Source: Macrostomum lignano (lineage: Eukaryota). From it: a stretch of 64,000 nucleotides of DNA. Below the pieces are notes generated by a model. That model was not told the origin of the DNA. It saw only the letters and a list, made by a program, of their open reading frames with translations, and did not search any database. The stretch spans positions 1 through 64,000 of the forward strand of contig NIVC01000224.1 in the NCBI GenBank assembly GCA_002269645.1, read 5' to 3'. Each line of letters opens with the position of its first letter. Positions within the stretch are counted from its first letter, which is position 1. Positions 1 to 64,000 of this stretch are shown here, one piece after another. The position numbers and the translations under genes are program-made.

Positions 1-2630
1 AAGTGTCCCACAATATCGATGTGTACCGCCTCAAAGCGATTTGATGGTAGTGCGAAGGCCTGTTGCGGGGAGACAGTGTGGCGAGGTGACTTTACTCCGT
101 GGCAGTCCAGGCAGTTCCAGCAGTAGGTCTTGATGGACTTGCGCATTCCGAGCCAAAAATAACTTTGTGATAAGTTTTGCTGTTTTACGGAAGCCGAAAT
201 GACCAAGTCAATGAAAGGAAGCAATCACGGCGTCGCAGAGAGACGGCGGGATGATCGGGCGAGGATACGGCGTTGACGTCTCACACCAAACGACGACGTC
301 TTTGTCCAGAGAATACGATCGGATATTTGGTGCAGGTGAGAAGGTCGTTGTGCTTCAGCGATACTGGGCAGATCAACAGGGAATTTGACTTGATGGGGCA
401 GCGACTACAGCGGCTGTTGCGATGTTGGACACGTGATCATTCACTGGGAAGTCAGGCAGTCGAGAAAGGGCATCAGCTATTACGTTGTCTGCACGCGAAT
501 GTACTGGACATCTGCCACGTTCTCGGACAAGACGGTCAAGTAGCGCTGATTGCGATCTGATGTAGTGGTGCGATTGGCGTGGAAGGCCTGAGCTAGTGGT
601 TTATGATCAGTGAACAAGGTCACGCTCAGTCTTTCAATGAGGCTGCGGAAGTGCAACATTGCCAGGTACGCCGCGAGTAGTTCTCGGTCGAACGTGCTGT
701 ACGTCCTTTGAGATGATGACAACTTCTTGCTAAACACGCCAAGAGGTGACGTTCCGGTTGAAGAGGTTTGATGCAGAACGGCACCAACACAGTCGACTGA
801 GCCATCAGTGTACAGGTAGTACGCAGTACAGTTGGGGTCCAGATGATGCAGCAATAGTCTCTCTGAGAGAACTTGTTTGATGTTTTCGAAAGATTTCTGA
901 TGCTGCTCTATCCATTGGAAGTTTCTTGCTGACTGTAGTGATGCAGTGAGTAGGTCTTGCAGCGGACAGATGCGGTCAGCGAAGTTTGGAACGAATCGGC
1001 GGTAGAACCCAACGACGCCGAGGAAGCGCCGGAGTGCGTTCGTATCCGTGGGTGTCGGTCAGTCTGATTATTTGGATCTTCTTATTCCTTCAGGAGTCAC
1101 GCGGTGGCCAAGCAAATCTACCTCGGATTGAAAGAACTCGCATTTCTTCAAGTGAACTTGCAGTCCGTGTGTTTGTAGGCGGTCCAAAACCTGTTCCAAA
1201 TGCGAGTAGTGGTCTTCCGAGTCTTCGAGAATATCAGGACATCATCGATGTATGAGATGACGAATGTCAGTCCGTGAAGAACAGAGTCGATCAAGAAGCG
1301 TTGAAAAGTTTGTGCTGCATTCCTTAGACCGAAGGGCATGCATGTGCACTCGAACAATCCAAACGGTGTGGTGATGGCGGTTTAGCAGATCTCTTCTTCT
1401 GCGACTGGAATTTGATGAAACGCGCGAACAAGGTCTAACTTTGAAAACACAGTGCTTCCGTGTAGGTACCGAGTGAAGGTTTGAATATGTGGAACCGGAT
1501 AGTTGTCCGGCTTTGTTCGTTTGTTCAATTCGCGATAGTCAGCGCATGGACGCCAGCCAGCTTCCCTTGGGTGCCATGTGGAGGGGTGACGCCCAAGCGC
1601 TTGAGGAAGGTCTGAGGTAGCCGGCATCGATTAGCTGCTGAAACTCCTGCTTTGCAGCCTGCAGTTTTGCAGGGTGCAGTTGCCGGGGTCGCAAGTGAAC
1701 CGGTTGTCCACTACCAGTGTCTAGCCGGTGAACAGAGTCATGTTTGACCTCTGAAGCTGGCGGAAGGGCTCCGCCTTCAACGAAAGAAAAACAATCTGCA
1801 AACTTTGTTAACAGCGTACTCGTCGAGAATCCAGGTTGGGTGGCAGTTCTACCGACACAGTGAACGGGCCACAATGAACATTTGAAATTGACAAGGTAAC
1901 AGTAGACAGTCCTGTTTCTGAGTCTCGAACGTGTTTGCGCTGGCAATCGACGACTAACCCATGGTGAGCCAAGAAGTCGTAACCTACCTTATATGATGGG
2001 TTTTACAACTGAGGTCACGAGAAAGGTCCACTGGAAGGCTCGACGCAAACCGCGGATTGAGACATCCAGTAGGACCGACCCGCGAACTGGTATGGCGGCT
2101 CCAAGAGCAGTAATTAAACGAATGTTTGTATCTTGAACGAGTGCATTAACGAGTTGAGGTGGAACAATGGAAACCGAGGCTCTGGTATCCACAAGAAACT
2201 TGTTGTAGGTATTGTTGATTTTAACATCCAACTCCAAACAGGTGGTCGATGGTGTCTCGGCACTTCGCACCGCGACCTCGGTCGCAGTGCGACTTAGTTT
2301 TCCGGCTGTCGAGAAGGTGATGATGAATGCGACTGAGATGGTGTTTTTTCATTGGGATGCAGCACTCGAATCGGACGCGAGCTGTCCTTGGGAAACTGAC
2401 ACCAGGGGGCGACACGACCGAGCACGACGGCCATAGTAGAGGTGTGAGCGGCAAGCGACGGGGCATTGGCCAGGCTTAAATGAGTCTGTTCCAGCGGGCT
2501 TACCAGGTGCATGTCGGTGTGGAGCTTGCTCAACGCGCTGCTGGGATGCCCGGTCTGCACCGGTCTGATGATCGAATTGTTTCCACGCACGTGAAACCGT
2601 GTTGTGCGTCCGCGCTCCAGCCTTGCCCAT
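1..2630 (-). mobile_element. Ty3/Gypsy LTR retrotransposon (CsRn1/Kabuki-like clade), degenerate gag-pol, 5'-truncated, runs off the left edge
   Basis: Minus-strand order: gag C-terminus with CHCC motif (C-RS-H-LYYGRRARS-C-RPW-C across a C5 homopolymer frameshift); protease (FLVDTRASVS, G>R); RT (CADYRELN, FSKLDLVRAFHQI, MPFGLRNAAQTFQR, YIDD); RNase H (TDGS, DRELLA, TDHKPL); integrase start (CLDC, RFEAVHIDIVG at the edge). Multiple frameshifts and stops. Confidence 0.93.
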
Positions 2631-3498
2631 AACACTAATATAGACTGGCTGTATTATATATATATTATGGCAGGCTATGGCAGGCTAGAGCGTGCCGAAA
2701 CGAGGGTGAAACCAAAGATATTTGCCCGCGGCCGATGTCTATGGCCAAACCAAAAGGCACATATTCTTTATATTTATGCCTCTCTTTGAAAACAAGAGGC
2801 GAGTAAACAAGTAGAATTAATTTCCAGAATAACAGGGTCGTTCTCAAAATCAGGAATTACGCGATAAAACAAGAAAGAAAATTTTCGACCCTGAACCAGC
2901 CTTTCATGCAAAACAAGCAACAGGGTAAACGTAGCTGTTGAAAGAAAAGTACTTTATTTATCATTCGAAACAGTGAAATTGGTACGGTTGTCAAAGCAAC
3001 TGTCTACTGAGTCATTTTATCAATTTAATATTTCCATTTCTTCGATGTAACGCTAAGACGGTGTCATGTTTTGTGAAAAAATTCAATGGGAAAGAAACAT
3101 CAAAAATAAACAATTTTGCACAGGAAGGAAGAAAAGAACATTAGAATTTGCTTCTTATTAAAGAATGACTGCTTAGTGATTTGTTCCTTGACTTAAACAC
3201 AATCTTTCATCACTTAAACGCATGACTGTTCTAGTTACTAGCAGTTGAATTGTACAAATATATTGCTAGTTTTATAGGTGAAAGCAATGCATATGGCGTC
3301 TTTTTGGCGTTTTTTTGTGCCTTGTAATGTGATCTTTGTATTCGTGATGTTTTTATATGGATTAGTGCACCACAGTTGTTGCAATATTTTTTTATACAAT
3401 TAATTGCTACTAAGACAGGCACAAGCCAATAAACGTTGGGACCATAGTTTTGCAACACTGGAATAAGATAATGACCAAAAAAAGCAGTAGAGTGGAGA

Positions 3499-3865
3499 AC
3501 TGGGTGTCTTACAGGAGCATTTTTGTGCTTTTTTAAATGCATTGCCTCTGAGCCCCACAATTAAGCAAAGCATCTGAAAAACATGCACTTTTGCACGTGT
3601 CAAAATGTTGGGACTGCCATCATGGATCACTGAAAGAACTGATTGGGCCAAATTTTTTGGAGAGTGTTAGACTAGGTGTCTTATGGGAGCATTTTTTGCA
3701 GTTTTAAATACATTGCCTCTGAGCCCACAATTAAGTAAAACATCTGAAAAAAACATGCACTTTTGCATATGTCAAACCATTGGGACTGCCATCATGGGTC
3801 ACTGAAAGAACTGATTGGGCTGAATTTTTTGGAGAATGTTTTACTGGGTGTTGTGTAGGAGCATT
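3499..3865. repeat. 172-bp tandem duplication (~2.1 copies) inside the Sola2 element
   Basis: ACTGGGTGTC-type start recurs at 3499, 3671 and 3843, with alignable bodies (CATTGCCTCTGAGCCC, GGGACTGCCATCATGG, CACTGAAAGAACTGATTGGGC). Confidence 0.85.
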
Positions 3866-4199
3866 AATTTTTTAAAAGAAAATATTGCATATAAGCCACA
3901 AAAAATATGTTAACAATTTAGAAACCAGGCAATACATACAAACTATAATTTATGAGTAAGGGATTCAGTAGCATTTTAAACTTGAAATTAAAATTGATGT
4001 TTTAAATTAGATATTAGATCTCAATGACTGAAAGAATATGAATCAAGTGGCTTTACTTGTAGAAATTGGTCCATCAAAAAGTTTTGGCCATTTGGAAAAT
4101 TTTACTTTGAAATGTACAGTTTCTTGCAAAAAAATCCGGAATTTTGGTGTCCCAATAAGCAAGTAGCTATTGGCATTATTTAACTATACTATAGTATAA

Positions 4200-5174
4200 A
4201 ACTATACGGCGAAGTACCACAAAGAGGTACAGGCGGCGCACTTTGGCGACAAGGATCAGGTGGTACTTCATCAAGGCGTGGCCTACATGGCTGGACATCA
4301 ACCTTGCTCATTCGCAACGGTATCAGGAGAGAGGAGTAAGACGGCGGAGGCCATCGCCGCTCATCTACAACCAGTCCTTCGCCACTTTAAGGAGAAGCAC
4401 GATGTCGATAAGGACGCCTTTAGCCAACTGGACCAGATCGTCATCGTCTCTGATTCGCCATCCAGCCAGTATAGAAATCGCAAGATGGTTTTCTTATTCG
4501 ACCGCCTGATGAAGATCATGAGGGTGTCAAGCTGGCGTTGGATCTACACAGAGGCCGGACACGACAAGGGTGCTGCGGATGGAGTTGGAGCGGCTATCAA
4601 ACGCCGCTGCGATGAAGTCGTGGCTAGCCGGCAGGACGTTGTAACACCTCAGGATGTTATGGAAGCCGTCAGATCGGGTAGCCCTCTGCACATACTCACA
4701 TGGTTGGTTCAGCCAGAGGACATGAACTATTTCACAAGCATCATCACCTTCGTGGGTGAGGACCTCTGCGGCATGCCAGGCTCGAAGTCGATGCACGACG
4801 TCTCAAGGACTGATGGTGGGCCGATCACTTACCGTCAGCTGTCCTGCATGTGCCCTGATGCAGCAGTAGCCTGCCCATGCCACGAGATGAAAGTGTGGGC
4901 TCCGCTGATGCTGCCGGAGGCGCCAGCTCCTGATACTGCAACGAGTGGACTCGGATGTGGGCGTGGAGGTGGACGTGGACGCCGAGGTGGACGAGGACGC
5001 GGAGGTGGACGTGGACGCCGAGGTGGACGAGGACGCGGAGGTGGACGTGGACGTGCAAGTGGTGATGAAAAGGCGCTGCTCCCTTATGACTTTTGCAACG
5101 AACCTTTGGTAGCTCATCTCATCTCTCTAACTATCCTATATATCCTATATACTAAAAATGAAATCCTATCCTAA
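4200..5174 (+). pseudogene. Sola2-like transposase fragment, 5'-truncated, with an RGG-rich tail
   Basis: Open frame from 4200: NYTAKYHKEVQAAHF..QVVLHQGVAY, IVSDSPSSQYRN, EAGHDKGAADGVGAAIK. These match the ENY..EIQS.H / SD..xQYxN / GHGKGxxDG motifs of Sola2-type transposases. The upstream DF(S/A)E Asp is missing (TAA at 4197-4199). Confidence 0.78.
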
Positions 5175-5276
5175 TTGTACGTGCTTTATACCATTAAAGT
5201 AGGGGTTGATTTGCTCACATATATATATTAAATAAAGTTAGGCGCAAATAGTACAAGTAAGGTGAACCATTCGTAT

Positions 5277-6175
5277 TTAAATCCGAATGCGGAACGATGT
5301 CTCCATCGGCTGCGGCAGAGACAAGGGAGTTGGCCTCTTTGGAGTCGGTATCTCCAGCGGCGTTGAGGTGGGCGGTGCAGCAGGCTCCGCTGTTGCGGCA
5401 GGATGGACTGCGGCAGCGAGCTGTTGTATTAGCTGTTGGTTCTGCTGCATCTTCGCGGTCATCAATGCGTTGACATCGATGCCAGGAGTTGTCGGGGTGT
5501 GGGTGGCAGCAGTGACCGGCGCAGTAGGAGTAGCAGCCAGTTGTTGTGGGCCCCGGTCGGTCCCGGCGAGGTCGTAGCGGTCGTTAAAGTTGGTGTCAAA
5601 GAGGCATCAGGACCAGTGGGGGCTCCAGAACTAGTGCCAGCGGTGGCAGCAACACAGGGTCGGAGTGGGCGGCATGGTATGCGCCAGAGCAGTAGTGGTT
5701 GCAGAAGTGGATGTGTTGTCGCCGGCATCCATCGAGCGCGTAATAACCATGAATTATTTGAAGAGTTGTGAACGCTCTGCTACCAAATTTGTCGCTTGGA
5801 CAACAAACTAATGAGCAGTTAGTAGATGGAGTGTATTTCGTGGCAGTGGAAGCAAAAGGTAAAGCAGAAAGAAAGGAACATGGACGCGCTTGAGGGGAGC
5901 AAAGCTAAGAGAAACCTGTAACGGAGAGAGGAGGTCTTGTACATAGATATAAAAGTGGTAAACGCAAAGGATGAGGTCACTATTGCTGGAATTGCTTGGC
6001 TAAACGGTAGGGATGAGGTCATAGACAATAAATGTTAGCTGCAACTAATGTGTTAAAGGGACTAAAAGTACATGAAAACGTAAGACGAAGGCGAAAGCCC
6101 AAAAGAGGCGAAGTATTGGAGGATTATAATCCGAAACCCATGATGTCGAAACTCGGTCCATCGCATCCTGTTACA
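5277..6175 (-). mobile_element. 5' fragment of a second LTR retrotransposon (LTR + PBS + start of gag) nested in the Sola2 element
   Basis: Minus strand: LTR TGTAAC...CA (6175-5790); then PBS TGGTAGCAGAGC (5785-5774), complementary to the 3' end of initiator tRNA-Met; then a frameshifted Pro/Ala/Gln-rich gag start (MTAKMQQNQQLIQQLAA) truncated near 5277. Confidence 0.72.
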
Positions 6176-8439
6176 TTTCTTTAAACTAGTGTTAAATGCA
6201 CACTATGTTTAGAATACTATCATTCTTCATGCACTATTTTTATTGATTCAGGGGCAGTCAAGTCCAAGCATGACTGTTTCGATAGCTTCATTATATAGTT
6301 CCTTCATGCCTACATATACAGATAAATGTTTTTTAATCTACCCATTTCATATTTTCATCAAATTGTTTTCAGTTGTTTTTGTCCTGCAGTAACGTTTGTA
6401 AATCCTTTTGGATTGTAATACTTTAGCATAAACCAGTCAGTATACATGTACTTTTTAAATTTCTTCTAGTTTAATAATATTGTATCCATTCATAGCAGAC
6501 TAGAGTATATAGCTGTTTGCAAGACTACATTTCTTGCAAGAATAAAAAATATAAGACAAGAAAATGTCTTATTTATAATAAATAATCACATTTAGAGTCA
6601 AACAGATAATTCTACAGAATATCAGGCTGCATTCATATGTACCATATATTAAGATGTTCAAACTCCAATATTCCATGCATATTTACAATGCAACAAAGCT
6701 TTTTGCAATCATATTTCATTTCTGTGCTTGATTTGTTTTGTCTCTTCTTTCCAGTTTTTGCATCTTCTTGCACTTTTTGAGACTATACACAATGCACACG
6801 AATTTTCTCAGCTCTTTATATGTCATGTGTGCTATATTTAAACTGCCTTTGTAATTTCGTAACTATACTTACTATAAAGCTTCTCTATTATACACTACAC
6901 TCATGCTTTAATTTTTGCTGTAGATGTGTAAATATATTCTTTTTCCGTCTGAAGCAGACTTCTGAGTTAAAATATGAGTACATATAGATCGTCCTATAGA
7001 TTTTTGAATCATCCAAAAGGATAATGTGATACATAAACTTTGCAATCATTCTTGAAACCACAGATATGAATTAGCGCCTAGCGGGATACTAAATTTCGCG
7101 CATAAATGCACATATCAGTCGTTCACGCTAAGAAATGTAGCTAACAATTTTCAGATAATGTTTTGAATTACTATATTTGCGTTTTCCAACGCAATGCGCG
7201 TTGTAATTAATTTGTAATACAATGTAAAGCAATGTAATACTTGAGTTAGTACCAGGCTGTTGCGCGACGCACAAATTGTTCAAAGTTAAACGAATGCGTA
7301 TCATAGGTATACAGTCATATTATAACAAAATATGTTGATTTAAGGGTTCGGCGCTGCTTAAACAGAAAATTAATTAAATGAAATGATCTATTTTAAAAAA
7401 ATAAATTACTCTATAGACTTTGACGATGATATGCTGGTGTATTTCTAGTTTTCGTGCAATAAAATAATTCCGATAATAATATTTAAACAAAGCGGCATTT
7501 CATGCTGTCCTGACATTTTGTTGTGGTTTACGACACAAAATACGTTTGTTGCATCTATATTGCGTTCTTAGGTAAAGATTGCGTCACGAATTTTTAAAGA
7601 AAAAAACGGAAGCATAAGCAGTGCCTGATTTTGAGAACGACCCAACAGATTAAAACGATACGTGAGCTAATAAATATAGCTCGTATTTACGTGTACGTAA
7701 AGTAGGGGAGGCATCATTGTCTCAAACATGCTAAAAGTTCAGTCTGCTCGATCAGACACACACTTGTTGGGGGTGATGTTGAAGTTACAGTTTTCGAAAT
7801 TGCAGTTACCAAACGAATTGGGTGCTTCGCCAACTGGATTGCTAATAGCTATCATGCAGTTCGAAACAGAATTTGAACCAGCATCGTATGCTCTTAATGT
7901 CGGTTGGCATTCTCTCCTCTATCAGAAACTTTTTGCAACCTTTGAATATGTTGTTCCGTCTGCTTGTCGGTAGACTTTCCCTTGCTGTCCTCCCCTACCT
8001 GTCGCAGAAGATCTTGTTCTTCAGAGGTCAACTCACGCAACAGAGAAATGTCGTCAACGTTGGTTGGATCACGGAGTTTCTCGTCGATGAGGCGTTCCTG
8101 GTTCTCAGTAAGGACTGTCCATTGGCCGATTGGAACGGTCCTCGCGGTTTGCGAGACAAATGACAAAATCCAACTCATCGCCAATCACACCGCCTATTTC
8201 GTTTTCGCGTATTCTGTGGTAGCGCAACATGATGCAAAACCGAAAAATACTGTAGAGAAAGTGGAGAAGTAATAGAGGAATGCAAAATACTACATTGAAT
8301 TAGTAGGGGTCCTTTGTAGACAGTGACAGCGGGCGCGAAATAAAGTCTATGTATAGAAGTAAAGGCGTTTTTGTCATAGACAGTTGCAGCGGGCGCAACA
8401 TGTTCTTGAAACGTATTCAAGAATACAAAATTATTCTTG

Positions 8440-8853
8440 ATGAGAATTTGTCTATGGTTAGAATGACTCCGTCCCCGCACCCCCGCTTGGTGAGAATTTG
8501 TCTATGGTTAGAATGACTCCGTCCCCGCACCCCGCTTGGTGAGAATTTGTCTATGGTTAGAATGACTCCGTCCCCGCACCCCCGCTTGGTGAGAATTTGT
8601 CTATGGTTAGAATGACTCCGTCCCCGCACCCCCGCTTGGTGAGAATTTGTCTATGGTTAGAATGACTCCGTCCCCGCACCCCCGCTAGGTGAGAATTTGT
8701 CTATGGTTAGAATGACTCCGTCCCCGCACCCCCGCTAGGTGAGAATTTGTCTATGGTTAGAATGACTCCGTCCCCGCACCCCCGCTAGGTGAGAATTTGT
8801 CTATGGTTAGAATGACTCCGTCCCCGCACCCCCGCTTGGTGAGAATTTGTCTC
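8440..8853. repeat. 50-bp minisatellite (~8 copies)
   Basis: Unit GTGAGAATTTGTCTATGGTTAGAATGACTCCGTCCCCGCACCCCCGCTTG, directly adjacent copies, no spacers. Confidence 0.95.
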
Positions 8854-8885
8854 GTCTATGGTGAAAAGCCTACTAACAATACAAT

Positions 8886-8997
8886 TGTAACCCCTCCTTT
8901 TTGGGCAGAAATGGGAGGCTCCTCCGGCAACTAACGGTGCACCTACATGTAGCTGCCCTCGGAGCCTCTCATTTCTGCCCGCAAAGGAGGGGTGACA
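8886..8997. mobile_element. Short fold-back / MITE-like element (112 bp)
   Basis: ~37-bp imperfect inverted repeats TGTAACCCCTCCTTTTTGGGCAGAAATGGGAGGCTCC ... GGAGCCTCTCATTTCTGCCCGCAAAGGAGGGGTGACA; TGT...ACA termini; no clear TSD. Confidence 0.65.
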
Positions 8998-9698
8998 TTA
9001 TACAATGTTACTAATTTTGTCACTGAACAACTACTATGCGCACTGAATTAAATTGCGTTACAAGCGTAATAACAGTTAAGTAACGAAAGTAATTAATTCT
9101 CTACAAATAACTCCGCAAGCTCCGTACCGACGCGACTGGAACCGTCAGCCAACTGCTTGGACCTGTCGACCAGAAACGCTGAGAAATCGCATCCCCGTCC
9201 CTACCTCATTAGGCTGCGCTGCTGTCTCACAATCCAGAATTTTATTGGCAAATGCGCCCAAAAGAGCAAATTATATCTCATATCTTGTCTCTAATCTGCT
9301 CCGACTATCTAGTGCCGCATCGGCCCACCAGCGAGTGCCAAAGCTGTGAAATATTGCCATCAATTAAACAGATCCGCTGCAAACGGTGACAGGCATCGCA
9401 GCAGCGCTGAATTATGGGTGCATTAGGGCATAAGCGCTTAGAGAGGCTATGCGGCCTGTGGGCAGTGGCATCCCAACGACCGTGACATTCTATTCAAAGT
9501 TGTGAAGGATTAATTAATTAAAGCAAAAACTTGGAGCCTCCAATCGACTAAATACACTCGTATAGGCAGCAGAGCTAAATTCTTCATTGGTTTTTTATGA
9601 GCTAATTTTATCCAAAAGTGTAGACATAATATTAAACAGAGCTTTAAAAAGCTATTCGATTTTGGTACAGCCCTACACTAAAGAGTTCGCTGAGAAGA

Positions 9699-12600
9699 AT
9701 GAAATCAGCCGCGAGCAGCAGCTCCGGGGCATCAGAGAGGCCCCGCTCAGCCGTGCGCCAGTTCTGTGGCTACACGACCGCCCACGGCCTGGGCCGCTTC
9801 TCCGAGCAGTCTACCTTTTTCGGCAGGCTCATCTGGGTCTCTTTTCTGCTGGGCACCTACGGCGGCTTTGTCTATCACCTGTACACCCTGTTCGACAGGT
9901 TTGCCCAGGCTCCTGTGCTCACCACAATGACCGTGTCCTCGCTGCCGTTCCAGTTCCCGGATGTGTACATCTGCCCGACGCAGGCGAACACCATGAGCAA
10001 GGCCATTAAGTCTCTGACCGAATTTGGAGTTACCGATACGGAGTTCCTTACCAAGAGGACCATCGACGAGAAGATTGGATTTTACGCTTTTGACATTAAA
10101 AACAGTGACTTCAACCAGATGACGATGGCACTGCTGAGCGTCCTGGAAAGCACAGAAGAGTCACTGATGGCGAAGTTTCAGTTTCCAGCACGTGGTGAGC
10201 ACTCTGCTATTTGAAAACTCTTTGCCAGAGCAGCATTCCATATATCTGAGCTCTTATCTGACAAAATCCCTATTCAAAATTTGAGCCATGAGAAACTTGC
10301 TTTAGGCTTTGAGGATATCGGGCTGCATAAGTTTTCCTCAAAAACATGTTAGAGAACCGAGCCGAGTGTCGGACAACGCTCTCAGGCGAGGAATACTCTG
10401 GCGACGTGAGTTCAGCAGTTGTCTACGGATTTGCCACCATGACAGTCACGTCTGTGAACACCTCGGCATTCGAGCCCAGTCCGTACAGAGCGCTTAGATC
10501 GTGCATACCATGGAATGATGCAGCTCGGATGCTGCATAGTACAAGCGCCAGCCTAGCCAACAGGCTGCTGTCACTCAAATTTTCCGACGACGAGTCCCGC
10601 TGTCGCTCGCCGCCCGGACTGCCGCTGTCTAAGCTTCTGCCGTTTGCATCTCGTGAGTCAAGAAAATTCAGAGATGAGAAAGTTCTAACAAAAAATAAAG
10701 CATCGCACGTTGCTGATTTTCCAGGACCAACGTTACAGCTTATCGACTGCTTCCCAAAAAAGACTGTGGATGCATTATTTCTTGTCTGCTCGGAGCTCCA
10801 AATCATCACTTATGAATCCTGCGCCGAATGCTGCGCCAGACTCCATTTCCCGTACGTGGCCCTCCAGCCCCTGTCGTGCCGATGCGGCTTCAGCATCAGC
10901 GGCATCAAGAATACGTCCGACACGTGCAACAGTTATTGCAAGAACGACAGCACAAGAGTTTGCGGCTCGGCTACTAGCGCTACGGTTCTGCAGATTCGGC
11001 ACAATGGTGAGTGAATCATTCAACCATGTAGGCCCGAGTTCGGAGAGCATCAGGAGGCATTTTAACCGACAGCTCAGATCCTATAAATCGTCTGTATTCG
11101 TCTAATTTCCTATTTCCTGTTTTTAGCATCAAAGGCGCTGCACATAGGAAACTTCAGCCAGTTGACGCCGCAGGCGCACGGGCCCTACTGCTTCTTTAGA
11201 GATGAGATTGGCAAGCTGAATGCCGGCTTCTGTGAAATCCCCTTTTGCCGAATTTGTAAGTCCAATCCGCCGCAGTGATGAACTTCATCGCCAAAGTCTC
11301 GAGAAAATTAGCTTCTAGGCTCAAACTGCTCACTTTTCAGCCAAATCTAAGACCTACGACTGTGCTGTGAGCTCATCAGACAAGCACGTAGAGCAGCTGA
11401 AGCTCTCTCGGTATACGGGATGGACGAATGTCACCGCCTCCGGCAGACGATGCATGCCTTGGAGTAAATTGCTGAGAATCGAGGAGCTGGTTAAAACGCG
11501 CAGTCAGTACCGCCTGATTTACTTGAAGCTCTCACAATCTAGCAAAAATGCATTCTCAGCTTGAATTCCTACCTTCATGCAGTATTCGCCCTGGCTGAGG
11601 CTTTGAAAAATATCTACATCCGAGTTCCCGACGAAATCGAGAACAGCGAGGACAACTTCTGCCGCTCAGCGAGCATTGTGGTCGACTCCGTCCCAAGTTG
11701 GGATGAAACTATGATAATGTGAGTTCAAAACTGAGTTCGTGACAAATCTTTGCACGAGTATGAGTTCCAAGCTTTAAATAAACAGACCAATAAAGCTTTT
11801 CTTCCATCTCAGGCGGCACAGCGTCTTTAGCTCAAGCGTGCCAATTTGCATCCCGGAAGACTTTCTCGTCGGACTGGCGACACCGCAGATTATGGGTTTC
11901 GTCTCATTTTTCGAATTGTCGGTAGAGACCTGCGATATACCGAAGTGCTGTGAGTTTTGAGCCTTTTAGAGAAAAAACTGTAAGACAGCTAATGACTGTT
12001 TGAATTTAATCGGCATTTTTAGACACCACTGCCCCCAGCGTGACTAGCGCTATCAGCGATTCGGTTGGCAGACACCTGCTGGCTCGCCAGTTCGGCAGCG
12101 ACCTCGGTGTCAGCCTCGTTGAGTGCAGCTTTGCTGGCCAGAAGTGCACCAAGGAAGACTTTGTGAACTTCGCCCACCCGCAGCTGGGCATGTGTCACCA
12201 GTTTCTCAAGCAGCGCTTCACCGCCAACATGAGCAGCACGCAGTTGGCAGAGAGCCAGCTGTCAGTCAAGTACTTCACGGACTCGACAGACGCAAAGGGA
12301 CAGACGTTGTCAAATATTGACAAGCTGACGCGGGTGGTGCGAGGAGGCCGCAGTGCTGATGCCAGACAGACAGCATTCAAGGTGAGTCTTTGACGGCTGC
12401 TTACGCTTACTTTCACACTGAACAATGCTCACTCTCACACTGAACAATGCTCACACTCACACTGAACAATGTTCACACTCACACTGAACAATGCACACAC
12501 TCACACTGAACAATGCTCACTCTCACACTGAACTATTCTCACACTCACACTGAGCAATATTCGCTCTCACACTGAGCAATATTCGCTCTCACACTGAGCA

Positions 12601-14484
12601 ATATTCGCTCTCACACTGAGCAATATTCGCTCTCACACTGAGCAATATTCGCTCTCACACTGAGCAATATTCGCTCTCACACTGAGCAATATTCGCTCTC
12701 ACACTGAGCAATATTCGCTCTCACACTGAGCAATATTCGCTCTCACACTGAGCAATATTCGCTCTCACACTGAGCAATATTCGCTCTCACACTGAGCAAT
12801 ATTCGCTCTCACACTGAGCAATACTCGCTCTCACACTGAGCAATATTCGCTCTCACACTGAGCAATATTCGCTCTCACACTGAGCAATATTCGCTCTCAC
12901 ACTGAGCAATATTCGCTCTCACACTGAGCAATATTCGCTCTCACACTGAGCAATATTCGCTCTCACACTGAGCAATATTCGCTCTCACACTGAGCAATAT
13001 TCGCTCTCACACTGAGCAATATTCGCTCTCACACTGAGCAATATTCGCTCTCACACTGAGCAATCATCCGAGCCTCCATTGCGAACTTGAAGGCCGTCAT
13101 CGTACCGGAGGGATCCTTCCCATGGGCTTCAAAGAGCATTGACGTGGCCACGGCTCAGCGCATGGACGTGCAGCTTAGCTTGAACAAGTACTCGAAACTG
13201 TCCAGCGCATCCAGGCCCTGCATGGAGACCACAGAACCTGTCACATATCGACTGCCGTCCTGGAACATGCCACCATCGAATGAAAATTTCAAGTACTAAT
13301 CTGTATCCTGCTTTTGGGAATTAACCTGTGCTAATCTGTGCTAATATCGTTATTACGCTATGAATTCATTTACTAATACTATAACCTTGGCTCCAGAATC
13401 GATTGGGCCGCAAATAGGATTATTTCAACCAGCGGCTGGACACGGAAACTGTCGATGCTGCGCGAGACGCTGCTCAACAACAGCGGCCCAAGGTTAGTAG
13501 TGCCAGCAGGTGAAGTGCTCCTGAAGTTATTCTTAACTGCGGAAATTGTCACAACAAACGAAAAGTACTTCGCGATTTCAGCATCCTGACCGATGCGGGC
13601 CGCCTGTTTGACGTCCCCGATCGAGGCGATTGCGTCAACACCTACGTCGTGCGGGCCTTTCTCAACAACTGCAGATGCCTGCCGTCGATTCTGCCCATCA
13701 AAGCCGAGCTGCTCGCCAATTTCAGTTACTGCTTCAACATCAAGGATGCTGATAACATTTCTGACGACACCGAGAGGTGCTACATTGATCAAATGTCCCG
13801 GATTACTCAATATCAATATGAGGCTACAAAACTCTGCAAGCCCCTGTGCAGCACCTTCGAATACACCAGCCGCTTCATCCCCTACACCTGGCCTAACCTG
13901 CATTTCATGCAGTCGCTCGAGTTCCTGCGGCAGCTGGCTTCCGACTTGGGCTACCGGCACAACATCAGCCGGCTGAAGGGTGTCTCCAGCCTGTACTATG
14001 CATATCTGAGGGCTCAGAGACTCGCAGACACGCCAGTTAGCAAAATCAGCAGCGTCGAGTCTCAGAGATTTGATGTGGAGCTGACGGCGCTGGAAAACCG
14101 GCTGGCTCAGCTGACCGTCCAGGCTGAGCGGCCCTTCGGCCAGGAGGTCTCGGAGGAGCCGGCCTACCCCGCCAAGAACCTCCTGGCCGACATTGGAGGT
14201 GAGAAATCATTTTGAGTGGTTTTGGTATCGGCAGCGCGAATTCAGTCAGTTTTCAATCGGATTGCCTTTCAGGCGCCCTGGGTCTCTGGTCCGGCATCTC
14301 CATTCTCACTGTCTGCGAGTTGCTGGAGCTCTTCATCTACCTGGGGCAGGAGCTGGTCCTGAGGATGCGGCGACAGCCCTCCAAGGGGCAGCCAGGAGAC
14401 AACAACGAGCCTGACTTACCATCTAAGGTAGAGATGGAGTCGGAGATGAACGCGGTTGAGAATGAAAAAGTCACTCATTTTTGA
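9699..14484 (+). CDS. DEG/ENaC (amiloride-sensitive) channel subunit with kringle-WSC-kringle insertion; 12 exons, 1041 aa
   Basis: Exons 9699-10194, 10353-10652, 10725-11006, 11127-11255, 11341-11502, 11583-11718, 11813-11949, 12023-12381, 13093-13292, 13397-13492, 13582-14198, 14273-14484 (3126 nt; all GT-AG and phase-consistent). Motifs: TTAHG gating motif, TM1, FPDVYIC, ECSFAGQKC..DF..LGMCHQF, thumb cysteines (NNCRC, LCKPLC), LLADIGGALGLWSGISILTVCELLE (TM2 with GxS filter). Confidence 0.93.
12415..13065. repeat. 22-bp minisatellite filling ENaC intron 8
   Basis: Unit TCACACTGAGCAATATTCGCTC, ~28 near-identical copies, degenerate at the 5' end. Confidence 0.95.
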
Positions 14485-15593
14485 TTGAAGAGAAATCCTT
14501 GCTGAAATTCTGCTTGAGATTCCGAGAAGGCTGCAGTGTTGGGGGCAGTCCATGCACGGACAAATGAAGTAGAAGAACGCTGCACTTCTCCACCGTAGCG
14601 TAGCCACAAACACTTTGATGCTTGCTTTATTCACTATCCAAAATTCCACAAGCCGATAAAATGTCTTAGCGCTTAGTGCTGAAAATCTGGTGTTTTTTAC
14701 CTCACTGAATGCGTTTTTGTGCCTGCAGCCTGCAGTGACAGTTGCTTTATTTTGCAGCGCCCTTCCACTTAGGAACAGACCGTGAACGAATGTTAAACTG
14801 GATCGCAGATTGCTTATTTAATCGGTGAAAGGCAAAATGGACTGCAGTTTAGCTGATTGGCTTGCAGGCCCTTCGCTTCAGTGATTTTTGCTAATTCGCG
14901 TGCGGGAATCGCTGATATTACACAATTATATTATAACCTTATCACATTATGATACTATACATTAATCCTTTATGATATTCTCCGCTCACTACATTATATC
15001 ATTATTGCATTAATCAAATTATTAAATGATGATATTATCACATAACAAGATCATCATATAATACCTTACCTTTTTGCTTAAACGCTACCCTACCTAACAC
15101 TGACCTTGCAATTTTCACATAATTTAATACGAGTTTCATTAAAAGTGCCGAAATCCGCGTGCTTTGTCAACACTAATATTTTTCTTCAGCAGTCCGTAGA
15201 ATGAATGAAACACGAATAAAAAACTGCTTTGCCTCCATTTCACAGATTATTTTGTTATTGCATTGCAAGTATATAATCCTAGTCATTCGAAAAAATCTTT
15301 TTAAGCTGACATTAAAAAAGTTTTTTAAAAATTGATGCAGCGACAAAGCTGAGCTGCTGAGCAAATTTTTTCGAATTAAAAATTGTTCAAAAATTTTGCT
15401 TCCATTTGTTTTCGTCTTCAACAGCAACCAGAAAAGTTGCTGTGATGGTCAAAATAGGCAGCTGTGAAGCATTCTGGAACCCCGGATCCTGGAAACAACA
15501 ACAAGAAACTGCAAATTACGAAGCCCCGCATGCAAGGTCACAGTTAGAGCAGGAGGCGTCAGATGGCGCGCCACAGAGCCTTAATTAGAGCTG

Positions 15594-18520
15594 ACGAAGT
15601 CCGCCCCGTTGGCAGTGTCGGGCGCCCCGGCGTCGCGTAGGAGGCAGTTCCCGTATCGACGGGTTCGGGCCTGACCCCGCCTGAGCGGGCCCTGCAGGCT
15701 GAGCAGCAGGACGTCCTGAACAGGTTGGGGGCAGCATCCCTCGGCCCGGATCACGTGGCCCGCCAGTTGAAGTCGCCGCCGGCACAGGATGATGGACGGG
15801 CGCTGCAGCTTGGCCCGATCATACAGGGCCTCGTCAGCTCGAAAGGCCGCAGAGAGCAGCTCTGAGTGCGCCGAGTCCAGCTGCCGCTCCAGTGCAGCAG
15901 TCAGCGTCCACGTCTCGGCGTTGTAGAGCAGGACGGTTTCGACCACCGCCTGCCACAGCCGAGCCCTCTGGCGGTGGGGCAGCGCTTCGGACTGGACGAC
16001 GGCCCGGATCGAACGGAAGGCCGCCCAGGCAACTCCTCTGCGCCGCCGGAGGTCTTCGTCCACGTGGGGCACCAGACCGCCGAGGTAGGTGAACCGCTGG
16101 CAGCGTGCGAGCCTGGTCGTCTGCCGTCTGCGCCGCGGTATGTCAGGTCCGCTGGGATGTCGGCCGGCACAGTCAGCACCTCGGTCTTCAGCGTGTTGAC
16201 AACCAGTCCGACGCTCGATGCCATCTCGACGAACCTATCGATCTGGCGCTGGGCACCTTCAATAGACGAGGACAGGAGGGCGAGGTCGTCGGCGTAGCCA
16301 AGCACGCTCAGGCGCTTTTCGCCGTGGCGACGACCGATGCGTTTGCGCAGCAGGAAGCCGTCGTCAGCCGAGGGGAGTGCGGTCCGAAGCACCCAGTCCA
16401 GCAGCAGCACGAAGAGGAACGGCGCCAAGGTGTCTCCCCGCAGAACTCCTGATGAAGTGTCGAACAGGTCAGACAGGCCGTCCGCCGTCACCACAGCAGC
16501 TCGAGTATCGCAATACAGCTCCATGACAGCGTCGATTAGCTGCTGTGGGACCCGGTAGGCTTGAAGGACAAAGGGAGGCGCGGCTCTCAACACTGAGTCA
16601 AACGCCTTTCGAAAGTCAACGAAGACAATGATCAGCGTAGACTGGCGGATGCGCGCCTCCTCGATGACACGGAAGAGTGCGAGGATCTGTGTCACTGTAC
16701 CGGGTTGCGGCCGGAATCCGTTCTGCTCGTACCGCCAGCACCGACTGCAAACGATCGAGCAGCAGCCGGTTGAATAGCTTCGCGGTGCAGGGCATCAGCG
16801 AGATCTCGCGGTGGTCTTCTTTCCGCGTTGTCCCTACCTTCTTCGGGATCGGCACGATGTGGGCGACGGTCCACTCGGTGGGCGCGGGGGCGCCGGCGAG
16901 CACGCGGTTTATGACGCCTGTGACCTGGGAGGCCACACAGCGGAGCCGCAGCGCTTCGACCGGGACTTCGTCGGGGGCGAGCGCCTTGGCGCCTAATGTT
17001 TTCCGAGAGAACAGCACAACGTCCTCCGTGGTGGCTGGGCTGGTGCAGAAGTCCTCCTCAGCTGGGAGCGGCGTGTCCAGTGGGAGCGCAAAACTGGCAG
17101 GCAGCGGCGACGCGACGCGTTCACGTCGGGGCCGGCTGCAGTGATGGACCGGATGGCGTCGTCGACAGCGGCTTGCTGCCGCTCATTTAGAAGGCTTTCA
17201 AATGCGTCTTAAGCGTCCCCCGTGGGCCGCCGGATTCTGCGGAGTCGCTCGATGTTGAGCCGCGCCTGCCTGATGGTCGGGTCGCTCTGCCAGACAGGTA
17301 GCGATTTCTGCGCTGGCCGCATCAGCGGGACCGTCTGCTGATGTCGGAAAACTCCGCCTCGCGCTGATCTCCAAGCGCGCCGATGAAGGCGGCTGCGAAT
17401 TGACGCTTCACGCGGGTGTCCAACAGTGCGCGATAGTAGCGCCGTGACCGTGCTTTGGCGGTCGGTAGAGCTGGTCGTGAAGCTGCAAGTCGCAGAGCAG
17501 GAGTCGCTGGTCTGACCGGAGAGCCAGCGGAGCCATGGTGTCGCAGTTGGTGACGCGGCGGCGCATGGTCGAGTTGCGCCTTTCTTCTCGTGGCGTTTTG
17601 CCCGCGTGCGTTCCGTCGCCTTCTTTTGCAGCCCACAAAGGTGATCAGGCGGGCAGGGGGCTTGCAGAACTGGGTGTTTGCGGACACCAGGTCCAGCCGG
17701 TCAAGCAGGTCCTCCAGCGCATCGGTGTTGGCGTTCTCGCCTCCCGCGACAAAGGGCGAGCGCTCGGACCTCCGCGGAACTGAGTTCACGTCTCCGATCA
17801 CTGCCAGCATGTCGCGGTTAGGCACCTCTTCCAGCTGCAAAGTCGAAGTCGTGAAGTCGAAGAAGGCACGAGCCTCCTCGGGGTGAGCAGCGGTGGATGC
17901 ATACGCGTAAAACAGCCGGATGCAGCGGGCGCGCAGTCGCGGGGACAGCGAGATGCAGTGCACGCTCTGCCGAAGGCGCGGTCCGATCAGCACGCCGACA
18001 CCGCCCCGACCGCGGTCGTCTGCCGACGTGTACAGGTGGCTCCAGCCGGCTTCGAGGTCCTCAGAGTGGAGCCCCGGCTCAGCCACGATAGAAACCTCCT
18101 GCAGCATGATGAGGTCCGGCTGTGGGTCGTGGGCCAGCTGGACAAGAATGATGCGACGCCAGGAGGCCTTCAGAGTTCGGCAGTTCATCGTGCCGAGCCT
18201 GAGGCGGCCACCTGGTACAGCTGGGGCCAGATGGAGGTTGGCCTCATGGTCCCCGGCGCCACCCGGCGAATCCATAGTTGAGGTAGCAGGGACTGGGGAC
18301 AACAGGCGCCTGGCCGCGCCACGGAGTCGCCCTCGCCGGTTGCGCTCGCGCCGCCGCTCAGTGTGACGTTGCGCGCTGCGCTGACCTCTGCGAGTCCCTG
18401 CTGTGCTGAGCTTTGCTGCCGCAGCCGAAGCGCGGCCGTCCGAGCCAACCGAGGTCATCCGCGGCCTGATGATCTGGCCGCAATACCAGGAGGTGTCAGC
18501 ACTATTTGCACGGGTGTGCA
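15594..18520 (-). mobile_element. RTE-clade non-LTR retrotransposon (APE endonuclease + RT), frameshifted
   Basis: Endonuclease: RLGTMNCRTL, IMLQEV, GRGGVGVLI, VIGDVNS. RT: WTVAHIVPIPKK, HREISL, VDFRKAFDSV, GVLRGDTLAPFLF, GYADDLALL. RTE-type C-terminus: WAAFRSI, YNAETWTLT. Split over several frames; GC-rich relative to flanks; no 3' tail or TSD found. Confidence 0.9.
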
Positions 18521-18825
18521 AATAAAATAACTCTGCAAATAAAATGGCTCTGCAAATAAAATGGCTGGAAACAATATTTTTGATTTTTTGTCACTAACTC
18601 AAATTAGCCCTTCTTACACCTTGCTCGTGGAAAATCACTATTAGCCCTACTTTGAGTGGCTTGCATGGTCATCTTGCAGTGTTTAGTTTCAGATCGGAGA
18701 TTGTAGTTTTGGCCGATATCCGGGAATCACTGGTCTATTCGGAATCACAGAGTTCTGAAACAATTCAGACCACCGATGCTACCGTCCAACATGAAAGGAT
18801 CGAGTCAATTCTGAGTCAAGTAAGG

Positions 18826-19015
18826 ATTCTGAGCTTCAGTCTGTATTCTGAGCTTCAGTCTGTTTTCTGAGCTTCAGTCTGTATTCTGAGCTTCAGTCTG
18901 TTTTCTGAGCTTCAGTCTGTATTCCGAGCTTCAGTCTGTATTCTGAGCTTCAGTCTGTATTCTGAGCTTCAGCTTGTATTCTGAGCTTCAGTCTGTATTC
19001 TGAGCTTCAGTCTGC
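18826..19015. repeat. 19-bp minisatellite (~10 copies)
   Basis: Unit TTCTGAGCTTCAGTCTGTA. Confidence 0.93.
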
Positions 19016-20153
19016 GATTCAGTCAAATTATATGCACTATTTACTTGTACATTGAACTCAAGTAGTGTAAGTGATGCGTGTACACTGTAGAATCAAATGC
19101 AATGCGTCACATAGTTTAAAGTGTCGTGTTGGACCACTGTTACGTAACTATAAATTGCCTTACATGACCACCAAGTTCGAATCCATCCATCAATCACATA
19201 CGACTATAGTGTCAAAAAGAACGTCCTGTCAATACCATGCAACTGTTCCTCTAACTAATAGGCTTACGCGCAAACCGATACATCAAATGCGTGTACAGTA
19301 GACCAATTACATATAGGCAATCGTTTTGCCTCATCACACTGTAATGCACCAAACCGTTGAACCTTTAGCCTCATTAAATTTGAACTTAATATTGTATATG
19401 CTGCACCGAATATGAACCTACTGGCTTTCAAAATGTCCTAAATAAACGAGACCTAGATAGGTCGAGAAGTTAGCCTGCAACCTCCGCTAAGACTTGGTTA
19501 CCCGGGAGTAATTAACCTTCTCCAAGGAGGCATGCACTTCTACGAGTACAAACAGGCTGCAGTTTGCAACAGTTTGTGCTATCACCCGCTATGCACACTT
19601 ACTGCGTCTCCCTGTCCCTCAGCTAATTCGGGTCGACGTCCGGCTTCGTGGCCGGCGCGGGCGCGCCCCTGCCACCCGTCCTGATGATCACGCTCAAGAC
19701 TTCTTAGAGCATGCAGCTCTCGTTGAGCATATGGAGGCCTCGGAGACCTGAACGCTGTTTTGCGTAGGTCCAATTCAAGCGGTCACTAGCTGCTCGTGAC
19801 GCCGCGTGAGAATGGCGACACCAAAGGGGTGGAGGACATCTAGAGAGGCAGGAAATGGTGTCGGCCAACACCTGCTTCAGCAAGCCACCTTGTGGACTGA
19901 CGAAATTTGTGGGCTGAAAACGGAGACAGTGGAACTCGCATGCGCGAATAAAAATGATTCATCGTCCGTACTGTTTTAGCACAGAAAAGCACGAGAATAA
20001 TTATAGTAGCTCGTAGTTAATGATAACTATTCATACATACACCAAGCGCAACCCCCCCCCCCCCTGATTTACACTGGCCGTGCATCTTACTTTTTGACCA
20101 AAAATACAACTTACCTATGAAAACCTACCTTAAGCAAAAATTAATGTATTTTT

Positions 20154-20217
20154 GGGTAAATCATGGGAGTAACTATGACTAATTGTTAAAAGGCTAAATG
20201 CTCATCATCTAATTAGT
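20154..20217 (+). other. Degenerate 28S rRNA-like fragment (helix 69-71 / R2 target region)
   Basis: GGGTAAAtcatGGGAGTAACTATGACT...AAATGC-TCaTCATCTAATTAGT aligns by eye with the conserved eukaryotic LSU sequence GGGTAAACGGCGGGAGTAACTATGACTCTCTTAAGGTAGCCAAATGCCTCGTCATCTAATTAGT. Confidence 0.65.
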
Positions 20218-20248
20218 ACTGTCTGTATTTTTTGGTGTTCATTTTTTT

Positions 20249-21605
20249 GGATTACAGTCGTTTCGGTGACAAGACGTTTCGGTGACAGTCGTTTCGGTGA
20301 CAAGCAAAAGTCATTTCGGTAACAAGAAAAATACCCTTTGGTGATAGCTATTTTGTTTTTAAACAGTAAAATTACCTTGCAAATCTAAAGGAATATCAAA
20401 CCTTAACTTTTTAATAATTTTCTGCAACGGTTAAGTATGGCTTTATTTAATTTTGTTTATATACAATTCCAGAGGTAGCGATCTTTTGAATTTATATGTT
20501 TTCCAATCCAATTGACGCCGCGAAAGATCAGAAAAAAATACTTCTGTCAATACCTCTTAAATGACAAGCAAGTACACAAGATAGGATATGCTACAAATGA
20601 AAAAAGAGTCAGAAAAGAGCTCACTGGTGTAGCTAAAATATATGAAGTCATGAATAGCTAAAACAGTTATGCAAACTGAAACAGATACATCAGCAGTGTA
20701 ATAAATCCGCTTTTCAGTTGTTTATTCATTTACTGTCTTTTTTAATTTCCTATTTAATTCGTCGCTAATCGTTAGACGTTAAGTTCGTTCGAAGTGTGTT
20801 TATGCTCGTTTTTCACGCTTTGAAATATCACGCGCTTTCAAAAATACTATATCTTTTTACTAAAATCGCCTATTATTGAGAACAATCCTTAATTATACTA
20901 GATATTTGTTATATTGACAAAATAACATTTAACTACCTTTTCTGAATCGCATTTTAGAAGAATCGTTTTGCATTAAGGTCATATATATACAACATCGATT
21001 TCCTATTTTTCCCTGCTTAGAATCTTGCTGTTCCGTCGTTAGTCGTTAATCAGCTGAAAAAACCGTAAAAATTCTTGACGCCCTTTCAAATACCTTACTT
21101 AATACAAATATCGTATAGTACTCGTTTTCAGCGATCGTGTAAAATTTAATTTTTTGAATAAATACTAAATAAATCGGATCATACTGGCATAACAGGCTCC
21201 TTAAGCCTGAGCCAAATTTACTACTAAAAAAAACAATTGAACCAATTGTGTCTAGTCTACTGAATATCTCTGCTTTTCTCGTAGTCAGCATTTCATGAGG
21301 ATTCTCTATAGGTTTATGGTTGGTGTCAGAATATTCTGGGACAATTCAAAACGATCTGCACAGAAAGAAAATCATATAATTAGTTTGATTTCTTTTCCAA
21401 ATTTCCTACAACTAATCTTTCGACGGAAATTTTCAAATATGAACGAAACATAAATCTCAACAAAATAACTAGAAGCTGATATTATGAAACGCCTCCTGTC
21501 ACAAAAAATGACTATACTTAGAATTTTTTATCAAAAATAAATCGTGTCTGTAGCAAAAGCAACTTGTCACCGAAACTACTATTTGTCACCGAATCAACCG
21601 GTACC
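20249..21605. mobile_element. Non-autonomous Mutator-like (MULE) DNA transposon
   Basis: GG...CC termini; repeated subterminal TTTCGGTGACAA motifs on the left and TTGTCACCGAA on the right; 9-bp TSD CATTTTTTT (20240-20248) vs CATTTTTTA (21606-21614); no transposase ORF. Confidence 0.7.
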
Positions 21606-23299
21606 CATTTTTTACCTTGGCTCGGCGGCGTCTGGGCCCCTCACTAGCCAGCTAGATTGGCCATGCCGGCTGGGTATTGTACATGTAGGGACTATAATTT
21701 TGTATATTAAATCGTATTAAGTTTAGATTTTGTGCTAGAAAGGTTATTTTTTTAACAATTTTCAACATTCTTCAAACTAAGTAGCTATCTTTAAATAGCT
21801 CAATAAATAAATAAATATAGGCCTAATTAACATCGGCTTTTGCCTTTTGCTCCATGTCTAATAGAGTATAAATCTATAATATATTAAAGTATATCTAAAA
21901 ACCCAATCTAACTGTATAGTAGATGACTTAATCTTACAAGTTACAATTTTTTCACAATTTTTTTCTATATCTTTGGACAAATATAAAAAACCTAACTTTA
22001 TAGCCTATTTGTATTTTTATAACTATTTGGCTAAAAAACTACTATTGTAAACAATATTTAAATAAATCATTCTTTAGCAATTTACTGTTTAGTCATTTGT
22101 GTCAAGGTAGGCCTAGCCTATACCATACCATACTTACTTAGGAAGGTGTCATGTGTGCCTAAGAATATATTTCAGTGTATTTTTGGAGTGTGCACTGTGC
22201 ACAAAGCTAAAATATGAATTTGTGCACTGAGGTCTACATTTGTTTATTGACAAATACATAGCTAGAGTATTAATGTGCCATAGCAAATAAAACTCAGTAA
22301 AAGTCCAATTAAAACAAAACTAAAAAATGGATAAATTTTGGTACTTTTTATAGGCTTTTTTTTCAACTCAAATCTTTTGCTTTATTTTAGCTCACATAGA
22401 AAATTGTCAAAAGATATAGCTTTAACTTTATGCGCAGTAAAATCCCATTTTGAATTTTATTATTTGTTTCACTTACCAAGAAACAATTTTTTATTGATAT
22501 GCTTGGAAAAAACATAATCTTAAAGCATATTTTACGCACTGCATATGCAGATTATACATTTGGGTGATTCATTATAAGCTAAATTTTTCTGATCAGCTTT
22601 TGCTAAGCGCCATTGTGCGCTAAAAACTTCTACAAAGCCTTTGTTGTGTGCCATGTTCGCCACTTTGCAAGTTCGCGCACATTTTTTGTTGATGTACACT
22701 GGAATTTTCTGCCATAATGTACACCTTCCTGAGTGTAGAGCCTATATAATTTTGTTATTTCAATTTTAAATATCTTCATAGAATAATATTATTTCCAATG
22801 TATTAAGTCTAATATTAATTATACCAAAGTAATATTTGATTTTTTGTTTTAAAGTTAAAAACTAATCAAAGAACCATTTTTATGCTTTGCATGTTTCCAA
22901 GCAAAACAAAATCATGTGTTACATTTGTAAAAATGTGACTTCACTTTTGGTTAAAAATAATTATAGACTATTATATCTGGTAAGTGACAATGTTTTGACC
23001 TAAATTGATTAAGTTTGTTTTTAATTTCTGTTTAAAGTTTCATAAATTTATATAATTTATTATGGTAAATAAAACATTTAAAATTTAAAATTTTCTTGCC
23101 AACTAAGCTTCAACAAACTAAGACTGTCAACTAAGAGGGTATATATGCACTACCTAAGGATGAGTAATTAAACATTAGCTAACACCATACATGCACAACC
23201 TCCCCTAATTTACATTAGCCCTGTGACATACATTTTTAACCAAAAAGATGACTTACCTAATACCTAATATGTATAAAGAACCTAAGCAAAACTTGCAAA

Positions 23300-23745
23300 T
23301 TACCTTGGCTGGGCCCCTCACCAGTTGGCCAGATTGGCCGGGTGTGTGCATGTATGCAGATGCAGATGCTGGGACAAATAAAGTTTTATTTTTATTAGAG
23401 GCAGGGGGGTTGTGTGCACCCTGGCACAAATTAAGCGTCATTGGCACACAACCGGCAAGAGGCATTACTGCCCATTCCGCCGACTCCCCTGAGCAGGCAT
23501 ACAAGCGCGCAGATACGTTACGCAGGCACACACTCACACAGGAGTGTACAGCGGCCCTAACTTTATCAATTGTTAGGCATGTACACTTCACTGCGCCTTG
23601 GGAGGTTGGCTTTCAAGGCCGTTAATTGCACAAGCGAGCCAAGCCAAGATTCCAATCCAGCCCCAAATTAATGTGGCTGCACTTGGAATCGAGCCTGAGT
23701 CGTGGCACACCAGAGCAGCTGCGCTACCGCTGGGCTACGGCCCCC
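23300..23745 (-). mobile_element. tRNA-derived SINE
   Basis: Minus strand starts GGGGGCCGTAGCCCAGCGGTAG (A box) with B box GGCTCGATTCC (23695-23685). The cloverleaf does not pair. The 3' boundary is approximate. Confidence 0.6.
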
Positions 23746-23783
23746 TTAAGGACAAATAAAGTACACAATTCTCAATTCCACAG

Positions 23784-33280
<9,497 letters not shown>

Positions 33281-33624
33281 ATTTATAACAATTTGAGTTA
33301 CTTTAACACTCTTGGTGTTTACAGTTGCTTATAGTTAGGTGCTTTAGTTGGCATATATAAATGCTTTAGTTGGTAAATTTGTAATTACGAGTATTTTCCA
33401 TGCTTTCATGTGCCTAAGCGTCTTCGTACTGTAATTCATATTTTCCCGATTAAAAATATTAAAATTTGTATTTTCTTTGATCGAAAATTGATACAAGCTG
33501 TGAATAAAATTTGTAGGTTTTGTTTCCTGTTGTTTGCTATCAGCTTAGTTATTACATTATTAACATTGTGTTGTTTATTTAATCCCTATAAAGGTAACGG
33601 CGATTTTTCTAATCCTAATCCAAC

Positions 33625-34910
33625 CGGAAACCATGGATCCCAAACCGGAAACCATGGATTCCAAACCAGAAACCATAGATTTCCAACCGGAAACCATAGA
33701 TTCCAAACCGGAAACCATTGATTCCCAACCGGAAACCAGAGATTCCCAACAAGAAACCATAGATTCCTAAACTGGAAACCATAGATTCCCAACCGGAAAC
33801 CAGAGATTCCCAACAAGAAACCATAGATTCCTAAACTGGAAACCATAGATTCCCAACCGTAAAACATAGATTCCCAACCGGAAACCATTGATTCCCAACT
33901 GGCAACCATTGATTCCCAACCGGAAACCATAGATTCCCAACCGGAAACCATTGATTCCCAACTGGCAACCATTGATTCCCAACCAGAAACCATTGATTCC
34001 TAAACTAGAAACCATAGATTTCTAAAATGAAAACCATAGATTCCTAAACTGGAAACCATAGATTCCTAAACTGGAAACCATAGATTCCCAACCGAAAAAC
34101 ATAGATTCCCAACCGGAAACCATTGATTCCCAACTGGCAACCATTGATTCCAAACCGGAAACCATAGATTCCCAACCGGAAACCATTGATTCCCAACTGG
34201 CAACCATTAATTTCCAACCGGAAACCATTGATTCCCAACTGGCAACCATTAATTTCCAACCGGAAACCATAGATTCCTAAACTAGAAACCATAGATTTCT
34301 AAAATGGAAACCATAGATTCCTAAACTGTAAACCATAGATTCCTAAACTGGAAACCATAGATTCCTAAACTGGAAACCATAGATTCCTAAACTGGAAACC
34401 ATAGATTCCTAAACTGGAAACCATAGATTCCTAAACTGGAAACCATAGATTCCTAAACTGGAAACCATAGATTCCTAAAATGGAAACCATAGATTCCTAA
34501 AATGGAAACCATAGATTCCTAAACTGGAAACCATAGATTCCTAAAATGGAAACCATAGATTCCTAAACTGGAAACCATAGATTCCTAAAATGGAAACCAT
34601 AGATTCCTAAACTGGAAACCATAGATTCCTAAAATGGAAACCAGAGATTCCTAAACTGGAAACCATAGATTCCTAAACTGGAAACCATAGATTCCTAAAC
34701 TGGAAACCAGAGATTCCTAAACTGGAAACCATAGATTCCTAAACTGGAAACCATAGATTCCTAAACTGGAAACCATAGATTCCTAAAATGGAAACCATAG
34801 ATTCCTAAAATGGAAACCATAGATTCCTAAAATGGAAACCATAGATTCCCCAACGAAAACCATAGACTCCCAACCGGAAACAAGAGATTCCCAAACAGAA
34901 ACCATAGAAA
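33625..34910. repeat. 22-bp minisatellite between the AARS and MTERF genes
   Basis: Unit GGAAACCATAGATTCCTAAACT / GGAAACCATTGATTCCCAACCG. Confidence 0.95.
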
Positions 34911-35204
34911 GCATTTCGATTCATTGTCGTGTCATATTTGAATGGCTTCATGGCTATGAATATAGTAAAAATGCACCAAGTCATACGAGTATTGTTCCTT
35001 CTAGATTATACTTTCATACAATTATATGCTGAGCTCTACTTGTGTAGTGTCATTGTTATATCTTATATACTGTTGCCGTATTCATGATTTCTTCAAATAA
35101 CAACAATTGTAACGATTTTCATTAATTTTACAATAACTAGATACAGAAAGAGCATGTAGCTTAATGTTAATGTAGAGACTAAAAAAATTTCATCTAATCA
35201 ATTC

Positions 35205-37622
35205 ATGTTTGTCTGCGTCAGAATTATTCAACTCCAGCAGAAGTGGGCACTAGCTCGCTCTGTGCTACCCGCAGTTGCTACCCGTGCGGGACTTGCAGCC
35301 GTTCACGCTGCTGTACCCTACGGCACCGGCAGCACCAATATTGTGCATGGTAGGCCTTCTTATCTGTCTTCTTGAACTTAAGAGTGAGATTAGAGATATT
35401 AATGGGAGATTTGAGATATCGGAGTGAGATTGGAGGTCTTAAGAGTGAGATTGAAGATCTTAGGAGTGAGATTGGAGATCTTAAGAGTGAGATTGGAGAT
35501 CTTAGGAGTGAGATTGGAGATCTTAGGAGTGAGATTGGAGATCTTAGGAGTGAGATTGGAGATCTTAGGAGTGAGATTGGAGATCTTAAGAGTGAGATTG
35601 GAGATCTTAGGAGTGAGATTGGAGATCTTAGGAGTGAGATTGGAGATCTTAGGTGTGAGATTTAAGATATTTGGAGTGAGATTGGAGATCTTAGGTGTGA
35701 GATTGGAGATCTTAGGAGGGAGATTCTAGATATTGGAGTAAGATTAGAAATATTATTGTGAGATTGAAAGTCTTAGGAGTGAGATTGGAGATCTTAGGAG
35801 TGAGATTGGAGATCTTAAGTGTGAGATTGATGATATTTGGAGTGATATTGGAGATCTTAGGAGGGAGATTCTAGATGTTGGAGTAAGATTAGAGATATTA
35901 TTGTGAGATTGAAGATCTTTGGAGTGAGATTGGAGATCTTAGGTGTGAGATTGGAGATCTTAGGAGTGAGATTGGAGATCTTAGGTGTGAGATTGAAGGT
36001 CTTAGGAGTGAGATTGGAGATCTTAGGAGTGAGATTGGAGATCTTAGGTGTGAGATTGATGATATTTGGAGTGAGATTGGAGATCTTAGGTGTGAGATTG
36101 GAGATCTTAGGAGTGAGATTGGAGATATTAGGAGTGAGATTGGAGATCTTAGGTGTGAGATTTAAGATATTTGGAGTGAGATTGGAGATCTTAGGTTTGA
36201 GATTGGAGATCTTAGGAGGGAGATTCTAGATATTGGAGTACGATTAGAGATATTATTGTGAGATTGAAGGTCTTAGGAGTGAGATTGGAGATCTTAGGAG
36301 TGAGATTGGAGATCTTAAGTGTGAGATTGATGATATTTGGAGTGATATTGGAGATCTTAGGAGGGAGATTCTAGATGTTGGAGTAAGATTAGAGATATTA
36401 TTGTGAGATTGAAGATCTTTGGAGTGAGATTGGAGATCTTAGGTGTGAGACTGAAGTTGTTTGGAGTGAGATTGGAGATCTTAGGTGGGAGATTCTAGAT
36501 ATTGGAGTAAGATTAGAGATATTATTGTGAGATTGAAGATCTTTGGAGTGAGATTGGAGATCTTAGGTGTGAGACTGAAGTTGTTTGGAGTGAGATTGGA
36601 GATCTTATGAGGGAGATTCTAGATATTAGAGTAAGAATAGAGATATTATTGTGAGATTGAAGATCTTTGGGGTGAGATTGGAGATCTTAGGTGTGAGATT
36701 GGAGATCTTAGGAGTGAGATTGGAGATCTTAGGTGTGAGATTGAAGATCTTTGGAGTGAGATTAGAGATAACAGAGTGCGATTAAAATGTGGCTGAAAGC
36801 TGTCAAACCTAAAAAATGCCCAACGCACCCTTTGAACACCCAGGCGTTGCTCAGGCAGTCGACGGCTCGTCAGCTAGCAAGAAATTAAGCAAAAGAATCA
36901 AGAGAAAAATTGCAAATAAAAGCAACGCGTTGAGCTATACAATTTCGCCAGATGAAGCTGCAGTATTATTGGGCCAATCAGCTGATAGCAGCTTAATTAC
37001 CAATCTAGAAGAAGTCATTCTGCACTTATCCCGATTGGGCGTCAAATCTCCTAAATCGGTTTTGAAACGTCTTGGTCAGTCGAACTGCTGCCAGGTCGCC
37101 GTCAACGCTGACGAGCTTGACAAGTTGCAGATGCGGTTGGAATTCTATCTGAAATTTCACACTAAAGCTGATTGCGCTAGACTAATTGAGTCTAAGCCGC
37201 AGTTGCTATGCAGAGATCTAGTTGAGTTGAACACTGTCGCCAATTATTTGGTATTAAAGTGCGGCTTTGCAACCGATGTGCTCAACTATATGCCGTCAGT
37301 TTGGCTGTTAAACTATGCTCAAGTGGTTGCTAGGCGAGAGATTATGTCGAAGACTGGCCGGTTGTCGCGCCAGCCAAAACGCGAGTTCAACGCTAGGAGT
37401 GTGGCCGGGTGTGACTGTTTTAGCGACAGCCTGTCTGACTTTCTTAAGCGTTGCTGCATCACCCAGGAAGAGTACGAGGCGTACTATGCTGTTACCGAGG
37501 CAACGATTGATGCGCAGTGTAACAAGATTCTTGTTGATCATCGCGATGACAGAACTGACTGTGGCGATGATTATGACTCAGCTTTATCCGATAATGACAG
37601 CGATGGTGAAGAGAGTGAATGA
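35205..37622 (+). CDS. MTERF4: Mitochondrial transcription termination factor family protein, MTERF4-like; 2 exons
   Basis: Exon 1 35205 (or 35238)-35349 encodes a presequence-like [25 protein letters not shown] phase-1 intron joins it in frame to 36844-37622. mTERF-like repeats ([13 protein letters not shown]; [20 protein letters not shown]) and an MTERF4-style C-terminus ([16 protein letters not shown] plus acidic tail). Paralog assignment is by recalled similarity. Confidence 0.7.
35375..36770. repeat. 21-bp minisatellite filling the MTERF intron
   Basis: Unit GAGTGAGATTGGAGATCTTAG with higher-order variant blocks. Confidence 0.95.
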
Positions 37623-37679
37623 TTAGTCTGCCAATTATCACAAGCCTGAGAGTCTGAGTGTCGCCCTTCTCTAATCCTG

Positions 37680-39290
37680 CAAACTATCCCACCAAGAACC
37701 GTCCTCCAACACCATCAAGAACCGCTTTCCAATCCCATCAAGAACCGCCCCCCAACCTCATCAAGAACCGCCCCCAACCCCATCAAGAACCGCCCCCAAC
37801 CCCATCAAGAACCGCCTTCCAACCCCATCAAGAACCGCAAGAACCGCCCCCAATCCCATCTTGAACCGCCCCCAACCCCATCAAGAACCGCCCCCCAACC
37901 CCATCAAGAACCGCCCCCAACCCCATCAAGAACCGCCTTCCAACCCCATCAAGAACCGCCCCCAACCCCATCAAGAACCGCCCCCAATCCCATCTTGAAC
38001 CGCCCCCAACCCCATCAAGAACCGCCCCCCCAACCCCATCAAGAACCGCCCCCCAACCCCATCAAGAACCGCCCCCCAACCCCATCAAGAACCCCCCCCC
38101 AACCTCATCAAGAACCGCCCCCAACCCATCAAGAACCGCCCCCAACCCCATCAAGAACCGCCCCCAACCCCATCAAGAACCGCCCCCAACCCCATCAAGA
38201 ACCGCCCCCAACCCCATCAAGAACCGCCTTCCAACCCCATCAAGAACCGCCCCCAACCCCATCAAGAACCGCCCCCAACCCCATCAAGAACCGCCCCCAA
38301 CCCCATCAAGAACCGCCTTCCAACCCCATCAAGAACCGCCCCCAACCCCATCAAGAACCGCCCCCAATCCCATCTTGAACCGCCCCCAACCCCATCAAGA
38401 ACCGCCCCCCCCAACCCCATCAAGAACCGCCCCCCCCAACCCCATCAAGAACCGCCCCCCAACCCCATCAAGAACCCCCCCCCCAACCTCATCAAGAACC
38501 GCCCCCAACCCCATCAAGAACCGCCCCCAACCCCATCAAGAACCGCCTTCCAACCCCATCAAGAACCGCCCCCAACCCCATCAAGAACCGCCCCCAATCC
38601 CATCTTGAACCGCCCCCAACCCCATCAAGAACCGCCCCCCAACCCCATCAAGAACCGCCCCCAACCCCATCAAGAACCGCCTTCCAACCCCATCAAGAAC
38701 CGCCCCCAACCCCATCAAGAACCGCCCCAATCCCATCTTGAACCGCCCCCAACCCCATCAAGAACCGCCCCCCCAACCCCATCAAGAACCGCCCCCCAAC
38801 CCCATCAAGAACCGCCCCCAACCCCATCAAGAACCGCCTTCCAACCCCATCAAGAACCGCCCCCAACCCCATCAAGAACCGCCCCCAATCCCATCTTGAA
38901 CCGCCCCCAACCCCATCAAGAACCGCCCCCCAACCCCATCAAGAACCGCCCCCAACCCCATCAAGAACCGCCTTCCAACCCCATCAAGAACCGCCCCCAA
39001 CCCCATCAAGAACCGCCCCCAATCCCATCTTGAACCGCCCCAACCCCATCAAGAACCGCCCCCCCAACCCCATCAAGAACCGCCCCCCCAACCCCATCAA
39101 GAACCGCCCCCCAACCCCATCAAGAACCCCCCCCCCAACCTCATCAAGAACCGCCCCAACCCCATCAAGAACCGCCCCCAACCCCATCAAGAACCGCCCC
39201 CAACCCCATCAAGAACCGCCCCCAACCCCATCAAGAACCGCCCCCAACCCCATCAAGAACCGCCCCCAACCTTATCAAGAACCGCCTTCC
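37680..39290. repeat. 21-bp C-rich minisatellite directly downstream of the MTERF stop codon
   Basis: Unit CCCCAACCCCATCAAGAACCG. Confidence 0.95.
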
Positions 39291-39499
39291 AATTTTTTGG
39301 CATTTGTTTAGAGTTGAGCTGTAACTTTTACGACTTGTATCTAAGCCAGTTTTAATACTAACGAAACTTAAATGCACATCCTTAGGGAAATAAAAGTTCA
39401 ATTACTTCATATTTTGCTATTTAAATTAGTCGCAAAATACGTAAAAGTACGTTTGCTATCGTTGTTTTATCTTAATTATTTTCAATATTTCTAGGCATA

Positions 39500-40190
39500 C
39501 ATATCTCAGCCAGTCTAAACCTGGCCCTACAAACTATAGCCATCAATAATGTACATAGCTCAGCCAGTCTGAACCTGGCCCTACTAACTATAGAAAGCAA
39601 TGTACATAGCTCAGCCAGTCTCAACCTGGCTCTGCTAACTATTAGCCAGCAATGTACATGGCTCAACCAGTCTCAACCTGGCCCTACTAACTATAGCCAG
39701 CAATAATGTACATATGTGAGCCGGTCCAAGGGGTGGCCGGTTGTAAGTGGCCAACGAGGAGCCGAAAGTGTCTAAATTTCGGCCTCAAAATTGGCCGGAA
39801 AAGTGTCGACTAAAGTGGCCGAAAAGTGGCCACTTAATGTGGCCGAAAGTGTCCCTTGTCGGCCACTTGCAACCGGCCACCTCTTGGCTACTTTTTCGGC
39901 CACTTTTCATTTACAGTACGTGTAGCTCAGCCAGTCAAAACCTGGCCCTACTTACTATACATGTAGCCTGCAATGTACATAGCTCAGCCAGTCTGAACCT
40001 GGCCCTACTTACTATAGCCAGCAGTGTACATAGCTCAGCCAGTCTGAACCTGGCCCTACTTACTATAGCCAGCAGTGTACATAGCTCAGCCAGTCTGAAC
40101 CTGGCCCTACTTACTATAGCCAGCAGTGTACATAGCTCAGCCAGTCTGAACCTGGCCCTACTTACTATAGCCAGCAATGTACATGGTTCA
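39500..40190. repeat. 51-bp minisatellite interrupted by an inverted-repeat insert (39726-39887)
   Basis: Unit TACATAGCTCAGCCAGTCTGAACCTGGCCCTACTTACTATAGCCAGCAGTG on both sides of the insert. Confidence 0.88.
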
Positions 40191-40629
40191 TTCCTTACCC
40201 GGTGGGTGTACGAGTACATTGCGCCTAATGTATTTAACTAATAGAAACTTTCTAATTAAGTTTTGAATTAATTTGCTAATCGCATTAGCTACAGGTATCT
40301 CATTACACATATCAATGTAACCTGCTAGGGCACCTGTCAGCTGACTGTCAAATATCATGAATGTAATGTTTAAATTTAGATTGGGCACTGAGTATATTGA
40401 TGGATTGTTTCTCAAACTTATCCCCTTCTTTGCGATCCACTTCAGCTCTCCAGGCGTCTGTCCATCATCAGTAAATAAAAGTTTAACAGTGTGCCAAGTG
40501 CCAGCAATATATACGAGTATAATTGACAGCAGCCCCCCCCGCTATGGTCTTCTGGGGATGAAGTTTGTGATGCCATTTTTATTACTTATGTATTGGTTTT
40601 GGTACTACGAGTATTTCACGAGTATTGCT

Positions 40630-41020
40630 AATTGCCATTATAATATAATTTAATGTTTTTGGCGCCAATTTATTTAAAGTTGATGGTTTTGGCGCCATTT
40701 CATTCTAATTTGGTGTTTTTTGGCGCCAATTTATTTGAATTTGATGGTTTTGGCGCCAATTTATTTGAATTTGATGGTTTTGGCGCCAATTTATTTGAAT
40801 TTGATGGTTTTGGCGCCAATTTATTTTAATTTAATGTTTATGCCGCTAATTTATGACAATTTGATGTTAATGGCGCCAATTTATTTGAATTTCATGTTTA
40901 TGGCGCTTATTTATGATAATTTGATGTTAATGGCGCCAATTTATGATAATTTGATGTTTGGCGCCAATTTATTATAATTTGATGGTTTTGGCGCCAATTT
41001 ATTATAATTTGATGTTTTTG
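40630..41020. repeat. 30-bp minisatellite
   Basis: Unit TTTGGCGCCAATTTATTTGAATTTGATGGT. Confidence 0.9.
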
Positions 41021-41380
41021 GCTTTCTAATTCTAATTATGTTTTTATTACCAGTTATAATCTAGTTCAAGGTGTCTAGTTCACTGTTGTTGTTTAACAGA
41101 CCGTTAAACAGCACCCAGCATGCACCCAGTTCATTTTACTTATTAGCGGACCTGATCATATCTTCATTAGTTAAAAAAACTTATCAACCAATCAGCGACC
41201 GCCTACTGATGATCACGTGATCACTGTCTGGCCATCGGAGATCTAAGTCTAACACTACAAATACTGTCTGTGCGCTTCATTCATATCCAAGCTGATTAAA
41301 TTAAAACTAGCTAGCGTTGGGCTAAAGTGCATTCATACTATGGGCCATAAACAGAGTACATCTTAAACTTCCATACAGCT

Positions 41381-43128
41381 ATGACGTCCGTGGTTCGATT
41401 TCTCTTGGTGTCACTGCTGATTGGTAAGCAAAATCACAAGCTTTGATTACTTAAAGCTGATATGTAGTAGTCAGTTAATTGCTATTAATAAGAAGTTTAA
41501 AAAATTCGTTTTAATAATCATTACATGCAATCTGGGTTGTATCTAAGTATCAATGATTTGCATCTAGATCAAATCTAATCATCAATGATTTGCATCTAGA
41601 TCAAATCTAAGTATCAATGATTTGCATCTAGATCAAATCTAATCATCAATGATTTGCATCTAGATCAAATCTAATCATCAATGATTGCATCTAGAACAAA
41701 TCTAAGTATCAATGATTTGCATCTAGATCAAATCTAATCATCAATGATTTGCATCTAGATCAAATCTAATCATCAATGATTTGCATCTAGATCAAATCTA
41801 ATCATCAATGATTTGCATCTAGATCAAATCTAATCATCAATGATTTGCATCTAGATCAAATCTAATCATCAATGATTTGCATCTAGATCAAATCTAATCA
41901 TCAATGATTTGCATCTAGATCAAATCTAATCATCAATGATTTGCATCTAGATCAAATCTAATCATCAATGATTTGCATCTAGATCAAATCTAATCATCAA
42001 TGATTTGCATCTAGATCAAATCTAATCATCAATGATTTGCATCTAGATCAAATCTAATCATCAATGATTTGCATCTAGATCAAATCTAATCATCAATGAT
42101 TTGCATCTAGATCAAATCTAATCATCAATGATTTGCATCTAGATCAAATCTAATCATCAATGATTTGCATCTAGATCAAATCTAATCATCAATGATTTGC
42201 ATCTAGATCAAATCTAATCATCAATGATTTGCATCTAGATCAAATCTAATCATCAATGATTTGCATCTAGATCAAATCTAATCATCAATGATTTGCATCT
42301 AGATCAAATCTAATCATCAATGATTTGCATCTAGATCAAATCTAATCATCAATGATTTGCATCTAGATCAAATCTAAGTATCAATGATTTGCATCTAGAT
42401 CAAATCTAATCATCAATGATTTGCATCTAGATCAAATCTAATCATCAATGATTTGCATCTAGATCAAATCTAATCATCAATGATTTGCATCTAGATCAAA
42501 TCTAATCATCAATGATTGCATCTAGAACAAATCTGATCTGAATAGAATGGATTGCTAATCTTTAGGATGAAGGAATAGAATGGATTTCTAATCTATAGGA
42601 TAAAGGAATAGAATGGATTGCTAATCCATTATTGTTAATGAAGAAATAGAATGGATTGCTAATCTATAGGATGAAGGAATAGAATGGATTGCTAATCTAT
42701 ATGATGAAGAAATAGAATGGATTGCTAATCTATAGGATGAAGGAATAGAATGGATTGCTAATCTATATGATGAAGAAATAGAATGGATTGCTAATCTATA
42801 GGATGAAGGAATAGAATGGATTGCTAATCTATATGATGAAGGAATAAAAAGGATCGCTAATCTAAGCTACCATTTGGTGTAAGAAAATCCCAATTAGCAC
42901 CTAAGGAGTGTCAAACTTGCTGTCGTGTCTTCCCCATCAACCCCTCCTTCATCCGGCTGCAGCCTCTCTGCCTCATCAGTGCAGCTCAAACCCGGACGCC
43001 AAGCGTCTCTTCGACGACCTGCTGAGCAAGGCTGACTACAATAAGCTCATTCGGCCGGTTAACAACAACTCCAGGACTCTCACAGTGTATCTCGGGCTGA
43101 AACTGTCTCAGCTGATTGACGTGGTGAG

Positions 43129-43225
<97 letters not shown>

Positions 43226-46200
43226 AACTTCGGTCTCGAGTCCTTAGGGATCAGATAAGTAGGCACACATTTGGTAGAGAGCAGGAGGAGGACGTCCCGC
43301 GGTTACCATGAGGTTTCGAACTTCTCTCATGTTGCTGACCACTTTTCTACACTTTCCTGCCTCTGCGAGTGTTCGATTGCCTCTTTTTCTCCCTCCCTGT
43401 CTGTCTGTGCGTCCTCCGCGCAAAGTTGAAAAAAGGGTAGGGGGGGCACAAGAGGTCGCCAAAGTTTTATAGAAAGATATAGAAATAGAATATTATATGC
43501 TCGAATCAATAGAGGCAAGCTTCTTTTTGCCTCAGCTACTTACCAGCGACAACAAGTTTGCGGACCGGGGTTAGCAGCAGCTGGATCAATTTGCTCACTT
43601 GAGTAATTCCACGTTCTGCCGCATGCAACCCCTCTACTACTGCTCAGCATCCTTCCTGCGCGCCTCATCAGTGCGGGGATTTTAGAATTCTCATGGGGGT
43701 GAGAAGGCAGATAAGAGAGGAGGGGAGAGAGGAGAGGAGAGGAGAGAGAAGAGCGGAGAAGAGAAAAGAGAAGAGAAGAGAGAGGAGAGAAGAGAGAATT
43801 GAGAGAAGAGAGAAGAGGAGACAAGAGAGAAGAGAGGAGAGAGAGAAGAAAAGAGAGAAGGGTGGCACGGGGGAGAAGAGAGAAAAGTGGAGAAGAGAGA
43901 AGAGGAGAGAGGAGAGGAGAGAAAAGAGAAGGAGAGTTGAGGAGAGATGATTGTGAAGTTCCGAAGTATTGTAAAGTCTCAAATGACCTGAGGGCTGGTT
44001 AGAGAGGCTTGTGCTGTAAATGTGCTATAAATGTGCTGTAAATGTGCTGTAAATGTGCTGTTAACGAGCTGTAAATGTGCTGTGAATGTGTTGTAAATAC
44101 GTTGTGAATGTGCTGTACATTTGCTGTGAATGTGCTGTTAACGTGCTGTAAATTTGCTGTAAATGTGCTATAAATGTGCTGTAAATGTGCTGTTAACGTG
44201 CTGTAAACTTGCTGTAAATGTGCTATAAATGTGCTGTAAATGTGCTGTTAACGTGCTGTAAACTTGCTGTAAATGTGCTATAAATGTGCTGTAAATGTGC
44301 TGTTAACGTGCTGTAAATGTGCTGTAAATGTGCTGTAAACTTGCTGTAAATGTGCTATAAATGTGCTATAAATGTGCTGTAAACCGGGTTTTTCCGATCC
44401 CTGATTTTATAGAAACGCGACAATCATTTTGAAACTACATCATCTTCATCTGGGATTTAGTAGCTAAAAATTCACCTAAAATGATACAAATTATGAAATT
44501 AAGCTCTACTTGGACCAAAACTTGGTTGTTATTTTTTTACAATCTAGCTCAATCTTGTTAAAAACTTGGAACGTCTCCGTTTGGACTGGACAGGCTCTTT
44601 TCTCTCCCTTCATTTTGAAGGGAGGATTGCAAGATCGAAAATATTTCACTCAAACTTTGACTTGAAAGCTAAAAAACACGGCACCGATCTCTGCGGACCG
44701 AGAAACCAAGGAACCGGAACTGGACCGCGGCGGTTTTAATGCTTTGTTGGCCAATCGAAATTCGAATGCCTACAAAGCTTCTTAGTTTGAGTTACTAATG
44801 GGGTTTGTGTAGCTTTTAGGGTGAAGTGTTTTAAGTGAGTTGTATCAATGAAGCTTGTGAACTCGTGTTGTTAAAGCTTGTGAAATCGTGTCGTTAAAGC
44901 TTGTGAAATGTGTTGTTAAAGCTTGTGAAATGTGTTGTTCAAGATTGTGAAATGTGTTGTTAAAGATTGTGAAATGTATTGTTAAAGCTTGTAAAATGTA
45001 TTGTTAAAGATTGTGAAATGTGTTGTTCAAGATTGTGAAATGTGTTGTTAAAGATTGTGAAATGTATTGTTAAAGCTTGTAAAATGTGTTGTTCAAGATT
45101 GTGAAATGTGTTGTTAAAGCTTGTGAAATGTGTTGTTAAAGATTGTGAAATGTATTGTTAAAGCTTGTGAAATGTGTTGTTCAAGATTGTGAAATGTGTT
45201 GTTAAAGATTGTGAAATGTATTGTTAAAGCTTGTAAAATGTGTTGTTCAAGATTGTGAAATGTGCTGTTAAAGCTTGTGAAATCGTGTTGTTAAAGCTTG
45301 TGAAATCGTGTTGTTAAAGCTTGTGAAATCGTGTTGTTAAAGCTTGTGAAATGTGTTGTTAAAGCTTGTGAAATCGTGTTGTTAAAGCTTGTGAAATGTG
45401 TTTATTAAGCTTGTGAAATGGTGTTTATAAAGCTTGTGAAATGGTGTTTAAGCTTGTGAAATGGTGTTTATACAGCTTGTGAAATGGTGTTTATAAAGCT
45501 TGTGAAATGGTGTTTAAGCTTGTGAAATGGTGTTTATACAGCTTGTGAAATTGTGTTTATAAAGCTTGTGAAATTGTTTTTATAAAGCTTGTGAAATTGT
45601 GTTTATACAGCTTGTGAAATGGTGTTTATACAGCTTGTGAAATGGTGTTTATACAGCTTGTGAAATGGTGTTTATACAGCTTGTGAAATGGTGTTTATAC
45701 AGCTTGTGAAATGTACATTTATCAGGTTCGTGAAATGTGTGTTGTGAAGCTATGACCCATGTTAATACCTGGCCCGTGTCTCCTTAATAAATTAATCAAT
45801 ATTGTTCTAAAGGAAGTTACTCTGCACTCTGCTCTGCTAAGTGTGAAAACTCATGCAGCCCCTTCAACCACCAGTTCCAGTCGGTTCAAGTTAATTGCAT
45901 CTATCGATTGCCCAGTCTCCTGCAAAGAGAGTTTAGTTAGAAAGAGAATTTTCTAAGCATAGTCAGAAAATCTCATTCATACCTGTGTTCATTATATTTT
46001 TATTGCTTGTTAATTTTTTTGTCAAATTTCAGGATGAAAAGAATCAAATTATGACTACAAATGTCTGGCTGCGTGAGGTGCGATCTGTTTTTTGATAAGA
46101 GTTGAATTTTTTATAACCGATTCTTAATCTCTCTGTCACTGTGAGTGCAAGTTTGCTCAAGCCCGGATACAATTCCAGGTCTGGTACGACAGCAAGCTGA

Positions 46201-49200
46201 CCTGGGACCCGGATGCTTATCACGGAGTCAGCACTCTTTACATCCCGTCTGAGGATATCTGGTTGCCGGATATTGTCCTCTATAACAAGTCAGTTTAGCA
46301 ATATGTATAGTGTGGCGATATGTATCGATAATGTGTTTTATACCTTAGCTAAATTTGCAGCTACGCATATGATTAAGATCTACGAGCGTGTTGTATCTAG
46401 ACTCCACAGTCTGGTCACTCCACCATCTAGTCACTCTCATATCTAGTCACTCTCCTATGTAGTCACTCTCCCATCTAGTCACTCTTCTATCTAGTCACTC
46501 TCCCACCTAGTCACTCCACCATCTAGTCACTCTCCCGTCTAGTCACTCTTCTATCTAGTCACTCTCCTATCTAGTCACTCCACCATCTAGTCACTCTCCC
46601 GTCTAGTCACTCTCCTATCTAGTCACTCCACCATCTAGTCACTCTCATATCTAGTCACTCTCCTATCTAGTCACTTTCCTATCTAGTCACTCTCCCATCT
46701 AGTCACTCTCCCGTCTAGTCACTCTCCTATCTAGTCACTCCACCATCTAGTCACTCTCATATCTAGTCACTCTCCTATCTAGTCACTTTCCTATGTAGTC
46801 ACTCTCCTATGTAGTCACTCTCCTATGTAGTCACTCTCCTACGTAGTCACTCTCCTATGTAGTCACTCTCTTATCTAGTCACTCTCATATGTGACTACAG
46901 TCTAGTCACTCTTCTATCTAGTCACTCTCCTATCTAGTCACTCCACCATCTAGTCACTCTCCCGTCTAGTCACTCTCCTATCTAGTCACTCCACCATCTA
47001 GTCACTCTCCCGTCTAGTCACTCTCCTATCTAGTCACTCCACAATCTAGTCACCGTCTAGTCACTCTCCTATCTAGTCACTCTCCTATCTAGTCACTCCA
47101 CCATCTAGTCACTCTCCCGTCTAGTCACTCTCCTATCTAGTCACTCCACAATCTAGTCACTTCACTATCTAGTCACTCTCCCACCTAGTCACTCTCCTAT
47201 CTAGTCACTCTCCTATCTAGTCACTCTCCTATCTAGTCACTCTCCCATCTAGTCACTCTCATATCTAGTCGCTCTCCTATGTAGCCACTTTTCTATCTAG
47301 TCACTCTTCTATCTAGTCACTCTTCTATCTAGTCACTCTCCTATGTAGTCACTCTCCTATGTAGTCACTCTCCTATGTAGTCACTCTCCTATGTAGTCAC
47401 TCTCCTATGTAGTCACTCTCCTATGTAGTCACTCTCCTATGTAGTCACTCTCCTATCTAGTCACTCTCCTATCTAGTCACTCTCCTATGTAGTCACTCTT
47501 CTATGTAGTCACTCTCCTATGTAGTCACTCTCCTATGTAGTCACTCTCCTATGTAGTCACTCTCCTATGTAGTCACTCTCCTATGTAGTCACTCTCCTAT
47601 CTAGTCACTCTTCTATCCAGTCACCTCCAGCCAACCAGCTGGTCACTCTCCTATGTAGTCACTCTCCTATATAGTCACTCTCCTATGTAGTCACTCTCCT
47701 ATGTAGTCACTCTCCTATGTAGTCACTCTCCTATCTAGTCACTCTTCTATCTAGTCACCTCCAGCCAACCAGCTGGTCACTCTCCTATGTAGTCACTCTC
47801 CTATATAGTCACTCTCCTATGTAGTCACTCTCCTATGTAGTCACTCTCCTATGTAGTCACTCTCCTATGTAGTCACTCTCCTATGTAGTCACTCTCCTAT
47901 GTAGTCACTCTCCTATGTAGTCACTCTCCTATCTAGTCACTCTCCTATCTAGTCACTCTTCTATCTAGTCACCTCCAGCCAACCAGCTGGTCACTCTCCT
48001 ATGTAGTCACTCTCCTATATAGTCACTCTCCTATGTAGTCACTCTCCTATGTAGTCACTCTCCTATCTAGTCACTCTCCTATCTAGTCACTCTTCTATCT
48101 AGTCACCCCCAGCCAACCAGCTAGTCACTCTCCTATCTAGTCACTCTCTTATCTAGTCACTCCACCATCAAGTCGCTCAACCATCTAGTCACTCTTATCT
48201 AGTCACCCATCTAGCACTCTCCCATCAAATCACTCCCCTATCTAGTCACCCCCTCATCTAGTCGATCCGCCATCTAATCATTCCTCTGTGTAACACTGCT
48301 CTTATCTAGCCACCCTCTATCTATTTAACTTTCTGTCTAGTCACCCTTAATACAGCTACTTTGTAATCTAGTCACTCCATCATCAATTCACTCCCCAATC
48401 AAATATCTGTTTTATTTACAGTCAAAATTTTTTTTATTTGCACATTCACGGACCTGGCGCCAATTTAAAATTCAGCGCCGATGGCAACTACGAGGTGACC
48501 CTGATGACCAAGGCGGCCCTGCAGAGCACCGGAAAAGTGCTGTGGGAGCCGCCAGCTATCTATAAATCATCCTGCCAAATCGATGTGGAATTTTTCCCTT
48601 TCGATAGCCAGAATTGTACCATGAAGTTTGGCAGCTGGACCTACGATGGGCTCCAGGTAACTGACGCTTGGGGTTGCAGCAGTGGGCTTATTGATCTCTT
48701 ACCCTATTCGAGTAAACACACCCATGTCATGCTATAGGAAACACCCTCTATCACTTAAATAAACACCTCTCGTGTAAATTCAGTAAACAACCAGTTCACT
48801 CCAGTAAACACACCCACCTCACTCCAGTAAACACACCCACCTCACTCCAGTAAACACACCCACCTCACTTCAGTAAACACACCCGCCTCACTCCAGTAAA
48901 CACACCCACCTCACTCCAGTAAACACACCCGCCTCACTCCAGTAAACACACCCACCTCACTCCAGTAAACACACCCACCTCACTCCAGTAAACACACCCA
49001 CCACACTCCAGTAAACACCCACCTCACTCCAGTAAACACCCACCTCACTCCAGTAAACACACCATACCTCACTCCAGTAAACGCAACCACCTCACTCCAA
49101 TAAAAACCCCTATTTGAATTCAGTAAACACACCCTACACCTCACCTGCACCGCAGGTGGACCTTCGCCACATTCAGCAGGCCAACAGCAGCGAGCCCGTA

Positions 49201-52152
49201 GTTGAGTTCGGCATTGATCTGGAAACATTCTACGAGTCCACCGAATGGGACGTCCTTGAAGTGCCGGCCAAGCGACACGAGAAGGTCTACCCCTGCTGTC
49301 CGGAGCCCTACCCCGACATCACCTTCGCCATCATACTTCGCCGAAAGACCCTGTTTTACACCGTGAATCTAATCATACCCTGCGTGGCAATCAGCTTTCT
49401 CACCGTCATGGTTTTCTATCTGCCATCCGACAGCGGCGAGAAGATCACCCTGTGCATCTCCATTCTGCTCGCTCTGACCGTGTTTTTCCTTCTATTAGCT
49501 GAGACTATACCGCCAACTTCGCTAGTAGTGCCGCTGATTGGCAAGTACCTGCTGTTTACCATGATTCTAGTCACTCTGTCCATCATTGTCACCGTGATTG
49601 TGCTCAATGTACACTTCCGCGGCCCGGCCACGCATCGGATGGCGCCCTGGGTTCGACGCCTGTTTCTTGAGTCGCTGCCGGCCCTGCTGCTCATGCCGCC
49701 GCATCCGGGGCTGGCCAGGGCTGCGGCCGCTGCGGTGAGACTGGGGGAGTGACTAGAGAGCGGAGTGACAAGATGGGAGAGTGAATCGACAAATGAGTGA
49801 TTAGATGATCGAGTGGATAGATGGTGAAGTGTCTAGATGGAGGAGTGACTAGATCGGGGAGTGACTAGATGGGGGAGTGACTAGATGGGGGAGTGACTAG
49901 ATCGGGGAGTGACTAGATCGGGGAGTGACTAGATGGGGGAGTGACTAGATCGGGGAGTGACTAGATGGAGGAGTGACTAGATCGGGGAGTGAGTAGATGG
50001 GGGAGTGACTAGATCGGGGAGTGACTAGATGGAGGAGTGACTAGATCGGGGAGTGACTAGATGGGGGAGTGACTAGATCGGGGAGTGACTAGATCGGGGA
50101 GTGACTAGATCGGGGAGTGACTAGATCGGGGAGTGAGTAGATGGGGGAGTGACTAGATCGGGGAGTGACTAGATGGAGGAGTGACTAGATCGGGGAGTGA
50201 CTAGATCGGGGAGTGACTAGATGGGGAGTGACTAGATCGGGGAGTGACTAGATGGGGAGTGACTAGATCAGGGAGTGACTAGATGGGGAGTGACTAGATC
50301 GGGGAGTGACTAGATGAGAGAGTGACTAGATCGGTAGTGACTAGATCGTGGAGTGACTAGATCAGGGAGTGACTAGATCGGGGAGTGACTAGATGGGGAG
50401 TGACTAGATCGGGGAGTGACTAGATCGGGGAGTGACTAGATCGGGGAGTGACTAGATCGGGGAAAGACTAGATGGGGGAGTGACTAGATGAGAGAGTGAC
50501 TAGATCGGGGAGTGAATAGATCGGGGAGTGACTAGATGAAAGAGTGACTAGATCGGGGAGTGACAAGATGAAAGAGTGACTATATCGGGAGTGACTAGAT
50601 CGGGGAGTGACTATAAATTGCACTGTAGAGTGTGACTAGACGGAGAGTGAAGAGTAGATGCCTGCTGACAAGACACTGACTGATTCCAACATACCATTCT
50701 CTCCAGAAAGCCCCACAAGCGGCTGCAGCTCAATGCCAGCAGCAGAGCCGTCAGAACGTTCGCATCGCTCGCGATCTTGAAGTCCTGCTGACGCGCACGC
50801 AAGACACCTGGAATGATCGAGATGGGGCTGCCGCAGCTGCCAACTTCAACGACGAGCTGGCAGACCCCCGCCTGCGTCGAGATCTGCAGTTCGCCCTGTA
50901 CGGCGTGGAATTCATTGCCAGGCATTTGAAACGGGAGGACGAAAAGAAAAATGCGAGTTTTTGTTTCAATTTTGCCTACTAAAAGTAGAAAGTTTGAGTT
51001 TTTAGTGATTTTTTTCTAAAGAAATTATTAACTCGTCTATTGAAGTTTAAAGCGTCCCACCCTAAAATCATATAACTTCGACTCATCTCTGACACAGACC
51101 GTTCTTATCGCTCGACAATCTTTCAGATTCGCGACGATTGGAAATTTGTGGCTTTGGTTTTGGACAGACTGTTTCTGTGGATATTTTCAATTGCATGTGT
51201 GACTGGTGAGCAAATCTGGTGATGCAGTTGGTAATTCAGTTTGTAGTGCAGCTGGTAATGCGCTTGGTAAAGCGGTTGGTAATGAGCTCGGTAATGAGAT
51301 TGGTAATGAAGTTGGTAATGAGATTGGTAATGAAGTTGGTAATGAGATTGGTAATGAAGTTGGTAATGAGATTGAAGTTGGTAATGGGGTCGGTAATGAG
51401 ATCGGTAATGAAGTCGGTAATGAAGTTGGTAATCAGCTTGGTAATTAGATTGGTAATGAGATCGGTATTGGGATCGGTAATGAGGTTGGTAATGAGATCG
51501 GTATTGGGATCAGTAATGAGTTTGGTAATGAAGTCGGTAATAAAGTTGGTAATGAGATCGGTAATGAATTTGGTAATGAGATCGGTAATGAAGTTGCTAA
51601 TGAGATCGGTAATGAAGTCGTAATTAAGTTGGTAATCAGCTTGGTAATTAGATTGGTAATGAGATCGGTATTGGGATCGGTAATGAGGTTTTTAATGAGA
51701 TTGGTAATGAGATCGGTAATGAGATTGGTAATGAAGTCGGTAATGAAGTTGGTAATGAGATCGGCAATGAAGTTGGCAATGAAATTGGTAATGAAGTTGG
51801 TAATGAGATCGGCAATGAAGTTGGCAATGAAATTGGTAATGAAGTTGCTAATGAGATCGGTAATGTAGTTGGTAATGAGCTTGGTATTTAGATTGGTTAT
51901 GAGGTCAGTATTGGGTTGGTAATGAAGTTGGTAATGAGATTGGTAATGAGATCGGTTATGAGATCGGTAATGAAATCGGTAACGTAAGTCAGCAACGCAG
52001 TCGGCATTGCAGACGTGAACATTCCACTCCCACGAACCGCAGGCACACTGGGGGTGATCCTGCAGGCTCCCACTCTCTATGATGACAGTCAGGCCATCGA
52101 CTTGAAAAACCTGAGCTACAGGTCTGAGCAGGAGATCATCAACCAAATTTGA
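41381..52152 (+). CDS. Nicotinic acetylcholine receptor alpha subunit (cation-selective type); 9 exons, 517 aa
   Basis: Exons 41381-41423, 42963-43123, 46033-46077, 46179-46288, 48476-48656, 49156-49734, 50707-50952, 51127-51205, 52043-52152 (1554 nt). Signal peptide; [12 protein letters not shown]; [13 protein letters not shown]; [10 protein letters not shown]; Cys-loop [15 protein letters not shown]; WTYDG; loop C YPCCPEPY; M2 [20 protein letters not shown]; M4 [17 protein letters not shown]. Intron 7 needs a GC donor. Confidence 0.96.
41550..42535. repeat. 32-bp minisatellite in nAChR intron 1
   Basis: Unit ATCTAGATCAAATCTAATCATCAATGATTTGC, ~30 highly homogeneous copies. Confidence 0.96.
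42540..42860. repeat. 33-bp minisatellite in nAChR intron 1
   Basis: Unit GAATAGAATGGATTGCTAATCTATAGGATGAAG. Confidence 0.92.
44010..44385. repeat. 11-bp minisatellite in nAChR intron 2
   Basis: Unit AAATGTGCTGT. Confidence 0.92.
44845..45740. repeat. ~22-bp minisatellite in nAChR intron 2
   Basis: Unit GCTTGTGAAATGTGTTGTTAAA, drifting along the array. Confidence 0.92.
46405..48350. repeat. 16-bp minisatellite filling nAChR intron 4
   Basis: Unit ATCTAGTCACTCTCCT / ATGTAGTCACTCTCCT. Confidence 0.95.
48790..49100. repeat. 23-bp minisatellite in nAChR intron 5
   Basis: Unit CTCACTCCAGTAAACACACCCAC. Confidence 0.9.
49745..50650. repeat. 16-17-bp minisatellite filling nAChR intron 6 (reverse complement of the intron-4 family)
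   Basis: Unit GACTAGATCGGGGAGT / GACTAGATGGGGGAGT. Confidence 0.93.
51230..51985. repeat. 12-bp minisatellite filling nAChR intron 8
   Basis: Unit GGTAATGAGATT / GGTAATGAAGTT. Confidence 0.92.
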
Positions 52153-52579
52153 GATTCGAGACGGGTATTGAATTTGCGAGTGTAGTTTCATACCTGTAGC
52201 TTCTGTTTATTCTGTTTATAGCTGTTTGTTTAGCAATTCAACTCGTACTAATAACTGAATGTTTTGCATATTGTAATGCGTAATTTATGATTAAACAAGC
52301 TGTTGAAACCCGCGGATTTTGAACCCGGGGAATTCCAATCCCGGAACTATTTTTCCATGTTTTCTGAAATCTGAGGCCATACTCAAACAAAAACTTTTTA
52401 ATAGTTAGTAGGATAGAGATAGACATCAAATGGAGTACATTTGTGTAAAATTAGAATTTGAGTCAAACATTGATCTTGTTGGTTGGGTTGCTTTTTACTT
52501 TAAATAGGCAGTTAATGTCTGTCTGACTCTAAAACATGTATCGGCAAACTCTGGCCTCTGCCTCTGACTCTCCCTACGT

Positions 52580-53820
52580 CCCTTGGATCCTTTGAAACTT
52601 CTATCTTCTCTTCTGTTTCCTCTCCTCTCTCATCCCTCGTCTCTCCTCTCTGCTCTCTCTCCTCTCCTCTCTTCTCTTTTTCCTCTTTCCTCTCCCCTCT
52701 TTTCTCTTCTTTTTCATCTCTCTTATCTCATGTCTTTTCTCTTCTTTTCTCTTTCCTCTCCTCCCACTCTTCTCTCGTCTTATCATTCACCTCTCCTCTC
52801 TCTCGTCTTTATTTGCTCTCTGATCTCTCCTTTCTCTTCTCTCTCTTCTCTTTTATCTCTTTTTATTTCTCTCTGCTTCCCCCTCTCTCTGCTTCCCCCT
52901 CTCTCTGCTTCCCCCCTCTCTCTCTGCTTCCCCCCTCTCTCTCTGCTTCCCCCTCTCTCTCTGCTCCCCCCCTCTCTCTCTGCTTCCCCCTCTATCTCTG
53001 CTTCCCCCTCTCTCTCTGCTTCCCCCTCTATCTCTGCTTCCCCCTCTCTCTCTGCTTCCCCCTCTCTATCTCTCTGCTTCCCCCCTCTCTCTCTGCTTCC
53101 CCCTCTCTCTCTGCTTCCCCCTCTCTCTTATCTCTCCTCTCCCATCTTTCTTCTCCTCTCTACTCTCTCCCCTCCATTCTCCTCTTTTCTCTCCTCTCGC
53201 CTCACTCACATCTCTCTCCCTTTGTCTCTCCTCTCGTCTCTGTAATCTCTTCTCTCTTATCTCTCCTTTGTTCTCTCTACTCTCCCATCTCTCGTCTGTT
53301 CATTTTCGTCTCTGCTCTCAGCTCATCCCCCTCTTTCATCTGTCATCTTTACTGTCTTATATGTTCTCTCATTCTGTCCTCTGTACTCTTTTCTTTCACC
53401 TCTTTTGTCTCCTCACTTTCCTTTCTCCTTTCTTCTATTCTCTTCTCTTCCCTCTTCTATATACTCTCTCCCTCTCTTGTCTCGTCTCTTCTCTCTCCCC
53501 TCTCCTCCTTTATCTCTCATCTCTCATCTCATCTCTCTTTACACCTCTCTCATCTGTACAACCTTATCTCTTCTCTCTTCCAAGTTCCATTTACTCTCTC
53601 ATCTCTCCTTTCTCCTCTTTACTAACTCCTCTCTGCTCTTCTCTCTGCTCTCCTCTCATCTGCAGCTCTCTGCTCTCTCCTCTCTACCCGCTCCTCTCTA
53701 CTCTCTCCTCTCATCGTCCTCACTCCCTCATATCTCCTATTATCTTTTATCTTTTCTCTTATTCTCTCTCTCACCTCTCCTCTCTTTTCGAATAGTCTAT
53801 TCCTTCTTCTCTCCACTCTC
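52580..53820. repeat. Pyrimidine-rich low-complexity tract with an embedded CTCTCTCTGCTTCCCC array
   Basis: Almost purely C/T; array at ~52865-53125. Confidence 0.92.
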
Positions 53821-55009
53821 AACTGCCCCTCAGCCATAAGCAGGATTCTTTTCTGGCCTTTGAGGTAAAAGTCTGCCCATTCCTGCTTGGAAAGCCAGTT
53901 TTTGGGACGTAGTACTCTCATGGCTGTTCTCATGCTTTGATCATGTCATCTTTCTTGCCAATTTGCAAGCCCTGAAAAGAATTTGTGTATCTTCTGCTCC
54001 ACTGCAGTCTGCATCAGTCTAACAACCAAGGAAATACGCATTTCTTAGGAGGCCATTTAAATTTTAAAGTTACCTTATGCGAATCTTAATGTTAAAATTT
54101 TCATGGTGTAACTAATTTAGTAGGATTGCATTGTAATCAGTTATTCATTAATTTTTCGCTATTTTTTTAAACCATCCCACATTGCCTTGATTTGCCATCC
54201 TTGTTTAACTGCTTCGACTTGTCTATACAGAGGACAGTAAGTTTGAATCTCTCGCTAAACTCTCTCCTCTCAACGCCTCTCCACTCGCGGGGGTACAGAG
54301 AAGGCTATTAAAAAGTTATTCCAAAACACTGTACACTCGCTATGTACATTGAGCCCTATCGCCTGACCCTTCGTCTGGCTCTGGGGGAATGAGTGAGTGA
54401 GTGGCACAAACAACAGAAAAAGCAGACAAACTTCACATGCTTACAGTTTCTTTTTCGGTTGAGTTACTTAGTTGAAACTTTACATTTAGATAGAGAATAA
54501 GTCAATGAAAAATTGTGTCAAGTTTGAAGTCAATCGCTTTACGTGGAGCAAACTTATGGCAGCTGAAAGTTAGTCAATTTTGAAACCCTTTTACGCATCG
54601 GCCCAGATCGGGAAAGAGAAGCAGGCGGGCGGAGGTTGGGGTGGTTGCTACGCTGAAAAAAACAGCCTAACTTTAAAAGTGCACAGCACCGCTCAGGATT
54701 ATTTTTGAGACTCGAAATTTTACATGATTGTGCCAAAATAGTTGAAGATTGTCTGTGCCAAATTTGAAGAGAATCGGTAAAAGTGGAGCGGCGCTATGGA
54801 GGATTTAGTGAAAAAATTGCGCATTTTGAGCAGTTTTTTGTACTTTTAGGTAGGAAGACTTGAGTCTAGGAAGTTAAAAGGTAGCCTAAGACATTCTCTG
54901 TAGTAAGTTTAGGGTGGGTGTACAGTTTGGTGTAATTTGGTTGAGCGGTTTGGGAGTCCATAGCGATCAAAATTGTCCACAGACACACAGAGTTTTCATT
55001 TTTATACTT

Positions 55010-57510
55010 AGAGATGAACACAGGGTCTCCCTTCTATCCCAGATGAACACAGGTCTCCCTTCTATCCCAGATGTACACAGGTCTCCCTTCTATCCCAGAT
55101 GTACACAGGTCTCCCTTCTATCCCAGATGAACACAGGTCTCCCTTCTATCCCAGATGTACACAGGTCTCCCTTCTATCCCAGATGTACACAGGTCTCCCT
55201 TCTATCCCAGATGAACACAGGTCTCCCTTCTATCCCAGATGTACACAGGTCTCCCTTCTATCCCAGATGAACACAGGTCTCCCTTCTATCCCAGATGAAC
55301 ACAGGGTCTCCCTTATATCCCAGATGAACACAGGTCTCCCTTATATCCCAGATGAACACAGGGTCTCCCTTATATCCCAGATGAACACAGGGTCTCCCTT
55401 ATATCCCAGATGAACACAGGGTCTCCCTTCTATCCCAGATGAACACAGGTCTCCCTTATATCCCAGATGAACACAGGTCTCCCTTCTATCCCAGATGTAC
55501 ACAGGTCTCCCTTCTATCCCAGATGAACACAGGTCTCCCTTCTATCCCAGATGAACACAGGGTCTCCCTTATATCCCAGATGAACACAGGTCTCCCTTAT
55601 ATCCCAGATGAACACAGGGTCTCCCTTATATCCCAGATGAACACAGGGTCTCCCTTATATCCCAGATGAACACAGGTCTCCCTTCTATCCCAGATGAACA
55701 CAGGGTCTCCCTTATATCCCAGATGAACACAGGGTCTCCCTTATATCCCAGATGAACACAGGGTCTCCCTTATATCCCAGATGAACACAGGTCTCCCTTC
55801 TATCCCAGATGTACACAGGTCTCCCTTCTATCCCAGATGAACACAGGGTCTCCCTTATATCCCAGATGAACACAGGTCTCCCTTCTATCCCAGATGAACA
55901 CAGGTCTCCCTTCTATCCCAGATGAACACAGGTCTCCCTTCTATCCCAGATGAACACAGGTCTCCCTTCTATCCCAGATGTACACAGGTCTCCCTTCTAT
56001 CCCAGATGTACACAGGTCTCCCTTCTATCCCAGATGAACACAGGTCTCCCTTCTATCCCATATGTACACAGGTCTCCCTTCTATCCCAGATGTACACAGG
56101 TCTCCCTTCTATCCCATATGTACACAGGTCTACCTTCTATCCCAGATGTACACAGGTCTCCCTTCTATCCCATATGTACACAGGTCTCTCCCTTCTATTC
56201 CAGATGTACACAGGTCTCCCTTCTATCCCATATGTACACAGGTCTCCCTTCTATTCCAGATGTACACAGGTCTCCCTTCTATCCCATATGTACACAGGTC
56301 TCCCTTCTATCCCAGATGTACACAGGTCTCCCTTCTATTCCAGATGTACACAGGTCTCCCTTCTATCCCAGATGTACACAGGTCTCCCTTCTATCCCATA
56401 TGTACACAGGTCTCCCTTCTATCCCAGATGTACACAGGTCTCCCTTCTATCCCAGATGAACACAGGGTCTCCCTTCTATCCCAGATGTACACAGGGTCTC
56501 CCTTCTATCCCAGATGTACACAGGTCTCCCTTCTATCCCATATGTACACAGGTCTCCCTTCTATCCCAGATGTACACAGGTCTCCCTTCTATCCCAGATG
56601 AACACAGGGTCTCCCTTCTATCCCATATGTACACAGGTCTCCCTTCTATCCCAGATGTACACAGGTCTCCCTTCTATCCCAGATGTACACAGGTCTCCCT
56701 TCTATCCCAGATGTACACAGGTCTCCCTTCTATCCCAGATGAACACAGGTCTCCCTTCTATCCCAGATGAACACAGGTCTCCCTTCTATCCCAGATGTAC
56801 ACAGGTCTCCCTTCTATCCCAGATGAACACAGGGTCTCCCTTATATCCCAGATGAACACAGGGTCTCCCTTCTATCCCAGATGAACACAGGTCTCCCTTC
56901 TATCCCAGATGTACACAGGTCTCCCTTCTATCCCAGATGAACACAGGTCTCCCTTCTATCCCAGATAAACACAGGGTCTCCCTTATATCCCAGATGAACA
57001 CAGGTCTCCCTTATATCCCAGATGAACACAGGGTCTCCCTTATATCCCAGATGAACACAGGGTCTCCCTTATATCCCAGATGAACACAGGTCTCCCTTCT
57101 ATCCCAGATGAACACAGGTCTCCCTTATATCCCAGATGAACACAGGGTCTCCCTTCTATCCCAGATGAACACAGGGTCTCCCTTATATCCCAGATGAACA
57201 CAGGTCTCCCTTCTATCCCAGATGAACACAGGTCTCCCTTCTATCCCAGATGAACACAGGTCTCCCTTCTATCCCAGATGAACACAGGTCTCCCTTCTAT
57301 CCCAGATGAACACAGGGTCTCCCTTCTATCCCAGATGAACACAGGTCTCCCTTCTATCCCAGATGAACACAGGTCTCCCTTCTATCCCAGATGAACACAG
57401 GTCTCCCTTCTATCCCAGATGAACACAGGTCTCCCTTCTATCCCAGATGAACACAGGTCTCCCTTCCATCCCAGATGTACACAGGTCTCCCTTCTATCCC
57501 AGATGTACAC
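55010..57510. repeat. 28/29-bp minisatellite, ~2.5 kb
   Basis: Unit GATGAACACAGGTCTCCCTTCTATCCCA. Confidence 0.97.
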
Positions 57511-57959
57511 AGCTACTTTAAGGAGTATCACACAGTCTCGCTACAGGCATTTGCAACTTCATGACTGGCTATACCTAACAGTTTTCCACTTCTGTCACCG
57601 AAAAATAAAGTTGCTTTCTTAGTTCATCATTGAGTGCTATAGGTAATTAACCTGTCAGAGTTTAGTACAGTGATCAGGTTTAGAAGATAAAAGAATGTCA
57701 AAACAAATACTTGAAGTAATAAGCATGGATAGAACCTGCACGATAGGGTCAAGAAAAGTTACGGCTGTTAAAAAAATTTAAATTTTAAATGAAAACGGCC
57801 TCTTCATGCTGGCATGCTGCGCCACAATAATTATAATTAGTCTGCAGTAAAAAAATTGTTCGCTGGACAATATTGGGCTTGAAAATTATTATGGTCGTGA
57901 CGCAGATAAATGGATGCATGCAGCAGCAGACCAGCTGCCTGCAGGGAATGTGGAAGGAC

Positions 57960-58630
57960 TACTAAACTAGGACTACTGGACTAGGGCTACTGGACTAGGG
58001 CTACTGGACTAGGGCTACTGGACTAGGGCTACTGGACTAGGACTACTGGACTAGGACTACTGGACTAGGGCTACTGGACTAGGGCTACTGGACTAGGGCT
58101 ACTGGACTAGGGCTACTGGACTAGGGCTACTGGACTAGGACTACTGGACTAGGGCTACTGGACTAGGGCTACTGGACTAGGGCTACTGGACTAGGGCTAC
58201 TGGACTAGGGCTACTGGACTAGGGCTACTGGACTAGGGCTACTGGACTAGGGCTACTGGACTAGGACTACTGGACTAGGACTACTGGACTAGGGCTACTG
58301 GACTAGGGGCTACTGGACTAGGGCTACTGGACTAGGGCTACTGGACTAGGGCTACTGGACTAGGGCTACTGGACTAGGGCTACTGGACTAGGGCTACTGG
58401 ACTAGGACTACTGGACTAGGGCTACTGGACTAGGGCTACTGGACTAGGGCTACTGGACTAGGGCTACTGGACTAGGGCTACTGGACTAGGGCTACTGGAC
58501 TAGGACTACTGGACTAGGACTACTGGACTAGGGCTACTGGACTAGGGCTACTGGACCAGGACTACTGGACTAGGACTACTGGACTAGGGCTACTGGATTA
58601 GGACTGCTAGACTAGGACTGCTGGACTAGA
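57960..58630. repeat. 14-bp minisatellite
   Basis: Unit ACTGGACTAGGGCT. Confidence 0.96.
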
Positions 58631-58970
58631 TAACGAAGTGTTCCTAGTGGTCCTTGGAAATGTGTACCGCTGTTCGAGGGTCAAATCGAATATCAGATAT
58701 ACTTGAACATGTTTTGAGTTCATGTCTCGCAAGGGCAGGCCTGCAAGAGGAGAAACAATTTATTGGCCTTTTAAATCTTGTGACCCTCAGCCACAAGAGC
58801 GGAAGTGCTACACATAATCCCTATTAGCGCAGAATTGGAAAAATAAACAAAAAATGATTCATAACACACAAGGCTAAACAGTCTATAGTTTAAATTGTGG
58901 TGGTTGAATTAAGTATGATAAAACAAGTGCACTACCAGATAAATGAAGACAGTAAAAGATTATGTGTGTG

Positions 58971-59810
58971 TTACGATTGGGATAGTCTTTGTAGATTCAG
59001 TTCGGGGCCATTAAATGAGCACTCGCCGTACCACCAGCCTCCGGACTGTCCTTGTGCGCAGTTGCCTTCGCTCCAGTCGTCATTGTCGGAGTCCGGGGTG
59101 CTGAACTGCCAGTTTTTCGGCTGAGAACTTATGATACGTCAGCTGTCCGACACTCGACCTGCTCGCGTCCAGAGGTCCCATCGAGCACCTGTACTTGTCG
59201 CTCGCTGGGCCAACAGAGAACGGAGCATTCTCAGCCCAGTACCAGGTGCCGTTCCAGTCGCTGAACTCCCAGCGGACTCTCCACACTCCAGTGGCGGTGA
59301 GCTGGTGGAGCTGCTCCAGTCCCATCCAGTAGTTGAGACTCTCGCCCTGACCGAATCCGCTCGCGTACTCCGCCCAGTTCCAGTTGAAGCTGACGGAGCC
59401 GTCGACTCTGTGCTGGAAGGTCGTCCTTCACCAGCTTCCTCATCTGCAGTGGGCGATGCGGTGCTGCACTTCGTGCACGCATATTGATGCGGTGCTGCAA
59501 AGTGCAGAATCCACAAAGCAAAGCCCAGCTCACTCACCCACAGCTGAGCCAGGCTGGAGTCGCTGGCGTGGCGCTTCCTGCAGTCGTCCATCGCTCCCCG
59601 ATCGCAGGCCAGCAGCGAGCAGGAGCCCGAGGCCGCGTCGAAGCGGACGGCTTCCGCGTTGTCAGCAAGCATCGTACAGTGCCTGTCGTTGATGGCCAGC
59701 TTCACCGCCAGCACCCGGTACTCGCCTCGGTCGCCTCGGTGGAGCTCCCAGCCGGAGTCTGCGGCCGTTGCAGTCGCCATGACAGCGCAGATGATGAGCA
59801 GAGAATGCAT
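58971..59810 (-). pseudogene. Secreted fibrinogen-related domain (FReD) protein, frameshifted
   Basis: Signal peptide MHSLLIICAVMATATAA. FReD motifs TTFQHRVDGSVSF..WAEYANGFG..NYWMGLEQLHQLT and, in a different frame, NWQFSTPDSDND..NCA..SGGWWYGEC. Frameshifts just before TTFQ and after TYH; early stop at 58971. Confidence 0.8.
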
Positions 59811-60559
59811 TGCATCGTGAGACAGCAGTTTGTTTGAGATTCCACAGTTTCGTTTCGCGTGTTGGCATCCCGAGAGGCTGCGCTTTAATAACTTGAGTTT
59901 AGAGCTGGGTGACTGAGTTTTGTTTATGTACAACTGCTTGGCAACCATGAGTGACAAGCGGATGAGGGAAGAGAATTGAGGCGTCGATTTCTTCTCAGTA
60001 TACGGCTGATAAACAGGTCTCTTGCAAGGTTGTCAAGGTGATCCAGTCCCACCCAGCAATGCCCCTTGATCGGCCTAAATGACTATTTACTGTGCAGAAT
60101 CTTCTTGGTTTTTCGAGGTGAGGTGTTTGTCAGGACCAATGTAAATTCACTGCTATTCTACCTGCATTAGAGCTCTTCTAATAGAGATGGGCCCTCATTA
60201 TACATGTAAATCATTAATTATGCATGTAATCAGTGCACATTATCCTATTTTTACATAAAAGTGTGCCATTCGATCTAGCTCTTCGTCCATATTCTAGTTC
60301 AATGCACTGGCCATTGTTGTACACAGAGTGGCCGGCCATCCAAGACTGGCCCTGCCGACACCTTCTGTCAGCTGTCAGGGTAGAGAGACAATGAGAGACG
60401 AAGCACGAATTAAGTATTTAAGTGAATTATTGAAAGTTAGTAGCTTCTCAAATCGTTCACCCCGTTTATATATAGACTCATCGATCAGATAGGTACATGT
60501 ATGATATTAAACGATAGGACACGAAAGTTAGCTACGAAAAGGTGAGATCGAGATCGTGG

Positions 60560-60900
60560 CAGTGAGAGGAGAGAGAGAGGCAGAGAAAGAGTAAGAGCTT
60601 GAGGAAGAGAGGGCGAGAGGGAAAGTGAGAGGGAGAGAGAGTGAGGGTAAGAGTATAAGTGATGGGGGGATATTGAGAGGGGGGATTAGTCAGGGCAAGA
60701 TTGAGAGACAGAGTACGCAGAGGTAGAGAGAGAGAGTGAGAGAAAAAGGAAAAGAGAGTGAGGGTAATATGCAGGGGAGGAAAAGTGAGAGTGAGAGGGT
60801 GAAAGAGTGAGAGGGAGGGTGAGAGTCAGTGAGAGGGAGGGAGAGAGAGAGAGTGATGAGAGGGTGAGAATGAGGGCTTTGAAGAGGGTCTGAGTTGAAA
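60560..60900. repeat. GA-rich low-complexity tract
   Basis: Purine-rich (GA)n-like sequence. Confidence 0.85.
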
Positions 60901-62233
60901 TGGTGAATTGTTAGGACCATAAAAAAATTAATTAAAAATTTCAGATAAAAAACTAGCCCGAAAAATCGTCCCAGTCAGCACATTATAAGATTTGATCATA
61001 ATAAGCAATCGCATGGCAATCACAATTAAAGATAATTTACTTTTTAATCTCTTAGTACATGTATATTTTGCAATTCATCAAGAGGAAATACTGATTGGAT
61101 AATCTGAGGCAGAGTTTTTTCTATTTAAATAAAGCAGATAACATTTGTTTTAATTATGCGCAAAAAATATACGCTAATACAACAAGTTACACTCTTATGG
61201 TAGGATCCGATACATCAAATTTTCAAATAATGCAACAAATTTAAACGTAGGCTAAAAATGTTGGTGAATTTAAACCATTCTATCTTTTTTAATTAACAAA
61301 CAGTAGGTTTAGGTGTACCAGACACTTTGAGTAATTTATGCAGCAAGTATAGGCTATGTTAAGCTTTGGAAAAAGTGCAGAAAGAATTTAAATAAACTGT
61401 AAAGTTAAAAATATCTGAGCAAAAATCAAAAGTTTAGTACGGTACTAATAATACTAGCTGACTAGCTGTATATACTGTAGTTTATATATTATATTAGTGT
61501 ATATATATTTGATATAAATCCATTACATGTATTGGACAGAGTTAATAATTATATAATACAAGCAAACTTAAAAATTTTTTACCGTAAATACTAGCTCATT
61601 TGTATATTTCTACTTGCATGCCAAAAAGCTCTTCAAGGTTTCCTGACTATTTCTCAGAACATTTACGTCAAGTATGGGATAGTTTTTAAGCTTCAAATTT
61701 CAATGCGTTTAGACTTCACTATTGCTTGGAATGTGGTATTCTTTCAATAGGATATTTTTAGGTTTGTATACAAAATTGAGCGTTTGTTAGAATTCAACAT
61801 TTCTTAGAATACGTTTTTTTCTTAGAATGCAATATTTCTTTAATCTCTGATAATTTTGAATGCGATGTTTGTCACATTTCTTAGAATATAAAATTTCTTT
61901 CTTAGACTGTTTTTTATCAGTCACTTTTATCGTATTTCTTAGAAATTAGAAAAGTGTTTCGTAGAAATTTTTTACTTAGAATGCAAGCACTTTCTTAGAA
62001 AAAAATAGAAAAGTTTGAAGATTTCTTAGAATGCGAATTATCTTAGAATGTGATATGTAGATAATAAAATTTCCATTCCATCCAAGCTTTTGAAAATAAA
62101 AACTATGCTAGACTTCTTTAACGATACGAAATTTGAAGCTTAAGCTCACGGATTACGTACATGGGCGAATACGTAAAAGCAAATCCTTCAATACCAAAAT
62201 AAACTGCTACTAAAAGATCACAAGCAACAACAA

Positions 62234-63741
62234 CTAGAGATTCCGTCTATCTGTTCGTTTCTTTTTCACAATAATGGTGCCAACAGGAGATTCGGTCTGC
62301 GGAATGTCGCGATCAGCATGATTTGCCGGACTGTCGTCGCGAATATCGGCGTGAGCGCCGCAGGCGGCCAGTCCTGACGGATTCTGGTCGTGAGGTCTCT
62401 TGAGTAAAAATCCAATTTGAAATTGTTTATGTACACGTATTTAACATTATAATGTAGATATGTGCGGTATAAACTTAGAGCTACTTTTAAGTAGTATGAT
62501 AAAACGGTTTTCAACAAAAGGACCGTTTTTTTATGGCTGCTGCTGATTCTAATCAAAAACACTGGTTCAACAAATATTCTACAGTTTAGCTTATTCACTA
62601 GTGATTCACAGTGAGTAAACATCACGATTTAAATATGATTCACGGTGAGTAACACTGTGATTCACAAGTAATTCGCTGTGAGTAGTATTGTGATTGATGT
62701 GTGATTCATTCAACATGTGAATTAATGACAAGATATTCAAATATAATACGAGTTACATTCAGATTAAAAACAAAATACCAACATAATTTAAGACGGAACT
62801 CATGGACTCACATTTTCAATGACGGAGTTATATGGTGGCACAATGGCTTGTGCCTTGTTGCCATGGGAATGCGATTGCGTGGGCGGAGGCGGCGGCGGCA
62901 GCGGCGGCTGCAGCTGCATCAGCTGATGTTGGTGAGGCCGCAATGGAAGTACAAACGCTGGAAAAAATTATTGGCCAAATTTGAGACTTTCTTAATCAAC
63001 TAGAACTCATTTGTTTACTCAGAAAAAAATTGGGGACTTGAAATCAGATAAATTTTAAATTTAGCAAGATATTACTTTGAGGGGCTTCACAAAATTGCCC
63101 ATGAAGGCCAATCCTAAATGGCACAGATAGCGTACATGTACACTTTACATGCTTGACCGTACACCCCGTGTGAGCGCGTATGCACAGGGGTCATTGCTAC
63201 TCATTGGAATAGGTGTGACTGCATGCTTACTTCTTCACTGTATGCTGTGTCGAATGTGCCCTCCCCCCTACGGCCTACAAACAAACTCTCCGATTAAATT
63301 TATTTAGATTGTTATCTGCTTCACCTTTTCCAACCTACTATTAGTAGTTTAAATTAACAGAAAAACTTTATTAAAACTCACTGCGGTTGCAGCCAGCCGC
63401 GGAACCAGGATGTGGCATCGATTCGACTCTAGAAAAGTTCCATTGTTCTCATATGTTTTATACGAGCTATAAATAACGATTGCAAAACGCGTTGCTTGGC
63501 TACTGACTGTTTGGGCAGTAAGTAGATTAGGAAATTCTACTTAAATATTACGTATATATCTACCCATAACATTTGATCAGTTTGAAATCTACGTCAGAGA
63601 GACGCGCTATTGGGAGTGTGTGTTGCCTGAGTAGCCTACTGATCAATATGCAGCGGCAGTTACGGGACACCAGTAGAGTCGGTGGTATATATTCGTTCGC
63701 CCAAGCAAAGTTGATAGCGAAAAAAGACTAAGTACAGTAGG
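62234..63741 (-). CDS. 3' four exons of an unidentified, probably single-pass membrane protein (5' part outside the window or not found)
   Basis: Minus-strand exons 63741-63664, 63428-63382, 62957-62812, 62398-62234 with AG/GT sites and matching phases (2-2, 2-1, 1-0, 0-stop). Translation: LLYLVFFRYQLCLGERIYTTDSTGVPVESMPHPGSAAGCNRTFVLPLRPHQHQLMQLQPPLPPPPPPTQSHSHGNKAQAIVPPYNSVIENRPHDQ...KKKRTDRRNL*. Confidence 0.55.
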
Positions 63742-64000
63742 CTAGAAATGGAATGGAACGGTGGGACTTTATGCTGGTAGGGGATTTTTGTTTTCAGCGA
63801 TTCGGGAAAACGTTCTGGCCGAGCGTCACCATTTTTTAATGTAGCTAAGCTTTACTTTTGTCCAGGGTCTGGCAATCAGCTATGTAGATTGTATCATTGC
63901 ATCGTTATGCTAAAATTATGTGTTAAAATGCAGATCTGGCATTAGTGACAGACCACACCAAATTCTCGGAGAGAGAAGAACCCTACTCAATGTGAAGGCC

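What the first reader, a model, noticed from the sequence alone, without database searches (positions are those of the whole stretch)
9699..14484. DEG/ENaC channel carrying a kringle-WSC-kringle sensor module in its finger region
Six exons (10353-11949, 382 codons) lie between the FPDVYIC region and the CSFxGxxC strand, where DEG/ENaCs have their variable, ligand/protease-regulated finger domain. They encode kringle 1 (ECRTTLSGEEYSG..RSCIPW..RCRSP / GPYCF..FCEIPFC), a WSC domain (DCF..ESCAECC..YVAL..SCRCG..TCNSYCKND..VCG) and kringle 2 (YDC..YTGWTNVTASGRRCMPW..DNFCRS..PIC..ETCDIPKC). The HG motif, TM1, thumb cysteines and GxS filter are intact, so this looks like a functional 1041-aa subunit. 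Kringle + WSC otherwise co-occur in Kremen receptors, and WSC domains bind glycans in fungal sensors. The channel might therefore be gated by a protein or glycan ligand, or tethered to extracellular matrix for mechanosensation. I know of no characterised channel with this architecture but cannot search to confirm.
Basis: partly seen in the sequence, partly recalled or inferred. Interest (0 to 1): 0.92.

Follow-up and report, generated by a model that had tools for sequence, protein, structure and literature searches.

The report
Flatworm sodium channel with kringle–WSC insert
This is an intact flatworm gene for a DEG/ENaC-type ion channel whose outer 'finger' region carries about 380 extra residues built from adhesion-type modules (a WSC domain nested in one kringle, then a second kringle); the layout is conserved and transcribed in Macrostomum lignano, appears in no paper I could find, and its function is untested.

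Summary

- **Domain calls.** Pfam finds ASC (132 bits) and WSC (above cut-off). The two kringles fall below Pfam's cut-off. As family profiles, each matches canonical kringles end to end (hhalign 97.5%, all six Cys in register).
- **Nesting.** The WSC exon sits inside kringle 1, between Cys3 and Cys4.
- **Position.** The 382-codon insert lies between FPDVYIC and CSFAGQKC, in the finger domain.
- **Single mRNA.** M. lignano GenBank gene models are purely RNA-seq-derived. At least four paralogue groups there carry the same insert inside the ASC reading frame. The closest one (58% identity) shares all 11 intron positions.
- **Selection.** All 21 aligned insert cysteines are invariant at 34-60% identity.
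- **Distribution.** An exhaustive HMM search of 1.84 billion cluster representatives found the whole module only in M. lignano. No paper links degenerins to WSC or kringle domains.

This is a real, lineage-restricted variant of a known channel family. Ligand, matrix or force sensing through the insert is inference only. An insert-skipping isoform (exon 1 to exon 8 keeps the frame) is not excluded.

The parts
9699..10194 (+). Exon 1: start codon, cytoplasmic N-terminus with the HG motif (TTAHGLGRF), TM1, post-TM1 strand FPDVYIC, and the N-terminal part of the finger. Ends in phase 1.
   Evidence: Pfam ASC. Aligns to FaNaC 7yvb residues 60-163.
10353..10652 (+). Exon 2 (300 nt, phase 1-1): N-terminal two thirds of kringle 1. 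Holds Cys1 (C171), G-E-E-Y-S-G, Cys2 (C216, C-I-P-W), a conserved helical stretch WNDAARML...LANRLL, Cys3 (C249, C-R-S-P) and PGLPLS.
   Evidence: It is the most conserved part of the insert (71% identity to Mlig006056) and the highest-pLDDT part of the model.
10653..10724 (+). Intron 2: 72 nt, GT..AG, open and in frame. If retained it would add 24 residues between kringle 1 and the WSC.
   Evidence: The orthologous M. lignano intron is 82 nt, not a multiple of 3, so it must be spliced.
10725..11006 (+). Exon 3 (282 nt, phase 1-1): WSC domain with 10 cysteines (C274-C345), nested in the Cys3-Cys4 loop of kringle 1.
   Evidence: Pfam WSC 36.2 bits against a cut-off of 27.8. Profile hits to yeast Wsc1 7pz2 (E=1.4e-9) and Kremen-1 (E~1e-6). 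Foldseek 7pz2 prob 1.00.
11127..11255 (+). Exon 4 (129 nt, phase 1-1): C-terminal third of kringle 1. Holds G-P-Y-C (Cys4, C381), Cys5 (C395) and C-E-I-P-F-C (Cys6, C400).
   Evidence: Aligns to the C-terminal end of the Kremen kringle, SPWCY...YCEIPAC.
11341..11949 (+). Exons 5-7 (11341-11502, 11583-11718, 11813-11949; 162+136+137 nt) with introns 5 and 6. They encode kringle 2, which is loop-expanded: Y-D-C (C410), Y-T-G, C-M-P-W (C440), D-N-F-C-R (C483), V-P-I-C (C514), and C-D-I-P-K-C (C542, C547).
   Evidence: Pfam Kringle 27.7-32.4 bits, below the cut-off of 34.3. hhalign against canonical kringles 97.6%. tPA kringle 2 hit E=2.5e-4.
12023..12381 (+). Exon 8: return to the channel core. 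Helix SVGRHLLARQFG (equivalent to the last finger helix), strand with CSFAGQKC, then the HPQLGMCHQF region. Enters in phase 1, so it is frame-compatible with exon 1.
   Evidence: aligns to FaNaC 196-237. 80% identity to Mlig006056.
12413..13064 (.). 22-bp minisatellite (29.6 copies, 97% matches) that fills most of intron 8 (12382-13092).
13093..13492 (+). Exons 9 (13093-13292) and 10 (13397-13492) with intron 9: central extracellular domain. The exon 9 acceptor has a weak polypyrimidine tract, but the junction AFK|AVIVP matches the M. lignano transcript.
13582..14198 (+). Exon 11: thumb cysteines (CVNTYVVRAFLNNCRCLP, CKPLC), the palm, and the pre-TM2 segment with the degenerin position (A968 in LLADIGG).
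   Evidence: Pfam ASC best stretch 781-991..
14273..14484 (+). Exon 12: TM2 with the G-I-S selectivity-filter motif (GLWSGISILTVCELLE), cytoplasmic C-terminus, and stop codon at 14482-14484.

Best explanation
The locus is an intact gene for a DEG/ENaC channel subunit. It belongs to a subfamily so far seen only in macrostomid flatworms.

In this subfamily a module of about 380 residues and 22 cysteines lies in the finger domain, between the first finger helices and the last finger helix that precedes the C-x-F-x-G-x-x-C strand. The module has three parts: (i) a kringle, (ii) a WSC domain nested in that kringle's Cys3-Cys4 loop, and (iii) a second kringle with expanded loops.

Origin (inferred). 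The exons involved are phase 1-1 (exons 2, 3, 4 and 5 singly, exons 6+7 jointly) and sit in a phase-1 position. This points to acquisition by exon shuffling, with the WSC exon dropped into the intra-kringle intron. It would have happened once, before the family expanded.

Shown:
- The reading frame and splice structure.
- The domain identities. WSC is firm; the kringles rest on profile evidence.
- The position of the insert in the finger.
- Conservation under purifying selection.
- Inclusion of the insert in mature mRNA in M. lignano.
- Restriction to this lineage in public protein data.

Inferred function. In the trimer the module would place three disulfide-rich binding arms on the top and periphery of the extracellular domain. 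FaNaC binds its peptide there, ENaC's GRIP tract acts there, and ASIC's acidic pocket involves the same domain. The most likely role is a built-in extracellular binding domain, for a glycoconjugate, a matrix component or a partner protein, that regulates or anchors the channel through the finger. The well-conserved kringle 1 would act as the scaffold docked on the channel. The fast-evolving WSC would be the exposed, paralogue-specific binding surface.
For: - Gene model: 12 exons, all GT..AG, 1041 aa.
- Pfam: ASC 132 bits and WSC above cut-off.
- hhalign: both kringle profiles against 18 Pfam-verified kringles gave 97.5% and 97.6% with all six Cys aligned. The gap in kringle 1 falls exactly at the WSC site.
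- Structure: the AF2 model of the orthologue's insert has pLDDT 71 and pTM 0.69. Its Foldseek hits are Kremen 5fwt (prob 0.99, 220 columns) and Wsc1 7pz2 (prob 1.00).
- Position: the family profile aligns to FaNaC 60-163 before the insert and 196-237 after it.
- Same architecture in M. lignano: Mlig006056g1-3 (58% identity, 99% coverage), Mlig007204/028168 (34%), Mlig026586/034226 and Mlig013355/006398.
- Those models are purely RNA-seq/transcriptome-derived (PMC5730564).
- All 11 intron positions and phases coincide with Mlig006056g1.
- All 21 aligned insert cysteines are invariant across paralogues at 34-60% identity. The window's 22nd, C337, is not.
- Recent M. lignano duplicates g1 and g2: insert pN/pS 0.12 (2 nonsynonymous, 5 synonymous changes) against 0.48 for the rest (13 and 8).
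- Region identities to the orthologue: kringle-1 N-part 71%, WSC 39%, kringle 2 46%, core 59-80%.
- Exhaustive hmmsearch of 1.84e9 representatives: whole-module hits and ASC-bearing hits come only from M. lignano.
Against: - There is no transcript or expression evidence from the window's own organism.
- Exon 1 and exon 8 are both phase 1, so an insert-less isoform would stay in frame and cannot be excluded.
- The kringle calls fail Pfam's gathering score on the single sequence.
- No stand-alone kringle structure matched the AF2 model.
- The kringle-2 part of the model is of modest confidence.
- The full-length model failed (pLDDT 33), so how the insert packs on the channel is unknown.
- The canonical kringle lysine-binding residues are absent (read from the sequence).
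- No member of the family has been recorded electrophysiologically. Three other M. lignano DEG/ENaCs gave no currents with the peptides tried (PMC9234716). C. elegans EGAS channels, the other DEG/ENaCs with an accessory domain, gave no currents in oocytes (PMC10424705).
- The selection test on recent duplicates rests on very few substitutions.
Confidence: 0.8

Rival explanations
1. The insert has no external ligand. It is an internal regulatory or biogenesis element: an autoinhibitory or stabilising cap on the finger and thumb (like ENaC's GRIP domain but not protease-released), or a module that governs folding, trafficking or subunit-specific assembly.
For: - The part nearest the channel in sequence (kringle-1 N-part, with the WNDAAR...LPLSEF motifs) is the most conserved (71%) and the most confidently modelled. 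That fits an intramolecular interface.
- ENaC shows that a finger insertion can act purely in cis (PMC6197857).
- The canonical kringle lysine-binding residues are missing.
Against: - WSC and kringle domains are, in every characterised case, binding modules for external partners (Kremen-Dkk/LRP6, Wsc1-cell wall, plasminogen-fibrin; established knowledge).
- The WSC evolves fast between paralogues (26-41% identity) while keeping its cysteines. That fits diversifying binding surfaces better than a fixed internal plug.
- No conserved furin-type sites flank the insert.
Confidence: 0.3
2. The insert is an alternatively spliced cassette. A conventional channel (exon 1 joined to exon 8, about 659 aa) is the main or co-expressed product, and the long form is a minor or tissue-specific isoform.
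For: - Exon 1 ends and exon 8 begins in phase 1, and exons 2-7 total 1146 nt, so skipping keeps the frame.
- Exons 2, 3, 4 and 5 are each symmetric 1-1 and could be skipped singly.
- One M. lignano model (P0008) lacks the exon-4 equivalent.
- GenBank submission removed some alternative transcripts.
Against: - All transcript-derived full-length M. lignano models include the whole insert.
- The insert is under constraint at least as strong as the core.
- P0008 comes from an older, non-transcript-only annotation.
- This rival does not contradict the main explanation. It only adds isoforms.
Confidence: 0.2
3. Gene-model artefact. Exons 2-7 belong to a separate secreted kringle/WSC gene nested in a large intron of an ordinary ASC gene, or the locus is a decaying pseudogene.
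For: - No RNA data exist for this organism.
- An ATG lies just upstream of exon 2 (10346).
Against: - That ATG gives no signal peptide, and exon 7 has no in-frame stop.
- All six exons keep the ASC frame.
- The same arrangement is found in at least four transcript-derived paralogue groups, with identical intron positions.
- No frameshift or stop occurs in any of the 12 exons.
- The cysteine framework is invariant.
Confidence: 0.03

Closest known systems
FMRFamide-gated sodium channels (FaNaC) and neighbouring spiralian DEG/ENaC branches
   Same: They are the best-scoring solved structures for the channel core (7yvb E=9.5e-18; 8on7 E=4.2e-16). They share the HG motif, two TMs, the thumb cysteines and the G-x-S filter. 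In FaNaC the finger is the ligand-binding site.
   Different: FaNaC has about 30 residues where this protein has about 460 between the aligned blocks. FaNaC has no kringle or WSC. Peptide gating is untested here. The M. lignano genes tested by Dandamudi et al. are other genes.
[quoted passage not shown]
   Same: It is a lineage-specific extra domain inserted in the finger. It is disulfide-stapled, peripheral, and controls gating through the finger and thumb (PMC6197857).
   Different: GRIP lies between finger helices alpha1 and alpha2. It is a small beta-sheet of about 80 residues and works by protease release of an inhibitory tract. The insert here precedes the last finger helix, is about 380 residues of recognisable adhesion-type domains, and has no conserved furin-type sites at its borders.
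Kremen-1/2 ectodomain (kringle-WSC-CUB, Dickkopf/LRP6 co-receptor)
   Same: It is the only well-known protein family that combines a kringle and a WSC. It is the top Foldseek hit (5fwt prob 0.99, 220 columns). Profile hits cover both its WSC and the end of its kringle.
   Different: In Kremen the domains are in series (KR, then WSC, then CUB) on a single-pass receptor. Here the WSC is nested inside the kringle, a second kringle follows, there is no CUB, and the host is an ion channel. TM-scores are low (0.14-0.22), so the inter-domain geometry differs.
Yeast Wsc1 cell-wall integrity sensor (WSC / cysteine-rich mechanosensor domain)
   Same: It is the best sequence and structure match for the WSC exon (7pz2: profile E=1.4e-9; Foldseek prob 1.00, TMt 0.45). 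In Wsc1 the domain is the extracellular head of a force sensor.
   Different: The fungal sensor is a single-pass protein with a Ser/Thr-rich spring and signals through Rom2/Rho1. It is not a channel. The WSC here has 10 cysteines, not 8.
DEG/ENaCs with extra extracellular modules: C. elegans EGAS-1..4 (EGF plus ASC) and the nematode degenerin-specific extracellular regions of MEC-4/MEC-10
   Same: They are a precedent for accessory cysteine-rich extracellular modules on DEG/ENaC subunits (EGAS naming in PMC10424705). MEC-4-type channels are the classic candidates for tether-gated mechanotransduction (established knowledge).
   Different: The domain types differ (EGF or nematode-specific cysteine-rich regions), and I did not check their positions. 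EGAS channels are functionally uncharacterised and gave no currents in oocytes.

Membership tests
DEG/ENaC (Pfam ASC, PF00858) | Significant match to the ASC profile over the N-terminal, central and C-terminal blocks | tested here: met
   132.3 bits against a cut-off of 23.6, in 3 stretches split by the insert. PDB hits to FaNaC, ASIC, ENaC and PPK.
DEG/ENaC (Pfam ASC, PF00858) | Topology and signature motifs: cytoplasmic HG motif, TM1, post-TM1 FPxxxxC, CxFxGxxC strand, thumb cysteine ladder, small residue at the degenerin position, G/S-x-S filter in TM2 | tested here: met
   HG 29-30, FPDVYIC 86-92, CSFAGQKC 582-589, C783...C797-x-C799, CKPLC 851-855, A968 in LLADIGG, G-I-S 979-981. Motif identities are from established knowledge of ASIC/MEC-4.
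DEG/ENaC (Pfam ASC, PF00858) | Forms a trimeric, amiloride-sensitive, Na+-selective channel | not testable with these tools
   Needs heterologous expression and electrophysiology.
WSC domain (PF01822) | Profile match above the curated threshold | tested here: met
   29.5 bits in the whole protein and 36.2 bits for exon 3 alone, against 27.8.
WSC domain (PF01822) | Conserved cysteine framework and fold like solved WSC domains | tested here: met
   Nine of the 10 WSC cysteines are invariant across paralogues. 7pz2 profile E=1.4e-9 and Kremen E~1e-6. Foldseek 7pz2 prob 1.00, TMt 0.45 on a model with pLDDT 75-83 in this region.
WSC domain (PF01822) | Carbohydrate or cell-wall binding | not testable with these tools
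   Needs a glycan array or binding assays.
Kringle domain (PF00051) | Profile match above the curated threshold | tested here: not met
   Kringle 2: 25.9-32.4 bits against 34.3, covering only profile positions 8-59. Kringle 1 with the WSC excised: 14.1 bits, E=0.06.
Kringle domain (PF00051) | Six cysteines in the kringle spacing with the G-x-x-Y-x-G, C-x-x-W, C-R-x-P, P-x-C and C-x-I-P-x-C motifs, aligning end to end with bona fide kringles | tested here: met
   hhalign of family profiles against 18 Pfam-verified kringles: 97.5% (E=4.9e-12, columns 1-87/87) and 97.6% (E=3.1e-12, columns 6-87). PDB profile hits to tPA K2, HGF and ROR1/2. UniProt labels some members 'Kringle domain-containing'.
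Kringle domain (PF00051) | Triple-disulfide kringle fold in three dimensions | tested here: inconclusive
   In the AF2 insert model the kringle-1 N-part has pLDDT 82-94, but kringle 2 is mostly 50-80. Foldseek gave no stand-alone kringle hit. Kringles matched only through the Kremen KR+WSC alignment.
Kringle domain (PF00051) | Lysine-binding site (acidic pair after C-R-N-P; aromatic residues around Cys4) | tested here: not met
   Read from the sequence. Kringle 1 has P-P-G-L-P-L followed by the WSC insertion at that loop. Kringle 2 has S-A-S-I-V-V and V-P-I-C. Many natural kringles also lack this site.
Kremen receptors | Serial KR-WSC-CUB ectodomain on a single-pass membrane protein | tested here: not met
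   No CUB in the Pfam scan. The WSC is nested in the kringle rather than following it. The host protein is a two-TM channel.
ENaC-type GRIP domain | Insertion between finger helices alpha1 and alpha2, with protease-released inhibitory tracts | tested here: not met
   The insert directly precedes the helix that aligns with the last finger helix and the CxFxGxxC strand. No conserved R-x-x-R or dibasic sites lie at its borders. There is no sequence similarity to ENaC in this region.

The most novel reading that the evidence does not exclude
The channel is a self-contained 'adhesion-gated' or tether-gated DEG/ENaC. The WSC/kringle arms bind a glycan or matrix component (cuticle-like surface coat, basal lamina, mucus, or a partner cell). 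Ligand engagement or force transmitted through that bond moves the finger and opens or closes the pore. This would be the first DEG/ENaC in which the extracellular tether or ligand receptor is part of the pore-forming subunit. The different WSC surfaces of the paralogues would tune what each channel senses.
Probability: 0.15. Interest if true: 0.88.

Novelty: new variant of a known kind. Interest (0 to 1): 0.62.

Why it matters
How DEG/ENaC channels couple extracellular events to the gate is a long-standing question. The events include peptides, protons, proteases and, most contentiously, mechanical force through extracellular tethers. In all well-studied cases the finger domain is the variable input device.

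Here evolution has spliced a recognisable binding module into that exact position. One of its parts is a WSC domain, the same domain type that heads the yeast cell-wall force sensor. The arrangement has been kept under selection through an expansion into at least six paralogue groups.

That gives a natural experiment. The same core can be compared with and without a defined extracellular module, in an animal (M. lignano) that has RNAi and transgenesis. It is also a clean example of exon shuffling producing a domain nested within a domain nested within a channel domain. If the insert only aids folding or assembly, the finding stays a curiosity of flatworm channel evolution.

Tried and rejected
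1. Remote tools refuse spliced window sequences. The exhaustive search and both structure predictions therefore used the M. lignano orthologue and paralogues, not the window protein.
2. The word-indexed homologue search with the insert profile returned only 2 M. lignano proteins. It was superseded by the exhaustive search.
3. The full-length AF2 model of Mlig006056g1 with 9 sequences failed (pLDDT 32.9, pTM 0.24). I drew no conclusion from it on how the insert packs on the channel, or on which finger helices flank it.
4. Intron mapping of the most divergent paralogue (P0005 on L002) was not possible because the locus was not exported to the sandbox. A single origin of the insert is therefore inferred from the shared nested layout and from the one orthologue mapped.
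5. I looked for expression data on family members in a paper's supplements and by gene id in full text. Nothing was found.
6. I tried to place the organism with the neighbouring nicotinic-receptor exon. It is 79% identical to M. lignano and 80-81% to unnamed contigs, so it is uninformative. It shows only that the window is not M. lignano itself.
7. I considered a Kremen-derived origin of the module. The domain order differs (nested rather than serial), so insertion of a WSC exon into an intra-kringle intron is the simpler account.
8. I considered GRIP-like protease regulation. No conserved basic cleavage motifs flank the insert.
9. dN/dS between the window gene and its orthologue was not attempted, because synonymous sites would be saturated at 58% protein identity. 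I used the recent M. lignano duplicates instead. The counts there are small.

Full report
**1. What is in the sequence**

The region is eukaryotic, with short GT..AG introns. I rebuilt the gene from three-frame translations and splice sites.

- It has 12 exons on the + strand, 9699-14484.
- Exons 2-7 (10353-11949) total 1146 nt = 382 codons.
- Exons 2, 3, 4 and 5 are each a multiple of three and phase 1-1. Exons 6 and 7 together are 273 nt. Exon 1 ends and exon 8 begins in phase 1.
- The whole insert is therefore a symmetric phase-1 block. This is the classic signature of shuffled extracellular modules. It also means that skipping the block would keep the frame.
- Intron 2 (72 nt) is open and in frame.
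- Intron 8 is filled by a 22-bp minisatellite of about 30 copies.
- tblastn of the model against the window finds no second copy.

**2. Domain identities**

*Pfam on the window protein.*
- ASC scores 132 bits (cut-off 23.6).
- WSC scores 29.5 bits in the whole protein and 36.2 bits for exon 3 alone (cut-off 27.8).
- Kringle scores only 25.9-32.4 bits (cut-off 34.3), covers only part of the profile, and is found only for kringle 2.
- Kringle 1 with the WSC excised scores 14 bits.
- On single-sequence evidence, ASC and WSC are firm and the kringles are not.

*Profile test of the kringles.* I built family profiles from the window protein and its M. lignano relatives. I compared them with 18 kringles taken from multi-kringle proteins, all 18 of which are confirmed as Pfam Kringle.
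- Kringle 1 without the WSC aligns to kringle columns 1-87 of 87 at 97.5% probability (E=4.9e-12).
- Kringle 2 aligns to columns 6-87 at 97.6% (E=3.1e-12).
- All six cysteines and the G-x-x-Y-x-G, C-x-x-W, C-R-x-P, P-x-C and C-x-I-P-x-C motifs are in register.
- In kringle 1 the alignment gap falls exactly where the WSC exon was removed, between C-R-S-P-P-G and G-P-Y-C. The WSC is therefore nested in the Cys3-Cys4 loop of kringle 1.

*Other support.*
- Against PDB sequences, the insert profile hits yeast Wsc1 (7pz2, E=1.4e-9), the Kremen-1 WSC (about 1e-6), tPA kringle 2 (2.5e-4), and HGF and ROR kringles.
- An AlphaFold2 model of the orthologue's insert (9-sequence alignment) reached pLDDT 71 and pTM 0.69. 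It is best in the kringle-1 N-part and the WSC.
- Its top Foldseek hits are the Kremen ectodomain (5fwt, prob 0.99, 220 aligned columns) and the Wsc1 sensor domain (7pz2, prob 1.00). No stand-alone kringle structure matched.
- The kringles are thus well supported by sequence profiles and cysteine pattern. They are loop-expanded, and their fold is not independently confirmed.
- The canonical lysine-binding residues are absent in both (read from the sequence).
- The insert has 22 cysteines (6+10+6) and six N-x-S/T sequons, as expected for an extracellular segment.

**3. Where the insert sits**

- The family profile aligns to Aplysia FaNaC (7yvb) residues 60-163 before the insert. This covers the HG motif, TM1 and FPxVxxC.
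- It aligns to FaNaC residues 196-237 immediately after the insert. This covers the helix equivalent to SVGRHLLARQFG and the C-x-F-x-G-x-x-C strand.
- FaNaC has about 30 residues where this family has about 460. That interval is the finger domain.
- I could not fix which finger helices flank the insert, because the full-length model failed (pLDDT 33).
- For comparison, ENaC's GRIP domain lies between finger helices alpha1 and alpha2 (PMC6197857).

**4. Is it one gene and one mRNA?**

- The only homologues found are M. lignano proteins with the same layout. The closest is Mlig006056g1: 1049 aa, 58% identity, 99% coverage, precomputed Pfam WSC+ASC.
- The GenBank annotation of that assembly (GCA_002269645.1) is not ab initio. 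It is the RNA-seq-derived transcriptome Mlig_RNA_3_7_DV1 (StringTie, TACO, a de novo assembly, and experimentally defined transcript ends) with TransDecoder ORFs (PMC5730564).
- Transcript-derived models with the full insert exist for at least four paralogue groups: Mlig006056g1-3, Mlig007204g1/028168g1, Mlig026586g1/034226g1 and Mlig013355g1/006398g1.
- I mapped Mlig006056g1 back on its locus. All 11 introns of my window model have counterparts at the same alignment positions, within 0-2 columns. That includes the weak exon-9 acceptor.
- The orthologous intron 2 is 82 nt, so it has to be spliced.
- A separate nested gene is excluded. There is no signal peptide or stop within exons 2-7, the frame is continuous with the channel, and the module has co-duplicated with the channel many times.

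**5. Selection**

- In the alignment of the window protein with six paralogues (34-60% identity), all 21 aligned insert cysteines are invariant.
- Identity to the orthologue is 71% for the kringle-1 N-part, 60% for its C-part, 46% for kringle 2, 39% for the WSC, and 59-80% for the channel core.
- Between the recent M. lignano duplicates g1 and g2, the insert has 2 nonsynonymous and 5 synonymous differences (pN/pS 0.12). The rest of the gene has 13 and 8 (0.48).
- The counts are small, but the insert is clearly not decaying.
- The pattern suggests a conserved kringle 1 acting as a scaffold and a fast-evolving, cysteine-locked WSC acting as an exposed, diversifying surface. This is inference.

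**6. Distribution and prior knowledge**

- I ran an exhaustive HMMER search with the insert profile against 1.84 billion cluster representatives. It gave 1679 hits at E<=0.001.
- Every protein that matches the module as one stretch is from M. lignano.
- A local HMM search showed that the only ASC-bearing proteins among the 150 listed hits are also from M. lignano.
- The remaining listed hits are multi-WSC or multi-kringle repeat proteins.
- Limit: only the best 150 were listed. A channel elsewhere carrying a single WSC or a single kringle could have been missed. Flatworm genomes without protein predictions are not covered.
- The window's own protein is not in the databases, so the window comes from another species. 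A neighbouring nicotinic-receptor exon did not resolve which.
- No paper in the library combines degenerin with 'WSC domain'. None links kringles to DEG/ENaC.
- Papers mentioning Macrostomum and degenerins concern other genes. Dandamudi et al. tested Mlig049925.g2, Mlig051885.g1 and Mlig041003.g1.
- UniProt auto-labels the M. lignano entries 'WSC domain-containing' or 'Kringle domain-containing'. The architecture therefore sits in databases but is undescribed.
- C. elegans EGAS channels ('EGF plus ASC') are a precedent for accessory domains on this family. They remain uncharacterised (PMC10424705).

**7. How it most likely works**

- *Shown.* This is an intact DEG/ENaC subunit with a conserved, transcribed, extracellular kringle(WSC)-kringle module in the finger.
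- *Inferred origin.* The module was acquired once by exon shuffling into a phase-1 intron, with a WSC exon inserted into the intra-kringle intron.
- *Inferred function.* In the trimer, three such modules project from the top and periphery. That is where FaNaC binds its peptide and where ENaC's GRIP tract acts, and ASIC's acidic pocket involves the same domain. Both domain types are binding modules wherever they have been studied. The most likely function is a built-in receptor or anchor for a glycoconjugate, matrix component or partner protein, one that modulates or tethers the gate through the finger.
- *Rivals.* The module could be a purely cis-acting cap or assembly element (about 0.3). It could be an optional spliced cassette, which is compatible with the main view (about 0.2). 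It could be an annotation artefact or pseudogene (about 0.03).

**8. Verdict**

- The structural interpretation and the novelty claim are supported. The 'sensor' function is untested.
- It is a new variant of a known kind: a DEG/ENaC subfamily with a new, nested accessory module, restricted so far to macrostomid flatworms.
- Interest is about 0.6. A channel specialist would find it surprising, and it could make the tether or ligand question experimentally tractable in M. lignano. It rests on inference for function and on transcript evidence from a sister species.

Noticed in passing
window 10653-10724: Intron 2 of the channel gene is 72 nt, stop-free and in frame with exons 2 and 3, so retention would add 24 residues between kringle 1 and the WSC. 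One older M. lignano model (P0002) carries an extra ~21-residue stretch at exactly this junction, which looks like a retained intron.
   Followed up: partly
window 12413-13064: A 22-bp minisatellite (TCACACTGAGCAATATTCGCTC, 29.6 copies, 97% matches) fills intron 8. It makes intron 8 (711 nt) by far the longest intron of the gene. The M. lignano orthologue's equivalent intron is 78 nt.
   Followed up: partly
window ~483-2650 (- strand): Fragments of an LTR/Gypsy-like retrotransposon pol (protease, reverse transcriptase, RNase H), broken across frames.
   Followed up: no
window ~15584-18590 (- strand): A LINE-like element in a GC-rich patch (GC 0.64): a 422-aa ORF with an endonuclease-like region (17325-18590) and reverse-transcriptase ORFs (15904-17182). 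It lies about 1 kb downstream of the channel gene.
   Followed up: no
window ~42905-49750 (+ strand): A Cys-loop receptor gene, nicotinic acetylcholine receptor-like. Exons encode the ligand-binding domain ([25 protein letters not shown]) and TM1-TM3. The exon is 79-81% identical to nAChR subunits of M. lignano and many other animals.
   Followed up: partly
window 59083-59427 (- strand): An ORF with a fibrinogen-related domain signature (VDGSVSFNWNWAEYASGFGQGESLNYWMGLEQLHQLT).
   Followed up: no
window 37650-39350; 51100-52200; 52500-53900; 54890-56850: Several large tandem-repeat arrays that stay open in several frames. Examples are a proline-rich unit (PNPIKNRPQPHQEPPPTPSRTA) and a unit TQVSLLSQMYTGLPSIPDVHRSPFYPR. 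They are probably satellite DNA rather than coding sequence.
   Followed up: no
window 4200-5171 (+ strand): A 324-aa stop-free segment of unknown identity, next to a low-complexity repeat. It may be transposon-derived.
   Followed up: no
L001 10437-10466; L003 6208-6237 (M. lignano): The M. lignano orthologue has a 13th exon that encodes the last 10 residues after a ~1.5-1.7 kb intron. The window gene ends within exon 12. The C-terminal tails are not conserved.
   Followed up: no

What the first reader, a model, noticed from the sequence alone, without database searches (positions are those of the whole stretch)
10353..11255. WSC domain inserted inside a kringle by a symmetric phase-1 exon
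Kringle 1 Cys1-3 are on exon 2 and Cys4-6 on exon 4. The 282-nt WSC exon (10725-11006) between them has phase-1 introns on both sides. Because kringle disulfides pair 1-6, 2-4 and 3-5, the WSC domain would be stapled into a kringle loop, unlike the tandem order in Kremen. Skipping exon 3 restores an uninterrupted kringle in frame, giving a possible on/off splice switch. The whole six-exon cassette is also bounded by phase-1 introns, a signature of exon shuffling.
Basis: partly seen in the sequence, partly recalled or inferred. Interest (0 to 1): 0.8.

Follow-up and report, generated by a model that had tools for sequence, protein, structure and literature searches.

The report
WSC domain nested in channel kringle
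A flatworm (Macrostomum) sodium-channel gene of the DEG/ENaC family carries an extra six-exon block in its outer loop, in which a sugar-binding WSC domain, encoded by one exon, sits between the two halves of a very divergent kringle-like module; the layout is real and conserved, but there is no sign that it works as a splicing switch.

Summary
The sequence observation holds. Exons 10353-10652, 10725-11006 and 11127-11255 have good GT-AG sites, and all their flanking introns are phase 1. Exon 2 has 3 cysteines, exon 3 is a Pfam-significant WSC domain with 10, and exon 4 has 3.

The six-exon cassette sits in its extracellular finger region.

The same exon plan occurs in four Macrostomum lignano paralog loci. 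A search of 1.84 billion proteins found the full cassette only in M. lignano.

The kringle identity of exon 2 + exon 4 is supported but not proven:
- Profile-profile alignment to canonical kringles spans the exon 2/exon 4 junction (probability 57-93%, far above shuffled controls).
- Pfam scores are below threshold.
- An AlphaFold model confirmed the WSC fold but did not recover a kringle.

The splice-switch idea has no support. No database model lacks the WSC exon; exon 4 is the one missing from some models. Skipping exon 3 would still leave a 37-residue loop where kringles have 11.

The nested domain plan on an ion channel is undescribed. It is best filed as a new variant of known kinds. Its function, probably an extracellular binding or tether module, is inferred.

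The parts
9699..10194 (+). Exon 1 of a DEG/ENaC channel gene: N-terminus with the 'TAHGLGRF' HG motif, TM1 and the post-TM1 'FPDVYICP' motif. Ends in a phase-1 donor.
   Evidence: Pfam ASC PF00858, E 3.6e-17, residues 22-142; splice sites; 63% identical to P0002.
10353..10652 (+). Exon 2 (300 nt, phase 1-1): kringle-like N-half 'K1-N' with Cys1 C171, Cys2 C216 and Cys3 C249. Motifs are C-x5-G-x2-Y-x-G, C-x2-W and C-R-x-P. Compared with a canonical kringle it has a 23-24-residue insertion between Cys1 and Cys2.
   Evidence: hhalign of E2 alone against kringles covers kringle positions 5-55, score 19.6, z 5.0. It is the most conserved cassette exon (72% identity, dN/dS 0.17). Not detected by Pfam or HMMER.
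10653..10724 (+). Intron 2: 72 nt, phase 1, in frame and without a stop codon. If retained it would add 24 residues to the linker.
   Evidence: ORF 10346-11014 runs through it. M. lignano model P0010 carries about 21 extra residues at this position.
10725..11006 (+). Exon 3 (282 nt, phase 1-1): a complete WSC domain with ten cysteines.
   Evidence: Pfam WSC 36.1 bits against cut-off 27.8. The AlphaFold model of the P0002 equivalent matches yeast Wsc1 7pz2 (TM 0.71-0.72) and Kremen1 (E 1.5e-5). The homologous exon is phase 1-1 in L002, L003 and L004, and a phase 1-1 junction is equally compatible in L001.
11127..11255 (+). Exon 4 (129 nt, phase 1-1): kringle C-half 'K1-C', GPYCFF...FCEIPFC, with Cys4 C381, Cys5 C395 and Cys6 C400. 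Spacings of 13 and 4 are near canonical.
   Evidence: Pfam Kringle profile positions 49-79, 14.1 bits. hhalign covers kringle positions 57-78, score 27.5, z 9.9. Its only PDB sequence hits are kringles.
11341..11502 (+). Exon 5 (162 nt, phase 1-1): start of kringle 2, with Cys1 C410 and Cys2 C440. An alternative phase-1 donor exists at 11463; the long form matches the paralogs.
11583..11718 (+). Exon 6 (136 nt, phase 1 to 2): middle of kringle 2 with the 'DNFCRS' motif (Cys3 C483).
   Evidence: Pfam Kringle profile positions 8-53, 25.6 bits. A PDB profile search gave 57 hits, nearly all kringles, best E 9e-5.
11813..11949 (+). Exon 7 (137 nt, phase 2 to 1): divergent C-half of kringle 2 (C514, C542, C547; 'CDIPKC').
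   Evidence: hhalign covers kringle positions 51-78, score 22.0, z 7.6.
12023..12381 (+). Exon 8: the DEG/ENaC extracellular domain resumes ('ECSFAGQKCTKEDF...GMCHQF').
   Evidence: Aligns to FaNaC 7yvb/8on7 at the CxFxxxxC motif; 84% nucleotide identity to L001.
13093..14484 (+). Exons 9-12 (13093-13292, 13397-13492, 13582-14198, 14273-14484): the rest of the ectodomain, TM2 with 'GLWSGIS', and the C-terminus. The complete protein is 1041 aa.

Best explanation
The region is part of an intact 12-exon DEG/ENaC channel gene of a Macrostomum flatworm. A six-exon cassette bounded by phase-1 introns encodes about 380 extra extracellular residues. It is inserted in the variable finger region, between the post-TM1 segment and the conserved CxFxGxxC motif.

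The cassette reads: kringle-like N-half (E2), WSC (E3), kringle C-half (E4), then a second divergent kringle (E5-E7).

The most likely architecture is two tandem kringles, with a WSC module in the already enlarged Cys3-Cys4 surface loop of the first. The WSC is carried by one symmetric 1-1 exon and flanked by linkers of about 20 residues. With the canonical 1-6, 2-4 and 3-5 pairing, all three kringle disulfides would bridge E2 and E4, and the WSC would be a stapled excursion.

The WSC exon appears constitutive, not a switch. The whole block most plausibly serves as a glycan- or protein-binding or tethering module on the channel's gating-relevant finger.

Shown: exon plan, phases, WSC identity, host gene, conservation, and restriction to Macrostomum in the databases searched. 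Inferred: the kringle fold of E2 + E4, the disulfide pairing, an origin by exon insertion, and the function.
For: - Gene model and phases.
- WSC: Pfam above threshold; fold match to Wsc1 and Kremen1.
- E2 + E4 against verified canonical kringles (verified): 92.6% probability, 74 columns covering kringle positions 5-78, score 41.7 against shuffled 11.1 +/- 2.1, maximum 19.4. An independent 7-sequence alignment gives score 29.5 against 11.3 +/- 2.5, and the alignment still spans the E2/E4 junction.
- Each of the four halves aligns to the correct half of the kringle profile.
- Multi-kringle proteins align through E4 into E5 as an ordinary inter-kringle junction.
- Cysteine parity is 3 + 10 + 3. 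E2 and E4 must each pair outside themselves, and all these Cys are invariant in 7 paralogs.
- Four M. lignano loci fit the same exon plan: phase 1-1 WSC exon in L002-L004, and an equally compatible phase 1-1 junction in L001.
- Purifying selection on E2 and E4.
- Channel core: Pfam ASC, plus PDB hits to FaNaC, ENaC and ASIC, which place the insertion before the CxFxxxxC motif.
Against: - Neither kringle reaches Pfam's gathering score (14 and 25.6 bits against 34.3).
- HMMER never aligns a kringle to E2, and E2 alone is only marginal in hhalign.
- The AlphaFold model (10-row alignment, pLDDT 70.6) is unconfident around Cys1 and Cys6. It predicts two confident helices between Cys2 and Cys3, unlike what I recall of canonical kringles, which are mostly strands and turns there (not checked here). 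It gave no kringle-only Foldseek hit.
- Some database models (P0001, P0008, P0013) lack E4 altogether.
- No RNA data for the window were available.
- The proposed function has no direct evidence.
Confidence: 0.55

Rival explanations
1. E2 is not a kringle half. It is a separate, partly helical cysteine-containing module next to the WSC (a Kremen-like KR/WSC-packed unit). E4 is then an orphan or degenerate half-kringle that packs elsewhere. The kringle-like motifs in E2 would be remnants or convergence.
For: - Pfam and HMMER do not detect E2.
- hhalign on E2 alone gives 6.8% probability.
- AlphaFold gives pLDDT 85-93 to two helices between Cys2 and Cys3.
- Models without E4 exist.
Against: - The E2 score is still 5 sd above shuffles, and it aligns to kringle positions 5-55 in the correct order.
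- The joint E2 + E4 alignment is collinear across the junction in two independent alignments.
- Three invariant Cys in E2 and three in E4 need partners.
- The long Foldseek alignments to Kremen1 (164-173 columns) are most simply read as KR + WSC against E2 + WSC. This is an inference, because the output gives no ranges.
Confidence: 0.2
2. Swapped pairing: E4 and E5/E6 form one circularly permuted kringle, joined through the short C6-to-C1 linker. The divergent E2 and E7 halves pair with each other around it, so WSC plus a whole kringle are nested inside an outer kringle.
For: - E4 and E5/E6 are the two most canonical halves.
- The chimera E5/6 + E4 gives the best kringle score of all combinations (95.7%, score 50.2).
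- Cys1 and Cys6 are disulfide-bonded neighbours in kringles (established knowledge), so a C6-to-C1 join is sterically easy.
Against: - The order C-half, linker, N-half is exactly what every tandem-kringle protein shows, and such proteins align straight through E4-E5.
- E2 + E7 scores poorly (11.9%).
- K1 and K2 align to each other half for half, including their enlarged Cys3-Cys4 loops.
- It requires a less parsimonious history.
Confidence: 0.1
3. One reading: exon 3 is a regulated cassette exon, and its skipping toggles between a WSC-bearing and a plain kringle.
For: Only that the exon is symmetric (282 nt, phase 1-1), so skipping keeps the frame.
Against: - Every M. lignano model that covers the region contains the WSC, including the five NCBI models.
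- The variably present exon in database models is E4.
- Skipping E3 leaves a 37-residue loop, not a canonical kringle.
- All cassette exons except E6 and E7 are symmetric, so symmetry is not specific to E3.
Confidence: 0.08
4. Artefact: the exons are chance ORFs, or a chimeric reading of unrelated genes or pseudogene debris.
For: No transcript evidence is available for the window itself. The surrounding window is extremely repeat-rich.
Against: - Twelve collinear exons with consensus splice sites give an uninterrupted 1041-aa protein with all DEG/ENaC landmarks.
- There are 59-60% identical full-length annotated homologues with matching exon boundaries.
- dN/dS is well below 1 in E2, E4 and the channel core.
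Confidence: 0.02

Closest known systems
Kremen1/2 ectodomain (Kringle-WSC-CUB; PDB 5FWS)
   Same: It is the only well-described protein family that combines a kringle and a WSC domain in one rigid extracellular unit. It is the best structural match of the modelled E2-WSC-E4 segment (Foldseek E 1.5e-5, 164-173 aligned columns).
   Different: In Kremen the kringle is complete and precedes the WSC in tandem, followed by a CUB domain and one TM helix. Here the WSC lies between Cys3 and Cys4 of the kringle-like module. A second kringle follows, there is no CUB, and the host is an ion channel. It is not a Kremen.
Canonical kringles of plasminogen, tPA, HGF, prothrombin and ROR
   Same: Six cysteines in the same order. 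Shared motifs are G-x2-Y-x-G, C-x2-W, C-R-x-P, GP(W/Y)CF and C-x-(I/V)-P-x-C. Profile-level similarity over the whole domain.
   Different: Both copies fall below Pfam's threshold. There are large insertions in K1 (24 extra residues between Cys1 and Cys2, and 26 plus the 94-residue WSC exon between Cys3 and Cys4). K2 has three of its loops enlarged. The insertion replaces the loop that, from my knowledge of plasminogen kringles, carries the Asp55/Asp57 anionic centre of the lysine-binding site, so classical lysine binding is unlikely.
DEG/ENaC channels (closest solved: FMRFamide-gated FaNaC 7yvb/8on7; also ENaC, ASIC, pickpocket)
   Same: HG motif, TM1, post-TM1 motif, cysteine-rich ectodomain and TM2 with G-x-S; Pfam ASC. 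Family-specific insertions in the finger region are typical of the superfamily (my knowledge: ENaC GRIP domain, nematode MEC-4 extra domains).
   Different: No described DEG/ENaC carries kringle or WSC modules; literature searches found none. Three M. lignano DEG/ENaCs near the FaNaC branch tested in oocytes gave no peptide response (PMC9234716). Whether those carry the cassette is not stated.
Nested extracellular domains (from my knowledge, not tested here: integrin beta PSI/hybrid/beta-I; laminin L4 inside an LE repeat)
   Same: One disulfide-rich module is interrupted by another complete module and closed by long-range disulfides.
   Different: Different folds. No kringle host or WSC guest has been described, and here the guest is a single 1-1 exon.
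Yeast Wsc1 cell-wall stress sensor (PDB 7PZ2)
   Same: Best single-domain structural match of the WSC exon product (TM 0.71-0.72, rmsd 2.5-3.6 A). It is a WSC domain used as an extracellular anchor of a mechanosensor (PMC9024836, abstract seen).
   Different: A fungal single-pass sensor, not a channel. The functional analogy is only a lead.

Membership tests
WSC domain (PF01822) | Score above Pfam's gathering threshold | tested here: met
   36.1 bits for exon 3 alone and 32.1 in the whole protein, against a cut-off of 27.8. Most of the eight M. lignano homologues carry precomputed PF01822.
WSC domain (PF01822) | WSC/PAN-like fold | tested here: met
   The AlphaFold model of the P0002 equivalent (60% identical protein, not the window protein itself) matches Wsc1 7pz2 with TM 0.71-0.72 and Kremen1 with E 1.5e-5.
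Kringle (PF00051), module K1 = exon 2 + exon 4 | Score above Pfam's gathering threshold (34.3 bits) | tested here: not met
   14.1 bits, C-half only, with the WSC removed. Paralogues score 14.7 bits or show no hit.
Kringle (PF00051), module K1 = exon 2 + exon 4 | Six conserved cysteines and signature motifs in kringle order over the whole domain | tested here: met
   Cys171/216/249 and Cys381/395/400 are invariant in 7 sequences. hhalign gives 92.6% over kringle positions 5-78, z about 14.6, and 56.9% over positions 18-78, z about 7.
Kringle (PF00051), module K1 = exon 2 + exon 4 | Kringle three-dimensional fold | tested here: inconclusive
   The model has pLDDT below 50 at the Cys1 and Cys6 regions and helices between Cys2 and Cys3. 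There is no kringle-only chain among 41 Foldseek hits.
Kringle (PF00051), module K1 = exon 2 + exon 4 | Disulfides 1-6, 2-4, 3-5 | not testable with these tools
   Only a parity argument is available: 3 Cys in E2, 10 in the WSC and 3 in E4.
Kringle (PF00051), module K2 = exons 5-7 | Pfam threshold / recognisable kringle | tested here: inconclusive
   25.6 bits, below 34.3. However, the PDB profile search returns 57 hits, nearly all kringles, best E 9e-5. UniProt also names the K2 fragment of one paralogue 'Kringle domain-containing protein' (P0156).
DEG/ENaC (PF00858, ASC) | Pfam match; two TM helices; HG motif; G-x-S in TM2; cysteine-rich ectodomain | tested here: met
   Pfam E 3.6e-17. The full 1041-aa model shows TAHG, FPDVYICP and GLWSGIS. 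PDB hits are to FaNaC, ENaC, ASIC and PPK. Channel activity was not tested.
Kremen | Tandem order Kringle-WSC-CUB followed by a single TM helix | tested here: not met
   No CUB domain, a different domain order, and an ion-channel host.
Exon-shuffled class 1-1 module | The module coincides with one exon flanked by phase-1 introns, and the position is conserved | tested here: met
   282 nt, phase 1-1 in the window. 300, 276 and 312 nt, phase 1-1, in L002, L003 and L004. In L001 my mapping gave 292 nt, phase 1 to 2, but an alternative phase-1 junction encodes the same protein. The shuffling event itself is inferred.

The most novel reading that the evidence does not exclude
Macrostomum has evolved a lineage-specific subfamily of DEG/ENaC channels. 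Their finger domain carries a disulfide-stapled kringle scaffold presenting a WSC glycan-binding domain. This would be the first case of a whole domain nested inside a kringle. The module would act as an extracellular tether or ligand sensor that gates the channel, for example by anchoring to matrix or glycocalyx for mechanotransduction, echoing the role of WSC in fungal wall-stress sensors.
Probability: 0.2. Interest if true: 0.75.

Novelty: new variant of a known kind. Interest (0 to 1): 0.5.

Why it matters
If the nested reading is right, it is a clean, intron-phase-documented example of a complete module inserted into a loop of another disulfide-locked module. Tandem exon shuffling rarely produces that outcome, and I know of no kringle example.

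It also adds a new kind of extracellular appendage to the DEG/ENaC superfamily, at the finger. In relatives this region binds peptides, or is cleaved or tethered to control gating.

Macrostomum lignano is, to my knowledge, amenable to RNAi and transgenesis. The family (at least about seven paralogue groups) is therefore experimentally accessible for asking how added binding modules couple to channel gating.

If E2 turns out not to be a kringle half, the finding reduces to a lineage-specific mosaic insertion, which is still undescribed but less remarkable.

Tried and rejected
I used substrings of the M. lignano homologue P0002 instead.
- Single-sequence AlphaFold of the P0002 cassette failed (pLDDT 35.7). 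Its Foldseek run served only to learn the output format.
- The third homologue search, with a 7-sequence cassette profile, returned a single hit because of candidate capping and added nothing.
- A look-up of the P0001 locus, to see whether an E4 exon was missed there, found no record. Whether the E4-less models are splice forms, gene losses or prediction errors stays open.
- The window holds no paralogue of the cassette (tblastn).
- Literature searches for DEG/ENaC with kringle or WSC, for Macrostomum ENaC, and for the M. lignano gene identifiers found no description of this architecture.
- I rejected a Kremen-family assignment (no CUB, different order) and a chance or artefact reading.
- I considered dating the WSC insertion by comparing intron positions in K1 and K2. 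Both have an intron in the Cys3-Cys4 loop, but the phases differ (1 against 2) and the loop alignment is unreliable, so no conclusion was drawn.
Full report
**1. What is at the coordinates**

Reading 9000-13500 and translating the three forward frames shows a eukaryotic split gene.

Exon positions and phases:

| Exon | Coordinates | Length | Phase in/out |
|---|---|---|---|
| E2 | 10353-10652 | 300 nt | 1-1 |
| E3 | 10725-11006 | 282 nt | 1-1 |
| E4 | 11127-11255 | 129 nt | 1-1 |
| E5 | 11341-11502 | 162 nt | 1-1 |
| E6 | 11583-11718 | 136 nt | 1-2 |
| E7 | 11813-11949 | 137 nt | 2-1 |

Each has a pyrimidine-rich acceptor and a GTGAGT or GTAAGT donor, and each is flanked by phase-1 introns.
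- E5 has an alternative phase-1 donor at 11463. The long form matches the homologues.
- The introns before E2 and after E7 are both phase 1, so the six-exon block is a symmetric unit.
- Intron 2 is 72 nt, in frame and free of stops.

**2.

- Exon 1 (9699-10194) encodes the N-terminus, TM1 and post-TM1 motif of a DEG/ENaC channel (Pfam ASC, E 3.6e-17).
- Exon 8 (12023-12381) resumes the channel ectodomain at the conserved CxFxGxxC motif.
- Guided by homologues, I completed the model to 12 exons and 1041 residues, ending at 14484. TM2 carries GLWSGIS.
- With the cassette removed, the protein matches solved FaNaC, ENaC, pickpocket and ASIC chains.
- In those alignments the cassette lies between the post-TM1 segment and the CxFxxxxC motif. 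This is the variable finger region.

**3. Domain content of the cassette**

- *WSC.* Exon 3 alone is a WSC domain above Pfam's threshold (36.1 against 27.8 bits).
- *Cysteines.* Exon 2 has three (C171, C216, C249), exon 3 has ten, exon 4 has three (C381, C395, C400), and E5-E7 have six.
- *Kringle by Pfam.* Only fragments are seen: profile positions 49-79 on exon 4 (14 bits) and 8-53 on E5/E6 (25.6 bits). Both are below the 34.3-bit cut-off.

I therefore used profiles.

- With the WSC excised, a 5-sequence alignment of E2 + E4 was compared with seven canonical kringles.
- That comparison gave 92.6% hhalign probability and 74 aligned columns covering kringle positions 5-78, with two insertions.
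- The score of 41.7 compares with 11.1 +/- 2.1 (maximum 19.4) for 200 column shuffles.
- A second, 7-sequence alignment gave 56.9% and score 29.5 against 11.3 +/- 2.5, over kringle positions 18-78. It again crosses the E2/E4 junction.

Taken separately, each piece aligns to the correct half of the kringle:

| Piece | Kringle positions | Score | z |
|---|---|---|---|
| E2 | 5-55 | 19.6 | 5.0 |
| E4 | 57-78 | 27.5 | 9.9 |
| E5/6 | 6-56 | 36.5 | not computed |
| E7 | 51-78 | 22.0 | 7.6 |

- A PDB profile search with K2 returns 57 hits, nearly all kringles (best E 9e-5).
- With K1, the only two hits at E up to 10 are kringles, but they are not significant.
- K1 and K2 align to each other from Cys2 to Cys6, including their enlarged Cys3-Cys4 loops.

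Cysteine spacings, taking plasminogen K1 as the canonical reference:

| Interval | K1 | K2 | Canonical |
|---|---|---|---|
| Cys1-Cys2 | 44 | 29 | 20 |
| Cys2-Cys3 | 32 | 42 | 27 |
| Cys3-Cys4 | 131 (94 from the WSC exon) | 30 | 11 |
| Cys4-Cys5 | 13 | 27 | 11 |
| Cys5-Cys6 | 4 | 4 | 4 |

**4. Relatives**

- Protein searches found only Macrostomum lignano proteins. The best is P0002 (BOX15_Mlig006056g1, 1049 aa), at 59-60% identity.
- An exhaustive HMMER search of 1.84 billion representatives with a cassette profile gave 1325 hits at E up to 0.001.
- Every hit covering the whole cassette, or collinear parts of it, is from M. lignano.
- The other hits I examined are of two kinds. One is WSC-repeat proteins from Diplonema, an oyster and fungi. 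The other is multi-kringle proteins, for example from Darwinula.
- The multi-kringle proteins align to profile positions 214-297. That is E4 followed by the N-half of K2, exactly like the junction between two tandem kringles.
- Window fragments at 22167-22738, 23386-23745 and 28307-28458 are 75-93% identical in DNA to unrelated parts of M. lignano loci. This points to shared mobile elements. The window therefore comes from M. lignano or a close congener, and its gene is a paralogue or orthologue absent from the protein databases.

**5. Conservation of the exon plan**

I mapped four annotated M. lignano proteins onto their loci.

| Locus (protein) | E2 | WSC exon | E4 | E5 |
|---|---|---|---|---|
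| L003 (P0005) | 297 | 276 | 123 | 174 |
| L002 (P0007) | 303 | 300 | 123 | 195 |
| L004 (P0155, the most divergent) | 297 | 312 | 123 | 201 |

- All exons in the table are phase 1-1.
- In L003 and L004, E6 runs from phase 1 to 2 and E7 from phase 2 to 1. The L002 mapping stalled inside E6, so its later exons were not mapped.
- In L001 (P0002), a GTAG repeat makes the E3/E4 junction ambiguous. The phase-1 alternative encodes the same protein.
- Against P0002, E2 is the best-conserved part of the whole protein (72% identity, dN/dS 0.17). E4 is 62% (0.25), the channel core 64% (0.33), and the WSC 39% (0.60), with its cysteines kept.

**6. Structure prediction**

- A single-sequence model of the cassette failed (pLDDT 35.7).
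- A model of P0002 E2-E4 with a 10-row paralogue alignment reached pLDDT 70.6 and pTM 0.63.
- Its WSC part matches yeast Wsc1 (TM 0.71-0.72). The whole model matches Kremen1 (E 1.5e-5, 164-173 columns).
- Those alignments are long enough that the Kremen kringle probably aligns with E2. The tool gives no ranges, so this is an inference.
- The Cys1 and Cys6 regions are below pLDDT 50.
- The segment between Cys2 and Cys3 is predicted, with pLDDT above 90, as two helices.
- No kringle-only chain appears among the 41 hits.
- The model therefore neither assembles nor excludes a kringle from E2 and E4.

**7. Interpretation**

The best reading is two tandem, strongly diverged kringles, with a one-exon WSC module in the enlarged Cys3-Cys4 loop of the first. 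The whole six-exon unit is inserted in the finger of a DEG/ENaC channel.

- The cysteine parity (3 + 10 + 3) means E2 and E4 each need outside partners.
- The canonical 1-6, 2-4, 3-5 pattern (established for kringles) would make all three bonds cross the insertion.
- The linkers of about 20 residues on each side remove any steric objection.

Two structural rivals remain.

- E2 may be a distinct module, with E4 an orphan half-kringle.
- Alternatively the pairing may be swapped, with E4 + E5/6 forming a permuted kringle. This is suggested by the fact that these are the most canonical halves.
- Neither can be excluded without coordinates or disulfide mapping.

**8. The splice-switch idea**

- Skipping E3 is in frame, but so would be skipping E2, E4 or E5.
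- No homologous model that covers this region lacks the WSC.
- The exon absent from some UniProt models is E4: P0001, P0008 and P0013. P0004 has a shortened E4.
- I could not retrieve those loci, so this may be prediction error.
- P0010 carries about 21 extra residues where intron 2 lies, compatible with read-through of an in-frame intron.
- Removing E3 would leave a 37-residue Cys3-Cys4 loop.
- The switch is therefore an untested speculation with no supporting observation.

**9. Function**

- Nothing here tests function.
- In other family members the finger is where ligands or proteases act. This is my knowledge for ENaC and FaNaC.
- WSC domains bind glycans and anchor a fungal mechanosensor (PMC9024836, abstract seen).
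- The insertion removes the loop that carries the acidic residues of the lysine-binding site in plasminogen kringles (my knowledge), so classical lysine binding is unlikely.
- I therefore propose an extracellular binding or tether module that couples to gating, with low confidence.
- Dandamudi et al. (PMC9234716) tested three M. lignano DEG/ENaCs near the FaNaC branch. They saw no peptide-gated current and did not mention such domains.

**10. Novelty and verdict**

- The proteins exist in public databases, labelled only 'WSC domain-containing protein' or 'hypothetical protein'.
- I found no description of kringle or WSC modules on a DEG/ENaC channel, or of a domain nested in a kringle.
- Nested extracellular domains and 1-1 exon shuffling are known principles, so this is a new variant of known kinds.

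Noticed in passing
window 12413-13064 (inside intron 8, 12382-13092): Almost the whole intron is a 22-nt minisatellite (TCACACTGAGCAATATTCGCTC), 29.6 copies at 97% match, preceded by a related degenerate repeat.
   Followed up: partly
window 24364-58629: About 34 kb is a patchwork of more than 20 different minisatellite arrays with periods of 4-51 nt. The largest is about 2.5 kb (28-mer x 88 at 55012-57512). One is a 1.7-kb CTGT array (30509-32204). These arrays explain the extreme GC and AT skews in the composition profile.
   Followed up: partly
window 15581-18521, minus strand: A GC-rich (64%) non-LTR retrotransposon remnant lies downstream of the channel gene. ORF 17322-18521 has an endonuclease/exonuclease/phosphatase domain and ORF 15901-16695 a reverse transcriptase. 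The chimeric M. lignano model P0013 has a similar-looking antisense translation after its channel part.
   Followed up: partly
window 22167-22738, 23386-23745, 28307-28458: These segments are 75-93% identical in DNA to non-genic parts of M. lignano loci L001 and L002 (one 62-nt sub-stretch reaches 95%). They are presumably shared mobile elements. They are the best clue that the window is from M. lignano or a very close relative.
   Followed up: partly
window 8436-8852: A 50-nt unit repeated 8.4 times at 98% identity lies about 850 nt upstream of the channel gene's start codon. Its relation to the promoter is unknown.
   Followed up: no
M. lignano proteins P0001, P0008, P0013 (no E4), P0004 (short E4), P0003 (no E7), P0006 (no E6-E7), P0010 (extra ~21 aa at intron 2): Database models of the paralogues differ by whole cassette exons. 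This could reflect alternative splicing of symmetric exons, assembly gaps or prediction errors. The WSC exon is never the one missing.
   Followed up: partly
P0002 residues about 219-240 (equivalent to window E2, about 10511-10585): AlphaFold predicts two alpha-helices with pLDDT above 90 in the segment WNDAAQKLL...LANRLLALNF between Cys2 and Cys3. This is the most conserved stretch of the cassette. As far as I recall, it is unlike canonical kringles.
   Followed up: no
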